This document shows, piece after piece, positions 1-64,000 of a stretch of 64,000 bases of DNA (positions within the stretch are counted from its first letter, which is position 1; each line of letters starts with the position of its first letter). Source of the stretch: Tagaea sp. Lineage in GTDB: Bacteria > Pseudomonadota > Alphaproteobacteria > CACIAM-22H2. The notes beneath the pieces are model-generated. The model worked only from the letters and a program-made list of their open reading frames with translations, did not search any database and had not been told where the DNA came from. Position numbers and translations under genes: made by a program. Where the stretch lies: contig OZ257249.1 in NCBI GenBank assembly GCA_965279565.1, positions 3,644,750 to 3,708,749 on the forward strand. The letters are read 5' to 3'.

Positions 1-420
1 GACGAGCTTGTCGTTCGGGATGTCGTTGACGTCGAGGAACGCCTTGAGAAGATGGATCGACGAGATTGCGACGATCGACGAGGCAAGCTTGATCTTGAGC
101 GAGCCCGCGTCGAGCTTGCCGAACCACGAGAGCTTGTCCTCCGCTTCGCCGAGATCGATCCGGCTGACGAAATTCTCGTAACCGGAAATCACGACCATGA
201 CGATCAGGTTCGCCACCATGACGACGTCGACGAGCGTCAGGACCGCAAGCACGACCTTGGACTCGCCCATCGACCAGATGTCCGTCGACAGATGGACGAG
301 TTCGAGGACGAACTTGATCGACAGCATCACCAGCACCGCGACCAGCCCCAGATAGAGCGGCACCTGGAGCCAGCGGCTGGAGAAAATGATCTTCTCGATT
401 GCGCGTTCGACCGGATTCAT
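1..420 (-). CDS. TIGR00645/UPF0114 (YqhA-like) membrane protein, 3' end truncated by window edge
   Basis: Not in the ORF track. Manual translation from ATG 420 gives MNPVERAIEKIIFSSRWLQVPLYLGL...YENFVSRID...WFGKLDAGSLKIKLASSIVAISSIHLL, the UPF0114 signature. ATGA overlap with the upstream stop at 417-419. Confidence 0.9.
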   Translation of the reverse strand, partial: MNPVERAIEKIIFSSRWLQVPLYLGLVAVLVMLSIKFVLELVHLSTDIWSMGESKVVLAVLTLVDVVMVANLIVMVVISGYENFVSRIDLGEAEDKLSWFGKLDAGSLKIKLASSIVAISSIHLLKAFLDVNDIPNDKLV

Positions 421-1508
421 CGTTTTCCCCGCATGGATTCGAAGACTGCTTCGGCCTGTTCGACCGTCTCGGCGACGATCTGGGCGGCCGGACGTGCCGT
501 CGCCATGCGCGCACCCTGCCCCGCCCACATCACCATCAGGTCGGTCCTGCCCTGCTTCGCCGCTTCGGCGCGCAGCTGCGTGGTCAGCGCGTTCGTCACC
601 GGATAGGCCGGAAGCTCGGCGGCGTGCGGCGCCATTTCCTCGAAGTAGCGGGTGCGCACGCCGCGCGCGGGCCGGCCGGAAACCGCGCGCGTCACGCTTG
701 TGCCCGTGTCGTCGATCTTGCCGAGCGCTTCCTTGTGCAGCGGATGCGTACCGGCCTCGGGTGCCGCGAGGAATGCGGTTCCCATCGCCGCGGCCGAAGC
801 GCCGAGCGAAAGTGCCGCCGCAAGGCCGCGCCCGTCCATGATGCCGCCTGCCGCAATGACAGGCACCTTCACCGCGTCGGCGATCTGCGGAACCAGCGCC
901 ATCGTGCCGATAAGCGAATCCTCGAACCGCCCCGCGAACGTGCCGCGATGGCCGCCGGCTTCGGCACCTTGCGCAAGGATCGCATCCACCCCCTGGGATT
1001 CGAGCGTCTTCGCCTCGGTAACATTCGTCGCCGTGCCGATCACGAACACGCCGCGCGCCTTCAGCGCCGCCGTCTTGCGCGCACCGATGGCGCCGAATGT
1101 GCTGCTGAAGACCGGCGGTGCAAGATCGAGGACGGTTTCGAACTGCGCCTCGAAATCCTCCGCCCACTTGGCCGGCGGGGCGGCGTTCGTCTCCATGCCG
1201 AGCTCGAGCCGGTACTTGGCGAGCAGCGCGTTGGCGAAGGCAACTTCGGAGGGCTTCGCCTCGGCCGGGGCCAGCACGAAGAGATTGACGGCGAAGGGAC
1301 GGTCGGTCGCCGCACGGATCGCGGCGACCTGGCTGCGGATCGCGGCCGGTGCGACCGTCGCGGCGGCGAACGAACCGAGCGCGCCCGCGTTCGACACGGC
1401 GGCGACAAGCTCCGGTGTCGTCATGCCGCCCGCCATCGGGGCCTGGACGACGGGGTGTGCGATGCCCAGAAGCTGCGTGAGGCGTGTGGCCAGTGCCATC
1501 GCGCTCAA
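417..1508 (-). CDS. Nitronate monooxygenase family FMN oxidoreductase
   Basis: PVVQAPMAGG, AQGAEAGGHRG, VIAAGGIMDGRG, MGTAFL and WAGQ motifs. Start is TTG 1508 or ATG 1499. Confidence 0.9.
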   Translation of the reverse strand: MSAMALATRLTQLLGIAHPVVQAPMAGGMTTPELVAAVSNAGALGSFAAATVAPAAIRSQVAAIRAATDRPFAVNLFVLAPAEAKPSEVAFANALLAKYRLELGMETNAAPPAKWAEDFEAQFETVLDLAPPVFSSTFGAIGARKTAALKARGVFVIGTATNVTEAKTLESQGVDAILAQGAEAGGHRGTFAGRFEDSLIGTMALVPQIADAVKVPVIAAGGIMDGRGLAAALSLGASAAAMGTAFLAAPEAGTHPLHKEALGKIDDTGTSVTRAVSGRPARGVRTRYFEEMAPHAAELPAYPVTNALTTQLRAEAAKQGRTDLMVMWAGQGARMATARPAAQIVAETVEQAEAVFESMRGKR

Positions 1509-2674
1509 CCCGGTTTGCGCAGCAGGAACTCGCGGCCGACCTTGACCGACGGGCGGCCGTCATACTCGACGATATCGGCCGTGGCGTAGGTCTCGGTCCA
1601 GACTTCGGGAAGGTACGAGCCCGTCCCGACCGTATCGATCGGCGCGTTCGCGACGGCCATCGTCTTGCACTTGGCCGGCGTGAATCCGGACGAGGCGACG
1701 ATGCGCACCTTGGCAAAACCCGCCTTGTCGAGCGATTCGCGCATGTGCCAGATCGCGGCGGCCGAAACGCCGGTACCCGTCAGGTACCGAAGTTCCTGCT
1801 CCGTGCGGTAGCCGCGAAGCGACAGCGGCGCGTTGCGCTCGAGCACGTCGTAGGATTTCGCGAGATCGAGCCCTTCGATGTAGCGGCCGCCATGCGTATC
1901 GAGGCGCACAGCCAGCCGGCCGGACTGCGCGACCTCCGGAAAGCGGCGGCAGACTTCGAGCGAGTCCGTCACCTCGCGGCCGAAGTAGTCGACCAGCACC
2001 GTGACGTTCTCGGTCGTGAAGACCTCGAGCAGCATCTCGGCCGCGCGCAGCGTCGAACCGGCATAGCCGATCAGCGCGTGCGGCATCGTGCCGTAGCCGG
2101 CCTTCTGGCCGAAATAGTGCGCGGTCGCGTCGGTGGCGTTGCCCGTGAAGCCCTTCGCACCCACCTCGCGGCGGGCCGCTTCCGATCCGACCGACGCGGC
2201 GTAGGCCATCATCTCGGCCATCTCGGAACCCGCGCAGTGGCGCGCGTCCATCGCGAGGAACGCCGTGCGCGGCAGGTCGACGCACATCGTATAGGCGTTG
2301 TAGGCCGCGACGCACGCGGGCCCGAGCTTCTGCAGATAGAGCGTCTCGAGATCGACGAGATGGAAGAGCGAGCCCGAGATGTACATCAGCGGATCGCCGG
2401 CACCCGTCCACTCGCCTTCCTTGTGGCGCAGGTCGATGTCGAACTTGGTGCCGCGCGCGATTGCGATCCGCTCGAGCCATTCCACCGCCAGGCGCGGCGC
2501 CGACACGACCGGGCGGCGCATGAAGACCGCATAGGTTACGCGCTTGTCGCCGAAGCGGGCCACGGCGGCTTTCGTCTTGTTGAAGTAGTGGTCGGTCAGG
2601 CGCGCGACGGCGCTTTCGTCCGGGATGCGGCCGAGCTGGCTGGGTTCTGGATCGGATGCGCGTCCGTCGGCCAT
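1505..2674 (-). CDS. Nicotinate/quinolinate phosphoribosyltransferase-like protein
   Basis: C-terminal 389 aa of track ORF 1505..3898, from ATG 2674 with SD-like AAGGAAAGG. Motifs TDHYF, MDARH, GTMPHALIG, RLDTHG and ASSGF fit a type II PRTase. Confidence 0.75.
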   Translation of the reverse strand: MADGRASDPEPSQLGRIPDESAVARLTDHYFNKTKAAVARFGDKRVTYAVFMRRPVVSAPRLAVEWLERIAIARGTKFDIDLRHKEGEWTGAGDPLMYISGSLFHLVDLETLYLQKLGPACVAAYNAYTMCVDLPRTAFLAMDARHCAGSEMAEMMAYAASVGSEAARREVGAKGFTGNATDATAHYFGQKAGYGTMPHALIGYAGSTLRAAEMLLEVFTTENVTVLVDYFGREVTDSLEVCRRFPEVAQSGRLAVRLDTHGGRYIEGLDLAKSYDVLERNAPLSLRGYRTEQELRYLTGTGVSAAAIWHMRESLDKAGFAKVRIVASSGFTPAKCKTMAVANAPIDTVGTGSYLPEVWTETYATADIVEYDGRPSVKVGREFLLRKPG

Positions 2675-2712
2675 TGCGGGCCCTTTCCTTGACGCCGGCG
2701 ACCGGCGACGTG

Positions 2713-4101
2713 TCAGTCGTCGTCGCCGACCGCGCGCAGGCGGGTGTCGGCCGCGCGCTGGGCGCGAAGCTTCTCCGCGATCAGGAAGGCGAGTTCCAGC
2801 GCCTGCGTGCCGTTGAGGCGCGGGTCGCAGTGCGTGTGGTAGCGGTCGCCGAGGGCGGCGTCCTGGATGGCCTCTGCACCGCCGATGCATTCCGTCACGT
2901 TCTGGCCAGTCATCTCGAAATGCACGCCGCCGGCATAGACGTTCTCGGCGCGGCAGACGTCGAAGAAGCCGCGCATCTCGGCGAGGATGCGGTCGAAGGG
3001 CCGCGTCTTGTAGCCAGACGCCGACTTGATCGTGTTGCCGTGCATGGGATCGCAGCTCCACACGACCTTGCGCCCCTCGCGCGCGACCTTGCGCACCAGC
3101 GGCGGCAGCTTGGCGGCGACCTTGTCGTCGCCCATGCGCGCGATCAGCGTCAGACGGCCCGGCTCGTTGTCGGGATTGAGCGCGTCGATCAGGCGGATCA
3201 GCTCGTCCGGATCGCTGGTCGGCCCGCACTTGAGGCCGATCGGGTTCTTGATGCCGCGGCAGAATTCGACGTGCGCGCCGTCGAGCTGGCGCGTGCGGTC
3301 GCCGATCCACACCATGTGCGCCGAGCAGTCGTACCAGTCGCCCGACGTGCTGTCGACGCGGGTCAGCGATTCCTCGTAGGGCAGCAGGAGCGCCTCGTGA
3401 CTCGTGAAGAACGACGCCTCGTGGATCTGCGGCACGGCTTCCGGCGTGATGCCGCAGGCCGACATGAACTGCAGCGAGTCCGATATGCGGTCGGCGAGTT
3501 CGCGGAACTTCTCGCCCGCCGAACTGCGATCGACGAAGCCGAGCGTCCAGCCATGGACGCGGTGCAGGTCGGCGTAGCCGCCGCGCGCGAAGGCACGCAG
3601 CAGGTTCAGCGTGGCGGCCGACTGCGAATAGACCTGCAGCATGCGTTCGGCCGCCGGTGCGCGGGCTGCCGCGTCGAATTCGATGCCGTTGATGATGTCG
3701 CCGCGATAGGTGGGCAGCGTCACGCCGCCCACCGTCTCGTCGTCGGACGAGCGCGGCTTGGCGAACTGGCCTGCCATCCGGCCAACCTTCACGACCGGCA
3801 GGCCGCCGGCATACATGAGGACGACGGTCATCTGCAGGATGACCTTGAACGTGTCGCGGATGTTGTTGGCCGAGAACTCGGCGAAGCTCTCGGCGCAATC
3901 GCCGCCTTGGAGCAGAACGGCCTTACCTTCGGCAACGCGGGCGAGCTGGGCCTTGAGCTCGCGCGCCTCGCCTGCAAAAACGAGCGGCGGGTAGGACGCG
4001 AGCTTCTTCTCGACCGACGCCAGCGACGCGGCATCGGGATAAGCGGGCATCTGGCGCGCAGGACGGTTGCGCCAGCTGTCGGGCGTCCATTTGGCAGGCA
4101 T
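2713..4101 (-). CDS. aroG: Class II 3-deoxy-7-phosphoheptulonate (DAHP) synthase
   Basis: [39 protein letters not shown] and CDPRLN motifs. Start placed at MPAKW (4101). Confidence 0.96.
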
Positions 4102-4226
4102 GTTTGTCCCCAAGCTTGGTTGGGGATAAACTATAGGGCGGCTTTCGCATCTGCAACCGATCCCTTTTAACCCGGCGGATCAAGATGTTGACGGCAGGAC
4201 TTGAAGCGTCCACAACGGTCGGCGTC

Positions 4227-5033
4227 ATGCTCGAGGATTTCCTGTTTGTCGCTTCCAAGCTTCTGGGTCCGCTCACGGATCCACGCGTGGCGCTCTATTT
4301 TGTCCTTGTTGCTGGAGTCGCCCTCCTGTGGACCCCCTGGCGACGCGCGGCACGACTGATCCTGACAGCCACGCTGATTGTCGGGTTCGTCCTGAGTTCC
4401 TCGCCCGTCGGCGCGATCCTCGTGAACTGGATCGAGAACCGGATTCCGCCGCCGGCGACGCTGCCCGACCGGGTCGACGGCATCGTCGTGCTTGGCGGCG
4501 ACGTGAATAGCCGGATGATGCGTCTGCGCCCGGTTACGCCCGGGTTCAATCCGACGCGGCAGATTGCGCTCGCCGACCTCGCGCGACGCTACCCGTCGGC
4601 CAAGCTCATCTATAGCGGTGGTTCGGGGCAATTACTCGACCGGACCGATACGGATTCCGACGGTGCGCGGCTGCTCCTGCCCGTCCTCGGCCTCGATCCC
4701 GCGCGCGTGATCTTCGAGGACCGCTCGCGCAATACCTACGAGAACGCAGTCTTCTCGCGCGAGATCGCCGGTCCGGTCGAAGGCGAGACCTGGCTGCTCG
4801 TGACTTCCGCCTTCCACATGCCCCGCTCGATCGGAAACTTCCGGCGGGCCGGATGGAAGATCATCCCCTATCCGGTGGGTTACATGACGCCGCCGGACAC
4901 CGCCGCGGACTGGTCACCATCGCTTACGTTCGATGGCCGCATGGGAATGCTCGCTGTGGCGCTAAGGGAGTTCGCCGGTTTTGCCTACTACTACGCGACA
5001 GGCCGAACCGACGCGCTGATCCCCGGCCTCTAG
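4227..5033 (+). CDS. YdcF/ElyC-like DUF218 family membrane protein
   Basis: N-terminal TM segments, GIVVLGG, SGGSG, EDRSRNTYENA and LVTSAFHMPRS. Start 4227 preferred; 4185 possible. Confidence 0.9.
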   Translation: MLEDFLFVASKLLGPLTDPRVALYFVLVAGVALLWTPWRRAARLILTATLIVGFVLSSSPVGAILVNWIENRIPPPATLPDRVDGIVVLGGDVNSRMMRLRPVTPGFNPTRQIALADLARRYPSAKLIYSGGSGQLLDRTDTDSDGARLLLPVLGLDPARVIFEDRSRNTYENAVFSREIAGPVEGETWLLVTSAFHMPRSIGNFRRAGWKIIPYPVGYMTPPDTAADWSPSLTFDGRMGMLAVALREFAGFAYYYATGRTDALIPGL

Positions 5034-5941
5034 CGTGCGGGGCCTGCCAGCAGTACGCGCGCCTTGCGCGCTTCCTCGGCGACGAAATCCACGAAGGCAC
5101 GCAGGCGCGCGAGTTCGCGCACGTCACGATGATAGACCAGCCACAGGTCGGTCCGCTGCACGCGCGACGGCGGCAACAGGCAGACGAGCCGTCGGTCGAG
5201 CTCGGCCATGTAACTCGGCAGTACGCCGGCGCCGATGCCTGCCGCCACGGCCGCATACTGGCTGGCGAGCGAATTGCTGACGAGAACGGGACGTGCCCCA
5301 ACCGGGGTGCACGCAGCCGCAAGCCATCGAGCCAGCCGCATGTCGGCATAGCTCTCGTCGAAGCCGACGACGGGATAGAGGTCAGGCTCGAACGTTCCCG
5401 GTCTGGCCGAATACTTCCGGCAGAAAGCCCGCTCGGCATAGACGCCATAGCCGATCTCGCCGACCGACCGCGCGACGAGCGATCCGCCCGTGGGACGCAC
5501 AAGCCGGAGCGCGACGTCCGCTTCCCGGCGCGCAAGGCTCAGCGTCGAATTATCGGCGACGACCTCGATCCTCAGGTCGGGATGGCGTGCCATTAGTTGC
5601 GGCAGGCGCGGGATCAGGAAATGCGACGACAGTGTTTCGGTCGCGGTCACCCGCAGCGTGCCGCCGACCCGCGCGTCGCCGCCCTCCGCACGCCGTGCGA
5701 GCGCGTCGGCCGCGATCTCCATATCCTCGGCCATCGCGCGGATTTCGGCACCCCGCGCGGTCGGCACGTAGCCGTCGCGTGACCGGTCGAACAGCCGACT
5801 GCCGAGCGCCTTTTCGAGGGCAGCGATGCGCCGACCGACGGTCGTGTGTTCCACACCCAGCGTGCGTGACGCCGCCGATAGGCTGCCCGCCCGGCAGACC
5901 GCGAGGAAAAAGGCGATGTCGTTCCAGTCGATGCGGGTCAT
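5030..5941 (-). CDS. LysR family transcriptional regulator
   Basis: N-terminal HTH (DWNDIAFFLAVCRAGSLSAASRTLGVEHTTVGRRI) and substrate-binding domain (READVALRL). Divergent from the DMT gene. Confidence 0.95.
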   Translation of the reverse strand: MTRIDWNDIAFFLAVCRAGSLSAASRTLGVEHTTVGRRIAALEKALGSRLFDRSRDGYVPTARGAEIRAMAEDMEIAADALARRAEGGDARVGGTLRVTATETLSSHFLIPRLPQLMARHPDLRIEVVADNSTLSLARREADVALRLVRPTGGSLVARSVGEIGYGVYAERAFCRKYSARPGTFEPDLYPVVGFDESYADMRLARWLAAACTPVGARPVLVSNSLASQYAAVAAGIGAGVLPSYMAELDRRLVCLLPPSRVQRTDLWLVYHRDVRELARLRAFVDFVAEEARKARVLLAGPAR

Positions 5942-5950
5942 TCTCTTAAT

Positions 5951-5977
5951 GTGCATTTTTGCACGATAATTTTGCAA
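5951..5977. promoter_or_regulatory. Candidate LysR operator(s): TTGCA-N9-TGCAA (5959-5977) overlapping GTGCA-TTTT-TGCAC (5951-5964)
   Basis: AT-rich inverted repeats in the divergent lysR/DMT spacer, the usual site of an LTTR recognition box. Confidence 0.55.
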
Positions 5978-6047
5978 TACATATCATTTATCTGCACATA
6001 CGGCGGACCTAGCTTGCGGACCATGCCTTGACCCTAGGAGTCTCTCC

Positions 6048-7016
6048 ATGGCCGTCGTCCACAGCTTCCCGCGCTTTCTCATTCCTCCGACCGTTCCGGT
6101 CGCAACGCCCGAACCACGCGACCGTGCGCTGCTCTACGGCACACTCGGCGGTATCGCCGCCGCGACGCTCTATGCCGGCTGGGCCGTCGTCTCGCGCATG
6201 GGTACGCTCCAGAACGTCGACGCATACGACCTCACTGCGCTACGCTACTTCGTCGCCGCGATCGTGCTGCTGCCGGTCTTCCTCGGCCTGAAGTTCGACG
6301 GCAACGGAATCGCCGGCGTGACGTGGACCCGCATCGCGGCCCTGACGGCCGTCGCAGGTCTTCCCTACGGGCTTGCCGTCTATACCGGCTACCAGTTCGC
6401 CCCCGCCGGGCACGGTGCAGTGCTGATCCCCGGCGCCATCGTCGTATTCTCGACGATCCTGGGCATCGCCTTCCTGGGCGAGAAGCTCGCTGGCTGGCGC
6501 ATCGTCGGCCTTGCCGCCGTCGTCGGGGGGATCCTCGCACTCGGCGGCGCCAGCTTTGCCGACGGCATGCCCGGCCAATGGCGCGGCCATCTGCTCTTCG
6601 TCGTCGCCGGTGCAGCGTGGGCCGCGTATACGGTCGCCGCGCGTGCCTGGAAGGTTCCGCCCGTCGCGACGACCGCCATCGTCACCGTGATCTCGGCCGT
6701 CGCTTACCTGCCGTTCTATCTCGCCGGGGCGGGCACGCGCCTGCTCGAGTTGCCGGCCGCCACGCTGCTGCTGCAGGCAGGCTATCAGGGCATCGCCGTC
6801 GGCGTCGTCGCGGTGATCCTCTATACGCGGGTCGTCGGCTGGCTGGGTGCCGCACGCACGTCGGCCTTCACGGCGCTGGTCCCGGCCATCGCGACGCTCA
6901 TGGCCGTCGTGCTGCTCGACGAGCCGCTGCACACGGCGGGTATTGTGGGCCTGGCGCTGGTCTCGCTCGGAATGGTCGCCTCGGTCGCCGGCAGCCTCGG
7001 CGGGGTGAAGCGCTGA
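6048..7016 (+). CDS. DMT/EamA family transporter
   Basis: About 10 hydrophobic helices in two EamA repeats (LTALRYFVA, APAGHGAVL, FLGEKL, LLDEPL). Confidence 0.93.
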   Translation: MAVVHSFPRFLIPPTVPVATPEPRDRALLYGTLGGIAAATLYAGWAVVSRMGTLQNVDAYDLTALRYFVAAIVLLPVFLGLKFDGNGIAGVTWTRIAALTAVAGLPYGLAVYTGYQFAPAGHGAVLIPGAIVVFSTILGIAFLGEKLAGWRIVGLAAVVGGILALGGASFADGMPGQWRGHLLFVVAGAAWAAYTVAARAWKVPPVATTAIVTVISAVAYLPFYLAGAGTRLLELPAATLLLQAGYQGIAVGVVAVILYTRVVGWLGAARTSAFTALVPAIATLMAVVLLDEPLHTAGIVGLALVSLGMVASVAGSLGGVKR

Positions 7017-8378
7017 TCAGCGCTTCACTTTCTCGCGCATCAGGACGAACTCTTCGGCCGCAGTCGGGTGAATCGCCACTGTGCGGTCGAAGTCCTTCTT
7101 GGTGAGACCGGCCTTCACCGCGATCGCGACACCCTGGATGATCTCGGGCGCATCCGTCCCGACCATGTGGACGCCGCGCACGCGACCGGTCGCCGCCTCG
7201 ACGACGAGTTTCATCATCGTCTTTTCCTCGCGGCCGGAGATCGTGTGCTTCATCGGCCGGAACGTCGCGCGATAGATGTCCACACCGTCCGCACCGAACA
7301 GGCGCACGGCCTCCGCCTCGGTGATGCCGACCGTGCCGACGGGCGGCTGGCTGAATACCGCCGACGGCACGTCGGAATGGTCCATCGACATCGGGTTGTC
7401 GTTGAACAGCGTCTCGGCCAGTCCGCGTCCCTCGGCGATGGCGACCGGCGTGAGGTTGAGGCGGTTCGTCACGTCGCCGATCGCGTAGATGCCGGGCACG
7501 GTCGTGCACTGCCATTCGTCGACGGCAACGGCCCCGCGCTTGTCGAGATGCACGCCGACTTCTTCCAGCCCCATATCGCCGGTATTGGGCACGCGGCCCG
7601 TCGCGTACATGATCCGGTCGGCCTCGAGCGAGCCGCCGCTTTCCAGCGTCGCGCGGTCACCCGTCGTGGTGCGATCGATACGCGCGATCTTCTCGCCCGT
7701 CCGGATAGCGATGCCCTGCTTCTTCAACTCGGCCGTCAGATGGTCGCGCACGTCCTCGTCAAAGCCGCGCAGGATCTTGTCGCCGCGGATGACAATGGTC
7801 ACCTCCGAACCGGCGGCATGGAAAATGCCGGCGAACTCGACCGCGATGAACCCGCCACCCGCGATGACGACGCGGCGCGGAAGCGCCGTCAAATCGAGCG
7901 CCTCGTTCGACGTGATCGTGTGCTCGATGCCGGGAATCTCCGGCCGTTCGGGCCGGCCACCGCTCGCGATCAGGATATATTTCGACGTGAAGGTCTTGCC
8001 GTCGATCTCGACCGTATGCGCGTCCTTCAGCCGTGCATGGCCCAGCATCGTCTCGACCTTCGCGCCCGAAAGCAGGTTCTTGTAGATGCCTTCTAGCCGG
8101 TCAGTCTCGCGGTTCTTCGCCGCGACGAGCTTGCCCCAGTCGAGCGAACCCTCGACCGTCCAGCCATAGCCGCGCGCGTCCGCCATCTCGTGCGCGAAAT
8201 GGGTCCCGTAGATGAGCAGCTTTTTCGGCACGCAGCCGCGCAGCACGCACGTGCCGCCCACGCGCCAGTTCTCGGCGATCGCGACGCGCGCACCGTAGCT
8301 CGCCGCCCGGCGTGAACCGGCGACGCCGCCGGATCCGGCACCGATCGTGAAAAGGTCGTAGTCGTAGCCGCCCGGCAT
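7017..8378 (-). CDS. gor: Glutathione-disulfide reductase
   Basis: YDLFTIGAGSGG, redox motif GGTCVLRGCVPKK and C-terminal HPTAAEE. Real start ATG 8378 overlaps the gabD TGA. Confidence 0.96.
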   Translation of the reverse strand: MPGGYDYDLFTIGAGSGGVAGSRRAASYGARVAIAENWRVGGTCVLRGCVPKKLLIYGTHFAHEMADARGYGWTVEGSLDWGKLVAAKNRETDRLEGIYKNLLSGAKVETMLGHARLKDAHTVEIDGKTFTSKYILIASGGRPERPEIPGIEHTITSNEALDLTALPRRVVIAGGGFIAVEFAGIFHAAGSEVTIVIRGDKILRGFDEDVRDHLTAELKKQGIAIRTGEKIARIDRTTTGDRATLESGGSLEADRIMYATGRVPNTGDMGLEEVGVHLDKRGAVAVDEWQCTTVPGIYAIGDVTNRLNLTPVAIAEGRGLAETLFNDNPMSMDHSDVPSAVFSQPPVGTVGITEAEAVRLFGADGVDIYRATFRPMKHTISGREEKTMMKLVVEAATGRVRGVHMVGTDAPEIIQGVAIAVKAGLTKKDFDRTVAIHPTAAEEFVLMREKVKR

Positions 8379-9865
8379 CAGATCCCGCCCATGCAGAGGT
8401 ATTTGACCTCCATGAACTCGTCGAGGCCGTATTTCGAGCCCTCGCGGCCAATCCCGGATTCCTTCACGCCGCCGAACGGCGCCACTTCGGTCGTGATCAG
8501 GCCCGTGTTGATGCCGACCATGCCGTATTCCAGCGCTTCGGAAACGCGCCACACGCGGCCGATGTCGCGGCTGTAGAAATACGCCGCCAGGCCGAACTCG
8601 GTGTCGTTCGCGAGCTTGATCGCCTCCTCTTCTGTCTTGAAACGGAACAGCGGCGACAGCGGCCCGAAGGTTTCCTCGCGCGCGACGGCCATGTCGGTCG
8701 TCACATCGCGCAGGATCGACAGCTCGAAGAAGTTGCCGCCCAGCGCGTGGCGCTTGCCGCCGACGACGACCTTGGCACCCTTCGCGACGGCGTCCTGCAC
8801 GTGGCGTTCGACCTTCTCGACCGCCTTGACGTTGATCAGCGGGCCGTTGGTGGCTCCCGCTTCGGTCCCCGGCCCGACCTTGAGCTTGCCGACGGCGGCC
8901 GCGAGCTTCTCGGCGAACCTGTCGTAGACCGCGTCCTGCACATAGAAACGGTTCGCGCACACGCAGGTCTGGCCGCTGTTGCGGTACTTGGAAATGATCG
9001 CGCCTTCGACGGCCGCGTCGAGATCGGCGTCGTCGAACACGATGAACGGCGCGTTGCCGCCCAGTTCCAGCGACACCTTCTTCACGGTCGGGGCACTCTG
9101 CGCCATCAGCAGCTTGCCGACGGCGGTCGAGCCGGTGAAGCCGATCTTCCGCACGACCGGATTTCCGGTGAGCTCCTTGCCGATGGCAGGCGCATCGCCC
9201 GTCACGATGTTGAGCACGCCCTTGGGCACGCCCGCGCGCTCGGCGAGCACGGCCAGCGCATAGGCCGAATAGGGCGTGAATTCCGACGGTTTCAGCACCA
9301 CCGTGCAACCCGCCGCGATGGCCGGCCCCGCCTTGCGCGTGATCATGCTGCAGGGGAAGTTCCACGGCGTGATCGCACCGACGACGCCGATGGGCTCCTT
9401 GACCACGACGAGGCGTTTGTCGGGGAACGTCGTCGGGATCGTGTCGCCGTAGGCGCGCTTGGCTTCCTCGCCGAACCATTCGAGATAGGCAGCCCCGATG
9501 GTGACCTCGCCCTTTGCCTCGGCGAGCACCTTGCCCTGCTCGCTGGTCATGATCATGGCAAGATCATCGACATTGGCCATCATCAGGTCGGCCCATTTGC
9601 GCATGATGCCGGCGCGCTCCTTGCCGGTCTTCCGGCGCCAGGCCGGCAGCGCCTTGGCCGCCGCGTCGATCGCGCGCTTCGTCTCGACCGCTCCCATCAG
9701 CGGCGTGGTGCCAAGCGTGGCACCCGTCGCCGGGTTGTCGACCGCGATCGCCTTCTTCGTGTCCGCGTCCACCCACGTGCCATCGACGTAGCATTGCTGC
9801 CGGAAGAGTGTCGGGTCCTTGAGGGCAATGCCGGTCGGTCCGGCGGTGCGGGCAGGTTCGGCCAT
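8378..9865 (-). CDS. gabD: NAD(P)-dependent succinate-semialdehyde dehydrogenase
   Basis: ITPWNFP, FTGSTAVGK, LELGGNAP, GQTCVC, EETFGP and GREGSKYG motifs. Confidence 0.93.
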   Translation of the reverse strand: MAEPARTAGPTGIALKDPTLFRQQCYVDGTWVDADTKKAIAVDNPATGATLGTTPLMGAVETKRAIDAAAKALPAWRRKTGKERAGIMRKWADLMMANVDDLAMIMTSEQGKVLAEAKGEVTIGAAYLEWFGEEAKRAYGDTIPTTFPDKRLVVVKEPIGVVGAITPWNFPCSMITRKAGPAIAAGCTVVLKPSEFTPYSAYALAVLAERAGVPKGVLNIVTGDAPAIGKELTGNPVVRKIGFTGSTAVGKLLMAQSAPTVKKVSLELGGNAPFIVFDDADLDAAVEGAIISKYRNSGQTCVCANRFYVQDAVYDRFAEKLAAAVGKLKVGPGTEAGATNGPLINVKAVEKVERHVQDAVAKGAKVVVGGKRHALGGNFFELSILRDVTTDMAVAREETFGPLSPLFRFKTEEEAIKLANDTEFGLAAYFYSRDIGRVWRVSEALEYGMVGINTGLITTEVAPFGGVKESGIGREGSKYGLDEFMEVKYLCMGGI

Positions 9866-9902
9866 CGGGAATCTCCAGACGTATGGGAATACGGAGCCGA
9901 GA

Positions 9903-11726
<1,824 letters not shown>

Positions 11727-11728
11727 GC

Positions 11729-13114
11729 CTACTTGTCCTTTTTCTTTGCCGCTTTTTCCGCCGCACGGCGGTCGCGGAACTTCTTCGCCCAGCCCGGCGA
11801 CGTCGCCGGCTGGCCGCGCGCGACGACCAGCGCGTCTGCAGGAACGTCCTGCGTGACGACCGAACCCGCCCCGACCAGCGCGCCATCGCCGATCTTCACC
11901 GGTGCCACGAGCGCGCTGTTGGAGCCGACAAAGGCGCCGGCCCCGATGTCAGTATGGAACTTCTCGAAGCCGTCGTAGTTGCACGTGATCGTGCCGGCGC
12001 CGATGTTGGCCTTGGCACCCACGCGCGCGTCGCCGATATAGCTGAGGTGGTTCACTTTCGCGCCCGCCTCGACTTTCGCGTTCTTGATCTCGACGAAATT
12101 CCCGACATGCGCGTCCGGCCCGATGTCCGCCCCGGGCCGCAGCCGTGCGAACGGCCCGACGACGGCACCGTCAGCAACGCGCGTTCCTTCGAAATGGCAG
12201 AATCCCTTGATCGTCACGTCGCGGCCGATCGTGGTTCCCGGGCCGAATTGGACCGACGGATGGACGACCGTATCCGGACCGATGACCGTGTCATGGCTGA
12301 ACCAGACCGAAGCCGGATCGACCAGCGTGACGCCGGCCAGCATCGCTGCCTTGCGCGCGCGGTCCTGGAACACGGCTTCGAGTGCTGCCAGTTCTGCACG
12401 ATCGTTGGCGGCAAGCCAGTCTTCGGCCGTACCCTCGACCGCGCGCGCGTTGCGCCCGGCCTTGCGTGCGAGCGCCACCGCATCGGTCAGGTAGAATTCC
12501 CGCTGCGCGTTCGTCGGTTCGATGCGCGAAAGCAGGTCGAAGAAGCCTGCGCCGTCGAACGCCATCACGCCGGTATTGACGAGATCGATCTTCCGCTCGG
12601 CCGGGCTCGCATCCTTGGCCTCGACGATGCGCTCAAGCGTGCCGTCCGCCGTGCATACCATGCGCCCGTACGGCCCCGGGTCCGCGACGCGTACGCCGAG
12701 AACGCAGACCGCCGGCTTGTCCACCCCGCGCAGGCCGTCGCGCAGCCGACGGAACGTCGCGGCCGAGACGAACGGGGCATCGCCCAGCGCGACGACGATG
12801 TCGCCCTTGAAGCCGTCGAGCGCGCCCTTCGCCTGGAGTGCAGCGTGGCCCGTTCCGAGCCGGTCCCACTGGACGACCGCGTCGATCCGCAGAGCCGGTG
12901 CAGCGGCGCGCGCAGACGCGAGCACAGCATCCATGTCCGGGCCGACGACCAGCACGACGCGCGATGCGCCGAGGACGGCGAGTTCGGCCGCGATATGGCC
13001 GATCAGCGAGCGCCCGCCCACCTCGTGCAGCACTTTCGGATGCCTCGATTTCATCCGCGTGCCCTGGCCGGCGGCCAGGACGATGACGGCAAGATCGTTG
13101 TCGGGCGAGGCCAT
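11729..13114 (-). CDS. glmU: Bifunctional UDP-GlcNAc pyrophosphorylase / GlcN-1-P acetyltransferase
   Basis: LAAGQGTRMKS, GPFARLRPG, GNFVEIK, HLSYIGDA and CNYDG motifs; directly upstream of glmS. Confidence 0.97.
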   Translation of the reverse strand: MASPDNDLAVIVLAAGQGTRMKSRHPKVLHEVGGRSLIGHIAAELAVLGASRVVLVVGPDMDAVLASARAAAPALRIDAVVQWDRLGTGHAALQAKGALDGFKGDIVVALGDAPFVSAATFRRLRDGLRGVDKPAVCVLGVRVADPGPYGRMVCTADGTLERIVEAKDASPAERKIDLVNTGVMAFDGAGFFDLLSRIEPTNAQREFYLTDAVALARKAGRNARAVEGTAEDWLAANDRAELAALEAVFQDRARKAAMLAGVTLVDPASVWFSHDTVIGPDTVVHPSVQFGPGTTIGRDVTIKGFCHFEGTRVADGAVVGPFARLRPGADIGPDAHVGNFVEIKNAKVEAGAKVNHLSYIGDARVGAKANIGAGTITCNYDGFEKFHTDIGAGAFVGSNSALVAPVKIGDGALVGAGSVVTQDVPADALVVARGQPATSPGWAKKFRDRRAAEKAAKKKDK

Positions 13115-13205
13115 GCGTGCGATATCCCTTCCGAATCCGCGGGCACCTTTCCATACAGCGCCCCCGGGGCAAAATCACGAAATGTTGCGAGCCGTTACGG
13201 TCCAC

Positions 13206-13865
13206 ATGACGAAGAGTTTCAAGGTCAAGGCCATCGTGTTCGACCTCGACGGAACGCTCGTCGATTCGGCACGGGACATCGTTGCGGCCCTCGACCGCCT
13301 GCTCGTCGAGCAAGGCCGCCCGGCCGTCGGCTTCGCGGCGGGCCGCGCGATGATCGGCGACGGGGCGCGCGTGCTGATCGAGCGCGGCTTCGCGGCAACG
13401 GGCGGGCCTGCCCAGGACATCGACGGGGCGTTGAAGCGCTGGTTCGAACTCTATGCCGCCGACATCGCCGGCCATTCCCGCCCCTATCCCGGCGTGCGCG
13501 AGACGCTGACGGAATTCAGGCGCCGGGGCCTCGTCCTTGCGGTCTGCACGAACAAGGCCGACGCGCCGTCGCGCCAGCTTCTCGCTGAACTGGATCTCGC
13601 CTCGCCGTTCGCCGTCATCGTCGGCGGCGACGTGGCGCACCGCAAGCCCGATCCGCGCCACATCCTGGACACGCTCGCCGCACTTGGGGTCGCACCCGGC
13701 GACGCATTGATGGTCGGCGACTCGCCGAACGACGCGAAAGCCGCACAAGCCGCCGGCGTGCCGGTCGTCGTCGTCGATTACGGATACAGCCACATTCCGG
13801 TACGCGAGCTGGGTGCGGACGCGGTAATCTCGGACTTCGGAAAACTGCTGGAGCTTGTCGAATGA
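13206..13865 (+). CDS. gph: Phosphoglycolate phosphatase (HAD family)
   Basis: FDLDGTLVDS, CTNK, RKPDP and MVGDSPND motifs; divergent from glmU. Confidence 0.88.
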   Translation: MTKSFKVKAIVFDLDGTLVDSARDIVAALDRLLVEQGRPAVGFAAGRAMIGDGARVLIERGFAATGGPAQDIDGALKRWFELYAADIAGHSRPYPGVRETLTEFRRRGLVLAVCTNKADAPSRQLLAELDLASPFAVIVGGDVAHRKPDPRHILDTLAALGVAPGDALMVGDSPNDAKAAQAAGVPVVVVDYGYSHIPVRELGADAVISDFGKLLELVE

Positions 13866-14320
13866 TGCCGGGCCTGACCGACAACGAGTCGATCTCCCAC
13901 CTGATCCAGGTCGCCATCGCGCCGGTATTCTTGCTCAACGGCCTCGGCATTCTCCTCAACGTCTTCACCGGCCGGCTCGCGCGGGTCGTCGATCGCATGC
14001 GCATCGCCGCGAACCATCTTCGTTCCAATACCGATGCCGCGCGACGCCCGCAGCTCGAACGCGAGCTAGCCTACCAGCGCAGCCGGCTCAAGATCGTGAA
14101 CGGCGCCATCGCGCTCGTCGCGATGTCCGCATTCCTGACCTGCTGCGCCATCCTGGCACTCTTCGTCGGCGGCCTGACGCGCGACGGCCAGTCGTCGCTG
14201 CCGCTCGGCCTGTTCGCGGCCGCGGTGACGGCGGTCATCGTCGCGCTCGGCCTGTTCCTGGCCGAGGTGCGTGTTTCTGGAAAGGCGCTTGTCGCCGAGA
14301 CGGACGATCTGAAGGCGTGA
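13862..14320 (+). CDS. DUF2721 membrane protein
   Basis: IQVAIAPVFLL...RLARVVDRMR and C-terminal LFLAEV; ATGA-coupled to gph. Confidence 0.85.
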   Translation: MMPGLTDNESISHLIQVAIAPVFLLNGLGILLNVFTGRLARVVDRMRIAANHLRSNTDAARRPQLERELAYQRSRLKIVNGAIALVAMSAFLTCCAILALFVGGLTRDGQSSLPLGLFAAAVTAVIVALGLFLAEVRVSGKALVAETDDLKA

Positions 14321-14329
14321 CGCCGGCGA

Positions 14330-15160
14330 TCAGTCGGCGGCGGCGGCCTGCTCAAGCTTGCGCACTTCGCGCAGATGGCCGACGACGGTTCCGAACCAGG
14401 CTTCGAACTCGATGCGGACAGGTGCCTGCGCCGGACCGGCGCCGAATTCGGCCATGAAGGCGCGCCCACCACGGCGATCGTTGTCGGGCCGCGCGGGCAT
14501 GCCGGGCCGGCGTAGTCGCCCGGCGATCGGCACCCAGTGGAACTCGCAGATCCGCGCCATCCCCTCGAAGATCGACGACGAGTCGGATTCGACCGATCCC
14601 AAGCCCCGGTCGGCGAACACGATGTCGTAGCGTTGGCGGCCGTCGAAGACCGACGTGCGCGCGTCGCAGCCCTTCCCTTCGTTGATCTGGCGGATCACCG
14701 ACATGATCGCGGAGGCAGGGTCGATGGCGCCCCGGCGCAACTCGGCCGGCACTTCGTCGCGGTCGTCGGCGTGGTTGGGCGGTACGGCGTCGACGCGGAC
14801 AAGCTCGCCGTCGCGATAGTCCATCTCGACGCTGCGGACCTTGCCGCGCGACTGGCCGTTCACGCGGAACGCTTCGGGCCGGGTTGCCGGGCCGACGAAC
14901 CTGCCGCGCACGTCGGAAACCGACTGCCAGGGCCAGAACCAGCGCAGCACGCCGGCCGAAGCCTGACGGGTCGAAATCCTGTAGCTGTCCCCCGCGACGC
15001 CGAAATCCAGCGTCATCTCGGCGATACGGCCCCCGGCGAACACGTCGTAGACGAGCTCGACGCGCTCGCCCGGCGCCCATGCGCGCGATTCCTCGCCGGC
15101 CGCCGGTCCGGCAGCCGCCAAAACGATCGCAAGTCCCAGTGCGGCACGCAGATTCGCCAT
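14330..15160 (-). CDS. DUF3108 domain exported protein
   Basis: Signal peptide, AIDPASA and VFDGRQRYD motifs, C-terminal PVRIE. Confidence 0.8.
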   Translation of the reverse strand: MANLRAALGLAIVLAAAGPAAGEESRAWAPGERVELVYDVFAGGRIAEMTLDFGVAGDSYRISTRQASAGVLRWFWPWQSVSDVRGRFVGPATRPEAFRVNGQSRGKVRSVEMDYRDGELVRVDAVPPNHADDRDEVPAELRRGAIDPASAIMSVIRQINEGKGCDARTSVFDGRQRYDIVFADRGLGSVESDSSSIFEGMARICEFHWVPIAGRLRRPGMPARPDNDRRGGRAFMAEFGAGPAQAPVRIEFEAWFGTVVGHLREVRKLEQAAAAD

Positions 15161-15234
15161 CGGACCTCCGCAAAAAAGCTAACACATGAAAGGAGATATG
15201 TCGTGCGGCCGGAAATGGAAGCCCGGACGCTTCC

Positions 15235-15263
15235 TTGACACCCGGGAATCGCCCCCTTATACC
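15235..15263 (+). promoter_or_regulatory. sigma70 promoter of tRNA-Val
   Basis: TTGACA (15235-40), 17 nt, TATACC (15258-63), then a GC-rich discriminator about 20 nt before the tRNA. Confidence 0.8.
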
Positions 15264-15283
15264 CCGCTCCCACGAACCGGAAC

Positions 15284-15358
15284 GGGCGCTTAGCTCAGCG
15301 GCAGAGCACGGCTTTCACACGGCCGGGGTCGTAGGTTCAATCCCTACAGCGCCCACCA
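15284..15358 (+). tRNA. tRNA-Val (anticodon CAC)
   Basis: Manual cloverleaf: acceptor GGGCGCT/AGCGCCC, D arm GCTC/GAGC, anticodon arm CGGCT-TTCACAC-GGCCG, T arm GTAGG-TTCAATC-CCTAC, encoded ACCA. Confidence 0.97.
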
Positions 15359-15359
15359 T

Positions 15360-16037
15360 TCATTCGATCATGTAGTGCCGCGCAAGCGCGGTCAGGTCAG
15401 GCAGTTGAGGTACGGCCGCGACCGCCCCATATTCCGGCGGCAACCCGTGCCGATTTATCCATACAGCGCGCATGCCGAATGTCGCGGCACCCGCTGCATC
15501 CCAAGGGTTCGAAGAGACGAACCCGATCGACATTGCCGGCAGCGCGAGGGCATCCACGGCGATTTCGTAGACCCGACGATCTGGCTTGAAGATTCCGACG
15601 GTCTCGACGGACCACGTCGCATCTACGAGCGGTCCGATCTGAGCCGCGGCAACTGCCGCTTCCAGCCAGTCGGGGGTCCCGTTCGACAGAATCGCCGTCG
15701 TCAGGCCTCGGACCTTCAATGATTTCAGTGCGTCGGAAGCGTCGGCGTACGCGGCAAGATTCTGATACGATAAAAGAAGATCATCGAATAATTCTTTGTT
15801 TTTGATTGAAAATCTACGGAAACAATAGTCCAGAGCCTCGGCTGTGATCTGCCGAAAATCCGCGTGCCGCCCCATCAGGCTTCGAACCCAGCTGTACTCC
15901 AGCTGTTTTATTCGCCAGAGCTGAGAAACTTCGTCCGCCTTCGGGCCGATCCGATCAGCGTGTGCACGCACCGCAGAGTGCACATCAAAAAGCGTTCCAT
16001 ATGCGTCGAATACGCAAGCATCGATCAACGGCTTCAT
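15360..16037 (-). CDS. Haloacid dehalogenase type II
   Basis: FDAYGTLFDV, WRIKQLEYSW, LSNG, FKP and VSSNPWDAAGA motifs. Confidence 0.92.
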   Translation of the reverse strand: MKPLIDACVFDAYGTLFDVHSAVRAHADRIGPKADEVSQLWRIKQLEYSWVRSLMGRHADFRQITAEALDYCFRRFSIKNKELFDDLLLSYQNLAAYADASDALKSLKVRGLTTAILSNGTPDWLEAAVAAAQIGPLVDATWSVETVGIFKPDRRVYEIAVDALALPAMSIGFVSSNPWDAAGAATFGMRAVWINRHGLPPEYGAVAAVPQLPDLTALARHYMIE

Positions 16038-16128
16038 CGCACATGTCTCCGGCGCGGATTAACGCTTGATTCACTCCTTGCCGTCAAGATGCCGGGACAG
16101 TTCATCACCCCCCGGATTCGCATCGAGA

Positions 16129-16464
16129 ATGTCTGAAACGCTTATCAACGACCGCATCTACATCGGCTCGAATTCCGTCGCCCAATGGTTCGTCACGCTG
16201 GGCGACAGCGAGAGCAAGCCCTGCCTGATCGCGCATCAGGTCTTCATCGATGCGCCAAAGCAGATGAACGCCGTCGCGCGCCAGTTGGCCAGCGGCCGGC
16301 TGTTCTTCTCGCTCAAGCAGCTCGAAACGCTGATGCAGATACGCCACGGCGTGGAAGTCACGCTGGCGGACAGCGACCGCATGCGGATCGACCGCCACAT
16401 GCGCGGCGTTACCCCGACGCTGGCCGCCGCCAGTCCCCAGGACCCCACGCCCTCGGCAGCCTGA
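16129..16464 (+). CDS. Hypothetical protein (111 aa)
   Basis: Fills the HAD-msrA gap and has genome-typical GC-rich third positions. No family recognised. Confidence 0.65.
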   Translation: MSETLINDRIYIGSNSVAQWFVTLGDSESKPCLIAHQVFIDAPKQMNAVARQLASGRLFFSLKQLETLMQIRHGVEVTLADSDRMRIDRHMRGVTPTLAAASPQDPTPSAA

Positions 16465-16527
16465 CCCGCCTTGACGCGCAACCTTCTGCGCCCCAACTTC
16501 GAACCGGGGTTCAGACAGGAGGCCGAC

Positions 16528-17193
16528 ATGTTCGCCTTTACGCGCAAGAAATCCACGATGCCCCGTCCCGAGGATGCGCCCAAAGGGCGCGCCAACCGCG
16601 TGCCGGTACCGGAAAAGCACTTCGTGAACGGCCGGCCGCTCCAGCCGCCCCATCCCGCCGGGTCGATTCCCGCCATGTTCGGGCTCGGCTGCTTCTGGGG
16701 TGCAGAGCGCAAGTTCTGGCAGCTGCCCGGCGTCCACGTGACCGCGGTGGGCTATGCCGGCGGCTTCACGCCCAACCCGACATATGAAGAAGTCTGCAGC
16801 GGCGCGACCGGCCACAACGAGGTCGTCCATGTCGTCTTCGATCCGTCGAAGATCGCCTACGAGGCGCTGCTGAAGGCCTTCTGGGAGTCGCACGATCCGA
16901 CCCAGGGCATGCGGCAGGGCAACGACGTCGGGACGCAGTACAGGTCCGGCATCTACACCTACTCGGCGGCACAGCATGCCACGGCACTCGCGTCCAAGGC
17001 CGCCTATGGCACCCAGCTCGCGAAGGCCGGCTACGACCCGATCACGACCGAAATCGTGAACGCGCCCGAGTTCTATTACGCCGAGGCGTATCACCAGCAG
17101 TATCTTGCGAAGAACCCGAACGGCTATTGCGGCCTGGGTGGAACGGGCGTCGTCTGCCCGATCGGAACCGGCGTGCGGACATCTGCCGATTGA
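16528..17193 (+). CDS. msrA: Peptide methionine sulfoxide reductase A
   Basis: [25 protein letters not shown] and AEAYHQQYL motifs; SD CAGGAGG before ATG 16528. Confidence 0.97.
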
Positions 17194-17372
17194 GTCGGCG
17201 CCGGATTTCGCGAAATGCAAAATCCCCGGAAAACTTTATGAAATAACAGCGACTAATCGCTGATCATGTGACGCCGGTCACCGCAATTCGCGTGACTTCG
17301 GACTACAAATTCCGCAAATCTTGCACTGCACACTGGCGACTCCGTCGTCCGCCCAGCGTCGCGCATCGAGCC

Positions 17373-18566
17373 ATGGAAGATACCGAACTCGAAGACGTCA
17401 AAAAGTATCTTGCGGCAACCAAGGCAGCCCTCGCCGGCGCGCCGCAGAAGCCGCACGACCTGTCGCACAAGAATCTCGCGAAAGCGAATTTCGAAGGCCG
17501 GTCGATGGTGCGCGCGCGCCTGATGGGCTCGAATCTCCGCGAAGCGCGACTTGCACGTGCGGAACTGACCGAGGCCGACCTGTTCGGCGCCAATCTTTCT
17601 TTCGCCGACATGAACGGCGCCAACTTGAGCGGCGCCGTGCTGCGCGGTGCCGCACTCAAGGGTGCCAACATGAACGGTGCCAACCTTGCCGGCGCCGACT
17701 TCCGTGGCGGCGTGATGATGGGCGCTTCCGGTACCGGTCGCATCGGGCTCGATGTGACCGACCTGACGGACTGCCTTGCGGAGTACGCCACGGCGTCGCG
17801 CGCGCAGATGGCCGGCGTCGACCTGTCGGGCGCGAGCTTCCAGGGCGCCAATCTCGAAGGTGCCATCCTTTTCGGCGCAAATCTCGCGAACACGAACCTT
17901 GCCTATGCCAATCTCCGTGGTGCCGACCTGTCGGATGCGCGGATGGGCAAGACGTCGCTGATCGGCGCCGATCTTTCCGGCGCCAAGCTTGCCAACATCA
18001 AGGCGGACGGGGCCAATTTCTCCGGTGCCAAGATGGCAAATGTCGAGATGAAGAATCTCGACCTCTCGAAATGCATCGTCGAGGCCAGCCCCCCGCTCGT
18101 CGGGCGCGACAAGCTGCCGGCAAAGCTTCGCACCGCACTCGACAGCCACGCCGAATGGCTGGCCTCGGTCGGAAAAAAAGGTGCCCCGGCGCATCTCGAG
18201 GGTGCCGATTTCAGCTATTTCGATCTTTCGGGGATCGATCTCAGCGGCGCCATCCTGCGCAACGCCAGATTCGTCGGAACGCGCCTGACCGGCGCCATCC
18301 TGCTTCTGGCCAATCTTCGCGGCGCCGACCTTTTCCATGCCGACCTGACCGGCGCCAAACTCCACGGGACGATGTTCGACGGCGCCAAGCTCCGCGAAAC
18401 CGACCTTGCGGACGCGATCGCCGGAACACTGCCGATCGCGAACAGCGACGGATCGCAGTCCAATCGCGCGCAGCCGACCAGCTTCATGCATGCCGACCTG
18501 ACCGGTGCGCGCGTCAAGGGCTTCAATATCGGCCACGCCAATACCGAAGGCGCCCGCCTTCCCTGA
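17373..18566 (+). CDS. Pentapeptide-repeat protein (two repeat blocks)
   Basis: Long A(D/N)LxG runs split by a helical segment (LDSHAEWLASVGKKGAPAHLEGADF). Start uncertain, 17268-17373. Confidence 0.9.
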   Translation: MEDTELEDVKKYLAATKAALAGAPQKPHDLSHKNLAKANFEGRSMVRARLMGSNLREARLARAELTEADLFGANLSFADMNGANLSGAVLRGAALKGANMNGANLAGADFRGGVMMGASGTGRIGLDVTDLTDCLAEYATASRAQMAGVDLSGASFQGANLEGAILFGANLANTNLAYANLRGADLSDARMGKTSLIGADLSGAKLANIKADGANFSGAKMANVEMKNLDLSKCIVEASPPLVGRDKLPAKLRTALDSHAEWLASVGKKGAPAHLEGADFSYFDLSGIDLSGAILRNARFVGTRLTGAILLLANLRGADLFHADLTGAKLHGTMFDGAKLRETDLADAIAGTLPIANSDGSQSNRAQPTSFMHADLTGARVKGFNIGHANTEGARLP

Positions 18567-18569
18567 CCG

Positions 18570-19688
18570 TCAGCTTGCCGGACGCACCAGCGTCAGTTCG
18601 GCGTGCTGCAGGCCGCAATAATAGGGATCGACCCCGTCGAGGAAGGCATTGAGCTTCATGTTGAAGCAGAAATGCTCGATGCCGTGCTTGTCGACGACGC
18701 GGATCTTCTGGCGCTGGAACCTGCCTTCGGGCATGCGGCGGCCGGTCAAATAGAGAGACGTCCGTTCGATCCGGTGCCCCATGACGGGAAGATCGATGAG
18801 GCGCGCGAGTCCGCCCGCGACGCGCTCGACGAACTGTTCCTCGTCGATCCAGACGCCGTTGACGTCGTCCCAGCGGTGGAACGCGCCGACGAGAATCTGG
18901 TCGGCCCGGCAGTTGGCGATGAGACGCGCGACCTGGATCGTCACGTCGCCGACGATGAACTCGTTGCGCCCGGTCCCGGCGCGGTCCGGCTGGTGGTAGT
19001 TGTAGTGACTGCCGATCCCGAGTGCCGCCCGCAGGATGGGAACGGCCTCGGGGACCGCCACCGAGCGGCGAAGTGCGGCGTGGAAGATCGCGAACAGCAC
19101 ATAGCCGAGGAACAGGTCGATGTCGGCTTCGAGCCCCTTGCGCTCGTTCCAGATATAGAAGCCATCGCCGGTCGTCGAACGGCACAGCTGGAATCCGATG
19201 TCGTGCGCAAGGGCCGTTTCGGCAGCGATGTTCAGCGCAAACTCGAGCGTGGCGAGCTGGCTCGCCTGCTGTTCGGGCAGCAATTTCGAGAATCCGACAA
19301 TGTCGAGCAGCAGCACGGCGCGCTGGTCTGTCTTTGTCACCGCAAAGGGCGCGAAAACCTCTTCGACGACCGAAGCTGCCGTCTGGCCCGGTCCGTCGCC
19401 GATCGTCTGGGTCAGGCGGATATCGAGAGCCCGCGACTGCAGCACCTCGGATACTTCTTCGAACGTCTTGTCGCCCATCTGGCGCGCGCCGACGAAAATC
19501 CGGCGCGGCGCGTCCTTCAGCGCAAACAGCCTGATCTTCGGCGCGGTGATGATTTCCATGCCGGTGGATGTCGGCCGCCAGCCGACGAGCGCGTTCGATC
19601 CGAAGCGCCACACGGAATAGAGCGTGCGGTGCAGTTCGGCGCGGATCTCTGGCGCGGTATCGGCGGAAGGGGCAATGTCTGTCGGCAT
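18570..19688 (-). CDS. Divergent class III nucleotidyl cyclase-like protein
   Basis: LLLDIVGFSK, STTGDGF, LRAALGIG, IVGDVTIQVARL and VVDKHG occur in cyclase order. Confidence 0.6.
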   Translation of the reverse strand: MPTDIAPSADTAPEIRAELHRTLYSVWRFGSNALVGWRPTSTGMEIITAPKIRLFALKDAPRRIFVGARQMGDKTFEEVSEVLQSRALDIRLTQTIGDGPGQTAASVVEEVFAPFAVTKTDQRAVLLLDIVGFSKLLPEQQASQLATLEFALNIAAETALAHDIGFQLCRSTTGDGFYIWNERKGLEADIDLFLGYVLFAIFHAALRRSVAVPEAVPILRAALGIGSHYNYHQPDRAGTGRNEFIVGDVTIQVARLIANCRADQILVGAFHRWDDVNGVWIDEEQFVERVAGGLARLIDLPVMGHRIERTSLYLTGRRMPEGRFQRQKIRVVDKHGIEHFCFNMKLNAFLDGVDPYYCGLQHAELTLVRPAS

Positions 19689-19805
19689 CGGAACGGGATT
19701 AAGAATACACGGAATTCGAGGAACGAAAACCGGTTCGTCCGGACATACATCGAAGAGAACAACCTTTTGTAGTCCTATATGCCGATAATTACATCGTTTT
19801 GCGGA

Positions 19806-20123
19806 TCATTCGACATCGAGTTCGACGAAGAACCCCCCGCCCGGCGGATCGGCAAGCGGTGCGAAGCTTGCGACCCGTTCGCGACGCCGGGCTTCGAGTA
19901 GGAACCTTCCGACCGGATGGAACAATGTCTCTCCGCCGCCGGGCACGGGCGGATCGATCCGGACCGCATAGCGGACCGGTCCCGGACGGACCGGTTCATC
20001 GACCAACCGCTTCAGGCGCGCGAGCGCTTCCGCCAACGCCAGGCCGCGAAGGTCGAGTTCCGCTTCGGCCGCATCACCATCGTGCAGCAAGTGACGCGCC
20101 TGTTCGGGATCGAGATGCGGCAT
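19806..20123 (-). CDS. Small Smr-like domain protein (degenerate)
   Basis: ELDLRGLALAEALARL resembles the Smr LDLHG-helix. ATG 20123 overlaps the GT stop (TGATG). Confidence 0.55.
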   Translation of the reverse strand: MPHLDPEQARHLLHDGDAAEAELDLRGLALAEALARLKRLVDEPVRPGPVRYAVRIDPPVPGGGETLFHPVGRFLLEARRRERVASFAPLADPPGGGFFVELDVE

Positions 20124-21394
20124 CAGAGCCCTGCCCGCACGGAATCGAGCACTCTGCCGAATCCCTCGACCCAGGGTGCAATGGCATGGTTGCGCGCGAC
20201 GTGGGCGCGGCCGGCACGCGACAGCGCCAGCCGGTGCACGCGATCGCGCGCGAGTTCGTCCATTGCGGCGACGAGATTGGCGGCGAACGTCGCGTCGTAG
20301 GATTTCATCATCGGCTCGAAGGTCTGGTTGAGGAAACCCCACTGGTCGTACCACGAAGTCTTGCCAAGGCGTCCCTTCACCGCGATCCCGGTCTCGCCGT
20401 CAGCGACGAACTCGTCGACTGCCGGCGCATCCGACGCGATGGTTGCCGCACCGCAGGCCATCGCCTGCAGCAGCGATACCGTGTGCAGCCCGCAGGACGG
20501 GATCAGGAACACATCCGCGCGCAGGAACAGGTCGACGAAATCGCCGAACGCCAGCTTCGTGTCGACGATCTCGACATTCGGGATCGAGCGCACGAACTTC
20601 TCGAAGTCCGGCCCGAAGAGTTTCGGAATCTGCGTGCGCAGGATCAGGCGACATTCCGGCCGGCGCGCGACGAGCGTGCCGAACGCAGCCAACGTCTCCA
20701 TCCCGCCGCGCAGCACGAAACTTTCGTCGTGCTGGCCCCACGAGTTCGTGAACAGGAACGTGCAGCCCGAACGTCCCGCGCGGGCGTCCTGCGCTGCATC
20801 GATGCGCGCCTGGATTTCGGGCGGGAAGTCGATGCCGAACGGAATGTAATGGGATTTTTCCTGGATCTTCGGGCTGTCGAACAGCTTTCCGATGAATTCG
20901 TGGCTGTGCCGGAGATGCGACGAAACGGCACGGCAGCGATCGCTTTCGAGCATGGCCCGCACGAGCGCCCAGACAGGCATCGACCGCACGTCGGCATTGG
21001 CTGTCTTGCCGTGCCACAGGAACGGAGCGAACAGCGTCATGAGCTCTTCGATATGCGCGAGCCAAGGCCGCTGGCCGAACACGAAAGGCATCGAGTGCGG
21101 CAGCGTCAGGTCCGGCTCCGCGGCGGCGATCTGTGCCTGGCTTTCGATATCCCGGCTTTCGGCGAACTTCACCACCGCCTCGCGTGGCACGCCGGGAACG
21201 GCGGCGGCAAGCTCAGCGACCAGCGCTTCGCGCTCCGCGAGCGCCTGCACGCGGTGCGCTTGGGTGGGTGCCGGCATGTCGAGAAGGAACTCGTAGCCGG
21301 CGCGCGGCGCAAGCAGGCTCGTCATCATCGGATGGTCGCCGCCGAGCCATTGGAAGATCGGCGTGCGCCAGGGTGCGGCAACGCGGTAAGTCAC
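20123..21394 (-). CDS. Glycosyltransferase, GT-B fold (GT4-like)
   Basis: ADVFLIPS, LLQAMACGAATIASD and GETG motifs. GTG 21394 forms a GTGA overlap with the upstream stop. Confidence 0.8.
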   Translation of the reverse strand: MTYRVAAPWRTPIFQWLGGDHPMMTSLLAPRAGYEFLLDMPAPTQAHRVQALAEREALVAELAAAVPGVPREAVVKFAESRDIESQAQIAAAEPDLTLPHSMPFVFGQRPWLAHIEELMTLFAPFLWHGKTANADVRSMPVWALVRAMLESDRCRAVSSHLRHSHEFIGKLFDSPKIQEKSHYIPFGIDFPPEIQARIDAAQDARAGRSGCTFLFTNSWGQHDESFVLRGGMETLAAFGTLVARRPECRLILRTQIPKLFGPDFEKFVRSIPNVEIVDTKLAFGDFVDLFLRADVFLIPSCGLHTVSLLQAMACGAATIASDAPAVDEFVADGETGIAVKGRLGKTSWYDQWGFLNQTFEPMMKSYDATFAANLVAAMDELARDRVHRLALSRAGRAHVARNHAIAPWVEGFGRVLDSVRAGL

Positions 21395-22383
21395 GCGCGG
21401 TCGCCCAGCCGCAATTCGACCTGGGCCGCGGTCGGTACCATCGCGGGGCGCGCGCGCATCGTCGCATGCAGGTCGCAGGTTCCCACGCCCGGCCGATAGA
21501 CTGGCTTGGGTGACGCGACGGCATAGGGGACCGGCGCCGTATCGCCGCCGCGCGCGAAATCGTCGCGCAGCAGCGTCGCGTATTCGAGGTTCCAGGTCGC
21601 CTGCTCCATCAGCGTTTCCTGCGGCAGCGTCGGCCGGTGGCCGGCCGCGCGCGCCACGCAGGCGAAACGGACCAGATGGTCGCCCGCAGGCAGCCAGCAC
21701 GCGTCGAGCGGCATCAACTTCAGGAAGCGCAGGAAATGGTCGAGCAGCGGAATCGTCGGAAACCAAGTGTCCGACGGGCCGAGCACGTAGCCCGTACCGG
21801 CGAAGTTGTACTGCATCATGTAGGCGTCGAGCGGCAGTGCTGCCGTCTCGATCACCATTAGGCCGCCGGGCCGCAGCGCACTGCGCGCCGAGGCAAGGAC
21901 ATGGAACGGCGAGAACACGTGATAGAGCACGCCCGAGCAGATCACGACGTCGAACCCCTGTCGGGGTTCAGGTGCGCCCGTATATCGGTGGCGGGTGATC
22001 TCGCCGGCGTGACGCTCCTCCAGCGCGCGCAGCAGCGAACCGGACATGACGTTCGGCAGATACGCGAAGTCGGCGTCGTAGGCTGCCTTGACGCAGGCGA
22101 TCTTGTCGGAGAAATCAAGGCCGTCGACCGCGACGACGTCCGCGGCTCCCCGCCGCTTCAGCAGCACCGGGACGAGTCCTTCCATCGTTCCGATGTCGAG
22201 GCACCGCGTGCCCGCAAGGTCGATGCGCGAAATCAGGTCGCGCGTCAGCGCGACGTTCGGGAAGCGTTGCCCCGGCGTGACGATCCCGTCGCCAAGCTCC
22301 ATCGCGTAGTACCAGTACTGTCCGAGGAACGAACGCTTGCGTTCTTCGCTCGCAAGCCAGGGAAGTCCGGTCACGTCGATCAC
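21391..22383 (-). CDS. Class I SAM-dependent methyltransferase (CmoB/DUF1698-like)
   Basis: WYYAMELGDGIVTPG, RCLDIGTMEG, FDVVICSGVLYH and PGGLMVIET motifs. GTG 22383 forms a GTGA overlap. Confidence 0.82.
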   Translation of the reverse strand: MIDVTGLPWLASEERKRSFLGQYWYYAMELGDGIVTPGQRFPNVALTRDLISRIDLAGTRCLDIGTMEGLVPVLLKRRGAADVVAVDGLDFSDKIACVKAAYDADFAYLPNVMSGSLLRALEERHAGEITRHRYTGAPEPRQGFDVVICSGVLYHVFSPFHVLASARSALRPGGLMVIETAALPLDAYMMQYNFAGTGYVLGPSDTWFPTIPLLDHFLRFLKLMPLDACWLPAGDHLVRFACVARAAGHRPTLPQETLMEQATWNLEYATLLRDDFARGGDTAPVPYAVASPKPVYRPGVGTCDLHATMRARPAMVPTAAQVELRLGDRA

Positions 22384-23360
22384 TCCGCCTTGATTCGGGA
22401 CCAGCGCCGGATGGCGCCGGGATTTTCGACAAGCGTCCGCCTGTACCACGCGACGGTCGCCGCGAGTCCGGCTTCGAGGTCGGTATAGCGGTGTCCGGAA
22501 AGCGCGACGAAGGCCGAATTGTCGGTCACGCGCCGGTCGATGCCGCGCGCACGCGACGGATCGAAACGGATCCGATCCTCCGGCACGCCACACAGACGGG
22601 CAAGAACCATCGCGACCGACCGGATCGTCTGCGCCTGTCCGCAGCCGACATTGAGCAGGTCGGCGGACGAATGGTTGGCAAGGCACCACATGTAGGCGCG
22701 CGCCATGTCCGGCGCATAGGTGATTTCGCGCAGCGGGCTGCCATCGCCCCAGATGGAAAGATCGCCGGCCGCCGGCGTCCATTCGCAGAAGCGCCGGACG
22801 AGACCGGCGATCCACGTGCAGTCGTCCGGGTTGTAGTTGTCGTCCGGCCCGTAGATGCCCGAAGGCACCAGTCCGATCACGTCGAGCGAATGCTCCGCGC
22901 GGTAGGCGCGGATCGCAGGCTCCATCAGCCGCTTGGCCATCGCGTAGGAATAGGCGGTTTCGTGCGGCAACCCTTCGTGGATCTGCTTCTCGGTGTTCGG
23001 CTGGGGGGCTTCCGCCGGATACATGCCCGACGACAGCGTCAGCACGACCTTGTCGAGCCTGTGCGCCACGGCCGCATCGAGGACGGCGAAGCACATCGCG
23101 ACATTGTCGCGCAGGATGCGCGCGGGATAGCGCCGGGCGAGATCGATGCCGCCGGAGATCGCGGCAAGGTGGATGATCCTGCGAATGCCTTCCCGACCGA
23201 CGAAATCGTGCACCGCGCGGGCATCGGTCAGGTCGAGGATCCGGCGATCGGTGAAGACGAACTCGTGGTCGGCATGTGATTGCGCGAGCCCGACGAAGGC
23301 CGCACCCAGTACGCCCGTCGATCCCGTCACCAGCAGTCGCGGGCGCCGGCCAGCCGACAT
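22380..23360 (-). CDS. GDP-L-fucose-synthase-like extended SDR (NDP-4-keto-sugar reductase)
   Basis: VTGSTGVLG, HLAAISGGI, YAMAK (YxxxK), IYGPDDNY and IWGDGSPLRE motifs. Confidence 0.85.
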   Translation of the reverse strand: MSAGRRPRLLVTGSTGVLGAAFVGLAQSHADHEFVFTDRRILDLTDARAVHDFVGREGIRRIIHLAAISGGIDLARRYPARILRDNVAMCFAVLDAAVAHRLDKVVLTLSSGMYPAEAPQPNTEKQIHEGLPHETAYSYAMAKRLMEPAIRAYRAEHSLDVIGLVPSGIYGPDDNYNPDDCTWIAGLVRRFCEWTPAAGDLSIWGDGSPLREITYAPDMARAYMWCLANHSSADLLNVGCGQAQTIRSVAMVLARLCGVPEDRIRFDPSRARGIDRRVTDNSAFVALSGHRYTDLEAGLAATVAWYRRTLVENPGAIRRWSRIKAE

Positions 23361-23361
23361 C

Positions 23362-25380
23362 CTAGAAATGCCCGGCGAGGTGCCGTGCCAGCGCCTTGTT
23401 TCCGTAGAGATAGGCACCCTTCTTGTTGCCGTACCAGACCACTTCGCGGCACCAGTCGGCGAATACCGGCCAGGGTTCCTTCGAACGCTCGATGCGGTAG
23501 GCGACCGGCTCCTCGACCAGTTCCTCGCTGCGCCCTTCGAGGATCGCGCGATAATAAGGGTAGAGATCGCTGCCGAGACGCACTTCGATGTCGGCAAGGA
23601 CGCCCGGTTCCTTGACGAGCGCGCGGTTCAGGCGGAACGCGTCGGCGACGGTCTCGCGCGGCACGAGCGATCGGTGCTCGGAGATCGACGACAGGACGAG
23701 GCGTTCGGCCTCGGCATAGAACGCATCGAGCTTCCCGCCCGCGACGAGGTCGATGAACACGTACTCGTCCGCCGGCCAGTGGATGCCGAGCCATTTTTCC
23801 GAGAACACGTATTCGACGGCGCCGTCCTGGATCTGGCGGGCATAGTCGTCGAAGAACGCGCGGATCGCGCCGATGACGGGATAGTCGGCGGCGTCGGCAC
23901 GGAAAAACGCCTCGAGCAGACGACGGAATGGCACACCGCATTTCTCGTGCGCGACGAGGATCGGGATCTGCAGCAGCTTGTTGTAGTGGATCAGCGCCGT
24001 CATCCACGCGAAGCTGCGCGCCCTGCGCCAGTCGGCAGCGGGCATCGACGCCGTCTCGACGACCAGATCCTGCGTCTCGTAGATGCCGTCGGGATCGACG
24101 TCGATCGAACCGTGGATGTTGACGATCTTCGTCACGACCGTCCGCATGCCGTACTTCTCCTGATAGGCAGGATCGCCCATCTCGGCGTTCGGCAGAATCG
24201 ACAGGTTGTTGAACTGGATGCGGTTGTGCTGGCCGTTGTCCATCAGCCAGCAGACCCCGTCGACCCACGAATCGTAGGTCTCACCCGGCAGACCGAGAAT
24301 GAGGTCCGAATAGGTCTCGACGCGGTCACGCGTGAAGCGGCGCTGCAGTTCCTCGTAGGTGTCGAGCGCGATGTTCTGCCGCTTGATCGCCTTCAGCGTG
24401 CCGGGATCGAGCGACTGCATGGAGAGCGTGACGCCCTTGTTCATGCCGGCGTCCGACAGGATCTTCTGCGTGAGGTAGGCGCGGTCGGTCGCGTTCTTCG
24501 TGTTCTGGACGGACACCGCCTTCGGATAACCACGCTCGGCCTTCGTCCGGGCGAGCGATTCGGCGAGCTGGATGTCGCGCGCGAGGATCCCGAAATTCGC
24601 GTCGCAGCAGAAGATGAACTCGATCTTCCGGTCGGCGAACCAGCCGATCTCGCGGTCGAGGCGCGCAAGATCGAACTGGAAGACCTTTGCCTGCGTCGCG
24701 GAGCCCCAGTCGCAGAACGTGCACTGGAACGGGCAGCCGCGGTTGGTCTCCCACAGGACGATCCAGTTTTCCTGCGGATTGGCCGCCATCAGCGGATCGA
24801 ATATTCCTTCGAGGTAGGGCGACGGAACATCGTTGAGATCGCGGATACGCGGCCCCTTCGCCTGGCAGACGAAGGCGCCGTCGCGCACATACGAGAGGTT
24901 CGCGATGCCCGACCATTCGCGCGACGGCCAGGCTTCGAGCAGCTTCGTGAACGCATGCTCGCCTTCGCCGTTGATCGCGACGTCGATGAACGGGTTCTCG
25001 CGCAGGAACGGCTCGGTCCGGTCGGGGACCTGCGGTCCGCCGAACACGATCAGGATTCCAGGCTTGCGCCTTTTAAGCTCCCGCGCGACCGCCAGCGACA
25101 GCTTGACGTTCCAGACATAGGTGGAGAAGCCGACGACGTCGGCCTCGATAAGCTGCTCGACTGTCTCGGCGACGCGCTGGCGCTTGTAGACCGGGAGCAG
25201 GAACTCAAAGCGCGCAGGTGCCGCGGCGAACTTGCGCACATAGCCCTCGATCAGGCCGACCGCGTAGGGCAGGTAATTCTGCCCCGAAAAGCTGTTGTTG
25301 ATCTGGATGAGACCGATCTTGCACGGCGTGGCGGCGTGTGGGGGCAAAGCCGTCGCTCCAGTCTGGACTTGCGGGTTCAT
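23362..25380 (-). CDS. Cobalamin-dependent radical SAM enzyme
   Basis: B12-binding region (YLPYAVG, DVVGFSTYVWN, VFGGPQV, GEGE) and CxxxCxxC in ETNRGCPFQCTFCDWG. Alternative start 25446. Confidence 0.92.
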   Translation of the reverse strand: MNPQVQTGATALPPHAATPCKIGLIQINNSFSGQNYLPYAVGLIEGYVRKFAAAPARFEFLLPVYKRQRVAETVEQLIEADVVGFSTYVWNVKLSLAVARELKRRKPGILIVFGGPQVPDRTEPFLRENPFIDVAINGEGEHAFTKLLEAWPSREWSGIANLSYVRDGAFVCQAKGPRIRDLNDVPSPYLEGIFDPLMAANPQENWIVLWETNRGCPFQCTFCDWGSATQAKVFQFDLARLDREIGWFADRKIEFIFCCDANFGILARDIQLAESLARTKAERGYPKAVSVQNTKNATDRAYLTQKILSDAGMNKGVTLSMQSLDPGTLKAIKRQNIALDTYEELQRRFTRDRVETYSDLILGLPGETYDSWVDGVCWLMDNGQHNRIQFNNLSILPNAEMGDPAYQEKYGMRTVVTKIVNIHGSIDVDPDGIYETQDLVVETASMPAADWRRARSFAWMTALIHYNKLLQIPILVAHEKCGVPFRRLLEAFFRADAADYPVIGAIRAFFDDYARQIQDGAVEYVFSEKWLGIHWPADEYVFIDLVAGGKLDAFYAEAERLVLSSISEHRSLVPRETVADAFRLNRALVKEPGVLADIEVRLGSDLYPYYRAILEGRSEELVEEPVAYRIERSKEPWPVFADWCREVVWYGNKKGAYLYGNKALARHLAGHF

Positions 25381-25664
25381 TTCGCGCGCGGTCTCCGTAT
25401 CGTTCCAGTGTGTCCGGCCCGGCGCTTCTCGCCGATCGTCCAGCACCTCGTTCGCGATTAAACCAAAATATCTAAAATCCGATTAACTTACCCATAAATA
25501 TCTGAGGGATATGGAATTTCTAACGGTAAGGTTAAATGAAACTCAACATGCGCAACAAGGGGGCATTTTTGGCCTGCCCGTTTTTTCGTCACGCCGACGT
25601 CGATTGATTTCGGGCGCCGCGTTCTGCTAGCAACAGTCGCAAGGGCGTTGCGGGGAGAGAACGT

Positions 25665-26417
25665 TTGCCGGATTACATCCTGGAAACCGAAGGGCTGACG
25701 AAGGAGTTCCGCGGCTTCATCGCGGTCAACGGTGTTTCCCTCCAGGTCCGCCGCGGCACCATCCATGCGCTGATCGGGCCGAACGGTGCGGGCAAGACGA
25801 CCTGCTTCAATCTGCTGACGAAGTTCCTCGATCCGACGCGCGGCGCCATCCGCTATAACGGGCGCGACATCACCGGCGCCAAGCCTGCCGACATCGCGCG
25901 CATGGGCCTCGTGCGCTCGTTCCAGATATCCGCCGTGTTCCCGCACCTGAGCGTGATCGAGAATGTCCGCGTGGCGCTGCAGCGCAAGCGCGGCAACTCG
26001 TTCGATTTCTGGCGCAGCGAGCGGGCACTCGATGAGTTCAACGAGCGCGCGCGCGAACTGATCGAATGGGTGGGCCTGTCGGATTTCGCCGAGACGACCG
26101 CGGTCGAGATGCCGTACGGCCGCAAGCGCGCGCTCGAGATCGCAACGACGCTGGCGCTCGAGCCCGAGATGATGCTGCTCGACGAGCCGACCGCAGGCAT
26201 GGGCCACGAAGACGTCGGCCGCATTTCCGCACTTATCAAGCGGGTCGCGCAGGGCCGCACCGTCCTGATGGTCGAACACAATCTTTCGGTCGTCTCCGAC
26301 CTTTCAGACACGATCACCGTGCTCGCACGCGGCGAGGTTCTTGCCGAAGGCGACTATGCCGCCGTCTCGAAGAACCCGGACGTCGTGCAGGCCTATATGG
26401 GTGCCGGACATGGCTGA
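25665..26417 (+). CDS. Branched-chain amino acid-type ABC transporter ATP-binding protein (LivG-like)
   Basis: GPNGAGKTT, MPYGRKRALE, LLDEP and VEHN motifs. Confidence 0.93.
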   Translation: MPDYILETEGLTKEFRGFIAVNGVSLQVRRGTIHALIGPNGAGKTTCFNLLTKFLDPTRGAIRYNGRDITGAKPADIARMGLVRSFQISAVFPHLSVIENVRVALQRKRGNSFDFWRSERALDEFNERARELIEWVGLSDFAETTAVEMPYGRKRALEIATTLALEPEMMLLDEPTAGMGHEDVGRISALIKRVAQGRTVLMVEHNLSVVSDLSDTITVLARGEVLAEGDYAAVSKNPDVVQAYMGAGHG

Positions 26418-27114
26418 GCCGATGCTGGCCGTCCGCGGTCTCAACGCGTGGTACGGCGAAAGCCATATCCTGCACGGCGTCGATCTCGACGTCCGGCAGG
26501 GCGAAGTCGTCACGATGCTCGGCCGGAACGGTGCGGGCAAGACGACGACGATGAAGTCGGTGATGGGCCTCGTCGGAACGCGCAAGGGCTCGGTCCGCTA
26601 CGAGGGCAAGGAAACGATCGACCTGCCGGCGTACCGGATCGCGCGCCAGGGCATCGCCTTCTGCCCGGAAGAACGCGCGATCTTCGCCTCGCTCGACGTC
26701 GCCGAGAACCTGATGCTGCCCCCCGCGGTCGGCCCGGGCGGCATGTCGGTGGAAACGATCTTCGAGCTTTTCCCCAATTTGAAGGAACGGCTTTCGAGCC
26801 AGGGCACGAAGCTCTCGGGCGGCGAACAGCAGATGCTGGCGATCGCGCGCATCCTGCGCACGGGCGCGCGTCTGCTGCTGCTCGACGAGCCGACCGAGGG
26901 GCTTGCCCCGGTCATCGTCCAGCAGATCGGGCACACGATCCGCCGCCTCAAGTCCGAAGGTTTCACGATCCTGCTGGTCGAGCAGAATTTCCGCTTCGCG
27001 GCCACGGTCGCTGACAGGCACTACGTCATGGAGCACGGGCGCATCGTCGACGAAATCGCCAACGACGCACTCGAGGCGAACATGGGCAAGCTCCACGAAT
27101 ATCTCGGCGTCTGA
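26410..27114 (+). CDS. Branched-chain amino acid-type ABC transporter ATP-binding protein (LivF-like)
   Basis: GRNGAGKTT, LSGGEQQML and LDEPTEGLAP motifs. Confidence 0.93.
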   Translation: MAEPMLAVRGLNAWYGESHILHGVDLDVRQGEVVTMLGRNGAGKTTTMKSVMGLVGTRKGSVRYEGKETIDLPAYRIARQGIAFCPEERAIFASLDVAENLMLPPAVGPGGMSVETIFELFPNLKERLSSQGTKLSGGEQQMLAIARILRTGARLLLLDEPTEGLAPVIVQQIGHTIRRLKSEGFTILLVEQNFRFAATVADRHYVMEHGRIVDEIANDALEANMGKLHEYLGV

Positions 27115-27137
27115 ATTCCAACATAGGGAGTAACGCA

Positions 27138-28343
27138 ATGAAGAAGCTGAAGAACATGCTGCTGGGGGCCGCGGCGCTGACCGCTCTCGCCCTGCCGGCA
27201 GCCGCACAGACCAATGTCAAGCTCGGCATCCTCACGGACATGTCGAGCCTCTACACCGACCTCGCCGGTGCCGGCTCCGTCCTCGCCGCGCGCATGGCGG
27301 CCGACGATTTCGGCGCAGCCGCCAAGGGCATCAAGGTCGACTTCGTCTCGGCCGACCACCAGAACAAGGCCGACGTCGGCTCGAACATCGCGCGCCAGTG
27401 GATCGACGTCGACAAGGTCGACGTGATCGTCGACGTACCGAACTCGGGCGTGGCGCTCGCCATCAACGAGATCGCCAAGGACAAGAACAAGGTGTTCCTC
27501 GTGTCCGGCGCCGCCTCGTCCGGCCTGACGGGCGCCGCGTGCTCGCCCAACACGGTCCACTGGACCTACGACACCTGGGCGCTCGCGAACGGCACGGGCA
27601 GCGCCATCGTCAAGACCGGCGGCGACAGCTGGTTCTTCCTGACGGCGGACTACGCCTTCGGCCACCAGCTCGAGGCCGACACGGCCGCGGTCGTCAACAA
27701 GCTCGGCGGCAAGGTGCTGGGTCAGGTCCGCCATCCGCTCAACGCCAACGACTTCTCGTCGTTCCTGCTGCAGGCGCAGTCGTCGCGCGCCAAGATCGTC
27801 GGCCTCGCCAACGCGGGCGGCGACACGGTCAACACGATCAAGCAGGCGGCGGAATTCGGCATCGTCCGGCGCGGCCAGAACCTCGCCGGCCTGCTCGTGT
27901 TCCTCACCGACGTGCACGCGCTCGGCCTGGAGACGGCGCAGGGCCTGATCATGACCGAAGCCTTCTACTGGGACCAGAACGACGCCTCGCGCGCCTTCGC
28001 CAAGCGTTTCTCGGCGGCCAACAAGGGCATCCACCCCACGATGGTGCACGCCGGCGTCTACGCGTCGGTCACCCACTATCTGAAGGCGGTCGAGGCCGGC
28101 AAGTCGGCCGCCGACGGCAAGGCGGTGGTCGAGCGCATGAAGGCGATGCCGACCGACGACCCGCTGTTCGGCAAGGGCACGGTCCGCAAGGACGGCCGCA
28201 AGATCCACGACATGTACCTGTTCGAGGTCAAGAAGCCTTCGGAATCGAAGGCGCCGTGGGACTACTACAAGCTCCGTGCGACGATCCCGGCAGCCGAAGC
28301 CTTCCGCCCGTTGGCGGACGGCAAGTGCCCGATCGCCGGCTGA
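27138..28343 (+). CDS. ABC transporter substrate-binding protein (Liv/PBP1 type)
   Basis: Signal peptide, LTDMSSLY, DHQNKAD and TADYAFG motifs; SD GGGAG. Confidence 0.93.
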   Translation: MKKLKNMLLGAAALTALALPAAAQTNVKLGILTDMSSLYTDLAGAGSVLAARMAADDFGAAAKGIKVDFVSADHQNKADVGSNIARQWIDVDKVDVIVDVPNSGVALAINEIAKDKNKVFLVSGAASSGLTGAACSPNTVHWTYDTWALANGTGSAIVKTGGDSWFFLTADYAFGHQLEADTAAVVNKLGGKVLGQVRHPLNANDFSSFLLQAQSSRAKIVGLANAGGDTVNTIKQAAEFGIVRRGQNLAGLLVFLTDVHALGLETAQGLIMTEAFYWDQNDASRAFAKRFSAANKGIHPTMVHAGVYASVTHYLKAVEAGKSAADGKAVVERMKAMPTDDPLFGKGTVRKDGRKIHDMYLFEVKKPSESKAPWDYYKLRATIPAAEAFRPLADGKCPIAG

Positions 28344-28351
28344 CGCGACAG

Positions 28352-28387
28352 GGGGCGGGGGACGTTTCCCCCGCCCCTCTTTCTTTT
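28352..28387 (+). terminator. GC hairpin plus U-rich tail after the SBP gene (partial terminator or mRNA stabiliser)
   Basis: GGGGCGGGGGA-cgtt-TCCCCCGCCCC (11 bp) followed by tctttctttt. Confidence 0.7.
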
Positions 28388-28404
28388 CCCGAGCGACCGG
28401 TCCC

Positions 28405-29292
28405 ATGCCCGACATCTTCGGAATTCCGCCTCAGGCCCTGTTCGGCCAGCTTCTGCTGGGGCTGATCAACGGTTCGTTCTACGCGATGCTGAGCCTCGGG
28501 CTGGCGATCATCTTCGGCCTGCTCAACATCATCAATTTCACGCACGGCGCCCAGTACATGATGGGCGCATTCTGCGCGTGGATGCTGCTCAACTGGCTGG
28601 GCATCAGCTACTGGGCGTCGATGCTGATCGTGCCCGTCGTCGTCGGCGCGTTCGGCGTGCTGATCGAGCGCACGATGCTGCGCCATCTCTACAAGCTCGA
28701 TCATCTCTACGGCCTGCTGCTGACCTTCGGTCTCGCCCTCATCGTGCAGGGCCTGTTCCGGAACGAATTCGGATCGTCTGGCCTTCCCTACCGCATCCCC
28801 GACGAACTGCGCGGCGGCACCGATCTCGGCTTCATGTACATGCCCAACTATCGCGGCTGGGTCGTCGCGGTCTCGCTCGTGGTCTGCCTGTCGACCTGGT
28901 TCGTCATCGAGAAGACCAAGCTCGGCGCCTATCTGCGCGCCGCGACCGAAAATCCGCCGATGGTCCAGGCCTTCGGCATCAACGTGCCGCGCATGGTGAC
29001 GCTGACCTACGGTTTCGGCGTGGGCCTTGCGGCCTTCAGCGGCGTGCTCGCCGCCCCGATCTATCAGGTCAGCCCGCAGATGGGCGCCGACCTCATCATC
29101 GTCGTGTTCGCCGTGGTCGTGATCGGCGGCATGGGATCGATCATGGGATCGATCATCACCGGCTTCGGGCTCGGCATCATCGAGGGGCTTACCAAGGTGT
29201 TCTATCCCGAAGCATCCGCGACCGTGATCTTCGTCATCATGGCGATCGTGCTCCTGCTCAAGCCTGCCGGCCTGTTTGGGAGGGTCCGATGA
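28405..29292 (+). CDS. Branched-chain ABC permease (LivH-like)
   Basis: GLINGSFYAMLSLGLAIIFG, INFTHG and VIGGMGS motifs. Confidence 0.93.
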   Translation: MPDIFGIPPQALFGQLLLGLINGSFYAMLSLGLAIIFGLLNIINFTHGAQYMMGAFCAWMLLNWLGISYWASMLIVPVVVGAFGVLIERTMLRHLYKLDHLYGLLLTFGLALIVQGLFRNEFGSSGLPYRIPDELRGGTDLGFMYMPNYRGWVVAVSLVVCLSTWFVIEKTKLGAYLRAATENPPMVQAFGINVPRMVTLTYGFGVGLAAFSGVLAAPIYQVSPQMGADLIIVVFAVVVIGGMGSIMGSIITGFGLGIIEGLTKVFYPEASATVIFVIMAIVLLLKPAGLFGRVR

Positions 29293-30230
29293 ACGGGGCC
29301 GGCGGCATGCCGCGCCACCAGCAGGCGCTGTTCGGATGCATGGTCCTGTTCCTGGCCATCGCTCCGTTCATCATCTATCCGGTCTTCCTGATGAAGGTGC
29401 TGTGCTTCGCGCTGTTCGCGTGCGCCTTCAACCTGCTCGTCGGTTTCGTCGGCCTGCTGTCGTTCGGCCATGCGATGTTCTTCGGCGGTGCCGCCTATGT
29501 CGCGGCGCACAGCGCGAAGATCTGGGGTTTCCCGTTCGAACTTGCGGTCCTCGCGGGCACCGCGACCGCGGCGATCCTCGGGCTTGCGGTCGGCGCGCTC
29601 GCCATCCGCCGGCAGGGCATCTATTTCTCCATGATCACGCTGGCGCTGGCGCAGATGGTCTACTTCTTCGCGCTGCAGGCGCCGTTCACCGGCGGCGAGG
29701 ACGGTCTGCAGAAAGTGCCGCGCGGCAAGCTGCTCGGGTTCATCAGCCTGCAGAGCGACCTGACGCTCTATTTCGTCGTCGCAGCGATCTTCCTGGCGGC
29801 GTTCCTCGGGATCTACCGCATCGTTCACTCGCCCTTCGGGCAGGTCCTGAAGGCGATCCGCGAGAACGAGCCCCGCGCGATCTCGCTCGGCTACAAGGCC
29901 GACCACTACAAGCTGACGGCTTTCGTCCTGTCGGCAGCGCTCGTGGGCCTCGCCGGGTCGGTAAAGTCGATCGTCTTCCAACTCGCCTCGCTTACCGACG
30001 TGCACTGGACGATGTCGGGCGAAGCCGTGCTGATGACGCTGGTCGGCGGCATGGGAACCATCTTCGGGCCTATTGCCGGCGCGGTCGTGATCATCACGAT
30101 GGAAAACTACCTTGCCGAACTCGGCTCGTGGGTCACCGTCGTGCAGGGCATCGTCTTCGTCGCCTGCGTGCTCGCCTTCCGGCGCGGCATCGTCGGCGAG
30201 ATCGCACGCGTGATCAAGAAACCCCTCTAG
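29289..30230 (+). CDS. Branched-chain ABC permease (LivM-like)
   Basis: GLLSFGHA, TGGEDG, AIRENE and LVGGMGT motifs. Confidence 0.93.
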   Translation: MNGAGGMPRHQQALFGCMVLFLAIAPFIIYPVFLMKVLCFALFACAFNLLVGFVGLLSFGHAMFFGGAAYVAAHSAKIWGFPFELAVLAGTATAAILGLAVGALAIRRQGIYFSMITLALAQMVYFFALQAPFTGGEDGLQKVPRGKLLGFISLQSDLTLYFVVAAIFLAAFLGIYRIVHSPFGQVLKAIRENEPRAISLGYKADHYKLTAFVLSAALVGLAGSVKSIVFQLASLTDVHWTMSGEAVLMTLVGGMGTIFGPIAGAVVIITMENYLAELGSWVTVVQGIVFVACVLAFRRGIVGEIARVIKKPL

Positions 30231-30300
30231 CCGCTTTGTCCGAATCGGGCCGGTCGACTACCCTTCTCCAAAACAAGCAAAACGAGAAGGAGAAGCCGGC

Positions 30301-31590
30301 ATGCTCGAACGTTATTTCGGCCTTACGGCCGCAGGCACGAACGTGCGCACCGAGGTCGTCGCCGGGCTGACGACCTTCCTGACGATGGCTTACATCATCG
30401 TCGTCAATCCTTCGATCCTCGAAATCGCCGGCATGGACCGGAATTCCGTGTTCGTCGCGACCTGCCTTGCGGCGGCGTTCTCGACGGCGATCATGGGGCT
30501 CTATGCCAACTATCCGATCGCGCTGGCTCCCGGAATGGGCCTCAACGCCTTTTTCGCCTTCGGCTTGGTCAAGGGCATGGGCATGTCGTGGGAGACGGCA
30601 CTCGGTGCCGTCTTCTGCTCGTCGGTCCTCACCGTGGCCCTGTCCGTCAGCCCCGCTCGCGCGTGGATCTTCGACGGCATCCCGCGCGCCCTCAAATATG
30701 GGATCGCCGGCGGTATTGGGCTCTTCCTGGCAATCATCGGCCTCAAGAACGCCGGGATCGTCGTGGCGCACCCTGCGACCCTGATCACGCTCGGCGACAT
30801 GCACCAGCCGGCCGCAATCCTCGCCTGCCTCGGCTTCATCGCGATGGTGGCCCTCGAGGCGCGCAAGGTGCCGGGTGCCATCGTCATTGCGATTCTCGGG
30901 ACGACGGCGGTCGGCATCGTTCTCGGCCTCACGCCGTTCCACGGCATCGTCTCGGCTCCACCCTCGCTGGCGCCGACGTTCCTGAAGCTCGACATCTGGG
31001 GCGCGCTGCAGGCCGGCGTCATCTCGACGATCCTCGTCCTGATGTTCGTCGACCTGTTCGATACGGCCGGCACGCTGGTCGGAGTCACCCAGCGCGCCGG
31101 GCTGATGACCAAGGACGGCAAGCTGCCGCGCCTGCGTCAGGCGCTGGTCGCAGATTCGTCGGCATCGCTCGTCGGCTCGCTGCTCGGCACCTCGAACACG
31201 ACCAGCTACATCGAGAGCGCCGCCGGCGTGGAAGCCGGTGGACGGACCGGCCTCGTGGCGCTCGTCGTCGCGGGCCTGTTCCTGCTGGCGATCGTCTTCG
31301 CTCCGCTGGCGAATTCGGTTCCCGGCTTCGCCACCGCACCTGCCCTCATTCTGGTCGCGTGCTACATGACCAAGGGTCTCGTCGATCTCGACTGGTCCGA
31401 CATCACCGAATACGGCCCGGGAATGGTCGCGGCGATCACCATGCCATTCACCTTCTCGATCGCGCACGGCATCGCGCTGGGCTTCATCGCGTACGCCGCC
31501 GTGAAGACGCTTGCCGGGCGCGCCGGTGAGGTTTCGGGAGCGGTCTGGACGATCGCGATCCTGTTCGTGCTGAAATTCGCGTTTCTCTGA
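30301..31590 (+). CDS. NCS2 family AzgA-like guanine/hypoxanthine permease
   Basis: EVVAGLTTFLTMAYI, APGMGLNAFF, FDTAGTL, TTSYIESAAG and GGRTG motifs. Confidence 0.92.
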   Translation: MLERYFGLTAAGTNVRTEVVAGLTTFLTMAYIIVVNPSILEIAGMDRNSVFVATCLAAAFSTAIMGLYANYPIALAPGMGLNAFFAFGLVKGMGMSWETALGAVFCSSVLTVALSVSPARAWIFDGIPRALKYGIAGGIGLFLAIIGLKNAGIVVAHPATLITLGDMHQPAAILACLGFIAMVALEARKVPGAIVIAILGTTAVGIVLGLTPFHGIVSAPPSLAPTFLKLDIWGALQAGVISTILVLMFVDLFDTAGTLVGVTQRAGLMTKDGKLPRLRQALVADSSASLVGSLLGTSNTTSYIESAAGVEAGGRTGLVALVVAGLFLLAIVFAPLANSVPGFATAPALILVACYMTKGLVDLDWSDITEYGPGMVAAITMPFTFSIAHGIALGFIAYAAVKTLAGRAGEVSGAVWTIAILFVLKFAFL

Positions 31591-31611
31591 CCGGTGCCCT
31601 AGTATGGGAGG

Positions 31612-32469
31612 ATGGAAAGCAGCGAGATCCGCATCCTCGGAGAAGCAGACCGCACGGAACTGACGCAGTTCCTCGAGCGAACGCCCGACACGGCGATGTT
31701 CCTTCGCTCGAACCTGCGTCAGGCGGGCATCGTGGACGCTGGCAAGCCCTATCAGGGCACCTATGTCGGCGTCTTCGAGGCTGGCCGCCTAGGCGGTGTG
31801 GCGGCCCTGTACTGGAACGGCAACATGATGTTCCAGTGCGCGATCGGCGATGCCGTGCGACTGGCGAACGAGACGCTTGCCGCGGCCCTGCCGCGCGCCT
31901 GTTCGGGCCTGCTGGGGCCCGGCGCACTGCTCGAGGAAGTCATCGCGCTCCCCCCCTTCTCGCTTCGCCGCGCGCGGATGGCGTCGCGTCAGGATCTCTA
32001 CGGAATCGACCTGCCCGAGCTGGCGCCGGCCACGCAGATGCTTGCCCGCGTCCGGCCGGCCACGCCGAAGGACCGCGAGGAGCTATCCGGCTGGCGGCAT
32101 GACTATCTCTGCGAAACGCTCGGCGCGGAACCCGGCGACTTCACGCGCCAGCGCGCCGGCGAAGAGATCGACCGGGCGATCGAAGAAAGCCGCGCCTTCG
32201 TGCTCGCCATGGCCGACAATCTGCTCGCCTATGCAGGGTTCAACGCCACGCTGCATGACATGGTCCAGGTCGGCGGCGTCTATTGCCCACCCGCGGAGCG
32301 CGGCCTCGGCTACGCGCGGGCCGCCACGCATGGCGCCCTGCTCGCCGCACGGGCGCGCGGCGTGAAGCGCGCAATCCTGTTCACGGCCGAGGACAACATT
32401 GCCGCGAAACGCTGCTACGAAGGCCTGGGGTTCCGGCGCGTCGGCGATTACGGGATCGTGATCTACTGA
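31612..32469 (+). CDS. GNAT family acetyltransferase (C-terminal GNAT domain)
   Basis: QVGGVYCPPAERGLGYA and NIAAKRCYEGLGF motifs. Confidence 0.85.
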   Translation: MESSEIRILGEADRTELTQFLERTPDTAMFLRSNLRQAGIVDAGKPYQGTYVGVFEAGRLGGVAALYWNGNMMFQCAIGDAVRLANETLAAALPRACSGLLGPGALLEEVIALPPFSLRRARMASRQDLYGIDLPELAPATQMLARVRPATPKDREELSGWRHDYLCETLGAEPGDFTRQRAGEEIDRAIEESRAFVLAMADNLLAYAGFNATLHDMVQVGGVYCPPAERGLGYARAATHGALLAARARGVKRAILFTAEDNIAAKRCYEGLGFRRVGDYGIVIY

Positions 32470-32642
32470 TCGTCGCGACGGTTCCCGTCGAGCGCGCGTT
32501 CAGCGATCGCGCGACGGGCCGCCTCGACCTCTCGCTCCGCCTTGCTCCTGCCGTGTTTCGCGCGGTTTTCCGCTGCCGTCGCGTCGGCCTCGCCCCGGGC
32601 CTTGCGTTTGCGAGCCTGTTTGAGATTGACGATCTCGCCCAC
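32463..32642 (-). CDS. DUF4169 family small protein
   Basis: GEIVNLKQARKRKAR...NRAKHGRSKAE...LDG; GTG start. Confidence 0.85.
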   Translation of the reverse strand: MGEIVNLKQARKRKARGEADATAAENRAKHGRSKAEREVEAARRAIAERALDGNRRDDQ

Positions 32643-32680
32643 CTTGCCTCCGCCTGCCCGTTCGCCCCATAGTCCTGCGC

Positions 32681-33241
32681 ATGGTGCGCCGCGACACGCC
32701 ACGAACATACGACGGAATTGCCCGGAGCATCCACTGGCTCACAGTGCTGCTCGTCGCGATCCTGTTCGGGCTCGGCTTCTACATGACCCGGCTCGACTAC
32801 TCGGACTGGAAGGTGCGGGTCTATTCCTGGCACGAATGGACCGGGCTGACCGTTTTCCTGCTTACCGGCCTTCGTCTCGCGTGGCGCCTGCTGCACCCGC
32901 CGCCGCCGCTTCCGCCGTCGGCCTGGATCGAGCAGATCGCGGCCCATGCGACGCACGTGCTTCTCTATGCGCTCATGCTCGTCATGCCCGTGCTCGGGTA
33001 TCTCGGGTCGAACGCGTTCGGATTTCCGGTCCGGTGGTTCGGCGTGATCGACCTGCCCGATCCGATCGGAAAGGACGAAGTCCTCGGCGAGGCCTTGCTG
33101 CTCGTTCATGTCTGGCTCGGCTGGCTGATGGGCGCGACGCTGGCACTCCATGCAGGTGCTGCGCTCTACCATCACTTCGTGCGCCGCGACCCGATCCTCA
33201 CGCGGATGCTTCCGGGCGTGAAACCACTAGGCGACGAATAG
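32681..33241 (+). CDS. Cytochrome b561 (YceJ/CybB-like)
   Basis: Four TM helices with His ligands (IHW, WHE, VHV, LHA...HH). Confidence 0.9.
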   Translation: MVRRDTPRTYDGIARSIHWLTVLLVAILFGLGFYMTRLDYSDWKVRVYSWHEWTGLTVFLLTGLRLAWRLLHPPPPLPPSAWIEQIAAHATHVLLYALMLVMPVLGYLGSNAFGFPVRWFGVIDLPDPIGKDEVLGEALLLVHVWLGWLMGATLALHAGAALYHHFVRRDPILTRMLPGVKPLGDE

Positions 33242-33345
33242 TTGGCTGGAGAGTTCGCCACCTTAAAGTATGTCTATTTGATCATGCAATCTAATATTGC
33301 TACAATTCGGATCGCGATATGCCGGCACGATCTGCCGATCCGAAA

Positions 33346-34920
33346 TCACCCCTCCATGGATGTCCAGCTCTGCTCGCGCATGAACTGCGGAACGTAGAAC
33401 GGTCCGAGCCCGCCCTTGCCCGTCGTACCGGATCCCTTCCAGCCGCAGAAGCTCTGGATGCCCGGCCATGCGCCGGTGGTCGCCCCCGACCGGCGGTTCG
33501 CGTAGAGCACGCCAGCCTCGGCACGCGCAAAGAAATAGTCGATCTCGGCCGTATCGCGTGCATAGCAGCCCGCGGTCAGTCCGTATGCGACCCCGTTCGC
33601 GAGGCCGATGGCATCCGGCAGGTTGTCGAAGGTCTGGACGGACAGGACCGGCAGAAACAGCTCCTCCCGATTGAGGCGGTGCTCCGGCGCCAATCCGGCA
33701 AAGATGGTCGGCTCGACATAGCAGCCATGGTCGTAGAGCCCGCCGGCGAGCCGCCGGCCGCCGCGAATGAGGCGTCCGTCGCGCCCGGCCTGCCCAACGG
33801 CGTCCGCAAACCGCGCACCCGCGGCAGCATCGACGACCGGTCCCATATAGACATCACGCAGCGACGGGTCGCCGATCTTCAGCGCTGCGGTCTTCTCGAC
33901 GAGCTTTATAAGGTACGGCTCGAATACAGATCGTTCGACATGGACGACCGAGCCCGCAGAGCATTTTTGCCCCTGCAGGCCGAAGGCCGAACGCATCGTT
34001 CCCTCGGCGGCGACATCCAGATCGGCGGTTGCAGTAACGAATGTAGGATTCTTGCCACCCATCTCCGCAATTACCGGACGCATCCAGCTTCCCGACGCGG
34101 ACCGGCGCAGCATGTCCATGCCCACTGCATTGCTGCCGGTGAAGACGATCCCGTCGATACCCGGATGCGCGGCAAGGGCGGGGCCGGCTTCGGCGCCGCA
34201 GACGAGATTGAACAGGCCCGGCGGCAAGTCGGCAGCTTCGAAACACTCGGCCAGCAACGCACCGCACAGCGACGCCTTCGGTGACGGCTTGTAGACGACC
34301 GCGTTCCCGCCAAGCAGCGCGCCGGTCATCATGCCCGCCGACAGCGCCAGCGGGAAATTGAAGGGCGCGATGACGGCGAACACGCCGAAGGGGCGCAGCA
34401 CGACGCGCGTCGCCTCGCGCGGAAACGCCCGAGCCATCTCGCGCCCGTAGCCGCCGTTGCGCTCCATCTCGTCGGCATAGTAGCGCAGCATGTCGACGGT
34501 CTCTTCGACCTCGCCCATGGCTTCGGTGCGCGACTTCCCGACCTCGATCAGGCAGGCAATTCCGAGCGCATACTTGCGCTTCTCGATGACCGATGCGACG
34601 GCGCGGATCGTCCCCACACGGCTGGTCCAGTCGCGCTGGCCCCAGTCGCCCGCAGCCTTGCGGGCCGCCTGGACGGCACGATCGACTGCGTCGGAATCGG
34701 CGGCAACGAAACTGCCGATCACCTGCCGGTTGTCGATCGGGCTGGTCGTCGAAAAGCGCATCCCGCCCTCGTCGGGACGCCCCGCAATCCGATTGGGGTG
34801 AAATTTTCCAAGCCCCGCCTTGACGGCTGGAATCTCGCGATCGAGGAAGTCGTGCAGCGGCGAAAAGTCGACACCGATATTCGAATAGGTCACGCGCGGC
34901 AGCATGGTCTTGTCGGCCAT
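33346..34920 (-). CDS. Aldehyde dehydrogenase (P5C-dehydrogenase-like)
   Basis: IAPFNFP, FTGS, EMGGKN, GQKCSA and EELFLP motifs. Confidence 0.9.
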   Translation of the reverse strand: MADKTMLPRVTYSNIGVDFSPLHDFLDREIPAVKAGLGKFHPNRIAGRPDEGGMRFSTTSPIDNRQVIGSFVAADSDAVDRAVQAARKAAGDWGQRDWTSRVGTIRAVASVIEKRKYALGIACLIEVGKSRTEAMGEVEETVDMLRYYADEMERNGGYGREMARAFPREATRVVLRPFGVFAVIAPFNFPLALSAGMMTGALLGGNAVVYKPSPKASLCGALLAECFEAADLPPGLFNLVCGAEAGPALAAHPGIDGIVFTGSNAVGMDMLRRSASGSWMRPVIAEMGGKNPTFVTATADLDVAAEGTMRSAFGLQGQKCSAGSVVHVERSVFEPYLIKLVEKTAALKIGDPSLRDVYMGPVVDAAAGARFADAVGQAGRDGRLIRGGRRLAGGLYDHGCYVEPTIFAGLAPEHRLNREELFLPVLSVQTFDNLPDAIGLANGVAYGLTAGCYARDTAEIDYFFARAEAGVLYANRRSGATTGAWPGIQSFCGWKGSGTTGKGGLGPFYVPQFMREQSWTSMEG

Positions 34921-34935
34921 TCTTTCGGTCCTCGG

Positions 34936-35673
34936 CTAGAAAAGGCTTCCCTGTCGCCCGTCTGGGCCTGACTTGCGCGACTTCGGCTTTGCGAAGGGTT
35001 CGGGGTCGGCATCCGGCGCCGGCTCGTGGCAGCCAGAATCGTCGTGACGCACGTTGTTGACGTAAGTCGAAACACGGAGATGGTCAAACCACTCGCTTGG
35101 CGGCGCGCGCACGAGTTCCCGGGCATCGACCGCCGGGTCGAGCCACGCGGCGTAGTCCGATGGCGCAAGGATGACGGGAACCCGGTCATGGAACGGCGCC
35201 ATGATCTCGTTCGCTGCCGTATTCAGGATCGTGAAGGTCTCGAGCACTTCGCCTTTGGGCGGAATCCAGCGTTCCCAGAGCCCCGCGAACGCGAACGGCT
35301 CCCGGTCGCGCATCCGGAACAGGAGCGGCTGCTTCGACTTTGCAGCCACAGTCTGCCATTCATAGAATCCGTCAGCCGGGACGAGGCACCGGCGTTGGCG
35401 GAACGCCTGCCGAAAGGCAGGCTTGTCGTGGACCGTCTCGCCGCGCGCATTGATCATATGGCTCTGAAGCGTCGTGTCTTCTGCCCAGTAGGGCACGAGC
35501 CCCCAGTTCAGCATGCAGAACTCGCGCGATCCGTCGCCCGCAAGTCGCACGACGGGCGCCGCCTGCGTGGGCGCCACGTTCCATCTCGGCTGGAGATTGA
35601 CCGGCGCACCCTCGAGTTGGAAGGGCTTGCGCAAAGCATCGACAGGGGTGGTTATCGAATATCGACCGCACAT
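34936..35673 (-). CDS. SOS-response-associated peptidase (SRAP/HMCES, YedK-like) abasic-site DNA-protein crosslinker
   Basis: Start set at MCGRY (Cys2 is required). NVAPTQ, WGLVP, INARGET, DGFYEW and HDRVP motifs. Confidence 0.93.
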   Translation of the reverse strand: MCGRYSITTPVDALRKPFQLEGAPVNLQPRWNVAPTQAAPVVRLAGDGSREFCMLNWGLVPYWAEDTTLQSHMINARGETVHDKPAFRQAFRQRRCLVPADGFYEWQTVAAKSKQPLLFRMRDREPFAFAGLWERWIPPKGEVLETFTILNTAANEIMAPFHDRVPVILAPSDYAAWLDPAVDARELVRAPPSEWFDHLRVSTYVNNVRHDDSGCHEPAPDADPEPFAKPKSRKSGPDGRQGSLF

Positions 35674-35720
35674 TTGGGGTATTGTAAGGCAAAGACGGTC
35701 GTCGTACGACATGTCCGAAC

Positions 35721-36506
35721 ATGACAATCGCACGCCACGATCTTGCCATGCTACGCCCCGCCGTCATCGACCTTGTCCGTCGGGCCGGCGCCGCGATTCT
35801 CGAAATTTATGAAGGTGCCTTCGCCGTTCGCGACAAGGCCGACCGCACGCCACTGACCGAAGCCGATGAACGGTCGGAAGCATTGATCGTCACCGGGTTA
35901 AAAAAGTTGACGCCCGACATCCCCGTCATCGCGGAGGAGTTGCAGGCCCGCGGCGAAGGCAAGTTCCCTACTCCCGCACCGCCCGAATTCTGGCTCGTCG
36001 ATCCGCTCGACGGCACACGCGAGTTCGTAGCGCGCAACGGCCAGTTCGCCGTGAATATCGGGCTGATCCAGAATGGACGACCGGTCCTCGGTGCGATCCT
36101 TTCTCCGATCGATGGAATCGTCTGGTCCGGGATCGTCGGGGTCGGTGCCTGGCGCCAGGCTCGCGACGGCACGGAAACGCCGATGCGCGCGCGTGCAAAA
36201 CCCGACAAGGGTATCGTCGTGGTCACGTCGCGCAGCCATGCTTCGAGTGCCGAAGGCGCGGTCGCATCGGCGCACCGGATCGCCGAGCATCGCCAACTTG
36301 GATCGGCCCTGAAGTTCGGCCTGATCGCCGAAGGTTCGGCCGATCTCTATCCACGCATGGGGCCTACAAGCGAATGGGACACTTGTGCGGGCGAAGCCCT
36401 GCTCGTCGCCGCAGGCGGTCATGTCGAACGGATAGATGGCCGCCTGCTCGAGTACGGGAAACCCGGATTTCTAAATCCGGACTTCGTTGCCCGCGGCTCG
36501 TGGTGA
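35721..36506 (+). CDS. cysQ: 3'(2'),5'-bisphosphate nucleotidase
   Basis: LTEADERSE, VDPLDGTREF, VTSRSH, GSALKF and EWDTCAG motifs. Start may be 35748. Confidence 0.9.
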   Translation: MTIARHDLAMLRPAVIDLVRRAGAAILEIYEGAFAVRDKADRTPLTEADERSEALIVTGLKKLTPDIPVIAEELQARGEGKFPTPAPPEFWLVDPLDGTREFVARNGQFAVNIGLIQNGRPVLGAILSPIDGIVWSGIVGVGAWRQARDGTETPMRARAKPDKGIVVVTSRSHASSAEGAVASAHRIAEHRQLGSALKFGLIAEGSADLYPRMGPTSEWDTCAGEALLVAAGGHVERIDGRLLEYGKPGFLNPDFVARGSW

Positions 36507-36510
36507 GCCG

Positions 36511-39228
36511 CTAGCCGGTATTCCGCATCCCTGCGGCAATCGCGTTGATCGTCAGAAGCAGCGGTTCGCGCCAAGCCTGACCGCGCGCCCCTCTCGCCCG
36601 GCGCAGCAGCCGAACCTGAAGTGCGTTGACGGCATCGAGGTAGGGTGAACGCCGGTCGAGCGTGGCGGCAAGTCGCGGATTGTCGGCCAGCAGCCGGGGT
36701 CCGCCGGTGATCTGCTTGAGCCAGCGTTCCGAGAGACGGAACTCGGCCTCGATCCGCTTCCAGATGCGCGCGGCGACCGCCTTGTCCTTCGCGAGGCCGA
36801 CATAGAGCGACGCAATCGCCGGATCGCCTTTTGCGAGCGCCATCTGGACGTTGTCGACGAAGTGCCGGAAATACGGCCAGCGCCGGTACATCAGGCGCAG
36901 GCGCGCAAGATGGCGCGGGCTCTGCGCGGCAAAGGCAGCGAAGGCCGAGCCCACGCCATACCAGGCGGGAAGTGCCAGACGCGCCTGCGACCAGCCGAAA
37001 ACCCACGGGATGGCGCGGATTGCCCGCAGCGACTTGCCGCCCTGCGGACGATGCGACGGCCGCGACCCGATATTGAGCGAGGCCAGTTCGCTGACCGGCG
37101 TGACGTCGTAGAAGAATTCGAGGAAGCCAGGCTCTCCGGCCACGAGATCGCGATAGGCGGCCATGCCGGCGGCAGACAGCGCCTCCATCGCCGCGGAGAA
37201 GCGTCTATCGACGCCAACGCGCTCGCCCGACGGCGGGAACGTGGCGCGCAGCAATCCAGCCAATGCGGTCGAAAGCTCGTACGTGGCCGTCGGCCGATTC
37301 GAGTACTTGTAAGACAGAACTTCGCCCTGTTCGGTATATTTGAGCCGTCCATTTGCCGCCGTACGAGGTGCTGCAGCGATCGCGTCGTAGACCGGTCCGC
37401 CGCCGCGCGCGTGGCTGCCACCGCGGCCGTGGAACAGCAGGAACGGCACGCGATGCTTTTCGAAACACGTCGCCAGCGCCGTCTGTGCGCGATGCAGATG
37501 CCAAGACGAAGCGAGGATGCCCGCATCCTTGCAGCTGTCGGAATAGCCGAGCATGATTTCTTGGGTTCCGCCGGATGCATCCAGCAGAAGGCGATAGGCC
37601 GGCGCCGCCAACAGCCGCTCGACGATCGCGGGGGCGGCATCGAGATCGGTGGCCGTCTCGAACAGCGGCGCCACCCGGATCTGTACGACGAGCTTTCCCG
37701 CAGCATCGAAGGAGACAAGCCCCGCCATCCGCGCCAGGAACAGGACTTCCGCGACGGCCGTCGGCCGGTCGGACATCGAGACGACGTAGGTCCGGATCAC
37801 CTCGGGCCCCAGTTCTGCGCGCAACGTGCCGATCGCACGCAGCGTCTCGAGCACCTCGTTCGTCGATGCCGAGAGACTTCCGCCCAGCAGAAGTGTCGGC
37901 CCGGGGCGGGCCGCAAGCGTGAGGAGGAGGTCGAGCTTCGCCTCCTCCGACATGTCCGCATACGGCGACTGGCCCGGCAGGCAGGAGAGGATTTCGCTGA
38001 CCGCTTCGCGATGGCGTGCAGCCTCCTGGCGGACATCGAGGCGCACCAGATGGAAACCGAAGGAAACGACGAGCAGGATCAGGTCCTTGAGCGCCCCTTC
38101 CGCAAGCCGCGCATCGCCGTCGGCGACAAGGGCCTCGCGGATCGCCTCGAGATCGGCGCTGAGCGCCTGTGGGTTCGCGTATCCGTCGTGCGACAGGCGA
38201 TGCCGAATGAAGGCGAGCTTGCGCCGGTAAGGTTCGTGCGCGAAACGCGACGGCTGACCGGTGAACGGTGCGGCGCCGAGTTCGGCTTCGTCGCGCGCAA
38301 GGCCCGCGACGAACGAGGACGGCAGGCGCACATTCGCCGCCGCATGGGTCAGCGTCCCGATCAGCGTGTCGATGCGGTTCATGTACGCGTCCCGGATCTC
38401 GGCCGCATGCGTGCGCGCCGCGCGCAGCGTCGTCGCCGCCGTGACGTTCGGATTGCCGTCGCGATCGCCGCCGATCCACGAACCGAAGGCGATCGCGGGC
38501 GGCGCGCGGAACTCGCGGGCCGCCGCGCCGTAGACGCGCCGGACGGCGGCTTCGAGGTCGCGCAGCGTCTGCGGAACCGCGTCGAAAAGGGCCGCACGGA
38601 AGAAGCGCAGGCCATTGTCGATCTCGTCATCGACGGAAAGCTTGCCGGCGCGCAGCGTGCTCGTCTTCCACAGGACGGACATTTCCGCACGCAGGTCGTC
38701 GAGGGCGGCCGCTTTCGCGACCGGATCCTCGTCCGCCGCAACGAGACGGGCGACGAGATCGAACAGCCGGCGATGGCACTTCTGCACCGCCTGGCGCCGT
38801 GCTTCGGTCGGATGGGCAGTGAAGACCGGCATCAGCTTGAGCGAAACGAGCCGTTCGCGGAACGTCGCGTAGTCGACGCCCTCGGCCTGAATCGCCGTGA
38901 TCGTGGCTTCGAGGCCGCGCGGGCTCGCCGTGCCTCGGCGTTCGTCCGCAAGCAGCGCCTCGTCGGCGATATTGACCACGGCGAAATAGGCTGCGAATGC
39001 CCGCGCGACGATCCCGGCGGTCTCGGGCGACGCGCGCTCGACCGCACGTGCCGTGCGAGCGACCTCGCGTGGCGAAGCGGTCCCGGATTTGCGGAGTGCC
39101 ACGAACCCGCGCCGGAGGCTTTCGACCGTCCCGAACGCGGCTTCGCCCTCGTGCGCATCGATCACTTCGCCGATCAGGGCGCCGACCAGACGCATGGTCG
39201 TGGCGCGCCGGCGATTGCGGTTCTGCAT
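36511..39228 (-). CDS. ppc: Phosphoenolpyruvate carboxylase
   Basis: VFTAHPTE, GGDRDGNP, GYSDSCKD, FHGRGG, TEQGE, RAIPWVFGW and GMRNTG motifs. Confidence 0.95.
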   Translation of the reverse strand: MQNRNRRRATTMRLVGALIGEVIDAHEGEAAFGTVESLRRGFVALRKSGTASPREVARTARAVERASPETAGIVARAFAAYFAVVNIADEALLADERRGTASPRGLEATITAIQAEGVDYATFRERLVSLKLMPVFTAHPTEARRQAVQKCHRRLFDLVARLVAADEDPVAKAAALDDLRAEMSVLWKTSTLRAGKLSVDDEIDNGLRFFRAALFDAVPQTLRDLEAAVRRVYGAAAREFRAPPAIAFGSWIGGDRDGNPNVTAATTLRAARTHAAEIRDAYMNRIDTLIGTLTHAAANVRLPSSFVAGLARDEAELGAAPFTGQPSRFAHEPYRRKLAFIRHRLSHDGYANPQALSADLEAIREALVADGDARLAEGALKDLILLVVSFGFHLVRLDVRQEAARHREAVSEILSCLPGQSPYADMSEEAKLDLLLTLAARPGPTLLLGGSLSASTNEVLETLRAIGTLRAELGPEVIRTYVVSMSDRPTAVAEVLFLARMAGLVSFDAAGKLVVQIRVAPLFETATDLDAAPAIVERLLAAPAYRLLLDASGGTQEIMLGYSDSCKDAGILASSWHLHRAQTALATCFEKHRVPFLLFHGRGGSHARGGGPVYDAIAAAPRTAANGRLKYTEQGEVLSYKYSNRPTATYELSTALAGLLRATFPPSGERVGVDRRFSAAMEALSAAGMAAYRDLVAGEPGFLEFFYDVTPVSELASLNIGSRPSHRPQGGKSLRAIRAIPWVFGWSQARLALPAWYGVGSAFAAFAAQSPRHLARLRLMYRRWPYFRHFVDNVQMALAKGDPAIASLYVGLAKDKAVAARIWKRIEAEFRLSERWLKQITGGPRLLADNPRLAATLDRRSPYLDAVNALQVRLLRRARGARGQAWREPLLLTINAIAAGMRNTG

Positions 39229-39319
39229 CCGTCCCCCCCTCCGAATCCGGCAGAATCTCGTGCAAAATCCGGTCCGGGAACTGATACGATCAGCCACCAG
39301 ATCGAGGGAGTGAGAAAAT

Positions 39320-39868
39320 TTGACCCGCGTGCGCAATGTTCCTGCCGAAGAGCTTCCCGAGGATGCAGCCGCCATCTACCGGCGCTACGTCGCCGAGTAC
39401 GGGCCGTTCGCCAATCAGGTCGGCATCCTTGCCCATGTCCCGGCTGCCGTACGCCACCTGCCCGCCATGCTGATGGAACTGCGGGCGGCTGCGACGCTGC
39501 CGCGACGCTATCTCGAGCTGGCGATCGTCGTCGTCTCGAAGCGCAATGCCTGCCACTACTGCGTCGGCCACCATGTTCCGATGCTGGCGGTCGAAGGCGT
39601 CCCGGCCGAAGCCGTCGCCCAGATCCCCGAGCAGGTCGACCATTCGAGCCTTACCGACATCGACCGGCTCGTGATCGCCTATTCGGTCGCCGTCAACGAC
39701 GCCCCGAACCGGATTCGCGACGCGACGCTTGCCGACCTGCGCCGTCATTTCAGCGAGGCGCAGATCGTGGAACTCACGCTGCGCATCACGCTGACCGGGT
39801 TCTTCAACAAGTTCTCGGACGCGCTCGGAATCGAGGAAGAAGGCAGCGAAAGCGCCGCGGCGCAGTAA
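39320..39868 (+). CDS. AhpD/carboxymuconolactone decarboxylase family protein
   Basis: ELAIVVVSKRNACHYCVGHH (CxxC) and FFNKF; TTG start after GAGGGAG. Confidence 0.85.
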   Translation: MTRVRNVPAEELPEDAAAIYRRYVAEYGPFANQVGILAHVPAAVRHLPAMLMELRAAATLPRRYLELAIVVVSKRNACHYCVGHHVPMLAVEGVPAEAVAQIPEQVDHSSLTDIDRLVIAYSVAVNDAPNRIRDATLADLRRHFSEAQIVELTLRITLTGFFNKFSDALGIEEEGSESAAAQ

Positions 39869-39870
39869 CC

Positions 39871-40518
39871 CTAGCGGCCGATCCCCGCAAAGGCGGCGAT
39901 CTCGGCGGCCAGCCGCGTCATTTCCTGCGCCGCGGTCGAGCCGGGTTCGGCCTCCGTCACGCCCAGCCCGAGACCGAGGCTGGACGCATAGGCCGTACGA
40001 TTGCCGAGCACGATGTTGGCGACCGGCGTCTGGATGGTCGCGAGCTTGCGTGCGACCTCGTCGGCCAGAAGCGAGCGCGGCGGCATCCGGTTGACGACCA
40101 GCAGCGCCAGCCGCTTTTCGGCCTTCGCCAGATCCAGCGTGGGCTGCGTGGCCCACAGATCCATCGGCGACGGCTGGACGGGAACCAGGACCAGATGCGA
40201 ATAGCGGATCGCGGTGCGCGAATCGCTCTGCGCATGCGGTGCTGAATCGACGACGACCACATCGTGCTCGCGCGACAGCCGGTCGAGCTCGTGCGGCAGC
40301 CGCCAGCCCGAGAGCTTGGCAAAAGAAAATCCAAGTCCGGAATCCGGCCGCGCCTGAGCGCGCAGGTCTGTCCAGAGCGCGAACGATCCCTGCGGATCGA
40401 TGTCCACGGCCGCAACGCTGAGACCGGACTGCGCCCAGCAGGCCGCGAGATGCGCCGCCAGCGTGGTCTTGCCCGCTCCGCCCTTCTGTTGGGCGATCGT
40501 CACGACTTTTCCGTTCAT
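39871..40518 (-). CDS. ParA family ATPase (short, no HTH)
   Basis: Deviant Walker A QKGGAGKTT, VDIDPQ, VVVDSAP and VPVQPSPMDL motifs. Confidence 0.9.
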   Translation of the reverse strand: MNGKVVTIAQQKGGAGKTTLAAHLAACWAQSGLSVAAVDIDPQGSFALWTDLRAQARPDSGLGFSFAKLSGWRLPHELDRLSREHDVVVVDSAPHAQSDSRTAIRYSHLVLVPVQPSPMDLWATQPTLDLAKAEKRLALLVVNRMPPRSLLADEVARKLATIQTPVANIVLGNRTAYASSLGLGLGVTEAEPGSTAAQEMTRLAAEIAAFAGIGR

Positions 40519-40580
40519 CCGGGCACAATGCGCCGTCGCCCTCGCCGGAAGCAAGGGCACGTGCTAAAGGGCGGCCGGAA

Positions 40581-41525
40581 ATGAGCGTCTCGAAACCCAC
40601 GCATCTTGCGATCCGCCGGGCCGCCGCAGCCTTGCTGCGCGACCGTCTCGTCGCCTTCCCGACCGAGACCGTGTACGGGCTCGGCGCGCGCGCGCGCAGT
40701 TCGCGCGCCGTGCTGCGTCTCTACGCCGCCAAGGGCCGTCCGCGCTTCAATCCACTCATCGCCCACGTCGCCGATCTCGCGCAGGCCCGCCGGCTCGTCC
40801 GGTTCGATGCCCGGGCCGAATGCCTTGCCCGCCACTTCTGGCCCGGGCCGCTGACGCTCGTCCTGCCGCGTCAGGCGGGTGCATCTGTGTCACGGCTGGC
40901 CGGCGCCGGCCTTTCGACACTCGGCGTACGCATTCCGGATCATCCCGTGGCGCTGGCGCTCCTGCGGCGCGTCGGCGAACCCGTCGTCGCGCCAAGTGCG
41001 AACCCGTCCGGCCGCCTGTCGCCGACGCGCGCAGGCGACGTTGCATTCATGCTCGGCAGCCGTGTTGCCGACGTGCTCGATGGCGGCGCATGTCGCGTCG
41101 GGCTGGAATCGACCATCGTCGACCTCTCCGGGCCGCATGCACGCCTGCTGCGCCCCGGCGGGATCGCACGCGAGGCGATCGAAGCGCTGATCGGCCCCCT
41201 CGCCGGTGCCGGTAACGAAATCCGCGCACCGGGAATGCTGGAAAGCCACTACGCACCACGTGCATGCCTGCGTCTCGACGCCCGCTCGGCCGTGGACGGT
41301 GAGGCCTATCTCGGATACGGGCCGCTGCCGGACCTGCCCGAAGGAGTGCCGGCATTGACGCTTTCGGCAGCACGCGATCCCCACGAAGCCGCACGCAATC
41401 TCTTCACGTTCCTGCAGACGCTCGACAGGCCGCACATCCGTACGATCAACGTTGCGCCCGTTCCGGCCAAAGGCCTCGGGCTGGCTATCCGCGACAGGCT
41501 GGCGCGCGCGGCTGCTCCCCGCTAG
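40581..41525 (+). CDS. tsaC: L-threonylcarbamoyladenylate synthase (Sua5 type)
   Basis: FPTETVYGL, KGRPRFNPLI, APSANPSG, GLESTIVD, PGMLESHYAP and AIRDRL motifs. Confidence 0.94.
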   Translation: MSVSKPTHLAIRRAAAALLRDRLVAFPTETVYGLGARARSSRAVLRLYAAKGRPRFNPLIAHVADLAQARRLVRFDARAECLARHFWPGPLTLVLPRQAGASVSRLAGAGLSTLGVRIPDHPVALALLRRVGEPVVAPSANPSGRLSPTRAGDVAFMLGSRVADVLDGGACRVGLESTIVDLSGPHARLLRPGGIAREAIEALIGPLAGAGNEIRAPGMLESHYAPRACLRLDARSAVDGEAYLGYGPLPDLPEGVPALTLSAARDPHEAARNLFTFLQTLDRPHIRTINVAPVPAKGLGLAIRDRLARAAAPR

Positions 41526-42028
41526 CGCCCGAGCACCATGTAGACGGCCTGATCGCCATAGGTCGCGCGAACGGCTTCGTCGATTTGTTCCTCGACAAAC
41601 CCGTGACGGCGCCAGAGCGCGTGCGTGCCCTCGACCGCGACAAGGGACAGCTTCGACGAACCCGCAAGCCGGGCAAGCCGCAGGAGTGCTGCGGAGACCA
41701 GCCCCTGTCCCCGCGCCGCCGGATCGAGGGCGATATCGTGCAGGTGCAGACCAAGAGGCGCTTTCGCCACGTAAGCCCTCTCGTCGAGTTTCGGAGGCTT
41801 GCCGCAGGTGGCCCAGAGCGCCACGCAGTAGCCGACCGGCCTGCCATCCAGCTCGGCGACGAGGCAGGCATCCGGTGCGGCACGCAGCTTGTCTTCGAAC
41901 GACGAGCGGGATTCGGGATGGTTCGGATATAGGCGTGCCGCGAGCTCGAGAACATAGTCCAGATCGCCCGGCGCCATCGCGCGCCAGCGCGGCGTTCGTC
42001 CCGAATTGAGATCTTGCGATCCGGCCAT
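41522..42028 (-). CDS. GNAT family acetyltransferase
   Basis: LHDIALDPAARGQG, LSLVAV and WRRHGF motifs. Confidence 0.85.
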   Translation of the reverse strand: MAGSQDLNSGRTPRWRAMAPGDLDYVLELAARLYPNHPESRSSFEDKLRAAPDACLVAELDGRPVGYCVALWATCGKPPKLDERAYVAKAPLGLHLHDIALDPAARGQGLVSAALLRLARLAGSSKLSLVAVEGTHALWRRHGFVEEQIDEAVRATYGDQAVYMVLGR

Positions 42029-42051
42029 GCCGCCTGTCTAACACGGGGGCC

Positions 42052-43263
42052 ATGCAGGAATCCCCCCGCCCGGAGCATCCATCGGTCCCGCTCGACATCT
42101 GGCGCATTGGCGCATCCGGCGTCGCGTCGGTCGTGGGCTTCGCGGCCCTGATTCCGTTCGCCGCAATCCGCCTCGAATCGCTTGGCCATTCGGCCGCGGC
42201 GATCGGCGCGTTCTCGGCCCTTCCGTGGCTAGCGATCCTGGTCGTCGCCCCGTTCGTGCCGCGCCTCGTGCGGCGGTTCGGCGGAGACCGTCTCTATGTC
42301 TGGGGGGCGCTTGCGGCGGCGCCGCTGCCGCTCGTCTTCGCACTGACGGCAGACTATGTCCTGTGGTGCGTTGCTAACTTCGCCATCGGCCTCATCGCGG
42401 CGATGCGCTGGATCGTCTCGGAGGCATGGGTCGCCGATCTCGCCCCTGCCGGTCGGCGCGGTCGCATGGTCGGCCTCTACGAGATGTTTCTGGGTGCCTC
42501 CTTCGCCACCGGGCCGCTTCTGCTCGTGCTCCTGGACCCGGCAACCGATCGGCCGGCATATGCGGGCGCGATCCTCTGGCTTGTTGGATGGTTCGTCGCG
42601 ATCGGTCTTGCGCCGGCACCGTCGGCTCACGGCGACGGACGCAACCGGGAACACGGCTTTGCCGCGGTGCTTGCCGCGATCCCCGCCGTGCTGATCGCCG
42701 CCGGTGTGGGCGGAGTATTCGAAGTGGGGCTTGCCGGCATCGGCAGCTATTGGGCGCTTACGCTCGGATTCGGCGCGAGCGTCGCTGCGACCCTCGCCGC
42801 GGCGCTCGGAATGGGGTCGTTCGCGGCGCAGTATCCGGCCGGGTGGCTAGCGGATCATGCCCCGCCATCCCGCATCGCACGAACGGCCTTCGCGATCCTG
42901 ATTGCCGTTTCCGTTCTCGCCATCTTCGTCGCGACGACGCCGGCAGGCGCTATCGCGGTCGCCGTCGTATGGGGTGGCGTGGGTGGCGGGCTCTATACGC
43001 TTTCGATGATCGGCGTCAGCCAGAGATTCTCGGGCCCGGCGCTGATGCGGGCGACATCCGCCGTCGTGTTCGCATATACGCTGGGCGGAACGATCGGCCC
43101 GTCCCTGATCGGCATGGCGCTCGACGCGGTGCCGCGCGATGGAATGCCGCTTACGCTGGCATTTCTTTCCACGGCGGCACTGGTGGCGCATCTGGCGTCG
43201 GAGAAGCGATCGCGGAAGCCCAAAAAGGGTGGGCCGCCGCACCCCCCGGAGCGGCGGCCCTGA
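42052..43263 (+). CDS. MFS transporter
   Basis: About 12 TM segments; WIVSEAW...RGRMVGLY and GWLADH motifs. Confidence 0.88.
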   Translation: MQESPRPEHPSVPLDIWRIGASGVASVVGFAALIPFAAIRLESLGHSAAAIGAFSALPWLAILVVAPFVPRLVRRFGGDRLYVWGALAAAPLPLVFALTADYVLWCVANFAIGLIAAMRWIVSEAWVADLAPAGRRGRMVGLYEMFLGASFATGPLLLVLLDPATDRPAYAGAILWLVGWFVAIGLAPAPSAHGDGRNREHGFAAVLAAIPAVLIAAGVGGVFEVGLAGIGSYWALTLGFGASVAATLAAALGMGSFAAQYPAGWLADHAPPSRIARTAFAILIAVSVLAIFVATTPAGAIAVAVVWGGVGGGLYTLSMIGVSQRFSGPALMRATSAVVFAYTLGGTIGPSLIGMALDAVPRDGMPLTLAFLSTAALVAHLASEKRSRKPKKGGPPHPPERRP

Positions 43264-43458
43264 TCGCAAGCTTCGGCGACTTACGCCAGCCAAAGCCCAC
43301 GAAGACCGGAGGTGCCCGCACGACGTGCGAGACACCATTTGAATACGCAAAGAAGTATAGATAACTTCGGATAGCCCTTCCACGCCGATTGGGTCCATTG
43401 CGGCGTGTATTTTCGGCAGTTTGTTGACTTGGATCAAAATCGGATACGGGTTCAGAAC

Positions 43459-44904
43459 ATGACTGCGTCTTTCGCCGAACGTGCCCGTCCGTCCGACGAA
43501 ATCATCGACCGGATCCGCGCCGTCGTCGGCCCGAAAGGCTGGTACTCCGAACCAGCCGACATGGCCCGCTTCGAGAGGGAAGAGCGCGGTCTCTATGTCG
43601 GCAAGGCCGCCCTCGTCGTGCGCCCGGCCTCGACCGACGAGGTCGCCGCGATCCTTCGCATATGCAACCAAGAGCGAATCGCAATTGTCCCTCAAGGTGG
43701 AAACACCGGATTGGTCGGCGGCGGCGTGCCGCACGCGGGCGGCAGCGAGATCGTCCTTTCCCTCGCACGTATGAACCGCATACGCGGATTGGACATCGAA
43801 AACGATACGGTCCTGGCCGATGCCGGCTGCATTCTGGCCGACATCCAGAAGGCAGCCGCGGCGGCCGACCGCTATTTTGCGTTGTCTCTCGGCGCGGAAG
43901 GTACATGCCAAATCGGCGGCAATCTTTCGACGAACGCCGGCGGCAGCAACGTCCTGCGCTTCGGAATGGCGCGCGACCAGGTGCTCGGACTCGAGGTTGT
44001 CCTCGCCGACGGCCGCGTGCTTTCATCGCTGAGCGGCCTGCGGAAGGACAATACGGGTTACGACCTCAAGCAGCTCTTCATGGGGTCGGAAGGCACGCTC
44101 GGCATCATCACGGCCGCCACGCTCAAGCTCCACCCGGCCCCGCGCGAGGTCGAGACCTGCCTGATCGCGCTGCCGACGCCCAAGGCGGTGGTCGAATTGC
44201 TCGGACGCGCCAAGGCCGGCAGCGGCGGCAACTGCATCGCATTCGAATTCACCCAGCGTCGGCTGATCGATTTCGTCCTGAAGCATATTCCCGGCACCTC
44301 CGACCCGTTCGACCGGCCGCACCCATGGTACGTTCTCGCCGAATTCGCCGCCGGCGACATGGGTGGCGCCCTGAAGGGAATGGTCGAGCGGATGCTCGAA
44401 CGCGCGTTCGAAGACGGCCTTGCGCTCGACGCTGTCGTCGCCGCGTCGAGCGCCCAGCGCAAGGCGCTCTGGAAGCTGCGCGAAAGCATGACCGAAGCGC
44501 AGAAGCCGGAAGGCGGATCGATCAAGCACGACGTGTCGGTGCCGGTCTCGGCACTGCCGGCATTCGTCGAGCGGGCAAGCGCGCTTTGCGAGCGCATGGT
44601 TCCCGGCGCCCGCGTGTGCGCATTCGGCCATGCCGGGGATGGCAATATCCACTTCAACGTGAGCCAGCCGGTCGGCAGCGACCGTGCCGCTTTCATGGCT
44701 GGAATGGACGCGATGAACAATTCGGTCCACGAGATCGTCGCCGAAATGAACGGATCGATTTCGGCCGAGCATGGCATCGGCCAGCTCAAGCGCGACAAGC
44801 TTCCGTACTACAAAAGTGCGGTGGCACTCGACATGATGCGGTCGATCAAGCATACGCTCGATCCCAACGGCATCCTCAATCCCGGCAAGGTCCTTCCGGA
44901 CTGA
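43459..44904 (+). CDS. FAD-binding oxidoreductase (D-2-hydroxyacid dehydrogenase, D2HGDH/GlcD-like)
   Basis: PQGGNTGLVGG, TNAGG, KDNTGYDL, HAGDGNIH, SAEHGIG and LNPGK motifs. Confidence 0.92.
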   Translation: MTASFAERARPSDEIIDRIRAVVGPKGWYSEPADMARFEREERGLYVGKAALVVRPASTDEVAAILRICNQERIAIVPQGGNTGLVGGGVPHAGGSEIVLSLARMNRIRGLDIENDTVLADAGCILADIQKAAAAADRYFALSLGAEGTCQIGGNLSTNAGGSNVLRFGMARDQVLGLEVVLADGRVLSSLSGLRKDNTGYDLKQLFMGSEGTLGIITAATLKLHPAPREVETCLIALPTPKAVVELLGRAKAGSGGNCIAFEFTQRRLIDFVLKHIPGTSDPFDRPHPWYVLAEFAAGDMGGALKGMVERMLERAFEDGLALDAVVAASSAQRKALWKLRESMTEAQKPEGGSIKHDVSVPVSALPAFVERASALCERMVPGARVCAFGHAGDGNIHFNVSQPVGSDRAAFMAGMDAMNNSVHEIVAEMNGSISAEHGIGQLKRDKLPYYKSAVALDMMRSIKHTLDPNGILNPGKVLPD

Positions 44905-44938
44905 TCCGCGCGTTGGCAGCGCACCCGAGGGAAAACCC

Positions 44939-46747
44939 ATGACCTATCGCGCCCCGCTCGACGACATGAAGTTCGCGCTCGAATCGATCGCGGGCGTCTC
45001 GGTGCTCGATCAGACGGCCGGCGGTGCGCCGGAAGCCGACATGCTCGCGCAGGTCCTCGACGCCGCGGCCGATTTCGCGGCGAATGAACTGGCACCTCTC
45101 AACACGCAGGGCGACCGGATCGGCGCGCGGCTCGAGAACGGAATCGTACGGACCGCACCCGGCTTCGCCGACGCCTATCGCGGCTTCGTCGCGAACGGTT
45201 GGAACGGCCTGCCCTTCCGCGAAGAGCATGGCGGCCAGGGCCTGCCATGGGCGCTCGCGGTGGCCGTGCAGGAGATGTGGCAATCGTCCAACATGTCCTT
45301 CGGACTCTGCCCGCTGCTGACCCAGGGCTCGGTCGAACTTCTCGCGAGCCACGGGACCGCGGCACAGAAGGCGGCCTATCTTCCGAAGCTCGTTTCCGGC
45401 GAATGGACCGGAACGATGAACCTGACCGAGCCGCAGGCCGGATCCGATGTCGGTGCGCTGAAGACGCGTGCGGTCCGCGAAATGGCGTCGGACGGCCCGC
45501 TCGGCGAGGCGTACCGGATAACCGGCAACAAGATATTCATCACCTATGGCGAGCACGACATGGCGGACAACATCGTCCACATGGTCCTCGCGCGCACGCC
45601 CGATGCCCCGCCCGGCCCCAAGGGCGTTTCGCTTTTCCTCGTGCCGAAGTTCCTGCCCGCCGCCGACGGCGGCCTCGGCGCGCGGAACGACCTGCGCTGC
45701 GTCTCGCTCGAGCACAAGCTCGGCATCAACGCGTCGCCGACCTGCGTCATGGCGTTCGGCGACGGCGGCGGGGCGCTCGGCTGGCGGATCGGGGACGAAG
45801 GCCGCGGCCTCGAATGCATGTTCACGATGATGAACAATGCGCGACTCTCCGTCGGTCTGCAGGGCGTCGCGATCGCGGAACGCGCCTATCAGGCCGCGCG
45901 TACCTACGCGCGCACCCGTGTGCAGAGCCGCGAACTGGGCGAAGGCGGAACCGCTTCCGTCGCGATCGAACGGCATCCCGACGTCCGGCGGATGCTGCTC
46001 GATATGAAAGCGAAGATCGAAGCGTCGCGTGCCCTCGCCTACTCCGCGCACCTGTCGCTCGATCTGGCGGCGAAAGCCGTATCGCCCGAACTTCGCAAGC
46101 ATCATCAGGCGCGTGTCGACCTGCTCACGCCGGTCGTCAAGGCATGGTCGACGGATATCGGCTGCGATGTCGCGTCGACCGGCGTCCAGATCCATGGCGG
46201 GATGGGATTCATCGAGGAAACCGGCGCCGCACAGCACATGCGCGACGCGCGCATCGCGCCGATCTACGAGGGCACGAACGGCATACAGGCCAACGATCTC
46301 GTCTTCCGGAAACTCGCGCGCGACAAGGGTGCCGCCGCACGTGCGTTCGTCGGCGAGATCGCAGAAATCGAGTCCGCTCTCGGTGCCGTCACGGACGACG
46401 ATCTTGCCGCCATCAGGCTGCAACTGGCTGCCGGACGTCAGGCACTTACCGCGGCGACAGCGCATCTGGTCGAAACGGCCGGGCCGGACCCCAAGGCCGC
46501 CGCCGCGGCGTGCGTGCCATTCCTTGAACTCTTCGGGATTGTCGCTGGCGGTGCCATGCTTGCCAAAGGCGCGCTGGCGGCGACCGAGCGCCTGGCCGAC
46601 GGCACCGGCGATCCGGAGTTCCTTGCCGCCCGACTGGTCGTCGCCCGGTATTTCGCGGACTACGTCCTTTCGCAAGCACCCGGATTCGTTCATCCGATCC
46701 GCCACGGCGCGGCCGCCGTCTCGCGATTCGCACAATCCGGTATCTGA
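44939..46747 (+). CDS. Acyl-CoA dehydrogenase (long, about 600 aa type)
   Basis: GTMNLTEPQAGSD, KIFITYG, EHKLGINASPT, QIHGGMGF and IYEGTNGIQA motifs. Confidence 0.93.
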   Translation: MTYRAPLDDMKFALESIAGVSVLDQTAGGAPEADMLAQVLDAAADFAANELAPLNTQGDRIGARLENGIVRTAPGFADAYRGFVANGWNGLPFREEHGGQGLPWALAVAVQEMWQSSNMSFGLCPLLTQGSVELLASHGTAAQKAAYLPKLVSGEWTGTMNLTEPQAGSDVGALKTRAVREMASDGPLGEAYRITGNKIFITYGEHDMADNIVHMVLARTPDAPPGPKGVSLFLVPKFLPAADGGLGARNDLRCVSLEHKLGINASPTCVMAFGDGGGALGWRIGDEGRGLECMFTMMNNARLSVGLQGVAIAERAYQAARTYARTRVQSRELGEGGTASVAIERHPDVRRMLLDMKAKIEASRALAYSAHLSLDLAAKAVSPELRKHHQARVDLLTPVVKAWSTDIGCDVASTGVQIHGGMGFIEETGAAQHMRDARIAPIYEGTNGIQANDLVFRKLARDKGAAARAFVGEIAEIESALGAVTDDDLAAIRLQLAAGRQALTAATAHLVETAGPDPKAAAAACVPFLELFGIVAGGAMLAKGALAATERLADGTGDPEFLAARLVVARYFADYVLSQAPGFVHPIRHGAAAVSRFAQSGI

Positions 46748-46885
46748 AATTTTCTGGGTCGTCGGGCAAAATTTGCTTGCGCCCGAGCGCTTTTCGGCCC
46801 AAATAGGCTTTCAGATGCACGGGGCGGTCGATGGAGAGTCGGCGGCCCCTTTTGTCTGTCGGAAAAGGGAAGGTGTGGACAAGGA

Positions 46886-47389
46886 ATGGCGAACAAAGCG
46901 GCGCTGCGCAATCTGAAGGTGGTTACCGGCGAAAACCGGTCCCCGGCCCCCAAGGCCCTAAAATCCGCGGCGAACGAACAGCCTTTCCATGTCCAGAGTA
47001 CCGAGACGACGGTCGCCAAGGACCATTTCATCGAGCGCAACGGCATCAAGTATGCCGGCACGCATCTGCTCGTCGAGCTGTGGGGCGCCAAGAATCTCGG
47101 CGACGCGGCGCTGACCGAAGCGGCGTTGCGCGAAGGTGCCATCGCGGCCGGCGCGACCATCCTGCACTGCCATCTCCATCATTTCGGGCCCAACGCCGGT
47201 CTCTCCGGCGTGCTGGTGCTCGCCGAAAGCCATATCTCGATCCATACGTGGCCGGAACGCGAGTACGCCGCGATCGACGTGTTCATGTGCGGCGTGTGCG
47301 ATCCCTATCAGGCCATTCCGGCTATCAAGCGCGCCTTCGCGCCTTCGTCGGTCCAGATCGTCGAGAGCCGCCGCGGCGTGATGGCCTGA
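46886..47389 (+). CDS. speD: S-adenosylmethionine decarboxylase proenzyme
   Basis: AGTHLLVEL, LAESHISIHTWPE (pyruvoyl cleavage site) and DVFMCG; upstream of speE. Confidence 0.93.
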   Translation: MANKAALRNLKVVTGENRSPAPKALKSAANEQPFHVQSTETTVAKDHFIERNGIKYAGTHLLVELWGAKNLGDAALTEAALREGAIAAGATILHCHLHHFGPNAGLSGVLVLAESHISIHTWPEREYAAIDVFMCGVCDPYQAIPAIKRAFAPSSVQIVESRRGVMA

Positions 47390-47400
47390 AAGCCGTCCGG

Positions 47401-48267
47401 GTGGCCCGCAAACCAAAGACGCGCTGGTTCGACGAGCAGCTCTACCCGCATGTCCGGCAGGGTCTGTCGATCTCGAAGATCCTGTTCCGCGAACGGACCG
47501 CGCATCAGGACCTGATCGTCTTCGAGAACCCGACCTACGGGCGGGTCCTGGCGCTCGACGGCATCGTCCAGGTCACCGAGAAGGACGAGTACGTCTATCA
47601 CGAGATGATGACGCACGTACCGATCCTCGCCCATGGCCGGGCGCGGCGCGTCCTGATCATCGGCGGCGGCGACGGCGGCATCCTGCGGGAAGTCCTTCGT
47701 CACAAGTCCGTCAAGCACGTGACCATGGTCGAGATCGACCGGGCCGTCGTCGACATGTGCCTGAAATGGATGCCCAGCGTCGCCGGCAAGGCGTTCGGCG
47801 ACCGCCGCACGAACCTCGTCATCGCCGATGGCGCGAAGTTCGTCGCCGAAACGCGCGAGCGCTTCGACGTGGTCATCGTCGATTCCACGGATCCGATCGG
47901 GCCCGGCGAGGTCCTGTTCACCGAACGCTTCTACCGCGACTGCCGGCGCTGCCTGACCGCCGGCGGAATCCTCGTGAACCAGAACGGCGTGCCGTTCCTG
48001 CAGCCCGACGAAATCCCGATGACGCGCAAGCGCCGCGCCCGGTCGTTCAAGGTCGCCTCGTTCTACATGGCGGCCGTGCCGTCCTATTACGGCGGCCTGA
48101 TGGCGCTTGGCTGGGCCAGCGACGACCTTCGGGCGTCCGACGTGCCGCTGGCCACGCTGCGCCGCCGCTTCGCTGCCGCGAAGCTCAAGACCCGCTACTA
48201 CAGCCCCGAGATCCATCGCGGCTGCTTCGCCCTGCCCGCCTTCGTGGCGGCGCTGGCCGCTCGCTAG
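47401..48267 (+). CDS. speE: Spermidine synthase
   Basis: LDGIVQVTE, YHEM, IIGGGDGG, VEID and DSTDPIGP motifs. GTG start is inferred. Confidence 0.93.
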   Translation: MARKPKTRWFDEQLYPHVRQGLSISKILFRERTAHQDLIVFENPTYGRVLALDGIVQVTEKDEYVYHEMMTHVPILAHGRARRVLIIGGGDGGILREVLRHKSVKHVTMVEIDRAVVDMCLKWMPSVAGKAFGDRRTNLVIADGAKFVAETRERFDVVIVDSTDPIGPGEVLFTERFYRDCRRCLTAGGILVNQNGVPFLQPDEIPMTRKRRARSFKVASFYMAAVPSYYGGLMALGWASDDLRASDVPLATLRRRFAAAKLKTRYYSPEIHRGCFALPAFVAALAAR

Positions 48268-48277
48268 GCCGGTCGCG

Positions 48278-49150
48278 ATGGCCGAGATCGCCTTCTTCGG
48301 GCTCGGCCGCATGGGGACAGGCATGGCTGGCCGGCTCGTGGCCGCCGGCCATCGCGTTCGGATCTGGAACCGCAGCCGGACGCGCGCCCAGCCGCTGATC
48401 GACGCCGGCGCCATCTGGTCCGACACGCCGGCCGCCGCCGCAGCCGACGCAACCGTCGCATTCGCGATGCTGGCCGACGACATCGCCTCGCAGGCGGTAT
48501 GGCGAGGCCCGGAAGGCGCGCTATCCGCCCTGTCCCCCGGCGCGTTCGCAGTCGAATGCTCGACCCTTTCGGCAGCCCACGTGGCTTCACTGGCGGCCGA
48601 CGCCAAGGCCCAAGGCCTGCGCTATGTCGACTGCCCGGTGACGGGCTTTCCCACACACGCGGCGGCCGGCACGATGACGTTGCTGGTCGGCGCGTCGCAG
48701 GCCGATCTCGACGAACTGCGCCCGCTCTTCGGCACGCTCGCCGGCACGATCCGGCATTTCGGCGACGTGGGGACCGGTACGGCCTACAAGCTGATGGTCA
48801 ACCTGATGGGGGCCGTTCAGATCGCCGCGCTGGCCGAGGGGATCGCGCTTGGGCGCCGCCTCGGGCTCGACGACAAGGCGGTCGGCGAGGCGCTTGCCGC
48901 CGGGGCCGCGGCAAGCCCGCAGGTCGTCCAGAACATCCCGCGCATGCTCGCCGGCGACTGGGACCGCGACCAGGTATTCACGTCGACGCTGCGGCACAAG
49001 GATGCCGCCTATGGCGCTGCACTCGTGAAGTCTTCAGGGGTCGCGGCGCCGCTCGGGCTCGCCGCGACGGCGTGGTTCGAAGCCGCGAAAGCGCTCGATC
49101 CGGATGCCGACCAGTCGATCGTGCTGAAGGCGATACTCAGCGCTTCATGA
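48278..49150 (+). CDS. 3-hydroxyisobutyrate dehydrogenase-like NAD(P)-dependent oxidoreductase
   Basis: GLGRMG, WNRS, ECST, DCPVTG and YKLMVN motifs. Confidence 0.88.
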   Translation: MAEIAFFGLGRMGTGMAGRLVAAGHRVRIWNRSRTRAQPLIDAGAIWSDTPAAAAADATVAFAMLADDIASQAVWRGPEGALSALSPGAFAVECSTLSAAHVASLAADAKAQGLRYVDCPVTGFPTHAAAGTMTLLVGASQADLDELRPLFGTLAGTIRHFGDVGTGTAYKLMVNLMGAVQIAALAEGIALGRRLGLDDKAVGEALAAGAAASPQVVQNIPRMLAGDWDRDQVFTSTLRHKDAAYGAALVKSSGVAAPLGLAATAWFEAAKALDPDADQSIVLKAILSAS

Positions 49151-50429
49151 TCGCGCCGGCGATGTCGGCGCCGTCGCTCTTGGCGAGCGAAAGGTCGACA
49201 TCGAGCAGCACGGCATCACGCAGCACGGCGCGCGTGAAATTGGCGTCGAGCACGTTGGCGCGGTGCAGGTTGGCACCGGCGAAATCGCAGTCCTGGAAAT
49301 TCGCGTCGGCGAGATTGGCCGGCCACAGGCGGCCCGAAGGCTGGCCGTTGGGCATCGGCATGTTGACCGGTGCGAGCGAGGCCTTGGCGAAGGTGGCGCC
49401 CTGCGCATCCGCCCGGCTCATGTTGACGCCGTTCAGGTTCGCCTCCGAGAAGTCGGCGCCCTTCAGGTCGGAGCCCGTCATGTCGCACATGATGAGCTGC
49501 GCCTTGACGAGCTTCGTTCCCTGGAGATTGGCGCCGGTCAGCGTGGCGCCGGACAGGTTGGCATTCGAGAAGTCGAGACCCTTGAGGTCGGCCTTCGTGA
49601 AGTCGGCGCGACGGCCGACGCGGCCCTCCGACTTGATCCAGAGCTGGTGGTCGCGCAGCTGCGCCTGGACGGCGTCGGACAGCGCCTCCTGCTGGGCGGC
49701 CATGTTGGCGCCCTGCGTGTTCGCGCGCTGCATGTCGACGCCGTTGAGATTGGCGCCGATCAGGTTCGCGTCGCGGAAATCTGCCCCGTCGATGATCGCA
49801 CCCGAAAGATCGACGCCCTTCAGGTTGGCGCCCGCGAGATTGGCGCCCATGATGTTGGCGCCCTTCAGCGTCGCGGTCTCCAGATTGGCCCGCGCCATGG
49901 ACGCCATCTCGAGATTGCAGCCGGCCAACCGCGCACCCGAGCAGTCGGCTTCCGTCAGATTGGCCTTCGACAGGTCGGCGCCCTGCGCGTTCGCCTTGGC
50001 GAGGATCGCCTGTTCGAGATCGGAGCCCTGCAGGTCCGCAGAGACGAGCGCGATGCCGTCGCCGCGTCGCGACTGCATCAGCGTGCCGCCGCGAAGGTCG
50101 GCGCCACGGAGATTTGCACCGCGCATGCGGCAGCCGCGCAGATAGGCGCCGCGCAGATCGGCCTTGGAAAGGTTCGCCAGGCTCAGGTCGGCACGATCGA
50201 AGTTCACGGCGAAAAGATCGGCTTCCGACAGGTCGGCGCCCGCCAGCACGGCCCGCGAAAGGTTGGCGCCCGGGAGCTTGGCCTGCCGCAGGTTCGCCCG
50301 CGAGAGCGAGATGCCATGCATGTCCGCCAAGGTCAGGTTGGCGCGAACGCCGCCAGGCTTGCGGTTGAGGAACTTCTCGTGATCCGAGAGGATCTTGACG
50401 ATTTCCTGCGGTGACAGCGGACCCGGCAT
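49137..50429 (-). CDS. Pentapeptide-repeat protein (two modules)
   Basis: ILSDHEKFL...GVRANL and LRDHQLWIKSEGRVGRRADF, each followed by long A(D/N)LxG runs. Confidence 0.92.
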   Translation of the reverse strand: MPGPLSPQEIVKILSDHEKFLNRKPGGVRANLTLADMHGISLSRANLRQAKLPGANLSRAVLAGADLSEADLFAVNFDRADLSLANLSKADLRGAYLRGCRMRGANLRGADLRGGTLMQSRRGDGIALVSADLQGSDLEQAILAKANAQGADLSKANLTEADCSGARLAGCNLEMASMARANLETATLKGANIMGANLAGANLKGVDLSGAIIDGADFRDANLIGANLNGVDMQRANTQGANMAAQQEALSDAVQAQLRDHQLWIKSEGRVGRRADFTKADLKGLDFSNANLSGATLTGANLQGTKLVKAQLIMCDMTGSDLKGADFSEANLNGVNMSRADAQGATFAKASLAPVNMPMPNGQPSGRLWPANLADANFQDCDFAGANLHRANVLDANFTRAVLRDAVLLDVDLSLAKSDGADIAGAIMKR

Positions 50430-50473
50430 AACTTCGCTTTTTTCAGTGTTTCTGGTGCTTTTTTCACCTTACG

Positions 50474-51811
50474 TCAGCGCGGCGAGCGGGGCAAGTCGCG
50501 CCCCCGGCGGGGGCCCTTTCCGATACCCAACCCGCGCCCTTTGCGGATCGAGGTACTGCCGAACTTGTCCCGGACGGCGTCGATCGCCTTTTCGACTGCC
50601 GCCAGCTTCGGATCGTCGGCGCTGACAGGGGCTGCGGGCGCGAAAAGGTCGCTCTGGGCCGATATCCCGCCCGGCTCGGCCAGTTCGGCCGCCCCGATGC
50701 CGATCAGCCGGTAGCGGCGCTGCCGGTCGGCCGCGACTTCCCGTACCAGAAGCGGCTGCGCCGCCCGATAGAGGGTCTCCGCGAGCTGCGTGCCTGCCGG
50801 AAGGGTCACGCGGCGGGTCAGCAGCCGGAAGTCGGCCGTCTTGAGCTTCAGCTGCACCGTCCGGCCGGCCAGATGGTGCCGCTTGAGGCGTTCGGCGACC
50901 TCCTCGGCTAGCGGCCAGAGCTCGGCCTCGAGATCGGGGAGCCGGCCGAGATCCTGAAGAAAGGTCGTCTCGGCCGAGATGGTTTTCGCCTCCCGCTCCG
51001 GTTCAACCGTCCGGTCGTCGTGGCCGACGGCGATCTGCGCCAGCCAGCGGCCCGTCTCGCCGTAGCGTGCCGCCAGCGCCTTCTCGCCCGCCTTCTGGAT
51101 GTCGCCGATCGACCCGAAACCGTCGTCGGCAAGGCGCTGCGCGAACTTCGGGCCCACGCCGGGCAGCGTGCGCAACGGCCGTGCGGCAAGGAATGCCCGC
51201 GCCTCCGCCCGGCCGACGATGCCGAGGCCGCGCGGCTTTTCCAGTTCGGAGGCCAGCTTGGCGAGCAGCTTGTTGAAGGACAGGCCGATCGATACGGTGA
51301 TTCCGATCTCGTCCTCGATGCGCCGGGCAATCTTCGCGAGAACGAACGCTGGCGGGGCGTGGTGAAGCGTCTGGGTTCCGGTCAGGTCGAGATAGGCTTC
51401 ATCGAGCGACACGGCCTCCACGAGCGGCGTGACCGTTTCGAAGATCGCCTGCACTTCGCGCGAGACGGACGCGTACTTCGCCATGTTCGGCCGGACGACC
51501 GTCGCATGCGGACAGAGCTGCAGCGCCTTGAACATCGGCATCGCCGACCGCACGCCGTAGGTTCGCGCGATATAGCAAGCGGTCGACACGACGCCCCGCT
51601 TCCCGCCGCCAATGATCGTGGGCTTGTCGGCGAGCGACGGGTCGTCGCGCTTTTCGATCGAGGCATAGAACGCGTCGCAGTCGATATGCGCGAGCGTGAG
51701 CGCCTCAAGCTCCGGATGCCGGACCAGGCGCGCCGAACCGCAGTTTCCGCAGCGGGCTGCCTGCGGATCTTCGATCCGCGCGTAGCAGTCGCGGCAGAGG
51801 CCCAGTGCCAC
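50474..51811 (-). CDS. dinB: DNA polymerase IV (Y family) with N-terminal Cys4 ribbon
   Basis: HIDCDAFYASIE, STACYIAR, SLDEAYLD and NKLLAKLAS motifs; N-terminal CRDC...CGNC. Confidence 0.95.
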   Translation of the reverse strand: MALGLCRDCYARIEDPQAARCGNCGSARLVRHPELEALTLAHIDCDAFYASIEKRDDPSLADKPTIIGGGKRGVVSTACYIARTYGVRSAMPMFKALQLCPHATVVRPNMAKYASVSREVQAIFETVTPLVEAVSLDEAYLDLTGTQTLHHAPPAFVLAKIARRIEDEIGITVSIGLSFNKLLAKLASELEKPRGLGIVGRAEARAFLAARPLRTLPGVGPKFAQRLADDGFGSIGDIQKAGEKALAARYGETGRWLAQIAVGHDDRTVEPEREAKTISAETTFLQDLGRLPDLEAELWPLAEEVAERLKRHHLAGRTVQLKLKTADFRLLTRRVTLPAGTQLAETLYRAAQPLLVREVAADRQRRYRLIGIGAAELAEPGGISAQSDLFAPAAPVSADDPKLAAVEKAIDAVRDKFGSTSIRKGRGLGIGKGPRRGRDLPRSPR

Positions 51812-51838
51812 GCGCGCCTCCGCCCGCCGGCGCCGGCC

Positions 51839-52804
51839 TCAGCCGGCGAGTTTCGTCGGCTTCGTCGACCTGCCGATCGCCGCGAGCTTGCGCTCGAGAC
51901 GCTGCATCAGGCTGTCGAGCTCCTTGTGCTCGTCCGCATCCATCGCGTGGCCCGGTGCGCGCAGATGCGCCGACTTGATGACGCCGCGCCGGCGCAGCAC
52001 TTCCTTGCGCACGGCGAGCCCGAGACCCGGCTGCTGCTCGTGGCGCACGATCGGAAGATAGACGTCGTACAGGTCCTCGGCCTCTTCCGGCTTTCCCTTC
52101 AGGAAGAGATCAACGACCTCGACCAGCATCTCGGGATAGGCAAAGCCCGTATTGGCGCCGTCGGCCCCACGGCGCATCTCCTGCGGCAAATGGAGTGCCG
52201 AATTGCCGACGAGGATCGAGACGCGGCGCTTGCGGCTGCCGTCCGCGTCGGCCTTGCGGACTTTCGTCAGCTTGCGCAGGCCGGGCACGTCCTCGTGCTT
52301 CAGCACCTTCATGCTGTCGTAGCGGGCGAACAGGCGGTTGATCAGCGAGACGGACATGTGCACGTTCGTCAGCTGCGGATAGTCCTGCAGGACGATCGGC
52401 GTGTCGCCGATCTCGCGCACGACGGCATCGTAATAGCCCTCGATCTGCTCTTCGTTCTTGAGCCCGGCGATCGGCGCCACCATCACGCCGGCGGCGCCCA
52501 TGTCCATGACCTTCTTGGTGAAGTTCCCGAGATTCCGGTTGCCGGCCGACGAGACGCCGACGATGACGGGAACCCGGCCGTTCACGCGCTTCATCACGCG
52601 CGATACGAAATCCGAGGATTCCTGGGGACTGAGCTTCGGCGCCTCACCCATCACGCCCAGGATCGTCATGCCGGTCACCCCGCATTCGAGGTAGAAGTCG
52701 GTCATGCGCTCGGCGCTGTCGAGATCGAGCTCGCCATTGTCGGTGAACGGCGTCGCCGCAATGATGTAGACACCCTTTGCGGTTTCGTCGAGCCGTTGCG
52801 CCAT
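51839..52804 (-). CDS. Dihydrodipicolinate synthase family lyase/aldolase
   Basis: ATPF, LGVMGEA, LQDYP and Schiff-base Lys in VLKHED; SD GGAGG before ATG 52804. Confidence 0.87.
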   Translation of the reverse strand: MAQRLDETAKGVYIIAATPFTDNGELDLDSAERMTDFYLECGVTGMTILGVMGEAPKLSPQESSDFVSRVMKRVNGRVPVIVGVSSAGNRNLGNFTKKVMDMGAAGVMVAPIAGLKNEEQIEGYYDAVVREIGDTPIVLQDYPQLTNVHMSVSLINRLFARYDSMKVLKHEDVPGLRKLTKVRKADADGSRKRRVSILVGNSALHLPQEMRRGADGANTGFAYPEMLVEVVDLFLKGKPEEAEDLYDVYLPIVRHEQQPGLGLAVRKEVLRRRGVIKSAHLRAPGHAMDADEHKELDSLMQRLERKLAAIGRSTKPTKLAG

Positions 52805-52886
52805 TTGCTTGTCCTCCGGGCCTGTGGTTTGCAATGCTTCATACCGCGAAGCGCCCCCGCAGCGAAAGGGGCCGGGAGACGTCGAG

Positions 52887-54338
52887 ATGGCAGCCTATGA
52901 CCGGGTGATCCGGGGCGGAAAACTGGCGACTTCGGGCGACTCGTACGTCGCCGACATCGGCATAAAGGGCGGGAAAATCGCGGCGATCGGACACGATCTG
53001 CCGCGCGGCGACGACGAGACCGACGCGCACGGCCGGATCGTCACGCCCGGCGGTATCGACAGCCATGTGCATATCGCACAGGTCTCCGGCATGGGTGTCT
53101 GGACCGCCGACGACTTCGAATCGGGCACGCGCTCGGCGATGTGCGGCGGCACCACGACGACGATCTCGTTCGCCGCCCAGCATCGCGGCCAGTCGCTCCG
53201 CAAGGTGGTCGACGAGTATCACGCGCGCGCGGCGGGCAAGACCTATATCGACTACGCGTTCCACCTTATCGTCTCCGACCCGACCGAACAGGTGCTCGGG
53301 CAGGAACTTCCCGCCCTGATCGCCGATGGGCTGACGTCGTTCAAGATCTATACGACCTACGACGCGCTGAAGCTGTCGGACCGGCAGATCCTCGACATCC
53401 TGGCGCTCGCCCGCCGCCACAACGCGATGACGATGGTCCATTGCGAGAACCACGACGCGATGACCTGGCTCGCGGAGAAGCTGATTGCTTCGGGCCGCAC
53501 GCGCCCCAAATACCACTGCTTCAGCCACAACATGCCGGTTGAGCGCGAGGCGACCCACCGCGTGATCGCGCTTGCCGAGATGCTCGATACGCCCGTGCTG
53601 ATCGTCCACGTGTCCGGGCGCGAGGCGATGGACGAAATCCGCCGTGCGCGCGCCCGCGGCCTGAAGGTCTATGCGGAGACGTGCCCGCAATACCTGTTCC
53701 TGACCCAGGACGATCTCGACAAGTCGGGATTCGACGGCGCCATGTGCATGTGCTCGCCGCCGCCGCGCGACAAGGTCAATCAGGAGTATGTCTGGGCCGG
53801 CCTGCGCGACGGTCTGTTCGATGTCTACTCGTCCGACCATGCGCCCTACCGTTTCGACGACCCGCAGGGAAAAAAGGTCGCGGGCACGAACGCGAACTTC
53901 AAGAAGATCCCCAACGGCGTGCCGGGCCTCGAGATACGCATGCCGCTGCTGTTCGCCGAGGGCGTCCTGAAAGGCCGGCTGTCGCTCGAGCGGTTCGTCG
54001 CGGTCACGGCGACGAACCCCGCCAAAGTCTACGGACTCTATCCGCAGAAAGGCGCCATCGCCGTCGGCGGCGACGCCGATCTCGTGGTCTGGGACCACGA
54101 GCGTGAGCTGACCGTGAGCCAGAGCCTCCTGCACGACGCGATGGATTACACGCCTTACGAAGGCATGAAGGTGAAGGGCTGGGCCGATCTCGTCTTCTCG
54201 CGCGGCGAGCTCGTCGCCAAGGGCGGCAATCCGGTCGCAAAGCCCGGGCGTGGCCGCTATCTTGCACACGGTCCCTCCGAGTGGTCGAAACCGCTCGGCC
54301 GCTCCATCTTCCCCGAAGACATATCGGATATCTTCTGA
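52887..54338 (+). CDS. hydA: Dihydropyrimidinase / D-hydantoinase
   Basis: PGGIDSHVH, GGTTT, SFKIYTTY, VHCEN, IVHVS, ETCPQYL, SSDHAPY and IPNGVPG motifs. Confidence 0.93.
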   Translation: MAAYDRVIRGGKLATSGDSYVADIGIKGGKIAAIGHDLPRGDDETDAHGRIVTPGGIDSHVHIAQVSGMGVWTADDFESGTRSAMCGGTTTTISFAAQHRGQSLRKVVDEYHARAAGKTYIDYAFHLIVSDPTEQVLGQELPALIADGLTSFKIYTTYDALKLSDRQILDILALARRHNAMTMVHCENHDAMTWLAEKLIASGRTRPKYHCFSHNMPVEREATHRVIALAEMLDTPVLIVHVSGREAMDEIRRARARGLKVYAETCPQYLFLTQDDLDKSGFDGAMCMCSPPPRDKVNQEYVWAGLRDGLFDVYSSDHAPYRFDDPQGKKVAGTNANFKKIPNGVPGLEIRMPLLFAEGVLKGRLSLERFVAVTATNPAKVYGLYPQKGAIAVGGDADLVVWDHERELTVSQSLLHDAMDYTPYEGMKVKGWADLVFSRGELVAKGGNPVAKPGRGRYLAHGPSEWSKPLGRSIFPEDISDIF

Positions 54339-55297
54339 TGCCGCCAAAACAGCTCGTTCCCCGTATCGTCAACGTCGGTGCCGCCCAGATGGGCCCGATC
54401 GCGCGCGCCGAAACCCGCGCATCCTGCGTCGAACGGATGATCGCCATGCTGCGGGAAGCGTCTCGCAAGAGCTGTCAGATCGTCGTGTTTCCGGAGCTGG
54501 CGCTGACGACCTTCTTCCCGCGCTGGTTCATGCCGGACTGGCGCGAGGTCGACGCGTTCTTCGAGACCGAGATGCCGAACGCGGCGGTCAAGCCGCTGTT
54601 CGACGAGGCGAAGCGCCTGAAGATCGGATTCTATCTCGGTTATGCCGAGAAGACGCCCGAAGGACGGCGTTTCAACACGGCCATCCTCGTCGACCGCGAG
54701 GGCGCCATCGTCGGCAAGTACCGGAAGATCCATCTTCCTGGCCACGCCGAGAACGAGCCCGAGCGCCCGTTCCAGCATCTGGAAAAGCGCTATTTCGAGC
54801 CCGGCGACATCGGCTTTCCTGTCTGGCGGACGATGGGCGGGATCGTCGGCATGGCCGTGTGCAACGACCGGCGCTGGCCCGAGACCTACCGCGTGATGGG
54901 GCTAAAAGGCATGGAGTTGATGCTGCTCGGCTACAACACGCCGGCCATCAACGGCTGGGCGATGGTCCACTCGGCACCGGAGCCCGAGCATCTGCGCCAG
55001 TTCCACAACCACCTCGTCATGCAGGCCGGCGCCTATCAGAACTCGACCTGGGTCGTCGCTACGGCCAAGGCCGGTATCGAAGAAGGCTGCTCGCTGATTG
55101 GCGGCAGTTGCATCGTGGCGCCCACCGGCGAGATCGTGGCGCTGGCCCGTTCGGTCGCCGACGAGCTTATCGTCGCCGACTGCGACCTCAGCCTCTGCAC
55201 CTACGGCAAGGAAACGACCTTCGCGTTTTCAAAGCACCGGCGGATCGAGCATTACGGATTGATCGCCAGCCAGACGGGCGTCGTCGAGCCGCAATGA
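54338..55297 (+). CDS. N-carbamoyl-D-amino acid amidohydrolase (nitrilase family)
   Basis: VFPELALTTFFPRW, YRKIHLPGH, QHLEKRYFEPGD and CNDRRWPE (Glu-Lys-Cys triad); TGATG-coupled to hydA. Confidence 0.92.
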   Translation: MPPKQLVPRIVNVGAAQMGPIARAETRASCVERMIAMLREASRKSCQIVVFPELALTTFFPRWFMPDWREVDAFFETEMPNAAVKPLFDEAKRLKIGFYLGYAEKTPEGRRFNTAILVDREGAIVGKYRKIHLPGHAENEPERPFQHLEKRYFEPGDIGFPVWRTMGGIVGMAVCNDRRWPETYRVMGLKGMELMLLGYNTPAINGWAMVHSAPEPEHLRQFHNHLVMQAGAYQNSTWVVATAKAGIEEGCSLIGGSCIVAPTGEIVALARSVADELIVADCDLSLCTYGKETTFAFSKHRRIEHYGLIASQTGVVEPQ

Positions 55298-55929
55298 AAG
55301 ACTATGACTTCGCAGAAACGTCCCCGTCCGTCCGATACAAGCTGCTGGTCGGTTCGGTCGTGCCCCGGCCAATCGCGCTGGTCACCACGCTCGACGAGGC
55401 CGGCATCGTCAACGCCGCTCCGTTCTCGTTCTTCAACGTCCTGAGCCACGATCCCGCCATCGTGGCACTGGGTGTCGAGCGCCGCGCCGACGGGCGCCCG
55501 AAGGACACGGTGCGGAACATCGAGACGTCCGGCGAGTTCGTCGTCAACCTCGTCGACGAGGCGATGGGACCCGGCATGAATGTCTGCGGCGCGGATTTCG
55601 AACCGGGCATCGACGAACTTGAGCTTGCCGGATTCACGCCCGCACCGTCGACCAAGGTGAAGGCCCCGCGCATCGCCGAGGCACCCGTGGCACTCGAATG
55701 CCGGCTGCGCCACGACGTCCGTCTTGGCGACGACAACAAGCGCGCGATCCTGCTCGGCGAAGTCGTGGCGTTCTCGATCCGGGACGATCTCGTCGATCCG
55801 GCCAGCGACCGCGTCCATACCGACCGCCTGAACCTGCTCGGACGCCTTGCCGGCGGTGGCTATGTGCGCCTGACCGACCGGCTGGAAATCCCGCGCGTCA
55901 CGCCCGAGACTCTCGGCCGCAAGGCGTAG
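55294..55929 (+). CDS. Flavin reductase-like (FMN-binding split barrel) protein
   Basis: VVPRPIALV, NAAPFSFFN, KDTVRNI...GEFVVN and GRLAGGGY motifs; ATGA overlap. Confidence 0.88.
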   Translation: MKDYDFAETSPSVRYKLLVGSVVPRPIALVTTLDEAGIVNAAPFSFFNVLSHDPAIVALGVERRADGRPKDTVRNIETSGEFVVNLVDEAMGPGMNVCGADFEPGIDELELAGFTPAPSTKVKAPRIAEAPVALECRLRHDVRLGDDNKRAILLGEVVAFSIRDDLVDPASDRVHTDRLNLLGRLAGGGYVRLTDRLEIPRVTPETLGRKA

Positions 55930-55932
55930 CCG

Positions 55933-56592
55933 CTACCAGCCGATCTGCACGCGCGCGATGGCCATGCCGACCGCCGCCTGCGTCGGCTCGACGACCGGAA
56001 TTCCGACCGCCTCCTGGAGACGGTCGCGGTAGCGCGCCATGCCAGCACAGCCCATGACCAGCACGTCGGCGCCGTCGCGTTCGCGCAGATCGCGCCCGAC
56101 TTCGATCATCCGCGCCAGCGTGCGCGCGTCGTCCGAAAGCTCGGCGACCGTCAGCCCGACCGGCCGGTCGCCCGCGAACCGCGCCTCGAGCCCGCGCGCA
56201 CCGACATAGCGCAGATGGCGCGGCACGGAACGCGGCAGGATCGCAATGATCCCGAAGCGCTCGCCCAGCGTCAGTGCCGTCAGCATCCCGCATTCGGCGA
56301 TGCCGAGAACCGGCTTCTTGGTCGCCTCGCGTGCGGCATAGAGCCCGGGATCGCTGAAGCAGGCGATCACGAACGCGTCGCAGTCATTGTCCCGGGTCGC
56401 GACGGTCCGGCTCAGCGGGCCGACGACGCTTTCCACATGCGCCTGCGTCTCGATGCCCGGCGGGCCTTCGGCAAGCGTCGTGCACTCGATCTCGGGACCG
56501 CCGGCCGTGCGCATCGGCGCAACGGCTGCATCGATGCCGGCCGTCACGCTCCGGTTCGAGTTCGGATTGACCACGAGGATGCGCTTGCCCAT
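55933..56592 (-). CDS. Hydantoin racemase (Asp/Glu/hydantoin racemase family)
   Basis: VVNPNS, IACFSDPG and MGCAGM (two catalytic Cys), PVVEPT. Confidence 0.9.
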   Translation of the reverse strand: MGKRILVVNPNSNRSVTAGIDAAVAPMRTAGGPEIECTTLAEGPPGIETQAHVESVVGPLSRTVATRDNDCDAFVIACFSDPGLYAAREATKKPVLGIAECGMLTALTLGERFGIIAILPRSVPRHLRYVGARGLEARFAGDRPVGLTVAELSDDARTLARMIEVGRDLRERDGADVLVMGCAGMARYRDRLQEAVGIPVVEPTQAAVGMAIARVQIGW

Positions 56593-56603
56593 CTGTCCAG
56601 CTC

Positions 56604-57275
56604 CTAGCGGGATGCCACGTGCCTGTGCTCCAGCCGCGACAGGAACCGCACGGCCGGCCACAGCAGTACCAGATAGATCAGGGCCGCCGCCACGATCGGC
56701 GTCGGATTGTAGACCAGCGACTGGGCGAGGCGTGCCGTGTGCAGGAGTTCGCCCAGCGCCACGACCGACGCGATCGTCGTCAGTTTGATGACTTCCAGCG
56801 TATTCCCGATCAGATCGGGCAGCACGTTCCGGGTTGCTTGCGGAAGGATCACGTCGCGCATCGTCTGGAAGCTCGAAAGCCCCGTCGAACGCGCGGCTTC
56901 CCATTGCCCGCGCGGCACGCTCTCGATCCCTGCGCGGAAGATCTCGCCGTAGTAGCTCGACGCATTGAGCAGGAAGGCGATCGTCACGGCCGCGAACGCC
57001 GGCAGGTCGATCCCGACGAACGGCAGCCCGAAATAGATGAAGATCAGCAGCACGAGCGGCGGAAACGCGCGGAAGAAATCGACATAGACGACGAGCAGCA
57101 CGTTGAGCCAACGCCGCCGCAGGCTCCAAAGCCACGCGACGGCAAGGCCGCCGGCAAGCCCCGCGGGAATCGTGATGAGGCAGAGCACCACGGTCATGCC
57201 CAGCCCTTCGAGCATGAAGGGCAGCACGCGGATCAGAATATCGACATTGAAGAACGTCTCGAGGATCTGGTCCAT
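56604..57275 (-). CDS. Polar amino acid ABC permease
   Basis: FFRAFPPLV and EAA loop EIFRAGIESVPRGQWEAARSTG. Confidence 0.92.
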   Translation of the reverse strand: MDQILETFFNVDILIRVLPFMLEGLGMTVVLCLITIPAGLAGGLAVAWLWSLRRRWLNVLLVVYVDFFRAFPPLVLLIFIYFGLPFVGIDLPAFAAVTIAFLLNASSYYGEIFRAGIESVPRGQWEAARSTGLSSFQTMRDVILPQATRNVLPDLIGNTLEVIKLTTIASVVALGELLHTARLAQSLVYNPTPIVAAALIYLVLLWPAVRFLSRLEHRHVASR

Positions 57276-57280
57276 GCCGG

Positions 57281-57964
57281 TCACCGCTTCCACGCGAAGC
57301 GCGTCTCGATCCAGCGCCCGAAGACCACGACCGGAATGAAGATCACGAGGTAGGCCGCGGCACCGAGCGTCAGCGGCGTGGGATTGCCCGCGAGGCTGGC
57401 CGCCGAGCTCGCCTGGCTGACGATTTCGGAGAGTGCCACGACCGAGCCGAGTGCCGTCCCCTTCGTCACCGCGATGACCCGGTTGACCAGCGGCGGGATG
57501 GTCATCCGGACGGCCTGCGGCAGCACGACCCAGCCGAGCGTCGCGGCGAAGCCGAGCCCGGTCGAGCGGGCGGCCTCCCACTGTCCCTTGGGCACGGCGA
57601 GGATGCCGGCCCACCAGATCTCCTCCGCGAATGCGGCGAGCACGAGCGACAGCGACAGCCATGTCGCCGTAAACGCGCTCATCGGCAGATCGATATACGG
57701 GAACGCAAAGAACAGGATGATGATGACGACGAGCGGCGGCAGCGCACGCAGCATGTCGACGAACACCACGATCGCCACGTTCAGCGAAGCTATCCGGAAC
57801 GCGCGCAGGCTCGCCAGCAGCAGGCCGAGCGTCAGCCCGGTCGCGACGACCGCGAGCGAGACCAGACATGTCACCCAGACGCCGTCGATGATCCGCGGCG
57901 CCCATTCCGCCGCCACCGCCGGATTGAAATAGGCGAAAACGAGGCGGTTCAGCCCGTCGTCCAT
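57281..57964 (-). CDS. Polar amino acid ABC permease
   Basis: LRALPPLV and EEIWWAGILAVPKGQWEAARSTG. Confidence 0.92.
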   Translation of the reverse strand: MDDGLNRLVFAYFNPAVAAEWAPRIIDGVWVTCLVSLAVVATGLTLGLLLASLRAFRIASLNVAIVVFVDMLRALPPLVVIIILFFAFPYIDLPMSAFTATWLSLSLVLAAFAEEIWWAGILAVPKGQWEAARSTGLGFAATLGWVVLPQAVRMTIPPLVNRVIAVTKGTALGSVVALSEIVSQASSAASLAGNPTPLTLGAAAYLVIFIPVVVFGRWIETRFAWKR

Positions 57965-57968
57965 CGGT

Positions 57969-58724
57969 TCAGCCGTGGCCGCCGACGAGGCGCGCGACGA
58001 ATTCCCGCGTGCGCGCTTCACGGGGGCGCCCGAATATCTGGTCGGGCGGCCCCTGCTCGATGATCCGGCCGCCTTCCATGAAGATGACCCTGTCGGCCGC
58101 GGCACGCGCGAACGCCAGCTCATGGCTGACGACCACCATCGTCATTCCGGCCGCCTTGAGTGCCCGCATCACCGCAAGCACCGAGCCGACGAGTTCGGGA
58201 TCGAGCGCCGATGTCGGCTCGTCGAAAAGGACGATCTTCGGGTCGAGCGCCAGCGCCCGAGCGATCCCGACGCGCTGCTGCTGGCCGCCGGAAAGCTCGT
58301 TTGGATACGCCCCCGCCTTGTCCGACAGTCCGACCTGGTCGAGGGCCGCAAGTCCTCGCGCCTCGGCGGCACCGCGCGTCAGTCCCTGCACCCGGCGCAG
58401 AGCTAGCGTCACGTTCCCGAGCGCCGTCATGTGCGGATAGAGATTGAAGGACTGGAACACCATGCCGACCTTCTGCCGGACCTTGTTCAAGTCCGTTCCG
58501 GTGGCGACGATGTCCTGCCCGTCGACGATGACGGCACCGGAGTCCGGTTCCTCGAGGCGGTTGCAGCAGCGCAGCAGCGTGCTCTTGCCCGATCCCGACG
58601 GACCGATCACGAACACGAGTTCGCGCGGCCGCACGGCCAGATCGATCCCGTCGAGGACCTTCAGCGGACCGTAGCTCTTGTGGAGTGCGACAAGCTCGAG
58701 AATGGGCGGAGACTGATCGGGCAT
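57969..58724 (-). CDS. Polar amino acid ABC ATP-binding protein
   Basis: GPSGSGKST, LSGGQQQRV, FDEPTSALD and SHE motifs. Confidence 0.94.
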   Translation of the reverse strand: MPDQSPPILELVALHKSYGPLKVLDGIDLAVRPRELVFVIGPSGSGKSTLLRCCNRLEEPDSGAVIVDGQDIVATGTDLNKVRQKVGMVFQSFNLYPHMTALGNVTLALRRVQGLTRGAAEARGLAALDQVGLSDKAGAYPNELSGGQQQRVGIARALALDPKIVLFDEPTSALDPELVGSVLAVMRALKAAGMTMVVVSHELAFARAAADRVIFMEGGRIIEQGPPDQIFGRPREARTREFVARLVGGHG

Positions 58725-58743
58725 CAATTTCCGCCCCGCATCC

Positions 58744-59589
58744 TCAGCGGCAGACGATCGCAACCGGCGTCTCGTCGTAGCCCGGCATGCCCGCGACGCC
58801 ATGGCCGGCCGCGATGTTGACGGTTACGGAATCGGGCGCCGGATCGTAGCCGAACCACTTCTTGTGCAGCCGCGCGAAGGCGCCGTCCTGCTTCATGCAC
58901 TTGACGACCATCGAGATTCGATCGCGGCCGGCCTTGTCGTCCGGACGGAACGGGATCGCCCAGACAAGGCCCGTCGAGATTTTGTAGCCGAGGCGCAACT
59001 GCTGGGCGTTCTGCTTGACCGCCCATGCAGCGACCGTGTTTCCGGTCAGGTTCGAATCCGCACGGCTCGCGAGAACGGCCTGCACGGCTTCCGGGTTCGA
59101 TCCGTAGACGTCGTAGGTGAACCCGTAGCGCGACGCGTTCGCCTGCGCCCAGCTCTCGTAGGCCGAACCGCGGTTGACGGAGACCTTCTTGCCGCGAAGG
59201 TCCTCGAGGACCTTGATCTCGGGCTGGTTGCGCCGCGTGACGAACTGGAAATCCGTGTTGAGATAGCCTTCGGTGAAAAGCAGGTTCCGCGCCCGCTCTT
59301 CGGTCACCGTCGTGGGGGCCGCGAGGAAATCGAAGCGCTTCGCGAGCAGGCCCGGCACGAGCCCCGAGAACTCCTGCGCCACGACCTCGATCGGCCGGCC
59401 GAGGCGCTTGCCGATCTCGTTGGCCATGTCGACATTGAAGCCTTCGATGCCGCCGCCGAGCTTCGGCATGGCGTGCGGCGCGAACGTGCCGTCGAGACCC
59501 GCGACGAGTTTCTGCGCCGATGCGGGCGCGCCGACGACGACCGAAAGCAGGACCGCGATCGCGGCCGCGGACATCTTGTTCATTGCCAT
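58744..59589 (-). CDS. Polar amino acid ABC substrate-binding protein (family 3)
   Basis: Signal peptide, DGTFAPHA, GFNVDMA and TVTEERA motifs. Confidence 0.92.
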   Translation of the reverse strand: MAMNKMSAAAIAVLLSVVVGAPASAQKLVAGLDGTFAPHAMPKLGGGIEGFNVDMANEIGKRLGRPIEVVAQEFSGLVPGLLAKRFDFLAAPTTVTEERARNLLFTEGYLNTDFQFVTRRNQPEIKVLEDLRGKKVSVNRGSAYESWAQANASRYGFTYDVYGSNPEAVQAVLASRADSNLTGNTVAAWAVKQNAQQLRLGYKISTGLVWAIPFRPDDKAGRDRISMVVKCMKQDGAFARLHKKWFGYDPAPDSVTVNIAAGHGVAGMPGYDETPVAIVCR

Positions 59590-59668
59590 GTTGATCCTCA
59601 CCGTCTGGAGCGCCCCGGGCATTAGGGCCCGAAAAGCAGCGATGCGCAAGAATTGCGCGCGCTCTCCC

Positions 59669-59684
59669 AGCAAACGGCGTGCCT
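59669..59684 (-). promoter_or_regulatory. Candidate sigma54 -24/-12 promoter for the ABC-racemase operon
   Basis: Minus strand AGGCACGCCGTTTGCT matches GG-N10-GC with GGCACG and TTGC cores. Confidence 0.6.
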
Positions 59685-60315
59685 ACTTCGTGCCGAAAAG
59701 CCGGTCGCCGGCGTCGCCGAGGCCCGGGATGATGTAGCCGTGGTCGTTCAGGTGGCTGTCCTGGGCGGCCGCATAGATCGTCACGTCCGGATGGTTCGCG
59801 TGCATCTCCTTGACGCCTTCCGGAGCGGCAAGCAGGCAGACATACTTGATCGACGTGGCGCCCGCCTGCTTGACCCGCGTGACGGCCGCGACGGCGGAAT
59901 GCCCCGTCGCAAGCATCGGGTCGAGCACGAGCACATCGCGTTCGGCCACGTCCTCGGGAAGCTTGCAGTAATACTCGACCGCCGCCAGCGTCTGCGGATC
60001 GCGGTAAAGCCCGATATGGCCCACGCGCGCCGAGGGAAGGATCTCCAGCATGCCATCGAGGATGCCGTTGCCGGCGCGCAGGACGGAAACGAGGCAGATC
60101 TCTTTGCCCGCAAGAGTCGGTGCGCGCATCTTCTGGATCGGCGTCTCGATCTCGACCGTGGTCAGTGTCCGGTCGCGCGTCGCCTCGTAGGCCAGAAGCA
60201 TCGCGATCTCGCGCACGAGCCGGCGAAAATCGCGCGTCTCCGTCTCCTTGCGGCGAAGCTGGGTCAGCTTGTGCTGGATAAGCGGATGACCAACCACATG
60301 CAGCGAACCCGACAT
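59683..60315 (-). CDS. upp: Uracil phosphoribosyltransferase
   Basis: [33 protein letters not shown] and [17 protein letters not shown] motifs. Confidence 0.97.
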
Positions 60316-60331
60316 TGCCCCACTCCCCCGG

Positions 60332-61558
60332 CTAGAAGATCGTCCCGTCGCTCTCGACCGCCAGCGGCGGCTTTCCACCCGCACGCCGCTCTGCGGCGAT
60401 GCGTCGGCCGGCCGTCCAGGTCCCGCCCTGCAGCACCTTCGCGAGCGGGAACTCCTCGGCCGACATCCCGAGCTTCTCGCGCACGAGATCGGCTACCCGA
60501 TCGAGCAGCACGACGGTAAGCGCCCGCCATTCGACGATCAACTCGCTGTTGGCGGCATAGGCCCGGCCGGCGGCCGTCGGGTCGCGAAGCGCCACGGTGC
60601 CCGTATCGAGGAACAGGCCGCCGTTGCGGTATTCCGGCAACCCAGTCAGTGCGTCCAACTCGACGATCTCGAGACCGAGCGATTCCAGCGGCTCGAGCAG
60701 CGAATAGGTCAGCCACTGGCTGAGCTTGTGGAAGGGAACCAGCCCCTCACCCGCCGCCGGATGCTCGCCGACATCGCCGACATTCACGCCGTCGATGACG
60801 ACGCGTGCCGGCCAAGCGTCCGCAAGACCGTCGAGCAGCACGGCAAGGATGCGTGCTGCCGGCAGCTTGCCGTCGCGCGCCTGCCCGAGCAGCAGATCGG
60901 CAAGGTTCCCGATGCGCGGCTGCGCGCCGAAAAGGTCCGGTCGCTTGCCGATCGCGGTCCCGAGACTGCGCATGAGTGCCGCGCGCCCTTCGAGACCGAC
61001 CAACTTGTTGCTCTCGCCGACCTTGAAGCCCTTGGCGAGCCGATCGCCGTCGAAGCGGCGCAGGCCGGCCGTGTCGGCCCGGTACGGGTTGTCGAACGAC
61101 GCCGAGAAGGCGCCGGACGCGAACATGTCGAAGCTGGCGACGGCCAGCCCCTCCGATCGCGTGAAGACGCCGTCCTTGGTGCGGTACTTCCAGTCGGATC
61201 CGGCTCCGGCGTCGAGCAGCACGCTCGTCACAGCAAGATCGATCGCGACGCGTGCGCGCTCGAGCTTGTCGTCGGGCAGGTTGGCGACGAGGCGCTTCCA
61301 GCGGTCGATGCCGCCGACATGGAAGTGGCGCCAGCGCGAATGGTACGGAATGTCGAGCGACGGATAGTCGCGCCGTATCGAACTGACGGTCAATTCCGCC
61401 GCCCGGTCGAGCTTGGCGAGATCGACGGTGAAGTGGGCCGACTTGCCGCGCGAAGCCGCCTCGAAGATCTCGCCGGAACGGCGGCGGATCGTGGCGGGAT
61501 CGCGAAGCAGGCGCACGCGCGCGCTGGGCCCGGCGATTTCTGGACGATCGAGGGGCAT
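60332..61558 (-). CDS. URC4/Urg3 family protein (DUF1688)
   Basis: [52 protein letters not shown] and VLQGGTW motifs. Confidence 0.88.
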
Positions 61559-61559
61559 G

Positions 61560-62852
61560 TCAGCTATCGAGCCCGCGGCCCTTGGTGTCGGCCAGCTTGC
61601 GCGCGTCGGGAAGCGTACCGCCGGTGAAATAGCCCGCGGCCTTTTTCGCTTCCATCTCGACGCTCGCATCCGCAGGCACGAGGCCTTCTGGAATCTCGAC
61701 CTGCTCGACGATTTCGATGCCGCTGCGCACGAGCGCCTCAGACTTCATGTTGCTCATCGACGCGAAACGGTCGATACGCGAAATTCCCAGCCAATGGATC
61801 ACGTCGGGCATCAACTCCTGAAAACGCATGTCCTGTACGCCGGCGACGCACTCGGTCCGCTTGAAATACGTGGCGGCCTGGTCGCCGCCCTCCTGGCGCT
61901 TGCGCGCGTTGTAGACGAGGAACTTGGTGACTTCGCCAAGTGCCCGGCCTTCCTTGCGATTGTAGACGATGAAGCCCACGCCGCCCTGCTGGGCCGTCTC
62001 GATCGCCACCTCGATGCCGTGCGCCAGATACGGCCGGCACGTGCAGATGTCCGATCCGAACACGTCCGAACCGTTGCATTCGTCGTGGACGCGGCCGCCG
62101 ATCTTGGTCTTCGCGTCGCCGAGCTTCGACACGTCGCCGAAAAGATAGACGGTCGTGCCGCCGATCGGCGGCAGGAACACCTTCATGTCGGGGCGCGTGA
62201 CGAGTTCGGGGAACATGCCGCCGGTGTATTCGAACAGGCCGCTGCGAAGCTCGGTTTCGGCGATGCCGAAGCGCTTGGCAATTCCGGGCAGATACCAGAC
62301 GGGCTCGAGCGCCACTTTCGTCGTGCGCACGTCGCCGTTCGCCTCGACGATCCGGCCGTCCGGCTTCAACCGGCCCGCCGCGATCGCATCCTGCAGTTCG
62401 GGCATGTTGATGTGCGCGCGGGTCACCGCGATCGTCGGACGAATGTCATAGCCTTGCGCGAGCAGGCCACTGAAAACGTCGCCCACCATGTGCCCGTACG
62501 GATCGAGGCTGACGATCTTCTCCGGATCGGACCACTGGGCGAACGGCCCGATCGGTTCGGCGGGTGCGGTATTCGTCAGGTCGGGCTTGTGCAGGGGCGA
62601 GAGCGCGCCGGCGGCGACCGCGAGCGCGCGGTACAGCATGTAGCTGCCCGAATGGGTGCCGATGACGTTGCGGTGCTGCGGATTGCCCACGGTGCCGATG
62701 ACGGGCCCGCGCGCCTGCGCGCCACCGGCCCCCCATTCGATCTTGAGAGGCTGCGGCCCGCTCTTGGACGGGTGCGAAGTCAGGACGATGTGCTTGGCGG
62801 ACTTTGGCGGCTCGGCCGCGAACTTCGTCGCGGACGTGTCCGGGGAAGGCAT
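61560..62852 (-). CDS. URC1/Urg1-like GTP cyclohydrolase II family protein with N-terminal extension
   Basis: RGPVIGT, HSGSY, RVHDECNGSDVFGSDICTC (Zn ligands), RKEGRALGEVTK, QDMRFQ and SMSNMK motifs. Confidence 0.9.
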   Translation of the reverse strand: MPSPDTSATKFAAEPPKSAKHIVLTSHPSKSGPQPLKIEWGAGGAQARGPVIGTVGNPQHRNVIGTHSGSYMLYRALAVAAGALSPLHKPDLTNTAPAEPIGPFAQWSDPEKIVSLDPYGHMVGDVFSGLLAQGYDIRPTIAVTRAHINMPELQDAIAAGRLKPDGRIVEANGDVRTTKVALEPVWYLPGIAKRFGIAETELRSGLFEYTGGMFPELVTRPDMKVFLPPIGGTTVYLFGDVSKLGDAKTKIGGRVHDECNGSDVFGSDICTCRPYLAHGIEVAIETAQQGGVGFIVYNRKEGRALGEVTKFLVYNARKRQEGGDQAATYFKRTECVAGVQDMRFQELMPDVIHWLGISRIDRFASMSNMKSEALVRSGIEIVEQVEIPEGLVPADASVEMEAKKAAGYFTGGTLPDARKLADTKGRGLDS

Positions 62853-62934
62853 ATGGTATCTCCGACTTCCTAAAAAGGGACTATGCCGCATTTAACGGCA
62901 ATTCGGAAGTCCAAACGCTAACCGATTGATTTGC

Positions 62935-63858
62935 CTAACTCGTAGACCGGGTATCGGAAGTGCCCTGAACCGCCATCGTCCCGGATCGCCCGTCGATGCC
63001 TCCCTGGATCAGATCGGCGACGGGAACGGGTCGGCCTGCCAGCGCCTTCGCCTCGTCCGCCAGATTGACGAAGCGCACGCCGCGCGCGGCGGCGGCGTCC
63101 AGAAACCGGGTGAACCAGTCAGCATAGTGCATGCCCTCGAGCTCGGCATGTCCGGTGAATGCGTTGAGCGCGCCGGGAACAAGCCGGTCGAGATAGATGT
63201 CGATCAGCCGGTCCTCCGGGAATTCCGGGCGGCCGAGCAATTCGTCCAGCGTCGGTAGCGTCGTCGGCATCTGGAGCGTGCGGAAAAGACGGCTGCCGAC
63301 GCGCGGCATGAACGGTCCTGTTCCGCGCGCGTCCGATGCGTAGTCGAGGCCGGCCTCGTCGTAGACCTCCAGGCTCTTGGCATCGGCCTGCCAGCCGGCG
63401 GCACCGGCCGTGCGCGCGGGCGAACCGAAAACGCGCTCGTAGGCGGCGCGCGCCTTGGCAAAGTCGGTGCGGACGGCGTCGATCGTCATGCCGGCCAGTC
63501 CGTCCTGCCAGCGCACATGATCCCAGCAATGGATGCCGGTCTCGTGGCCGGCATTCGAGATCGCGCGCATCGCGTCGGCGTTCCGCCTGCCGATGTCGGG
63601 ACCTGGCAGCAGCACGCCGTTCATAAGCGTGCGCAAGCCATAGAGCTTCACGACGCTTGTGCGGCTGACCTTGGCGAAGAAACCGGGCCGGAAAACCCGC
63701 CGGATCGCGCGCCCGGTATTGTCCGGCCCCAGCGAGAACAGGAACGTGCCGCGGATCGCATGGCGGTCGAGCGACCGGGCCAGTGGTGACAGCCCCTCGC
63801 GCGTCCCGCGATCGGTATCGACATCGATCTTGATCGCGAGCCGGGCGGGTTCGGCCAT
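62935..63858 (-). CDS. arnD: ArnD-like polysaccharide deacetylase/deformylase
   Basis: KIDVDTDRGTREG, FLFSLGPDNTGRA, HCWDHVRWQD, PTTLPTLDE and HAELEG motifs. Confidence 0.8.
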   Translation of the reverse strand: MAEPARLAIKIDVDTDRGTREGLSPLARSLDRHAIRGTFLFSLGPDNTGRAIRRVFRPGFFAKVSRTSVVKLYGLRTLMNGVLLPGPDIGRRNADAMRAISNAGHETGIHCWDHVRWQDGLAGMTIDAVRTDFAKARAAYERVFGSPARTAGAAGWQADAKSLEVYDEAGLDYASDARGTGPFMPRVGSRLFRTLQMPTTLPTLDELLGRPEFPEDRLIDIYLDRLVPGALNAFTGHAELEGMHYADWFTRFLDAAAARGVRFVNLADEAKALAGRPVPVADLIQGGIDGRSGTMAVQGTSDTRSTS

Positions 63859-63869
63859 CGACGAGTGCC

Positions 63870-64000
63870 CTAGACGGGCGTCCCCGTCAGGTCGCCCGTA
63901 TCCTTCTGGCGGCCCAACAGGTAGTAGTCGAGCGTCTTGCGCAGGGCGGTGCGCAGGTCCGTCTTCGGCGCCCAGCCGAGATGCTTGCGGGCGTTCTCGA
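63870..64000 (-). CDS. C-terminus of an ArnA-like NDP-sugar decarboxylase/epimerase (partial)
   Basis: Manual translation ...ENARKHLGWAPKTDLRTALRKTLDYYL...* is a typical extended-SDR C-terminus and lies upstream of arnD. Confidence 0.6.
   Translation of the reverse strand, partial: ENARKHLGWAPKTDLRTALRKTLDYYLLGRQKDTGDLTGTPV

Follow-up and report, generated by a model that had tools for sequence, protein, structure and literature searches.

The five minus-strand genes at positions 19806–25380 of the 64-kb stretch of Tagaea sp. DNA analyzed here (the window) are best read, with moderate confidence, as a lineage-specific, modular glycan-tailoring locus. They encode a radical SAM enzyme that depends on cobalamin (rSAM, 672 aa), a short-chain dehydrogenase/reductase (SDR, 326 aa), a methyltransferase (MT, 330 aa), a glycosyltransferase (GT, 423 aa), and a small Smr-like protein (105 aa). 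In the mechanism that we infer, including all its substrates, step order, and acceptor, rSAM would be the stable core. Its most likely role is C-methylation of a sugar or sugar nucleotide at an unactivated carbon, with the genes for making that substrate lying elsewhere in the genome. SDR, MT, and GT would form an exchangeable accessory module between rSAM and the backbone Smr-like gene: the Fcl-derived SDR would still be able to reduce an NDP-4-keto sugar with epimerization lost, MT would probably be an O- or N-methylase of the sugar, and a soluble GT would move a sugar onto a cytoplasmic-side acceptor. That acceptor might be a protein, flagellin for instance, or a lipid-linked glycan produced elsewhere, or a small molecule. 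The original prediction of a compact sugar-tailoring cassette stands with respect to its enzyme families and sugar theme and is not supported in treating the four enzymes as one obligate pathway.

Gene structure and surroundings

We reproduced all four junctions that had been described for the five genes (a 1-nt gap followed by GTGA, GTGA, and TGATG overlaps). On the minus strand, the rSAM stop codon TAG (23364–23362) is followed after one nucleotide by the SDR ATG at 23360, the SDR TGA overlaps the MT GTG at 22383, the MT TGA overlaps the GT GTG at 21394, and the GT TGA overlaps the ATG of the small gene at 20123. An alternative start for rSAM is the GTG at 25446. All five genes are under purifying selection when compared to their orthologs (dN/dS 0.09–0.5) and are therefore genuine, as opposed to ORFs arising by chance in a genome of 66% GC. 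The overlaps suggest that the genes are co-transcribed; no RNA run with the locus was found, and the runs that do contain it consist solely of low-depth metagenome DNA.

Upstream, an AT-rich divergent intergenic region (25381–25664) separates the rSAM gene from liv-type ABC transporter genes and is the presumed promoter region. It has no consensus sigma-70 site upstream of rSAM, and predicted promoters and terminators did not rise above the shuffled background. We rejected a cobalamin riboswitch or other RNA element at this position since the intergenic region contains no Rfam family (no match at E ≤ 1 across 18000–27000). A genomic-island signature was likewise rejected, as the GC content of the locus (0.62–0.66) resembles that of its surroundings. 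Neighboring genes encode a liv-type ABC importer, MsrA, a HAD hydrolase, a DUF3108 protein, GlmU, and GlmS. The reported lack of Gmd, flippase, polymerase, and exporter genes holds within about 10 kb. A dehydratase as the source of a 4-keto sugar is missing from the entire window, as are flagellar and TPR-GT41 genes, which we count against the modular tailoring reading. On the same strand, 117 nt downstream of the small gene, lies a gene for a conserved 372-aa protein with no Pfam domain (18570–19688). Copies with 74–92% identity are found downstream of the small gene in relatives, including loci with only rSAM and the small gene. This is a backbone gene that is possibly co-transcribed with the cassette.

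The radical SAM enzyme and its sugar context

The rSAM gene (23362–25380, minus strand) encodes an N-terminal B12-binding Rossmann domain (PF02310, 49.1 bits versus a cut-off of 32.1) and a Radical_SAM domain (PF04055, 39.4 bits versus 29.5). Its CX3CX2C motif for [4Fe-4S] binding, CPFQCTFC (C216-x3-C220-x2-C223), is invariant across 25 homologs. These domains and the motif identify rSAM as a class B radical SAM enzyme, whose predicted reaction would pass a methyl group from methylcobalamin to a substrate radical. The best PDB matches are TokK (E = 1e-103) and CysS (E = 1e-66). The best NCBIfam match, the KedN5 subfamily (NF033712), scores 268.7 bits, below the 700-bit cut-off for that subfamily and across only positions 52–399 of a 624-position profile.

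The rSAM family is very large and highly conserved, with about 7,900 database matches and roughly 60% identity across phyla, and rSAM is not unique to the Tagaea set: the family normally resides in a different nucleotide-sugar cassette. Homologs with 53–62% identity over the full length belong to this widespread, uncharacterized cassette and show a mean column identity of 71%. Among 85 loci compared, 71 of which carry an rSAM in this identity range, an aldo-keto reductase directly follows rSAM in 59. Genes for E1 alpha/beta, a GHMP kinase, an NTP-transferase/HAD fusion, DegT, and SDR enzymes also lie nearby, a gene content that places the compared loci in a nucleotide-sugar context. About 10 loci have FlmG-like TPR-GT41 genes no more than 10 kb away, and one locus runs straight into fliK-flgD-flgE; FlmG is a flagellin glycosyltransferase (PMC7591256). 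Enhydrobacter aerosaccus ATCC 27094 (locus L042), which can be cultured, has the complete cassette of rSAM and aldo-keto reductase with an FlmG-like gene close by. In the rSAM tree, the Tagaea clade forms a separate branch with a long stem of 0.58 substitutions per site. This stem and the departure from the usual cassette suggest that the substrate of the Tagaea rSAM may have changed, and we count both against the modular tailoring reading.

Accessory enzymes and the Smr-like protein

The remaining enzyme families of the original prediction (Fcl-like, methyltransferase, GT, Smr-like) were upheld, as was the B12-dependent radical SAM assignment, by profile, PDB, and fold matches. SDR (22380–23360, minus strand) is an Fcl-family enzyme. 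It aligns from end to end with the GDP-fucose synthase of E. coli (E = 3e-44; PDB 1E6U/1BSV) and scores 187.9 bits against the NCBIfam GDP-L-fucose synthase equivalog, under its 500-bit cut-off. Cys109 and His179 of Fcl/GMER are the acid-base pair for 3,5-epimerization. Alignment to Fcl shows that SDR keeps the reductase triad (Ser107/Tyr136/Lys140) and has lost the epimerase pair (Cys109 to Gly, His179 to Thr). All 18 SDR orthologs, down to 64% identity, share both features. Its function is probably closer to that of enzymes that reduce without epimerizing, for example the GDP-heptose C4 reductases of Campylobacter. One weak match of SDR in the PDB is MoeE5.

MT (21391–22383, minus strand) is a class I SAM methyltransferase with a CmoB-like fold (Methyltransf_23, 49 bits in Pfam; CmoB in the PDB, E = 1e-7). 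Its distant homologs (40–51% identity) occur in glycan loci in all four contexts examined. The first of these contexts to note is an O-antigen/EPS locus that has Wzm/Wzt and Wzz. The other three include a radical SAM gene, which is adjacent in two cases and two genes away in the third. This proximity would suit a scheme in which MT adds an O-methyl group and a CysS/KedN5-like rSAM methylates its carbon to yield an O-ethyl or O-isopropyl sugar, as would the ranking of KedN5 as best NCBIfam match and CysS as second PDB match, both of which extend methoxy groups (PMC9204698). We give this O-alkyl extension very little credence: rSAM persists without MT in several lineages, its fixed partner in the wider family is an aldo-keto reductase and not a methyltransferase, and TokK, a ring-carbon C-alkylase, is a much stronger match.

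GT (20123–21394, minus strand) is a divergent, GT4-like member of a rare GT-B family (Glyco_trans_1_4, 38 bits in Pfam), with only 34 homologs among 5.8 billion proteins. Its AF2 model (pLDDT 93, pTM 0.91) displays the two-Rossmann GT-B fold, and Foldseek gives 380 matches in the PDB with E ≤ 0.001. GT4 enzymes head this list, the best being GlgM, MshA, TreT, BshA, and WaaG. A PS[CV]GLH motif is invariant in the family. The EX7E motif of retaining GT4 glycosyltransferases is not present: the first Glu is absent, and family members have E, Q, or R at the second position, where GT itself has Q. We count the missing canonical glutamates against the modular tailoring reading, along with the fact that the nearest structures act on small soluble acceptors.

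These structural matches bear on whether the product might be, in place of a surface glycan, a small-molecule glycoside of the cytoplasm, for example a methylated solute, thiol-like cofactor, or natural product. We consider this possibility distinctly unlikely. In its favor, GlgM, MshA, TreT, BshA, and sucrose-phosphate synthase, which are among the best matches, are soluble GT4 enzymes whose acceptors are small, the more distant GT homologs (46–47% identity) stand alone, and no export machinery (flippase, polymerase, or exporter) is encoded nearby. However, the Foldseek TM scores are only 0.5–0.6, with WaaG, PimA, and PglA scoring alike; distant MT and rSAM homologs occur in polysaccharide or flagellin-glycosylation contexts; and the allele replacement described below fits a surface structure under diversifying selection.

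The small gene (19806–20123, minus strand) encodes a stand-alone protein with no Pfam match, including none to the Smr model at E ≤ 0.01. Its AF2 model (pLDDT 79) nonetheless has a predicted Smr fold, matching SmrB and the MutS2 Smr domain with a Foldseek probability of 1.0 and TM scores of 0.57–0.72 (probabilities of 0.98–1.0 when the B3BP Smr domain is included). The catalytic motifs are degenerate: an invariant LDLRG takes the place of LDLHG, and the HGxG loop has become DPPxPGxGET. About 70 distant homologs (≤53% identity) were located; none lies beside any other cassette gene, and they have no conserved neighbor. Because these homologs sit elsewhere, the small gene resembles a passenger: it probably belongs to the chromosomal backbone, with translational coupling to the cassette, and is not specific to the pathway. 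The same observation led us to reject rSAM and the Smr-like protein as functional partners or as a RiPP-like precursor pair.

Mosaic distribution and comparison with known systems

The five-gene set is restricted to Tagaea-like Rhodospirillales, in which its chromosomal site is always the same, and its carriers constitute one genus-level lineage from freshwater and groundwater. The proposed check for co-conservation is therefore answered by a set limited to that lineage; distant homologs of each cassette gene are found in other contexts. The full set is present only where rSAM is at least 77% identical, and losses and replacements are scattered as a mosaic inside that group. Variants at the same site comprise rSAM-MT-GT (L092, which lacks SDR), rSAM-SDR-GT (L099 and L017, which lack MT), and rSAM with the small gene only (L001, L021, and L094–096, which lack SDR, MT, and GT). 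Where the three central genes are absent, rSAM remains under strong purifying selection (dN/dS 0.06–0.12, dS about 0.6). Between L092 and L013, rSAM is 96% identical, MT 62%, and GT 55%. Such a pattern of replaced alleles typifies loci for variable surface glycans.

This distribution weighs on the strict linear pathway, in which a borrowed NDP-4-keto-6-deoxy sugar would be C-methylated by rSAM and then undergo reduction by SDR, a further methylation by MT, and transfer by GT, all four being needed for one product. The tight gene overlap agrees with such a pathway, as do the retention of the full set down to 77% rSAM identity and the ancestral status of the five-gene state in the Tagaea clade by parsimony on the rSAM tree. 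We nevertheless regard it as unlikely, given that relatives at the same site have lost SDR, MT, or all three central genes with rSAM intact and under purifying selection, that MT-GT alleles are exchanged independently of rSAM, and that the locus has no dehydratase. The single co-conserved four-enzyme unit initially envisaged is hence not obligate.

The same mosaic could mean that rSAM is functionally unrelated to SDR-MT-GT and perhaps acts on a non-sugar substrate, the three genes having been inserted between two backbone genes and read through. In support, the genes for rSAM, the small protein, and the 372-aa protein are conserved as a backbone would be (81–96% identity) while the central genes vary, and the long stem of the Tagaea clade points the same way. 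Against this very improbable reading, relatives of rSAM are nearly always in sugar loci, and distant MT homologs themselves occur with B12 radical SAM genes. Moreover, rSAM is not old backbone, because it is absent from the site in more distant small-gene loci.

A further reading, which seems improbable, has rSAM and the exchangeable MT-GT(-SDR) module making a B12-dependent sugar, either C-alkylated or O-ethyl/isopropyl, that varies between strains and is joined in the cytoplasm to flagellin or some other protein. Were this reading true, radical chemistry with cobalamin would be a general means, hitherto unrecognized, by which the protein and surface glycans of bacteria become diverse. To our knowledge, cobalamin radical SAM methylases have been characterized almost exclusively in antibiotic, cofactor, and lipid pathways. 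The very large family in nucleotide-sugar loci to which rSAM belongs has no assigned reaction, and the Tagaea locus offers, in pared-down form, a natural series of variants in which rSAM stands alone, with MT-GT, or with SDR-MT-GT. Comparing glycans across these variants could reveal the chemical feature that each gene adds and would tie the structure of cell-surface or flagellar glycans to the supply of vitamin B12.

As originally suggested, the combination matches no described pathway: full-text searches for it returned unrelated papers only, and searches for cobalamin radical SAM enzymes with O-antigen C-methylation, with an AKR/GHMP/heptose set, or with flagellin glycosylation found nothing. 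The gene combination is undescribed, yet confined to one small lineage. Individual components do have known counterparts. The small protein shares its predicted fold with the Smr nucleases (MutS2 C-terminus and SmrB; TM up to 0.72 to 2ZQE), which differ in possessing LDLHG and HGxG. SDR shares the catalytic triad of GDP-L-fucose synthase (Fcl/GMER) but not its Cys109/His179 pair, and no Gmd accompanies it. The widespread rSAM-aldo-keto-reductase cassette differs from the window, which lacks its reductase, E1 alpha/beta, GHMP kinase, NTP-transferase/HAD, and DegT partners. FlmG-type flagellin O-glycosylation islands, as in Caulobacter, operate in the cytoplasm and require no flippase (PMC7591256). 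Homologs of rSAM and MT are found by TPR-GT41 FlmG-like genes, FkbM methyltransferases, and flagellar hook genes, whereas the 64 kb examined here hold no TPR-GT41, flagellin, or flagellar gene, and GT has no TPR domain. Precedent for B12-dependent radical C-methylation of carbohydrate carbons near glycosyltransferases and SDR enzymes comes from GenK/GenD1 (gentamicin) and MoeK5 (moenomycin) (PMC9204698); these act in actinomycete antibiotic pathways and fall into other sequence clusters than rSAM, which matched none of them in NCBIfam or PDB searches. The architecture of rSAM is that of TokK/ThnK (carbapenem C6 alkylation; PDB 7KDX) and CysS/KedN5 (methoxy extension): a cobalamin Rossmann domain at the N-terminus, a radical SAM barrel carrying CX3CX2C, and a cap at the C-terminus. 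With TokK, phmmer aligns residues 35–492, the B12 domain aligning from residue 35 and the last roughly 180 residues being left unmatched. TokK, CysS, and KedN5 belong to beta-lactam or polyketide/peptide clusters, whereas the context of rSAM is sugar metabolism.

Operon architecture and surroundings

The window has a GC content of ~66% and contains many long spurious ORFs. Five reading frames occupy positions 19806-25380 of its minus strand, encoding a radical SAM enzyme dependent on cobalamin (rSAM, 23362..25380, 672 aa), an Fcl-family reductase (SDR, 22380..23360, 326 aa), a class I methyltransferase (MT, 21391..22383, 330 aa), a GT-B glycosyltransferase (GT, 20123..21394, 423 aa), and a small Smr-fold protein (19806..20123, 105 aa). 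The rSAM stop codon (TAG) is separated by one base from the SDR ATG at 23360, while SDR and MT overlap in GTGA at 22383, MT and GT in GTGA at 21394, and GT and the small gene in TGATG at 20123. These four junctions exactly reproduce those of the original prediction, whose operon is real and whose gene annotation is correct. We infer that the five genes are co-transcribed. Comparison with orthologues places all of them under purifying selection (dN/dS 0.09-0.5).

The rSAM start is ambiguous between an ATG at 25380, with GGAG 12 nt upstream, and a GTG at 25446, with GAGG directly adjacent; at L092, one of the homologous loci (numbered L) from other genomes and metagenomes, the gene is called in a longer form of 694 aa. 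An AT-rich divergent intergenic region lies 5′ of the operon, with a liv-type ABC importer opposite. Riboswitches, consensus promoters, and terminators were looked for at the operon and not found. The glmS (GATase and two SIS domains) and glmU genes are located 7-10 kb downstream (9903-13174, minus strand). Since glmU is also found in the relatives L008 and L092, these genes are conserved backbone and not part of the cassette.

Properties of the encoded proteins

The rSAM carries B12-binding and Radical_SAM Pfam domains and an invariant CPFQCTFC cluster motif. Among solved methylases, its matches are TokK, over residues 35-492 (E=1e-103), and CysS (E=1e-66); in NCBIfam, the KedN5 subfamily scores best, with 269 bits where the cut-off is 700. 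An O-alkyl extension of the CysS/KedN5 kind is the least probable of the readings we weighed.

The SDR and E. coli GDP-fucose synthase align over their full length (E=3e-44) and share Ser107/Tyr136/Lys140, but in the SDR Cys109 is replaced by Gly and His179 by Thr. The identical residue pattern occurs in all 18 of 18 orthologues, down to 64% identity, which rules out a decaying gene and argues from sequence that the SDR is a fixed, reductase-only derivative. Fcl-like SDRs also adjoin the rSAM at eight other loci (L035, L040, L042, L044, L045, L057, L062, and L082). In these, the His179 equivalent is retained, Cys109 is missing, and the catalytic Tyr has become Ala; they may have no reductase activity and act only in epimerisation or in binding.

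The MT is a Methyltransf_23 protein with weak similarity to CmoB, and its distant homologues occur at glycan loci. A homologue with 51% identity is accompanied by DUF1217, two B12 radical SAM genes, a TPR-GT41, E1 alpha/beta, DegT, and SDRs. A second adjoins a SPASM radical SAM gene and has Maf-like and CMP-sugar genes close by; a third is two genes away from a radical SAM gene at a locus with an E1 and a TPR-GT41 gene; and a fourth lies inside a Wzm/Wzt-Wzz polysaccharide locus. The predicted GT model adopts a GT-B fold (pLDDT 93), with GlgM, MshA, TreT, BshA, WaaG, and PimA as its nearest structures. Its EX7E glutamates are not conserved, and a PS[CV]GLH motif is invariant.

The small protein has no Pfam match. 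Its predicted fold is an Smr domain (pLDDT 79) matching the Smr domains of SmrB and MutS2 (probability 1.0), from which it differs in having LDLRG for LDLHG and in the loss of the HGxG loop. Its Smr-like family comprises about 110 clusters at 50% identity. At about 70 metagenomic loci with homologues of ≤53% identity, the other four genes are absent and no neighbor is conserved, so the small gene looks like a chromosomal backbone gene to which the cassette is translationally coupled. One 2264-aa protein, P0160, gives 28 separate matches to the small-protein profile (E=8e-82), all around profile positions 42-81, which could reflect a giant protein made of repeats of that segment or a compositional artefact.

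Mosaic variation in Tagaea-like genomes

Among the matches listed, the gene set is seen only in Tagaea-like Rhodospirillales, whose MAGs are the nearest genomes (rSAM 77-96% identical). Its site is constant: the ABC importer borders it on one side, and on the other lie a 372-aa gene, itself conserved, and msrA. Every lineage has the 372-aa protein (18570-19688, minus strand; no Pfam domain) downstream of the small gene, at 74-92% identity, even where only the rSAM and small genes are present. All five genes are present in the window, L007, L008, L014, L019, L051, L098, L101, and L102; SDR is absent from L092 and MT from L099 and L017; and the rSAM and small genes stand alone in L001, L021, and L094-096. 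Two Tagaea genomes, L013 (12016-12951) and, at the same place, L016, carry an additional reverse-strand gene between rSAM and SDR, encoding a 311-aa FkbM-family methyltransferase. In the single MAG represented by L017 (7076-11175), the transporter genes tctC and tctB and two domain-less ORFs replace MT between SDR and GT, which could be a real insertion or an assembly artefact.

The simplest account of the rSAM tree places all five genes in the ancestor and derives the shorter forms from it. Several observations argue against a strict linear pathway, in which the four enzymes form one obligate route, and we consider it unlikely. The rSAM remains intact where SDR-MT-GT are gone (dN/dS 0.06-0.12 at dS about 0.6). 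Between L092 (6906-11592, without SDR) and L013 (10001-16551), the rSAMs are 96% identical, the MTs 62%, and the GTs 55%, a pattern that points to replacement of the central alleles by recombination between conserved flanks. Finally, the GT belongs to a tiny family (34 matches in 5.8 billion proteins), whose members at 46-47% identity are solitary. That the rSAM is functionally unrelated to SDR-MT-GT is a further reading, to which we assign a very low probability.

The wider rSAM family and a modular reading

A word-based search scored about 7,900 rSAM homologues, mostly ~60% identical over their full length, and a genome scan confirmed at least 594. We compared 85 neighborhoods, 71 of them with an rSAM at 53-62% identity. 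In 59 of the 85, the rSAM is directly followed by an aldo-keto reductase (AKR), at a median distance of 5 nt. Genes for E1 alpha/beta (TPP), a GHMP kinase, an NTP-transferase/HAD fusion, DegT, and SDRs are recurrent neighbors. This rSAM-AKR cassette is a predicted nucleotide-sugar pathway, probably heptose-derived, and occurs in Alpha- and Betaproteobacteria, Planctomycetota, Nitrospirota, Cyanobacteriota, Verrucomicrobiota, and Elusimicrobiota. Carriers span at least seven phyla (L005, L035, L042, L080, and about 55 others, with the rSAM at about 10001-12000 in each) and include the cultured Enhydrobacter aerosaccus ATCC 27094 (L042). In the tree, the rSAMs of Tagaea group as a well-supported clade, which has a long stem (0.58) and receives no firm position relative to the AKR-linked clades.

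TPR-GT41 genes resembling FlmG, the flagellin O-glycosyltransferase of Caulobacter (PMC7591256), lie within 10 kb in about 10 loci. At L048 (653-18369), an SDR-rSAM pair is found inside a flagellar locus: upstream come genes for an FkbM methyltransferase, three FlmG-like TPR-GT41 proteins, and a GT4, and downstream come fliK-flgD-flgE with a fourth TPR-GT41 gene beyond.

The best-supported reading, which we hold with moderate confidence, is that the five genes constitute a modular glycan-tailoring locus. A stable B12 radical SAM methylase would act on a sugar precursor made elsewhere, and the reductase-only Fcl derivative, the methyltransferase, and a soluble GT-B transferase would form an exchangeable module. 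The acceptor would be cytoplasmic: flagellin or another protein, a lipid-linked glycan that other loci assemble, or a small molecule. Such an acceptor fits the absence of flippase, polymerase, and exporter genes from about 10 kb around the operon; that the product is a soluble glycoside is improbable.

Our literature search found no published description of the five-gene set or of the wider rSAM-AKR cassette. The gene combination is undescribed, as the original prediction suspected; the set is lineage-restricted and modular and does not amount to a fixed pathway. The sugar C-methylases covered in a review of class B radical SAM enzymes (PMC9204698) belong exclusively to antibiotic pathways.

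Follow-up and report, generated by a model that had tools for sequence, protein, structure and literature searches.

An Fcl-like protein of Tagaea belongs to a clade of GDP-fucose synthase relatives that lacks the Cys/His epimerisation dyad

A polymorphic cassette in the operon of a radical-SAM methylase

The window analysed here is a stretch of 64,000 nucleotides of Tagaea sp. DNA, and the operon described below lies on its minus strand. The gene under study (22380..23360, minus strand), which starts with an ATG at 23360 and ends with a TGA at 22380, encodes a 326 aa Fcl-like SDR of a dyad-less 'S-x-G-M-Y-P' clade. It is preceded by a gene for a TokK/CysS/KedN5-like cobalamin-dependent radical-SAM C-methyltransferase (672 aa; 23362..25380, minus strand), the stop codon of which falls 1 nt ahead of the SDR start (TAGgATG). 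Downstream, a class I SAM-dependent methyltransferase gene (330 aa; 21391..22383, minus strand) begins at a GTG that overlaps the SDR stop (GTGA), and it is followed by a GT4/GT-B glycosyltransferase gene (about 423 aa; 20123..21394, minus strand) whose own GTG start overlaps the methyltransferase stop (GTGA). The glycosyltransferase stop is in turn overlapped by the ATG of a small ORF (TGATG; 105 aa; 19806..20123, minus strand), for which the match to Smr was not significant (E 0.16).

Within the genus, the SDR, methyltransferase and glycosyltransferase genes, in that order, form a 3.24 kb cassette (20124..23361, minus strand) that is present or absent as a precise unit between the radical-SAM gene and the small ORF. 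The cassette is missing with clean junctions in L097, L098 and L101, and in cassette-less genomes the small ORF lies directly 3' of the radical-SAM gene. The latter, which is resident at this locus, was found in 19 of the 21 genus genomes, including four where it is intact and the SDR is absent.

The product of this resident gene carries a B12-binding domain (PF02310) and a PF04055 domain with a CxxxCxxC motif (CPFQCTFC). It matched TokK (E 1.4e-103) and CysS (E 1.4e-66), and its score on the KedN5 model (269 bits) lies below the 700-bit family cut-off. Judged by its sequence, it is a genuine class B cobalamin radical-SAM methylase. The B12-binding domain and radical-SAM core are common to TokK, CysS and KedN5, but the C-terminal ~200 residues are unmatched and the clusters in which the gene occurs are for sugars and not for antibiotics. 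TokK and CysS, the closest solved relatives, extend exocyclic carbons, not sugar ring carbons.

Active-site residues and the dyad-less clade

The best PDB match of the SDR by phmmer was the E. coli GDP-fucose synthase GMER (1e6u, E 2.9e-44), with residues 6-307 of the query aligned to residues 3-313 of the chain. In GMER, Cys109 and His179 form the acid-base dyad for C3/C5 epimerisation. The alignment placed SSGMYP of the SDR opposite SSCIYP of GMER, so that Gly112 (codon 23025-23027) stands at Cys109, and DCTWIAGLVRRF opposite NSHVIPALLRRF, so that Thr182 (codon 22815-22817) stands at His179; the neighbouring Cys181 occupies the position of GMER Ser178. The Ser107/Tyr136/Lys140 triad of GMER is kept as Ser110/Tyr139/Lys143 (YAMAK). 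The initial annotation, aligned by eye, had read the catalytic Cys as Gly and the catalytic His as Thr, with Ser and the YxxxK motif intact, and the formal alignment reproduced all of these assignments. Further invariant active-site changes, which it had overlooked, occur across the clade.

GDP-L-fucose synthase (1e6u, 4bl5) is the closest known enzyme to the SDR in sequence (about 32-34% identity) and in fold. Both share the triad, the extended-SDR GxxGxxG Rossmann motif (G13, G16 and G19 in the SDR) and the conserved Fcl-type WGxGxPxRE and RRF elements of the GDP-sugar site. An AlphaFold2 model of the SDR (pLDDT 90.9) retrieved the human and E. coli GDP-fucose synthases (4bl5, 1e6u) as top hits in a fold search (TM 0.85-0.91), followed by GDP-heptose C4-reductases of C. 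jejuni (8ewu, 7anh, 7m13, 7cxt and 7anc; TM 0.76-0.87). In contrast to GDP-L-fucose synthase, the SDR has no equivalent of Cys109, His179 or Asn165 (Gly168 in the SDR), and it scored 188.9 bits on the NCBIfam Fcl equivalog NF047922, below the 500-bit cut-off. The same genome holds a separate canonical gmd-fcl pair, 3.4 Mb from the SDR, in which Fcl has both Cys and His (gmd 614 bits; fcl 483 bits on the Fcl equivalog, cut-off 500), so the dyad-less paralogue is not needed for fucose.

The absence of the dyad extends well beyond Tagaea. The Cys109 column holds Cys in 63/63 canonical Fcl sequences and in 0/116 family members, and the tabulated canonical Fcl sequences have His at the His179 column where no tabulated clade member does, a difference that is not due to chance. 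Every relative of the SDR at 36% identity or more is without the Cys/His dyad, all dyad-less proteins fall in one clade (38 of the 60 tree rows, SH-aLRT 99), and the same split between proteins with and without the dyad came out of an unbiased phmmer search of 1.84 billion representatives. Since the dyad is absent across one well-supported clade, its loss was ancient and single. Asn165 of the P-T-N-L-Y-G motif, invariant in canonical Fcl (63/63), is replaced by Gly in 94% of the family. Altogether, these results imply an ancient sister clade of GDP-fucose synthase in which the dyad and Asn165 were lost once.

The clade also has invariant residues of its own (Arg84, His128, His133, Tyr137 and Arg144), and at least eight invariant positions differ between it and canonical Fcl. 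One subgroup reads T-T-G-M-Y-P; it keeps Tyr137 and has Ser where the catalytic Tyr would be. Literature searches on Cys109/His179, on cobalamin radical SAM with GDP and heptose, and on GDP-6-deoxy-D-talose returned nothing on the clade or its gene module.

Gene neighbourhoods across phyla

Among the 22 family loci compared (Geomonas P0056 being covered as locus L012), the SDR gene adjoins a gene for an aldo-keto reductase (AKR) in 14, a split transketolase (a TPP enzyme) in 12, an HddA-like kinase in 12 and a Cj1427-like SDR in 10, and the order TK-N/TK-C/(Cj1427-like)/SDR/AKR is conserved; in one family member, P0243, AKR and SDR are naturally fused. The Cj1427-like partner is 55% identical to the GDP-heptose C4-dehydrogenase Cj1427 (6vo6/6vo8), and a fold search with a model of this partner (TM 0.94) confirmed that 6vo6 is Cj1427. 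The kinase resembles WcbL/HddA, and the transferase of the deltaproteobacterial locus L085 scored 247 bits on the HddC model. An L-2-hydroxyglutarate oxidase, which would recycle the by-product of Cj1427, was found at L085 only. This GDP-heptose-type module occurs in Desulfobacterota, Chloroflexota, Acidobacteriota, Nitrospirota and Alphaproteobacteria. At a further locus (L001), an SDR with 56% identity to the one studied here is paired with a glycosyltransferase 45% identical to that of the cassette.

In contrast to canonical Fcl loci, where gmd is adjacent in 42 of 62, none of 23 family loci has gmd beside the SDR gene. A gene orthologous to the radical-SAM gene adjoins the family SDR in 5/22 loci only, four of them in Tagaea; at L085 the two genes are 1 kb apart. 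Radical-SAM orthologues also occur without any such SDR (L094, L095).

The Tagaea genome under study has a Cj1427 orthologue (C1:926118-927062) that matches 6vo6 at E 1.3e-113, and its Cj1427-like and HddA-like genes lie 2.7 Mb from the SDR. An AKR gene of this genome (C1:918393-919397) shares a sugar island with the Cj1427-like gene. No convincing HddC was found in this genome, where the best candidate reached 109 bits and the cut-off is 300; this makes the heptose assignment weaker for this organism. Nearly every genome of the genus has Cj1427-like, AKR and gmd genes, and their presence does not track that of the cassette; a survey of the genus therefore cannot identify the substrate.

Candidate reactions and substrates

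The Campylobacter enzymes offer a precedent for a GFS-like protein that only reduces. DdahC (Thr110/His180) and MlghC (Tyr108/Arg180) are GFS-like and were shown to act as reductases that do not epimerise (PMC7949155), and experiments found reductase activity only in GFS-like enzymes that lack the Cys/His dyad (PMC10680097). The C. jejuni GDP-heptose C4-reductases (Cj1428/MlghC, DdahC and the HS:15 reductase; 7m13, 7anc, 7anh, 8ewu) thus share with the SDR a GFS-like fold without the dyad; they act downstream of Cj1427 or a 4,6-dehydratase, and the family studied here clusters with homologues of Cj1427, HddA and HddC. The likeness in sequence is limited, however: only the N-terminal half of the SDR (residues 8-191) aligns with these reductases (E 6e-26 to 1e-15), a weaker match than that to GMER (E 3e-44) and one that places the SDR outside the Campylobacter subfamily. 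Moreover, the dyad positions of the family are Gly/Thr instead of Thr/His or Tyr/Arg, and its proteins are about 20 residues shorter. The AKR and split transketolase partners are not known from the C. jejuni clusters. The best reading of these comparisons is that the SDR is functionally like the Campylobacter heptose C4-reductases and forms a separate lineage. The initial annotation's proposal of a reductase-only enzyme is therefore plausible by analogy with DdahC and MlghC; the cause that it proposed, a substrate made quaternary at C3 or C5, is contradicted by the comparative data (see below).

Taking these data together, we lean, with slightly better than even confidence, towards the SDR being a non-epimerising NAD(P)H-dependent GDP-keto-sugar reductase from an ancient sister clade of Fcl, with GDP-4-keto-heptose as its likeliest substrate. 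We infer that it would reduce a keto group of a GDP-linked sugar with no epimerisation at C3 or C5, and that across phyla the clade would fill the expected place of the C4-reductase in GDP-heptose-type clusters. It is the composition of these clusters (HddA-like kinase, HddC-like guanylyltransferase, Cj1427-type C4-dehydrogenase, split transketolase and AKR) that makes GDP-4-keto-heptose the most likely substrate. In Tagaea, the substrate would be the GDP-4-keto-heptose that the Cj1427 orthologue of this genome supplies, or one of its epimers. The donor sugar finished by the SDR would then be transferred by the GT4 enzyme and methylated by the methyltransferase. The cassette itself would be an insertion into the radical-SAM operon, and the TokK-like methylase encoded there would work independently of it.

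An alternative that we consider unlikely is an Rmd/Tld-like activity, in which the SDR would convert the Gmd product GDP-4-keto-6-deoxy-D-mannose to GDP-D-rhamnose or GDP-6-deoxy-D-talose, for transfer by the cassette glycosyltransferase and O-methylation by the methyltransferase. The GDP-fucose synthase type of the SDR's fold and GDP-binding elements is consistent with such a substrate, the C. jejuni reductases accept mannose-derived substrates too (PMC7949155), and each of the 15 genus genomes that carry the cassette also has gmd, if two copies interrupted by contig ends are included. Nevertheless, gmd is also present in 4/6 genomes without the SDR, so its association with the cassette is not significant (Fisher estimate, p about 0.07), and the family's recurrent neighbours are the Cj1427-like, AKR and TPP enzymes instead of gmd.

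It is also rather improbable, to a marginally greater degree, that the SDR is not a plain C4-reductase and uses a remodelled pocket (Arg84, His128, His133, Tyr137, Arg144 and Gly168) for another reaction on a product of the transketolase/AKR pathway, for example to reduce a carbonyl in the side chain or at C6 of a branched or chain-extended sugar, or to epimerise in a redox-neutral way through new acid/base residues. The extent of the invariant differences from canonical Fcl, the near-obligate adjacency and single fusion with AKR and the conserved gene order all speak for this reading, as does the retention of Tyr137 in the subgroup that has lost the catalytic Tyr; the complete Ser/Tyr/Lys triad of the SDR speaks against it, and the literature searched holds no precedent. 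Other chemistry could come from the His/His/Tyr/Arg residues that are newly invariant in the clade. In its most extended form, which we regard as similarly doubtful, the clade would be more than a reductase stripped of epimerisation: a re-tooled enzyme and obligate AKR partner acting downstream of a Cj1427-type dehydrogenase and split transketolase, and building from GDP-heptose an undescribed sugar, perhaps with a branch or an extended chain, that in Tagaea would be transferred, methylated and perhaps C-alkylated by the TokK-like radical-SAM enzyme. Separately, the T-T-G-M-Y-P subgroup is unexplained by a plain reductase model.

The initial annotation had linked the loss of Cys and His to the adjacent B12 radical-SAM methylase, which would make C3 or C5 of the substrate quaternary, and had suggested checking whether the two co-vary. 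This link is very improbable and fails that check: the whole ancient clade is without the dyad, and the loss predates the association. In favour of the link are the 1-nt spacing in one operon, the genuine methylase signature (TokK E 1.4e-103) and the L085 pair. Against it stand 17/22 family loci without an orthologous radical-SAM gene, orthologues without the SDR, four genus genomes where an intact radical-SAM gene remains and the cassette is precisely absent, the exocyclic specificity of TokK and CysS, and the acidity of C3/C5 in 4-keto sugars, positions at which methylation is normally carried out by ordinary SAM enzymes (TylC3, for example).

Returning to the reductase reading, the clade points to a widespread GDP-heptose-type pathway in which its SDR is joined by an AKR, a split transketolase and a Cj1427-like dehydrogenase. 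The clade's members are labelled 'GDP-L-fucose synthase' in JGI names though they lack the residues needed for L-fucose, and recognising the clade corrects that annotation; a clean signature is available for this (S-x-G-M-Y-P, Gly at Asn165 and no His179, together with His128, His133 and Tyr137). Finally, closely related Tagaea with and without the cassette provide a ready comparison for finding the modified glycan.

Operon and active-site residues of the SDR

The SDR gene (ATG 23360 to TGA 22380, minus strand; 326 aa) stands second in a compact operon, in a window of ~66% GC. The first gene, on the same strand as all other operon members (23362-25380, -), encodes a B12-binding radical-SAM protein and stops 1 nt ahead of the SDR start (TAGgATG). 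A class I methyltransferase (21391-22383, -) and a GT4-type glycosyltransferase (20123-21394, -) follow, each through a GTGA overlap with the preceding gene, and then a 105-aa ORF (19806-20123, -) through a TGATG overlap. About 117 nt further lies a gene for a 372-aa protein (18570-19688, -) without family assignment (Pfam and NCBIfam gave no match); it adjoins the operon across the genus (74-92% identity) and has two paralogues in the same genome (C1:409428-410471, 37%; C1:1282614-1283675, 26%). Convergent with it downstream of the operon is a gene for a 432-aa pentapeptide-repeat protein (17268-18566, +; eight Pfam repeat matches, E 3.6e-63), which together with glmS, glmU, msrA and a Liv-type ABC transporter makes up housekeeping flanks.

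When all PDB sequences were searched with phmmer, the top match of the SDR was E. coli GDP-fucose synthase (GMER, 1e6u; E 2.9e-44). This alignment bears out the residue changes claimed by the initial annotation: E. coli SSCIYP lies opposite SSGMYP and NSHVIPALLRRF opposite DCTWIAGLVRRF, so that Cys109 and His179, the dyad for C3/C5 epimerisation, correspond to Gly112 and Thr182. The catalytic triad is indeed intact (E. coli Ser107/Tyr136/Lys140; Ser110/Tyr139/Lys143 in the SDR). On the NCBIfam Fcl equivalog the protein reaches 188.9 bits, where 500 are required, and four defining features set it apart from Fcl. Its AlphaFold2 model (pLDDT 90.9) is closest in fold to the human and E. coli GDP-fucose synthases (TM 0.85-0.91), with the C. 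jejuni GDP-heptose C4-reductases next best (8ewu, 7anh, 7m13, 7cxt and 7anc); it would resemble this Campylobacter group in its working but is not a member by sequence.

Dyad loss across the clade

All 120 homologues listed by a search of 5.8 billion proteins carry S/T-x-G/A/S-x-Y-P, mostly S-x-G-M-Y-P, and none has His at position 179. Since this search is word-biased, the dyad was tested in two other ways. In a set of 80 loci, with one genome per species, all relatives at ≥36% identity lack both residues and all those at ≤33% have S-S-C-I-Y-P and S-H-V; when 1.84 billion cluster representatives were searched exhaustively with phmmer, the same switch appeared at ~180-200 bits. In a maximum-likelihood tree, the dyad-less proteins (38 of 60 rows) form a single clade amid canonical Fcl (SH-aLRT 99), which implies that the loss is a trait of the whole clade and occurred once, anciently.

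Further positions, not noticed by the initial annotation, also separate the clade from canonical Fcl. The canonical invariant Asn165 is Gly, and five new invariants appear: Arg84, His128, His133, Tyr137 and Arg144 (E. coli Tyr81, Leu125, Glu130, Glu134 and Ile141, respectively). The GDP-site elements WGxGxPxRE and RRF are still conserved. In a T-T-G-M-Y-P subgroup (homologous loci L010, L012 and L014-L017, SDR at ~10001-10957; proteins P0043, P0056 and P0090) Ser replaces the YxxxK catalytic Tyr (Leu in L013), while the clade-specific Tyr two residues upstream is retained; the canonical SDR mechanism offers no explanation for this replacement.

The radical-SAM neighbour and a presence/absence gene set

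The radical-SAM neighbour is a true class B methylase, matching TokK at E 1.4e-103, CysS at E 1.4e-66 and the KedN5 model at 269 bits, and belongs to a large family (4872 matches at E < 1e-30). The initial annotation had linked the dyad loss to a quaternary C3 or C5 made by this enzyme, an explanation that the comparative data contradict: the loss is clade-wide, whereas an orthologous radical-SAM gene adjoins the SDR in only 5 of the 22 family loci with flanks, so the two do not co-vary. These five are four Tagaea genomes and a deltaproteobacterial MAG (L085; 47-50% identity, ~650 aa), and the adjacency requires at least two gains on the tree. The link is also unnecessary on chemical grounds, since a 4-keto sugar is acidic at C3 and C5 and ordinary SAM enzymes, TylC3 for example, methylate these carbons. 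In two deltaproteobacterial-type clusters, a different, only distantly related B12 radical-SAM gene (L014:12713-13561, L017:6608-7114; 25-27% identity to that of the window) lies downstream of the family SDR at a distance of ~2 kb.

Among 21 genomes of the genus, the radical-SAM gene is present in 19 and the SDR in 15; none of the genomes from 14 other genera in the taxonomic family carries the SDR. Conversely, ~60%-identical radical-SAM orthologues occur at two loci (L094, L095) without such an SDR nearby; each of the two enzymes thus occurs without the other. Three genomes (G034, G037, G043) have an intact radical-SAM gene (660-667 aa, 82% identity) that ends directly at the small ORF, with window 23364-25307 and 19819-20127 contiguous. 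The SDR, methyltransferase and glycosyltransferase genes (20124-23361, 3.24 kb) therefore form a cassette that is either present or precisely missing within an operon of the radical-SAM gene and the small ORF. In their radical-SAM genes, genomes with the cassette lie both above and below this group (87-95% and 76-79% identity), SDR divergence runs parallel to it, and a single cassette loss would be the most parsimonious history. At the radical-SAM/SDR junction, genome G029 (L100; G029:C12, 7761-9035) has an extra GT4 paralogue that shares 48% identity with the cassette glycosyltransferase, and G046 (L099) has an 860-bp spacer.

Partner genes and the proposed reaction

Across Desulfobacterota, Chloroflexota, Acidobacteriota, Nitrospirota and Geomonas, the family SDR sits in a constant gene order: NTP-transferase (HddC-like, 247 bits against a cut-off of 300), GHMP kinase (HddA/WcbL-like), split transketolase (N, C), a 311-aa SDR orthologous to the C. 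jejuni GDP-heptose C4-dehydrogenase Cj1427, the dyad-less SDR and an aldo-keto reductase (AKR). The AKR adjoins the SDR in 14 of 22 loci, and in a 658-aa metagenomic representative (P0243) the two are naturally fused: its AKR part (residues 1 to ~328) resembles the AKR of the window's genome (C1:918393-919397), and its SDR part, likewise dyad-less, shares 62% identity with the window protein. A second Fcl paralogue, with Cys and His retained, is present in some of the clusters. Cj1427 consumes alpha-ketoglutarate and yields L-2-hydroxyglutarate (PMC10680097); L085, alone among the loci searched for one, has an L-2-hydroxyglutarate oxidase (1171-2397; 309 bits against a cut-off of 299), which heads a cluster with a Cj1427 orthologue and would recycle this product.

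In the window's genome, a sugar island at C1:914-932 kb holds orthologues of the AKR and of Cj1427 (E 1.3e-113 to 6vo6), an HddA-like kinase, a DegT-family enzyme and, named by eye from sequence, E1 alpha/beta TPP subunits, RmlA/RmlB-like genes and an RfbF-like gene. A GmhA-like gene is present (185 bits); no convincing HddC candidate was found in this genome. In six genomes forming one whole subclade of the genus (G028, G032, G033, G035, G039, G045), the AKR orthologue (61-62% identity) contains a single in-frame stop, whose codon type varies, and could encode a shorter protein or be a pseudogene. The window SDR is the genome's only dyad-less SDR; two other Fcl-like paralogues score 146 bits (C1:2263668-2264417; S-T-V-S-V-Y-P, catalytic Tyr replaced by Val, no His179) and 132 bits (C1:3236327-3237259) on the Fcl model.

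Because the triad and GDP-site elements are kept and the family fills the reductase slot beside Cj1427 orthologues in other phyla, we lean towards a non-epimerising GDP-4-keto-sugar reductase, with GDP-4-keto-heptose as the leading candidate substrate. The 'reductase-only' part of the initial interpretation is thus reasonable, as dyad-less enzymes resembling GDP-fucose synthase, DdahC (Thr/His) and MlghC (Tyr/Arg), are known as pure C4-reductases and have no epimerase activity (PMC7949155), and most C. jejuni C4-reductases are non-epimerising (PMC10680097). The main alternative substrate is the Gmd product: the genome encodes a canonical gmd (614 bits), next to an fcl of its own (483 bits, Cys and His present; C1:259-261 kb). 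Yet the sharpest contrast in context concerns gmd, which neighbours canonical Fcl at 42 of 62 loci but no family member (0 of 23 loci). Both gmd and the island genes occur in nearly all genomes of the genus, irrespective of the cassette. Given the remodelled pocket and the AKR partnership, the enzyme might do more than reduce C4, though this appears improbable. In the cassette, transfer of the completed sugar would fall to the GT4 enzyme, and modification of that sugar to the methyltransferase. The clade as a whole is uncharacterised, widely distributed and routinely misnamed GDP-L-fucose synthase.

Follow-up and report, generated by a model that had tools for sequence, protein, structure and literature searches.

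Gene content and layout of the cluster

Nine genes share a 7.8-kb segment of the window, by which we mean the whole 64,000-nucleotide stretch of Tagaea sp. DNA that was analysed. They encode a DHDPS-like protein, a hydantoinase (hydA), a D-carbamoylase (DCase), a flavin protein, a racemase, two permeases and an ATPase of an ABC importer, and its substrate-binding protein (SBP) (Table 1). The DHDPS-like gene is divergent from hydA, DCase and the flavin gene, which in turn converge on the genes for the racemase, permeases, ATPase and SBP. One nucleotide is shared by the hydA stop codon and the DCase start codon (TGATG) and four nucleotides by DCase and the flavin gene (ATGA); the stop codons of the convergent flavin and racemase genes are 3 nt apart. 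The first-pass annotation had placed and named all nine genes in this way, and both layout and identities stand, with family matches far above chance.

The promoters of the DHDPS-like gene and hydA are presumably both located in the 82-bp spacer between them. A search of this spacer for a sigma-70 consensus found none, no promoter or terminator signal at the cluster rises above chance, and no regulator gene is present within the nine-gene cluster.

Table 1. Positions of the nine cluster genes and of the divergent spacer, with the evidence for each.
Feature	Position	Strand	Evidence
DHDPS-family gene	51839-52804	-	PF00701, 115 bits; ATG start at 52804 with GGAGGA ribosome-binding site
Divergent spacer, DHDPS-like gene/hydA	52805-52886		82 bp; sequence read
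hydA, D-hydantoinase/dihydropyrimidinase	52887-54338	+	NF009941, 761.5 bits
DCase, N-carbamoyl-D-amino-acid hydrolase (predicted)	54338-55297	+	PF00795, 185 bits
Flavin_Reduct FMN-protein, NbaA/3BPK-like subfamily	55294-55929	+	PF01613, 98.7 bits
Hydantoin-type racemase (Asp/Glu/hydantoin racemase family)	55933-56592	-	PF01177, 190 bits
ABC permease 2 (BPD_transp_1)	56604-57275	-	PF00528, 90.9 bits; start refined
ABC permease 1 (BPD_transp_1)	57281-57964	-	PF00528, 57.9 bits
ABC ATPase	57969-58724	-	PF00005, 120 bits
SBP (SBP_bac_3, polar-amino-acid type, periplasmic)	58744-59589	-	PF00497, 100 bits

Core enzymes

The hydA product exceeds the curated cut-offs of both NF009941 (647 bits) and TIGR02033 (551 against 393 bits) and matches the D-hydantoinase of PDB entry 1NFG with 416 bits. 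Its binuclear metal site, which we assign by motif position with reference to solved D-hydantoinases, is intact (H60/H62 in DSHVH, K153 in FKIY, H185, H241 and D317 in SDH), and Y158 is also present. At E<1e-20 the gene is the sole copy in this genome, and no second hydantoinase was found. DCase matches two solved DCases (6LEI, 421 bits; 1FO6, 383 bits) and contains the Glu53-Lys130-Cys175 triad, with Cys175 and the carboxylate-binding pair Arg178-Arg179 falling in the motif CNDRRW; all of these residues are invariant in nine orthologues. By family, DCase is an N-carbamoyl-D-amino-acid hydrolase with predicted D-specificity. The racemase shows modest similarity to the allantoin/hydantoin racemases 3QVJ and 5LFD (101 and 75 bits), and its catalytic cysteines, Cys78 and Cys182, are invariant across 27 orthologues.

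Hydantoinase, carbamoylase, racemase and transporter genes are found together here, as in hydantoin-utilisation (hyu) clusters, and the arrangement is also conserved in other phyla. The earlier label for the locus, "complete hydantoinase-process gene set", describes a known kind of cluster, and what is new is therefore narrower than that label suggests. We further note that the genome's second DCase paralogue adjoins genes for an M20 peptidase, a PALP enzyme and a RidA-like protein, a set that resembles ureido-diaminopropionate breakdown.

DHDPS-like enzyme and flavin protein

The closest PDB entry to the DHDPS-like product is the uncharacterised 3DZ1 (258 bits), followed by L-2-keto-3-deoxyarabonate (L-KDA) dehydratase (3FKK, 7C0C), to which the similarity is only about 100 bits. 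The Schiff-base lysine of these proteins aligns with Lys169, which is invariant in 18 orthologues, and the gene is predicted to encode a Schiff-base lyase or dehydratase of a 3DZ1-like subfamily. Members of this subfamily also occur beside sugar-acid enzymes, aldehyde dehydrogenase or other cyclic-amide hydrolases, and homologues at about 49% identity adjoin sugar-acid enzymes (IlvD/EDD, SDR and 2-hydroxyacid dehydrogenase). Assignment to DapA of the lysine pathway was rejected: the TIGR00674 score (101.7 bits) falls short of the model's cut-off (206), and the true dapA (334 bits) lies elsewhere in the genome, in which the cluster gene ranks seventh among 12 DHDPS-family matches.

The flavin protein matches 2-nitrobenzoate nitroreductase (4Z85) with 154 bits and 3BPK with 137 bits. 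The order DCase to flavin gene is repeated in many loci (L004, L007-L010, L020, L021, L070, L082, L083, L086 and L087). A role as the reductase of a two-component flavin-dependent monooxygenase was considered and rejected, with no oxygenase gene in the cluster or in loci L082-L087.

An importer with an unusual binding protein

The SBP carries a signal peptide (MAMNKMSAAAIAVLLSVVVGAPASA). Aligned to GlnBP (1GGG/1WDN), it retains D10, F13, F50, T70 and R75 and has Gly in place of D157. We take the Arg to bind the carboxylate of the ligand and the Asp to bind its alpha-ammonium group; the ligand reading is based on this alignment and on residue roles from the literature rather than on a structure of the SBP itself. 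All 16 cluster-linked SBPs (45-100% identity) show this combination, keeping the Arg and carrying Gly or Ala at the Asp position. Compared with proteins of the GlnH/HisJ/ArgT type, the SBP has the fold and the Arg and lacks the alpha-ammonium Asp, and it reaches no NCBIfam equivalog cut-off. The replacement of this Asp suggests that the SBP probably carries something other than an ordinary amino acid. The missing alpha-amino-binding residue speaks against an ordinary L-amino-acid importer, an outcome that the first-pass annotation had named as counting against its reading. Roseobacter-type hyu clusters carry a TRAP transporter in place of the ABC importer; the TRAP class carries carboxylates.

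Co-conservation across bacterial families

In a sample of 300 alphaproteobacterial genomes, DCase has the DHDPS-like gene, the flavin gene and the SBP gene as neighbours far more often than expected by chance. An SBP homologue lies beside DCase in half of the other genomes that have one (8/16), and a DHDPS-like homologue lies in a DCase locus in five of the 19 other genomes that have one. Four loci (L082-L085), from at least three other alphaproteobacterial families, carry the whole set or all but one of its genes, in a different order. In G074 and G244 the DHDPS-hydA-DCase-flavin genes are co-directional, with the racemase gene and an SBP-ATPase-permease-permease set alongside, while G271 has all nine genes together with an FAD-linked oxidase and an SDR. 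Other arrangements are SBP-ATPase-permease-permease-DCase-DHDPS..hydA-racemase with LysR and DAO genes (G001), hydA-DCase-flavin-racemase (G129) and flavin-DCase-permease-permease-ATPase-SBP (G211). Partial sets extend to further families, to Acidobacteria (L066, L069 and L076, with hydA-DCase/racemase-permease-permease-ATPase-SBP) and to a plasmid of Comamonas antarctica, which carries the racemase gene, hydA, the DHDPS-like gene and all four importer genes along with genes for an SDR and an FAD oxidoreductase. Clusters with accessory genes are spread over at least three separate DCase clades in a quick tree.

The DHDPS-like enzyme, the flavin protein and the unusual SBP travel with the cluster across several bacterial families. 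The first-pass annotation had proposed a single catabolic route that includes the accessory genes, with their co-conservation as the check. Both the 300-genome sample and L082-L085 bear this out for the DHDPS-like and flavin genes, and the co-conservation in shuffled order across families supports the single route.

The Tagaea site

In Tagaea the module has dinB on one side and the URC uracil operon (URC1-URC4-upp) on the other. That operon ends with upp, and the SBP gene follows 93 bp downstream on the same strand, an adjacency left out of the earlier finding. The URC operon adjoins the cluster only in Tagaea-type loci, and no URC genes were found in the other DCase loci examined or in L082-L087. 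Gene content at the site takes six states within Tagaea, which are best explained by piecemeal loss of the module. Several relatives keep parts of it (DCase alone, the DHDPS-like gene alone, or DCase and the importer without hydA), and the cluster genes can therefore persist separately. The DHDPS-hydA-DCase block is kept throughout the Tagaea/Desertibaculum clade.

A genome-wide search gave a single full DHO_dh-family gene, at a site far from the window. That the window holds no dihydropyrimidine dehydrogenase (DPD), as stated earlier, is confirmed, the sole DHO_dh-like signal there being sub-threshold and inside a nitronate-monooxygenase gene. With no DPD found, a single DHO_dh gene, no second hydantoinase and a URC neighbour in Tagaea only, canonical (Pyd) pyrimidine breakdown was therefore rejected.

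Comparison with known systems

The D-selective hyu clusters of rhizobia and agrobacteria (hyuH/hydA, hyuC, hyuA) encode the same three enzyme families, whose catalytic residues are intact in Tagaea, and they share transporter clustering and hydA-DCase adjacency with it. Such clusters have been compared before, and a rhizobial dihydropyrimidinase gene is flanked by ABC transporter genes (PMC3546935). The Tagaea set differs in adding the co-conserved DHDPS-like lyase and PF01613 flavoprotein, and in a polar-amino-acid-type ABC importer whose SBP lacks the alpha-ammonium Asp. The hyu cluster of Agrobacterium sp. IP I-671 reportedly includes an ORF for a putative NAD(P)H-flavin oxidoreductase. Hyu clusters as such are familiar; the literature searched yielded no description of the DHDPS-like link, the flavin link or the SBP signature. 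The L-selective cluster of Arthrobacter aurescens DSM 3747 (hyuP-hyuA-hyuH-hyuC) likewise combines a permease, a racemase, a hydantoinase and a carbamoylase, but with an NCS1-type permease and an M20-family L-carbamoylase where Tagaea has an ABC importer and a CN-hydrolase D-carbamoylase.

Two further pathways invite comparison. In the reductive uric-acid pathway of E. coli and C. difficile (XdhD, YgfK, SsnA, HyuA, YgeW/UacY, YgeY, YgeX), flavin-dependent reduction precedes ring opening, and a D-stereospecific hydantoinase has a documented natural role in opening 5-ureidomethyl-hydantoin, after which the ureido groups are removed (PMC12507026). In contrast, the Tagaea cluster lacks XdhD, YgfK, SsnA, a carbamoyltransferase and a diaminopropionate ammonia-lyase, and Tagaea is an aerobic-type alphaproteobacterium; by analogy, the pathway may serve as a lead for candidate substrates only. 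The hydA product falls in the same enzyme family as PydB, the dihydropyrimidinase of the reductive pyrimidine pathway (PydA/DPD, PydB, PydC), whereas in Tagaea no DPD was found, the amidase is of the alpha-D type, and a racemase and an importer are present besides.

Proposed route and alternatives

We consider it probable that the nine genes form one conserved hyu-type catabolic module with a six-step route. The SBP would capture a ligand with an acidic or carboxylate group and no free alpha-amino group, for import by the ABC system. The likeliest ligand is a hydantoin substituted at position 5 by a polar or acidic side chain, or the N-carbamoyl compound formed when its ring opens. The two-cysteine racemase would then interconvert the hydantoin enantiomers, the metal-dependent D-hydantoinase would open the ring, and the Glu-Lys-Cys D-carbamoylase would yield a D-amino acid, ammonia and CO2. 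These first four steps are predicted from family membership and intact catalytic residues. In the fifth step the D-amino acid would become a 2-oxo acid, for which a cluster-encoded DAO or FAD-linked oxidase could act in relatives and an enzyme presumably encoded elsewhere in the genome in Tagaea, where the cluster encodes none for this conversion and no full-length DAO-family gene lies within 280 kb. Finally, the DHDPS-like Schiff-base enzyme would cleave or dehydrate the 2-oxo acid, and the flavin-reductase-like protein would provide a redox step, reducing a reactive aldehyde product or an unsaturated precursor ring. We infer the last two steps solely from co-conservation. Counting against the module as a whole are the lack of a step-five enzyme and of a regulator in the cluster, the absence of promoter or terminator signals above chance, a flavin protein with no oxygenase partner, and the Tagaea relatives that keep only parts of the set.

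More tentatively, the nine genes may make up a complete and self-contained route for a natural hydantoin whose side chain is acidic or hydroxylated. The 3DZ1-like DHDPS protein would then be a new lyase or dehydratase for a D-amino-acid-derived 2-oxo acid, the NbaA-like flavoprotein a new dedicated reductase, and the Asp-less SBP the first of the polar-amino-acid family specific for hydantoins or ureido acids. If this is true, knowing the SBP ligand would show what D-hydantoinase/D-carbamoylase pairs do physiologically. More generally, the travelling accessory genes and the unusual SBP offer a practical route to the natural function of such enzymes.

An unlikely alternative is that the locus is centred on DCase and scavenges open-chain ureido (N-carbamoyl) amino acids, with hydantoinase and racemase serving only cyclised side forms. 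Its cargo would be N-carbamoyl-D-amino acids or similar ureido acids, such as those produced by cyanate carbamoylation or by purine/pyrimidine ring opening. DCase is indeed the one gene kept in every Tagaea variant, and L005 and L006 carry it alone. In L004 it is accompanied by the flavin gene, racemase and importer with no hydA in the locus, and in L087 by the flavin gene and importer, the contig ending just past the SBP gene. The carboxylate-binding Arg of the SBP also fits this account, and the context of the second DCase paralogue fits ureido compounds that arise naturally as intermediates in reductive urate breakdown (PMC12507026). However, most complete loci have hydA and the racemase gene conserved together with DCase and the importer, the Comamonas variant combines hydA, racemase, importer and DHDPS-like gene without DCase, and a racemase would be pointless for an open-chain substrate already selected by a D-specific amidase.

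We regard as very unlikely a pyrimidine-catabolic role together with the adjacent URC operon, in which hydA would act as a dihydropyrimidinase, DCase would substitute for beta-ureidopropionase and the flavin protein would replace DPD. The position and shared strand of the SBP gene behind upp, the NCBIfam 'dihydropyrimidinase' models that hydA matches, and the flavin-dependent ring reduction that begins known cyclic-ureide routes would all suit such a role. Against it, the URC adjacency is limited to Tagaea-type loci, the genome has its single DHO_dh gene, the racemase would have no role with dihydrouracil, and DCase scores about 420 bits to alpha-specific D-carbamoylases compared with about 50-80 bits to CN-hydrolases of the beta-ureidopropionase type. 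Least probable of all is that only hydA, DCase, racemase and importer form the hyu core with the DHDPS-like and flavin genes as unrelated neighbours: both families are common in non-hyu contexts too, both genes are absent from the Acidobacterial clusters and G167 retains the DHDPS-like gene alone at the site, yet both recur beside DCase in several families in differing orders and orientations, translation of the flavin gene is coupled here to that of DCase, which it follows in most loci with both, and the DHDPS-like gene stays with hydA and DCase across the whole Tagaea/Desertibaculum clade.

Gene content and arrangement of the module

The first-pass annotation placed a complete hydantoinase gene set at window positions 51839-59589, and its coordinates and description of the nine genes proved right on every point when the junctions were read and the genes called from Pfam and NCBIfam matches, third-position GC and start-codon context. 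The region has a G+C content of about 66%, and the genome, placed through its close relatives, is Tagaea-like and falls within the Rhodospirillales. The hydA stop and the start of DCase (N-carbamoyl-D-amino-acid hydrolase) have one base in common within a TGATG junction, and DCase overlaps the flavin gene in ATGA. The flavin gene and the racemase gene converge with stop codons 3 nt apart (window 55927-55935), which leaves no space for terminators; transcripts of both strands must overlap or collide. A scan of 51.5-63.2 kb returned no promoters and seven terminator-like sites against 6.7 expected.

Features of the hydantoinase module and its far flank (window coordinates)
Feature	Position	Strand	Remark
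DHDPS-family gene	51839-52804	-	
Divergent spacer, 82 bp	52805-52886	.	
hydA	52887-54338	+	
D-carbamoylase (DCase)	54338-55297	+	
PF01613 flavin-reductase-like gene	55294-55929	+	
Racemase	55933-56592	-	
Permease 2	56604-57275	-	
Permease 1	57281-57964	-	
ABC ATPase	57969-58724	-	
SBP_bac_3 binding protein (SBP)	58744-59589	-	
URC-type uracil operon (URC1-like GTP-cyclohydrolase-II homologue, DUF1688/URC4, upp)	59683-62852 and 62935-63858	-	directly upstream of importer

The module is flanked upstream by dinB and a pentapeptide-repeat gene and on the far side by the URC operon, which lies on the importer's strand and encodes the URC1-like cyclohydrolase, DUF1688/URC4 and upp. The last of these genes, upp, ends 93 bp ahead of the SBP start, and folding of this spacer gave no significant structure (z = -0.47). 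An ArnD-like polysaccharide deacetylase gene precedes the URC operon, and a Xan_ur_permease nucleobase permease, which may have a part in uracil uptake, is found about 30 kb from it (30214-31590, plus strand).

Enzyme identities

The module is a member of the known class of hydantoin-utilisation (hyu) clusters. The hydA product scores above both NCBIfam dihydropyrimidinase/D-hydantoinase models, is nearest to solved D-hydantoinases (1NFG, 416 bits) with allantoinases far off, and has a complete set of metal-site residues. DCase matches solved N-carbamoyl-D-amino-acid hydrolases at 421 bits and other CN-hydrolases, including beta-ureidopropionase types, at just 50-85 bits; Glu53, Lys130, Cys175 and the Arg-Arg pair are kept. 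The racemase cysteines C78 and C182 are invariant. Among solved structures, the uncharacterised 3DZ1 is nearest to the DHDPS-like protein and L-2-keto-3-deoxyarabonate dehydratase comes next; the Schiff-base Lys is conserved. A role as DapA is ruled out by a score under the cut-off and by a true dapA elsewhere in the genome. The closest relatives of the flavoprotein are NbaA, an FMN-dependent 2-nitrobenzoate nitroreductase, and 3BPK; there is no oxygenase partner nearby. A predicted complex of DCase with the flavoprotein (score 0.06, mark 0.32) counts neither for nor against binding, and comparison with the ESM Atlas returned generic family names only.

We reject a reading of the module as pyrimidine catabolism on four grounds: the URC genes adjoin it in Tagaea-type loci only among the loci compared; the genome holds only one DHO_dh-family gene and only one hydantoinase; the DCase is of the alpha-D type; and dihydrouracil gives the racemase no role. 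Allantoin is unsupported as the substrate, hydA being much nearer to D-hydantoinases than to allantoinases, and so is hydantoin-5-propionate, the ErtD models falling far under cut-off.

Co-conservation of the accessory genes across families

The accessory genes had been taken as parts of one route, with their co-conservation proposed as a check. We compared 80 loci around DCase homologues, using one genome per species and mapping all window proteins by tblastn. The flavin, DCase, DHDPS-like and SBP proteins were also searched in one evenly drawn sample of 300 Alphaproteobacteria, and loci with coinciding hits were compared. The accessory genes are indeed co-conserved, and outside Tagaea the nine-gene set recurs with varied order and orientation. 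All nine genes are present, rearranged, in two genomes of one family (G074 and G244), and again in a second family with an FAD-linked oxidase and an SDR inserted (G271), while a third family carries eight of the nine, plus LysR and a DAO-family oxidase (G001). These differing gene orders argue for selection on gene content, not inherited synteny. The order DCase to flavin gene is conserved, with overlapping or near-zero spacing.

Partial sets comprise hydA, DCase, the flavin gene and the racemase (G129), or the flavin gene, DCase and the importer up to the contig end (G211). At four loci in Acidobacteria, hydA and DCase converge on the racemase; the importer is full in three, and the fourth locus is cut short by its contig end. 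A plasmid of the betaproteobacterium Comamonas antarctica carries a variant without DCase (racemase, LysR, SDR, hydA, four ABC genes and a DHDPS-like gene), and a Sulfitobacter plasmid carries a parallel set of amidohydrolase, racemase, DHDPS-like gene, SDR, CN-hydrolase and FAD oxidoreductase. Within the 300-genome sample, where related genomes make the counts non-independent, an SBP homologue adjoins DCase in 8 of the 16 other genomes having one, and a DHDPS-like homologue falls within a DCase locus in 5 of the 19 other genomes that have it. Clusters with accessory genes are spread over at least three separate DCase clades in a quick tree that has SH-aLRT support only and is in effect unrooted.

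Probable repeated loss in Tagaea

Close relatives (DCase 87-98% identical; L002-L010, L020, L021 and L089) show six gene-content states in the interval from dinB to upp. The full set is found in the window, in L007-L010 and, as far as their contigs reach, in L020 and L021. Other loci lack the flavin gene and importer (L002), retain only DHDPS-hydA-DCase (L003), keep DCase, flavin gene, racemase and importer but lack both the DHDPS-like gene and hydA (L004), or retain DCase only (L005 and L006). In the sister genus (G167) only the DHDPS-like gene is present. No gene fragments or pseudogene remnants are left at the deletion sites of these relatives, where boundaries are clean, and all three Tagaea subclades of the DCase tree include full sets. 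These observations make an ancestral full module with repeated losses the likeliest history. Such a history shows that the module is dispensable, and the ability of its parts to persist alone tempers any claim of strict interdependence.

The contigs of L007, L010 and L021 come from MAGs titled Telmatospirillum, Asaia bogorensis and Azospirillum. With 87-93% DCase identity and full Tagaea synteny at the locus, these bins seem to bear unreliable taxonomic labels.

The pocket of the binding protein

We aligned the SBP by HMMER to E. coli GlnBP (1GGG/1WDN), AncQR and the Thermus LAO-binding protein. Residues identical to GlnBP D10, F13, F50, T70 and the carboxylate-binding R75 are found in the SBP, and the positions of K115, H156 and D157 are occupied by Asn, Thr and Gly, respectively. 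We take D157 to be the Asp that salt-bridges the alpha-ammonium group of the ligand in GlnBP and HisJ/LAOBP structures. All sixteen cluster-linked SBPs (45 to 100% identity, Acidobacterial ones included) keep the Arg, and in each the Asp is replaced by Gly or Ala. Since the Arg is kept and the Asp replaced, the importer ligand, judged from these sequences, probably has an acidic group and lacks a free amine. This description suits a hydantoin whose side chain is acidic or polar, and also an N-carbamoyl amino acid.

Possible roles of the lyase and the flavoprotein

Genes that join the set in relatives encode DAO or FAD-linked oxidases, SDRs and 2-hydroxyacid dehydrogenases. Outside hyu clusters, the DHDPS-like subfamily occurs with an IlvD/EDD dehydratase, an SDR and a 2-hydroxyacid dehydrogenase, a neighbourhood that follows sugar-acid logic; with an aldehyde dehydrogenase; and with an ATP-dependent HyuA-type (Hydantoinase_A) hydantoinase/oxoprolinase gene and a TRAP binding protein. 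In the simplest scheme, the D-amino acid would be oxidised to a 2-oxo acid, which the DHDPS-like Schiff-base enzyme would then cleave or dehydrate, and a redox enzyme would deal with the aldehyde. Such cleavage or dehydration would imply a side chain that is hydroxylated or otherwise functionalised. The flavoprotein could equally act as the first step by reducing an unsaturated ring, an order that would have its parallels in DPD of the pyrimidine route and YgfK of the reductive urate route (PMC12507026).

An FAD-linked oxidase of the GlcD/D-2-hydroxyacid dehydrogenase type in the window (43405-44904, plus strand) shares 50% identity with the oxidase of the G271 cluster. We rejected it as a module member, as it lies 7 kb off behind genes for an acyl-CoA dehydrogenase, spermidine synthase, a dehydrogenase and a pentapeptide protein, and dinB.

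Handles on the natural substrate

Industry makes use of D-hydantoinase, D-carbamoylase and hydantoin racemase. For bacteria of soil and water, little is known so far of the compounds on which these enzymes act in nature (PMC3546935), and it took until 2025 for one natural hydantoin, the one opened by E. coli HyuA, to be identified (PMC12507026). In the literature searched we found no description of a hyu cluster with a DHDPS-like or PF01613 flavin-reductase gene, of the Asp-less SBP signature, of the nine genes recurring across families, or of a natural substrate for such clusters. The module offers three conserved handles on that substrate: a soluble, screenable SBP whose pocket signature probably excludes ordinary amino acids, and a Schiff-base lyase and a flavoprotein that would mark the exit of the pathway, or possibly its entry. 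Cultured carriers include Desertibaculum subflavum, which has the DHDPS-hydA-DCase core, and Comamonas antarctica with its plasmid variant. Together, these handles and carriers make the substrate question testable by ordinary biochemistry and genetics, with the SBP first, and therein lies the value of the module.

Other contexts of D-carbamoylase

A different hyu architecture is found in Kiloniellaceae and the Roseobacter group (L039, L043, L047 and L056), with LysR, a PALP enzyme, an aminotransferase, DCase, TRAP genes (DctP/Q/M), hydA, racemase and a D-2-hydroxyacid dehydrogenase, and in L039 also an SDR. Here a TRAP transporter stands between DCase and hydA, whereas the module has an ABC importer. 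On plasmids of Martelella mediterranea (pMM593, L103) and Agrobacterium vitis (pAvCG78a, L104), DCase shares its operon with an ABC system of another type, an XRE regulator, an alanine racemase and a gene resembling adenine deaminase. The D-carbamoylase family has here a third setting, unrelated to the module, and since the genes around DCase differ, these plasmids have no bearing on the latter.

The genome of the window holds a second ureide-type cluster about 310 kb downstream of the window (G000:C1:4014000-4024500, L090). It encodes an amidohydrolase (477 aa), an Asp/Glu/hydantoin racemase, an EamA transporter, a RidA/YjgF-like protein, a DCase paralogue (61% identical), an M20 peptidase, a PALP enzyme and a D-serine-dehydratase-like protein, and resembles the ureido-diaminopropionate type.

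Follow-up and report, generated by a model that had tools for sequence, protein, structure and literature searches.

The window, a stretch of DNA of 64,000 nucleotides, carries three consecutive genes on its minus strand between positions 62852 and 59683, all of which were checked by translation. The first is urcA, a URC1 homologue (61560..62852), whose 430-aa product combines a GTP_CH_N domain with a GTP cyclohydrolase II-like one. It is followed by urc4, from the DUF1688/URC4/urg3 family (60332..61558; 408 aa, PF07958), and by upp, the URC6 equivalent, which encodes an uracil phosphoribosyltransferase (UPRT; 59683..60315; 210 aa, TIGR01091). The genes are tightly packed, with a single base pair between urcA and urc4 (TGA c ATG) and 16 bp between urc4 and upp. 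A preliminary description of this DNA had given the same spacings and had called the trio a URC1-URC4-UPRT uracil catabolism operon, a call that the family matches of all three genes support. The leader of the operon (62853..62934, minus strand) spans the 82 nt from the stop codon of an ArnD-like gene to the urcA start, and displays a Shine-Dalgarno motif (GGAG) 7-8 nt ahead of the ATG at 62852. The alignment of the leaders shows that this motif and the ATG are kept in close relatives, the leader itself being conserved only among relatives that are already near-identical genome-wide. Scans of the region from 55 to 64 kb (Rfam at E <= 1) yielded neither an Rfam family nor a consensus promoter or terminator in the leader. 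A sigma-54-like TGG..TTGC motif in the leader was dropped because its spacing was wrong by eye. The public sequencing runs holding this stretch contain it only in low-depth, metagenome-like contigs.

The composition of this operon is widespread. We sampled 80 URC4 loci from Alpha-, Beta- and Gammaproteobacteria, Cyanobacteria, Myxococcota and Planctomycetota, and URC1 adjoins URC4 in 74 of them, as does upp in 61, with the same gene order. Carriers of the trio include Cupriavidus necator, Azospirillum and Methylobacterium (loci L062, L071, L058). The recurrent neighbors of these loci elsewhere, namely a PnrA/Bmp-type nucleoside ABC importer, an amidohydrolase and an NMT1-type binding protein, fit pyrimidine use. 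The URC operon of the window is a typical representative of an already known system.

UrcA matches the GTP_CH_N domain (PF12471; 276 bits, residues 20-208) and PF00925 (47 bits, residues 248-385), and reaches 753 bits against the NCBIfam model NF005536 (cut-off 403). The Zn-ligand cysteines noticed earlier in this GTP-cyclohydrolase-II-like gene are present as C259-X10-C270-X-C272, aligned with Cys54, Cys65 and Cys67 of Escherichia coli RibA. In addition, Y314 and R343 align with Y105 and R128 of RibA; the roles of Tyr105 and Arg128 as catalytic residues of the cyclohydrolase II fold were reportedly described by Ren et al. in 2005. The nearest solved relative is PDB 7EEV (613 bits with phmmer), with 65% identity over residues 7-429 and two gaps. 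Bacterial UrcA (PDB 7EEV, 7EJ3) is described as an UTP cyclohydrolase that hydrolyses UTP in two steps during the breakdown of uracil (PMC9499338; reference 14 of PMC12507026). The crystal structure and an assay were reportedly provided by Zhang, Wei, Lin et al. (ACS Catal 2021, 11:8895, cited in PMC12507026), and a study of the mechanism by Ouyang et al. (2022, cited in PMC9499338). Therefore, the idea that the bacterial homologues are little studied is outdated for URC1.

The PF00925 match, together with the name "GTP cyclohydrolase II" borne by NF005536 and by the PDB entries, could be taken to mean that the URC1-like gene is merely a second GTP cyclohydrolase II of the riboflavin pathway. 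In contrast, UrcA obtains 43-55 bits with the RibA models, far under their cut-offs of 148-206, its nearest solved relative was published as an UTP cyclohydrolase, and the regular neighbors of the gene are URC4 and upp rather than rib genes. Moreover, a canonical PF00925 gene (GTP cyclohydrolase II, 138 bits) is located elsewhere in the genome (C1:3492589-3493059), which argues that the copy in the operon is not the riboflavin enzyme. A riboflavin function of this gene is thus extremely improbable. The product of 62852-61560 is instead predicted to be an UTP cyclohydrolase, as UTP hydrolysis was shown for the 65%-identical homologue.

In contrast to URC1, the second gene belongs to a family to which, to our knowledge, no chemistry has been assigned since 2008 and which is still labelled as unknown in Pfam. 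URC4 is encoded by one copy in the genome and matches PF07958 with 482 bits over profile positions 2-420 of 420; NCBI annotates its homologues as "URC4/urg3 family protein". Searches with phmmer and with a 13-sequence profile retrieved no sequence-level link to a solved structure, and a Pfam search at E <= 10 found nothing besides PF07958. Its AF2 model has a pLDDT of 90.7. When this model was compared to the PDB with Foldseek, Qng1/QNG1 were the only significant neighbors (E 1e-10 to 5e-9, probability 1.00, TM 0.62-0.79, TMt 0.73-0.79), the next match having an E of 0.35. The identity between URC4 and Qng1 is 14-18%, and their relation holds at the fold level only. Qng1 is an N-glycosylase with a helix-hairpin-helix (HhH) fold, acting on a 5'-mononucleotide, queuosine-5'-monophosphate (PMC9881137; PDB 7U07, 7U91, 7UGK). 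Its family, DUF2419 (PF10343), was found neither in 401 genomes of the phylum nor in the control genomes.

The match of a confident model to this nucleotide N-glycosylase alone suggests that URC4 is a Qng1-like helix-hairpin-helix N-glycosylase, which may hydrolyse (5-phospho)ribosylurea and release urea. The invariant columns and the predicted topology provide the candidate residues, K278 after a beta-hairpin and either E309 or D318 as a stand-in for the catalytic Asp. We lean slightly towards the more specific proposal that the URC4 family is a divergent sister family of Qng1, which would convert 5-phosphoribosylurea into urea and ribose-5-phosphate via K278, E309/D318 and the C-terminal carboxylate. 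This Qng1-like reading concerns the whole URC4 family, not this locus specially, and makes the activity of URC4 directly testable by urea release.

The third protein, Upp, scores 274 bits against TIGR01091 (cut-off 208) and 289 bits against NF001097. It is the sole UPRT copy of the genome (one match with tblastn) and, therefore, the operon may also serve salvage. Indeed, the trio could be mainly devoted to pyrimidine nucleotide homeostasis or salvage, dealing with excess or damaged uridine nucleotides, instead of scavenging nitrogen from external uracil. The uniqueness of this upp would agree with such a role, as would the lack of a dedicated uracil transporter in the operon according to the Pfam and NCBIfam annotation of the neighbors, and the normal growth of the urg1 deletion of Schizosaccharomyces pombe with or without uracil (PMC2174524). 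Nevertheless, the yeast URC genes are needed for growth on uracil as the sole nitrogen source (PMC7530994), nucleoside importers adjoin the URC operon in other bacteria, and urease is present in 12 of the 21 URC4-positive genomes compared to 68 of 300 overall. We consider homeostasis or salvage unlikely as the main role of the trio, and uracil catabolism is the function that we retain.

In the proposed route, Upp would convert uracil and PRPP into UMP, which is assumed to be turned into UTP by housekeeping kinases. UrcA, as a zinc enzyme related to GTP cyclohydrolase II, would then open the uracil ring hydrolytically and release pyrophosphate. The three-carbon fragment would leave as malonate semialdehyde, judging from the end-products in yeast, urea and 3-hydroxypropionate. 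URC4, in the N-glycosylase role deduced from its predicted Qng1-like fold, would cleave urea from the ribosyl-urea remnant, leaving ribose-5-phosphate if the substrate is 5-phosphoribosylurea, or ribose if it is ribosylurea. Genes for the fate of both products are encoded elsewhere in the genome: urease (alpha subunit, 197 bits) could convert urea into ammonia, and an unlinked MmsA (709 bits) could turn malonate semialdehyde into acetyl-CoA. As for the urea amidolyase of yeast (URC3,5), no urea carboxylase passes the cut-off in the genome (best score 574 bits versus 1304). If the release of ribose-5-phosphate is true, the URC route would close as a ribose-phosphate-recycling cycle, in which PRPP enters at Upp and ribose-5-phosphate comes out at URC4.

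Beyond upp and outside the URC operon, the window displays the genes announced in the preliminary description, a co-oriented ABC importer with a racemase and a convergent hydA with a carbamoylase, all recovered with Pfam and NCBIfam. On the minus strand (55933..59592), the importer, of the polar-amino-acid type, comprises a SBP_bac_3 binding protein (59592-58744), an ABC ATPase (~58740-57969) and two ABC permeases (~57910-56604), and is followed by an Asp/Glu/hydantoin racemase (~56592-55933; 101 bits to the hydantoin racemase 3QVJ). A plus-strand block (52887..55929) converges on the racemase. It contains hydA, a D-hydantoinase/dihydropyrimidinase (52887-54338; NF009941 761 bits, TIGR02033 551 bits, PDB 1NFG 416 bits), a CN_hydrolase annotated as N-carbamoyl-D-amino-acid hydrolase (54338-55297; 421 and 383 bits to PDB 6LEI and 1FO6) and a flavin-reductase-like gene (~55300-55929; PF01613). 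A DHDPS-family lyase (51839..52803, minus strand; PF00701, 115 bits) lies next to this block.

HydA is above the cut-offs of the NCBIfam dihydropyrimidinase models (761 versus 647 and 551 versus 393 bits), and D-hydantoinases generally hydrolyse dihydrouracil too. In one relative (L084), the two-gene pair is found alone next to upp. The pair could then represent a dihydropyrimidinase and a beta-ureidopropionase, the last steps of the reductive pathway, and two uracil routes would have been purposely joined at this locus. However, a single gene of the DHO_dh family is over the cut-off in the genome, which therefore has no PreA/PydA-type dihydropyrimidine dehydrogenase. Furthermore, the CN_hydrolase reaches 421 bits with D-carbamoylases versus only 79 and 50 with beta-ureidopropionases; judged by its sequence, it is an orthologue of N-carbamoyl-D-amino-acid hydrolase. 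In other genomes, the companions of the pair are a hydantoin racemase and an ABC importer of the amino-acid type. We thus regard the junction of two uracil routes as quite unlikely.

A broader proposal, put forward in the preliminary description, unites the URC trio and its neighbors (ABC importer, racemase, hydA and carbamoylase) in a single 11-kb system scavenging nitrogen from pyrimidines and ureides, where the ring-opened ureido products of the URC route could feed the carbamoylase. Several features of the locus agree with it. The two sets of genes are directly adjacent, and the importer and racemase genes are co-directional with the operon, 93 bp past upp; no terminator was detected in between and, therefore, read-through into the module is possible. 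The arrangement is repeated in a relative (L087; 74% identity in URC4), and isolated genes of the module type follow upp in two other loci, a hydA-like gene in L015 (56%) and a racemase in L078 (69%). Of 300 genomes sampled within the same class, 8 contain both URC4 and the racemase module, when 1.4 would be expected (odds ratio 13.7, p = 1e-5). However, these are raw counts, without correction for phylogeny or genome size, and each unit also co-occurs with urease in a similar way (odds ratio ~5). We therefore set this co-occurrence aside as functional evidence.

The comparison with other genomes points in the opposite direction. A module gene of any kind was found in only 3 of the 80 URC loci, and URC genes lie within 10 kb of none of the 19 orthologous racemase/hydantoinase module loci. 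In all 8 genomes where both units co-occur, they are unlinked, on different contigs or ~1.1 Mb apart. Modules found unlinked elsewhere are an outcome that the preliminary description itself had counted against the proposal. The relatives with identical flanks carry either the full module, hydA and the carbamoylase, the carbamoylase alone, or just the DHDPS gene; no repeats or insertion scars were seen after the upp stop when the junctions of relatives were compared. The module proteins do not favor the integration either. The carbamoylase is an orthologue of D-carbamoylases, which argues against its taking the ring-opened products of the URC route, and the importer belongs to the polar-amino-acid type. 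Therefore, the proposal of an integrated system is not supported, and we deem it very unlikely.

Other Alphaproteobacteria also carry the hydantoinase module as a unit, and the order of its importer and racemase genes is also found without URC genes in other genomes. Of the 19 other genomes with the module, 5 have the DHDPS gene along with it; this gene is located directly after upp in two relatives devoid of the rest of the module. The module is a separate catabolic unit, with 5-substituted hydantoins or N-carbamoyl-D-amino acids as its predicted substrates. It adjoins the URC operon only in the Tagaea-like lineage, and close relatives have lost part or all of it. Altogether, the trio is very probably a bacterial URC (uracil catabolism) operon, with the adjacent hydantoinase module as a separate unit. 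As negative knowledge, this means that the neighboring module should not be annotated as pyrimidine catabolism.

Classical hyu clusters possess an NCS1 permease, whereas the module of the window has an ABC importer of the polar-amino-acid type and bears, in addition, the flavin-reductase-like and DHDPS-family genes. Its three enzymes nevertheless all have orthologues in the hyu clusters of Agrobacterium, Sinorhizobium and relatives (PDB 1NFG, 1FO6/1ERZ, 6LEI, 3QVJ). Regarding the operon itself, UrcA shares with the crystallised UrcA (7EEV/7EJ3) the two-domain architecture, 65% identity and an identical zinc motif, RVHDECNGSDVFGSDICTCRPYL. The source organism is another one, and no structural or sequence feature distinguishes the protein encoded here.

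The URC1, URC4 and URC6 genes of Lachancea (Saccharomyces) kluyveri are said to have been described by Andersen et al. (J Mol Biol 2008, 380:656), with the clustering of bacterial homologues reported alongside. The yeast URC pathway yields urea and 3-hydroxypropionate, and URC4 acts on ribosylurea according to yeast genetics (PMC7530994), while S. pombe has an orthologous urg1-urg2-urg3 cluster that uracil induces (PMC2174524). As in these fungi, genes of the same three families are grouped together in the window, although here, with spacings of 1 and 16 bp, they make up a true operon. The predicted products, urea and a C3 acid, are also those of the L. kluyveri pathway. In contrast to yeast, urea would probably be used through urease instead of the urea amidolyase URC3,5, and the C3 product probably via MmsA instead of the URC8 reductase, and neither an URC2-type regulator nor a uracil permease is linked to the operon.

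Finally, URC4 is ~90 residues longer than Qng1, and its predicted leaving group is urea, compared to a purine-like base for Qng1. The counterparts in URC4 of the catalytic Asp (D231) and Lys (K199) of Qng1 are candidates only. Nevertheless, Qng1/QNG1 (DUF2419) and URC4 are both monomer-sized, two-lobed, helical proteins with a beta-hairpin right ahead of a conserved Lys, and the invariant extreme C-terminus of URC4, SDGT[IV]F, recalls the catalytic C-terminal carboxylate of Qng1.

The three minus-strand ORFs at 62852-59683 are all rich in G+C at third codon positions, as real genes are, and they comprise the URC1-like urcA (62852-61560; 430 aa by translation), the DUF1688/URC4 gene (61558-60332; 408 aa) and upp (60315-59683; 210 aa). 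A single base separates the urcA stop from the ATG of the DUF1688 gene, which is followed by a gap of 16 bases before upp. The URC1-like protein matches PF12471 (GTP_CH_N; 276 bits), PF00925 (47 bits) and NCBIfam NF005536 (753 bits, cut-off 403), the DUF1688 protein matches PF07958 over its whole length (482 bits), and the upp product scores above the cut-offs of upp models. In the alignment with E. coli RibA, the zinc-ligand motif C259-X10-C270-X-C272 corresponds to Cys54/65/67, and the counterparts of Tyr105 and Arg128 are also kept. Translation, profile matches and the RibA alignment thus uphold every detail of the preliminary description as regards the composition, zinc-ligand cysteines and spacing of this trio.

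Its naming as a URC operon was also right, as indicated by the family matches and by the similarity of the URC1-like protein to PDB 7EEV and 7EJ3 (613 bits, 65% identity across residues 7-429). We take these to be structures of the UTP cyclohydrolase described by Zhang, Wei, Lin et al. (ACS Catal 2021). That paper is cited as a URC pathway reference in PMC12507026, and a review ascribes the two-step hydrolysis of UTP in uracil breakdown to UrcA (PMC9499338). The possibility that the URC1-like gene encodes the riboflavin enzyme is ruled out, since a canonical GTP cyclohydrolase II (138 bits) is found at a separate place in the genome. Database relatives of the DUF1688 protein number more than 8000, and NCBI already calls many of them "URC4/urg3 family protein". 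The yeast pathway turns uracil into ribosylurea and 3-hydroxypropionate by means of URC1 and URC6 (UPRT), and URC4 then forms urea from the ribosylurea (PMC7530994). In Schizosaccharomyces pombe, the orthologous genes urg1, urg2 and urg3 lie in a cluster and are uracil-induced (PMC2174524). Papers citing Andersen et al. 2008 point out the conserved organization in fungi and bacteria (PMC3869809). The URC operon is already known, and its first enzyme already characterized.

From one genome per species, a pattern scan retrieved 599 stretches encoding URC4, and the analysis covered the best 80. These span Alpha-, Beta- and Gammaproteobacteria, Cyanobacteria, Myxococcota and Planctomycetota, with URC1 directly upstream of URC4 in 74 loci and upp directly downstream in 61. 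Clustering of all their ORFs recovered a PnrA/Bmp-type nucleoside ABC importer, an Amidohydro_3 protein, an NMT1-type binding protein and a ureidoglycolate-lyase-like gene as recurrent neighbors of the trio, and no hydantoinase-module gene. The first three often flank the trio in cyanobacterial and other loci outside this lineage (L009-L081), where the Amidohydro_3 protein is possibly a cytosine-deaminase-like enzyme; a small TPR protein lies upstream of the trio in 22 loci, likewise outside this lineage.

In the window, 93 bp past upp and on the same strand, there are genes for a family-3 solute-binding protein, an ABC ATPase, two polar-amino-acid-type permeases and an Asp/Glu/hydantoin racemase. 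Convergent on these are a D-hydantoinase/dihydropyrimidinase (hydA), a CN-hydrolase (the carbamoylase) and a flavin-reductase-like gene (55300-55929, plus strand; PF01613, the family of RutF), with a DHDPS-family gene (51839-52803, minus strand) divergent from hydA. The flavin-reductase-like gene also adjoins the D-carbamoylase in five other genomes, and no flavin-dependent partner for it is apparent within the module.

The preliminary description had suggested that the trio and this module make up one integrated pyrimidine/ureide nitrogen-scavenging system. Only three of the best 80 URC loci contain any module gene (a carbamoylase in L005, a hydA-like gene in L015 and a racemase in L078). In a sample of 300 same-class genomes, 20 encode a racemase orthologue (53-73% identity). 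For 19 of these orthologues, the module genes found within 10 kb were the carbamoylase (13 loci), hydA (12) and the ABC genes, flavin reductase and DHDPS-family gene (5 each). None of the 19 has URC1, URC4 or upp within that distance, which makes the module a unit that stands by itself. The DHDPS-family gene (55-65% identity) accompanies hydA, carbamoylase and racemase in five of the 19 other alphaproteobacterial genomes (L118, L119, L120, L124 and L134), and it probably belongs to the module rather than being a bystander.

Relatives with the same flanks, namely an arn-like operon on one side and the DHDPS, dinB and pentapeptide-repeat genes on the other, carry the full module (L087), hydA and carbamoylase only (L084), carbamoylase only (L005), or upp leading directly to the DHDPS-family gene (L085, L004). 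The trio is constant among them and the module dispensable. Between upp and dinB, the module (51839-59592 in the window) thus takes at least four states among close relatives with otherwise syntenic flanks, as if a dispensable cassette were being lost step by step. Regarding the flanks themselves, the pentapeptide-repeat gene (49137-50429, minus strand; 430 aa, nearly all pentapeptide repeats) adjoins dinB here and in L084, L085 and L087; L005 has the pentapeptide gene, but no adjoining dinB was found there. Directly upstream of urcA, an ArnD-like deformylase (62935-63858, minus strand; 233 bits, below the equivalog cut-off) corresponds to the last gene of the arn-like operon in relatives, which in L084, L085 and L087 comprises ArnT-like, EamA, glycosyltransferase 2, formyltransferase and epimerase/dehydratase genes before ending in the ArnD-like gene. 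This operon probably adds an aminoarabinose-like sugar to lipid A.

The module enzymes are orthologues of those in the classical hydantoinase process. Against N-carbamoyl-D-amino-acid hydrolases the carbamoylase reaches 421 and 383 bits, compared with 79 and 50 against beta-ureidopropionases; hydA scores 416 bits against the D-hydantoinase 1NFG, and the racemase 101 bits against a hydantoin racemase. PreA/PydA-type dihydropyrimidine dehydrogenase is absent from the genome, so there is likewise no sign of a reductive route for pyrimidines. Outside the window, at C1:4016493-4019786 of the same genome, another carbamoylase paralogue (59% identity) and another Asp/Glu/hydantoin-racemase paralogue (28%) lie about 2 kb apart, pointing to a second cluster of the hydantoin or carbamoyl-amino-acid type. 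Taken together, the scarcity of module genes at URC loci, the converse absence at module loci, the variability among relatives and the hydantoinase-process affinities of the enzymes speak against integration, and the proposed linkage is not conserved, the two units being unlinked elsewhere. The locus is instead a tidy case of a dispensable catabolic cassette next to a conserved operon.

URC4 is present in 21 of the 300 same-class genomes. In raw counts that ignore phylogeny and genome size, it co-occurs with the racemase module in eight genomes versus 1.4 expected (odds ratio 13.7), and each unit is associated with urease with an odds ratio near 5. In each of these eight genomes, the two units are separated by about 1.1 Mb or occupy different contigs. 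Rather than one functional unit, we see in this co-occurrence two accessory units for nitrogen scavenging that characterize the same large-genome lineages.

In this genome, upp is single-copy, urease alpha is present, no urea carboxylase was detected at cut-off, and a methylmalonate/malonate-semialdehyde dehydrogenase is above cut-off (709 bits); on this basis a flow from uracil to ammonia is proposed as likely. Upp would convert uracil to UMP, which housekeeping kinases are assumed to raise to UTP. By homology, UrcA would then open the ring, releasing pyrophosphate, and the ring-opened nucleotide may yield malonate semialdehyde and a ribosylurea species, from which URC4 would produce urea for urease to convert to ammonia.

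The URC4 model predicted by AlphaFold2 from 13 aligned sequences has high confidence scores (pLDDT 90.7, pTM 0.89). Its eleven significant Foldseek matches in the PDB are all Qng1/QNG1 chains (E 1e-10 to 5e-9, TM 0.62-0.79), the best other match having an E of 0.35. Our literature search found no publication naming both families. Qng1 is a helix-hairpin-helix-fold N-glycosylase that frees queuine from queuosine-5'-monophosphate; it relies on Asp231, Lys199 and the carboxylate of its C-terminus, and a beta-hairpin immediately precedes the Lys (PMC9881137). In URC4, Lys278 is invariant and directly follows a predicted beta-hairpin, the acidic residues 309 and 318 are invariant, and so is the extreme C-terminus, SDGT[IV]F. 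Judged from topology rather than superposition, these are candidate equivalents of the Qng1 catalytic residues, and the model fits URC4 as a putative N-glycosylase taking urea off 5-phosphoribosylurea or ribosylurea. A Qng1-like N-glycosylase role thus offers a testable hypothesis for the whole URC4 family.
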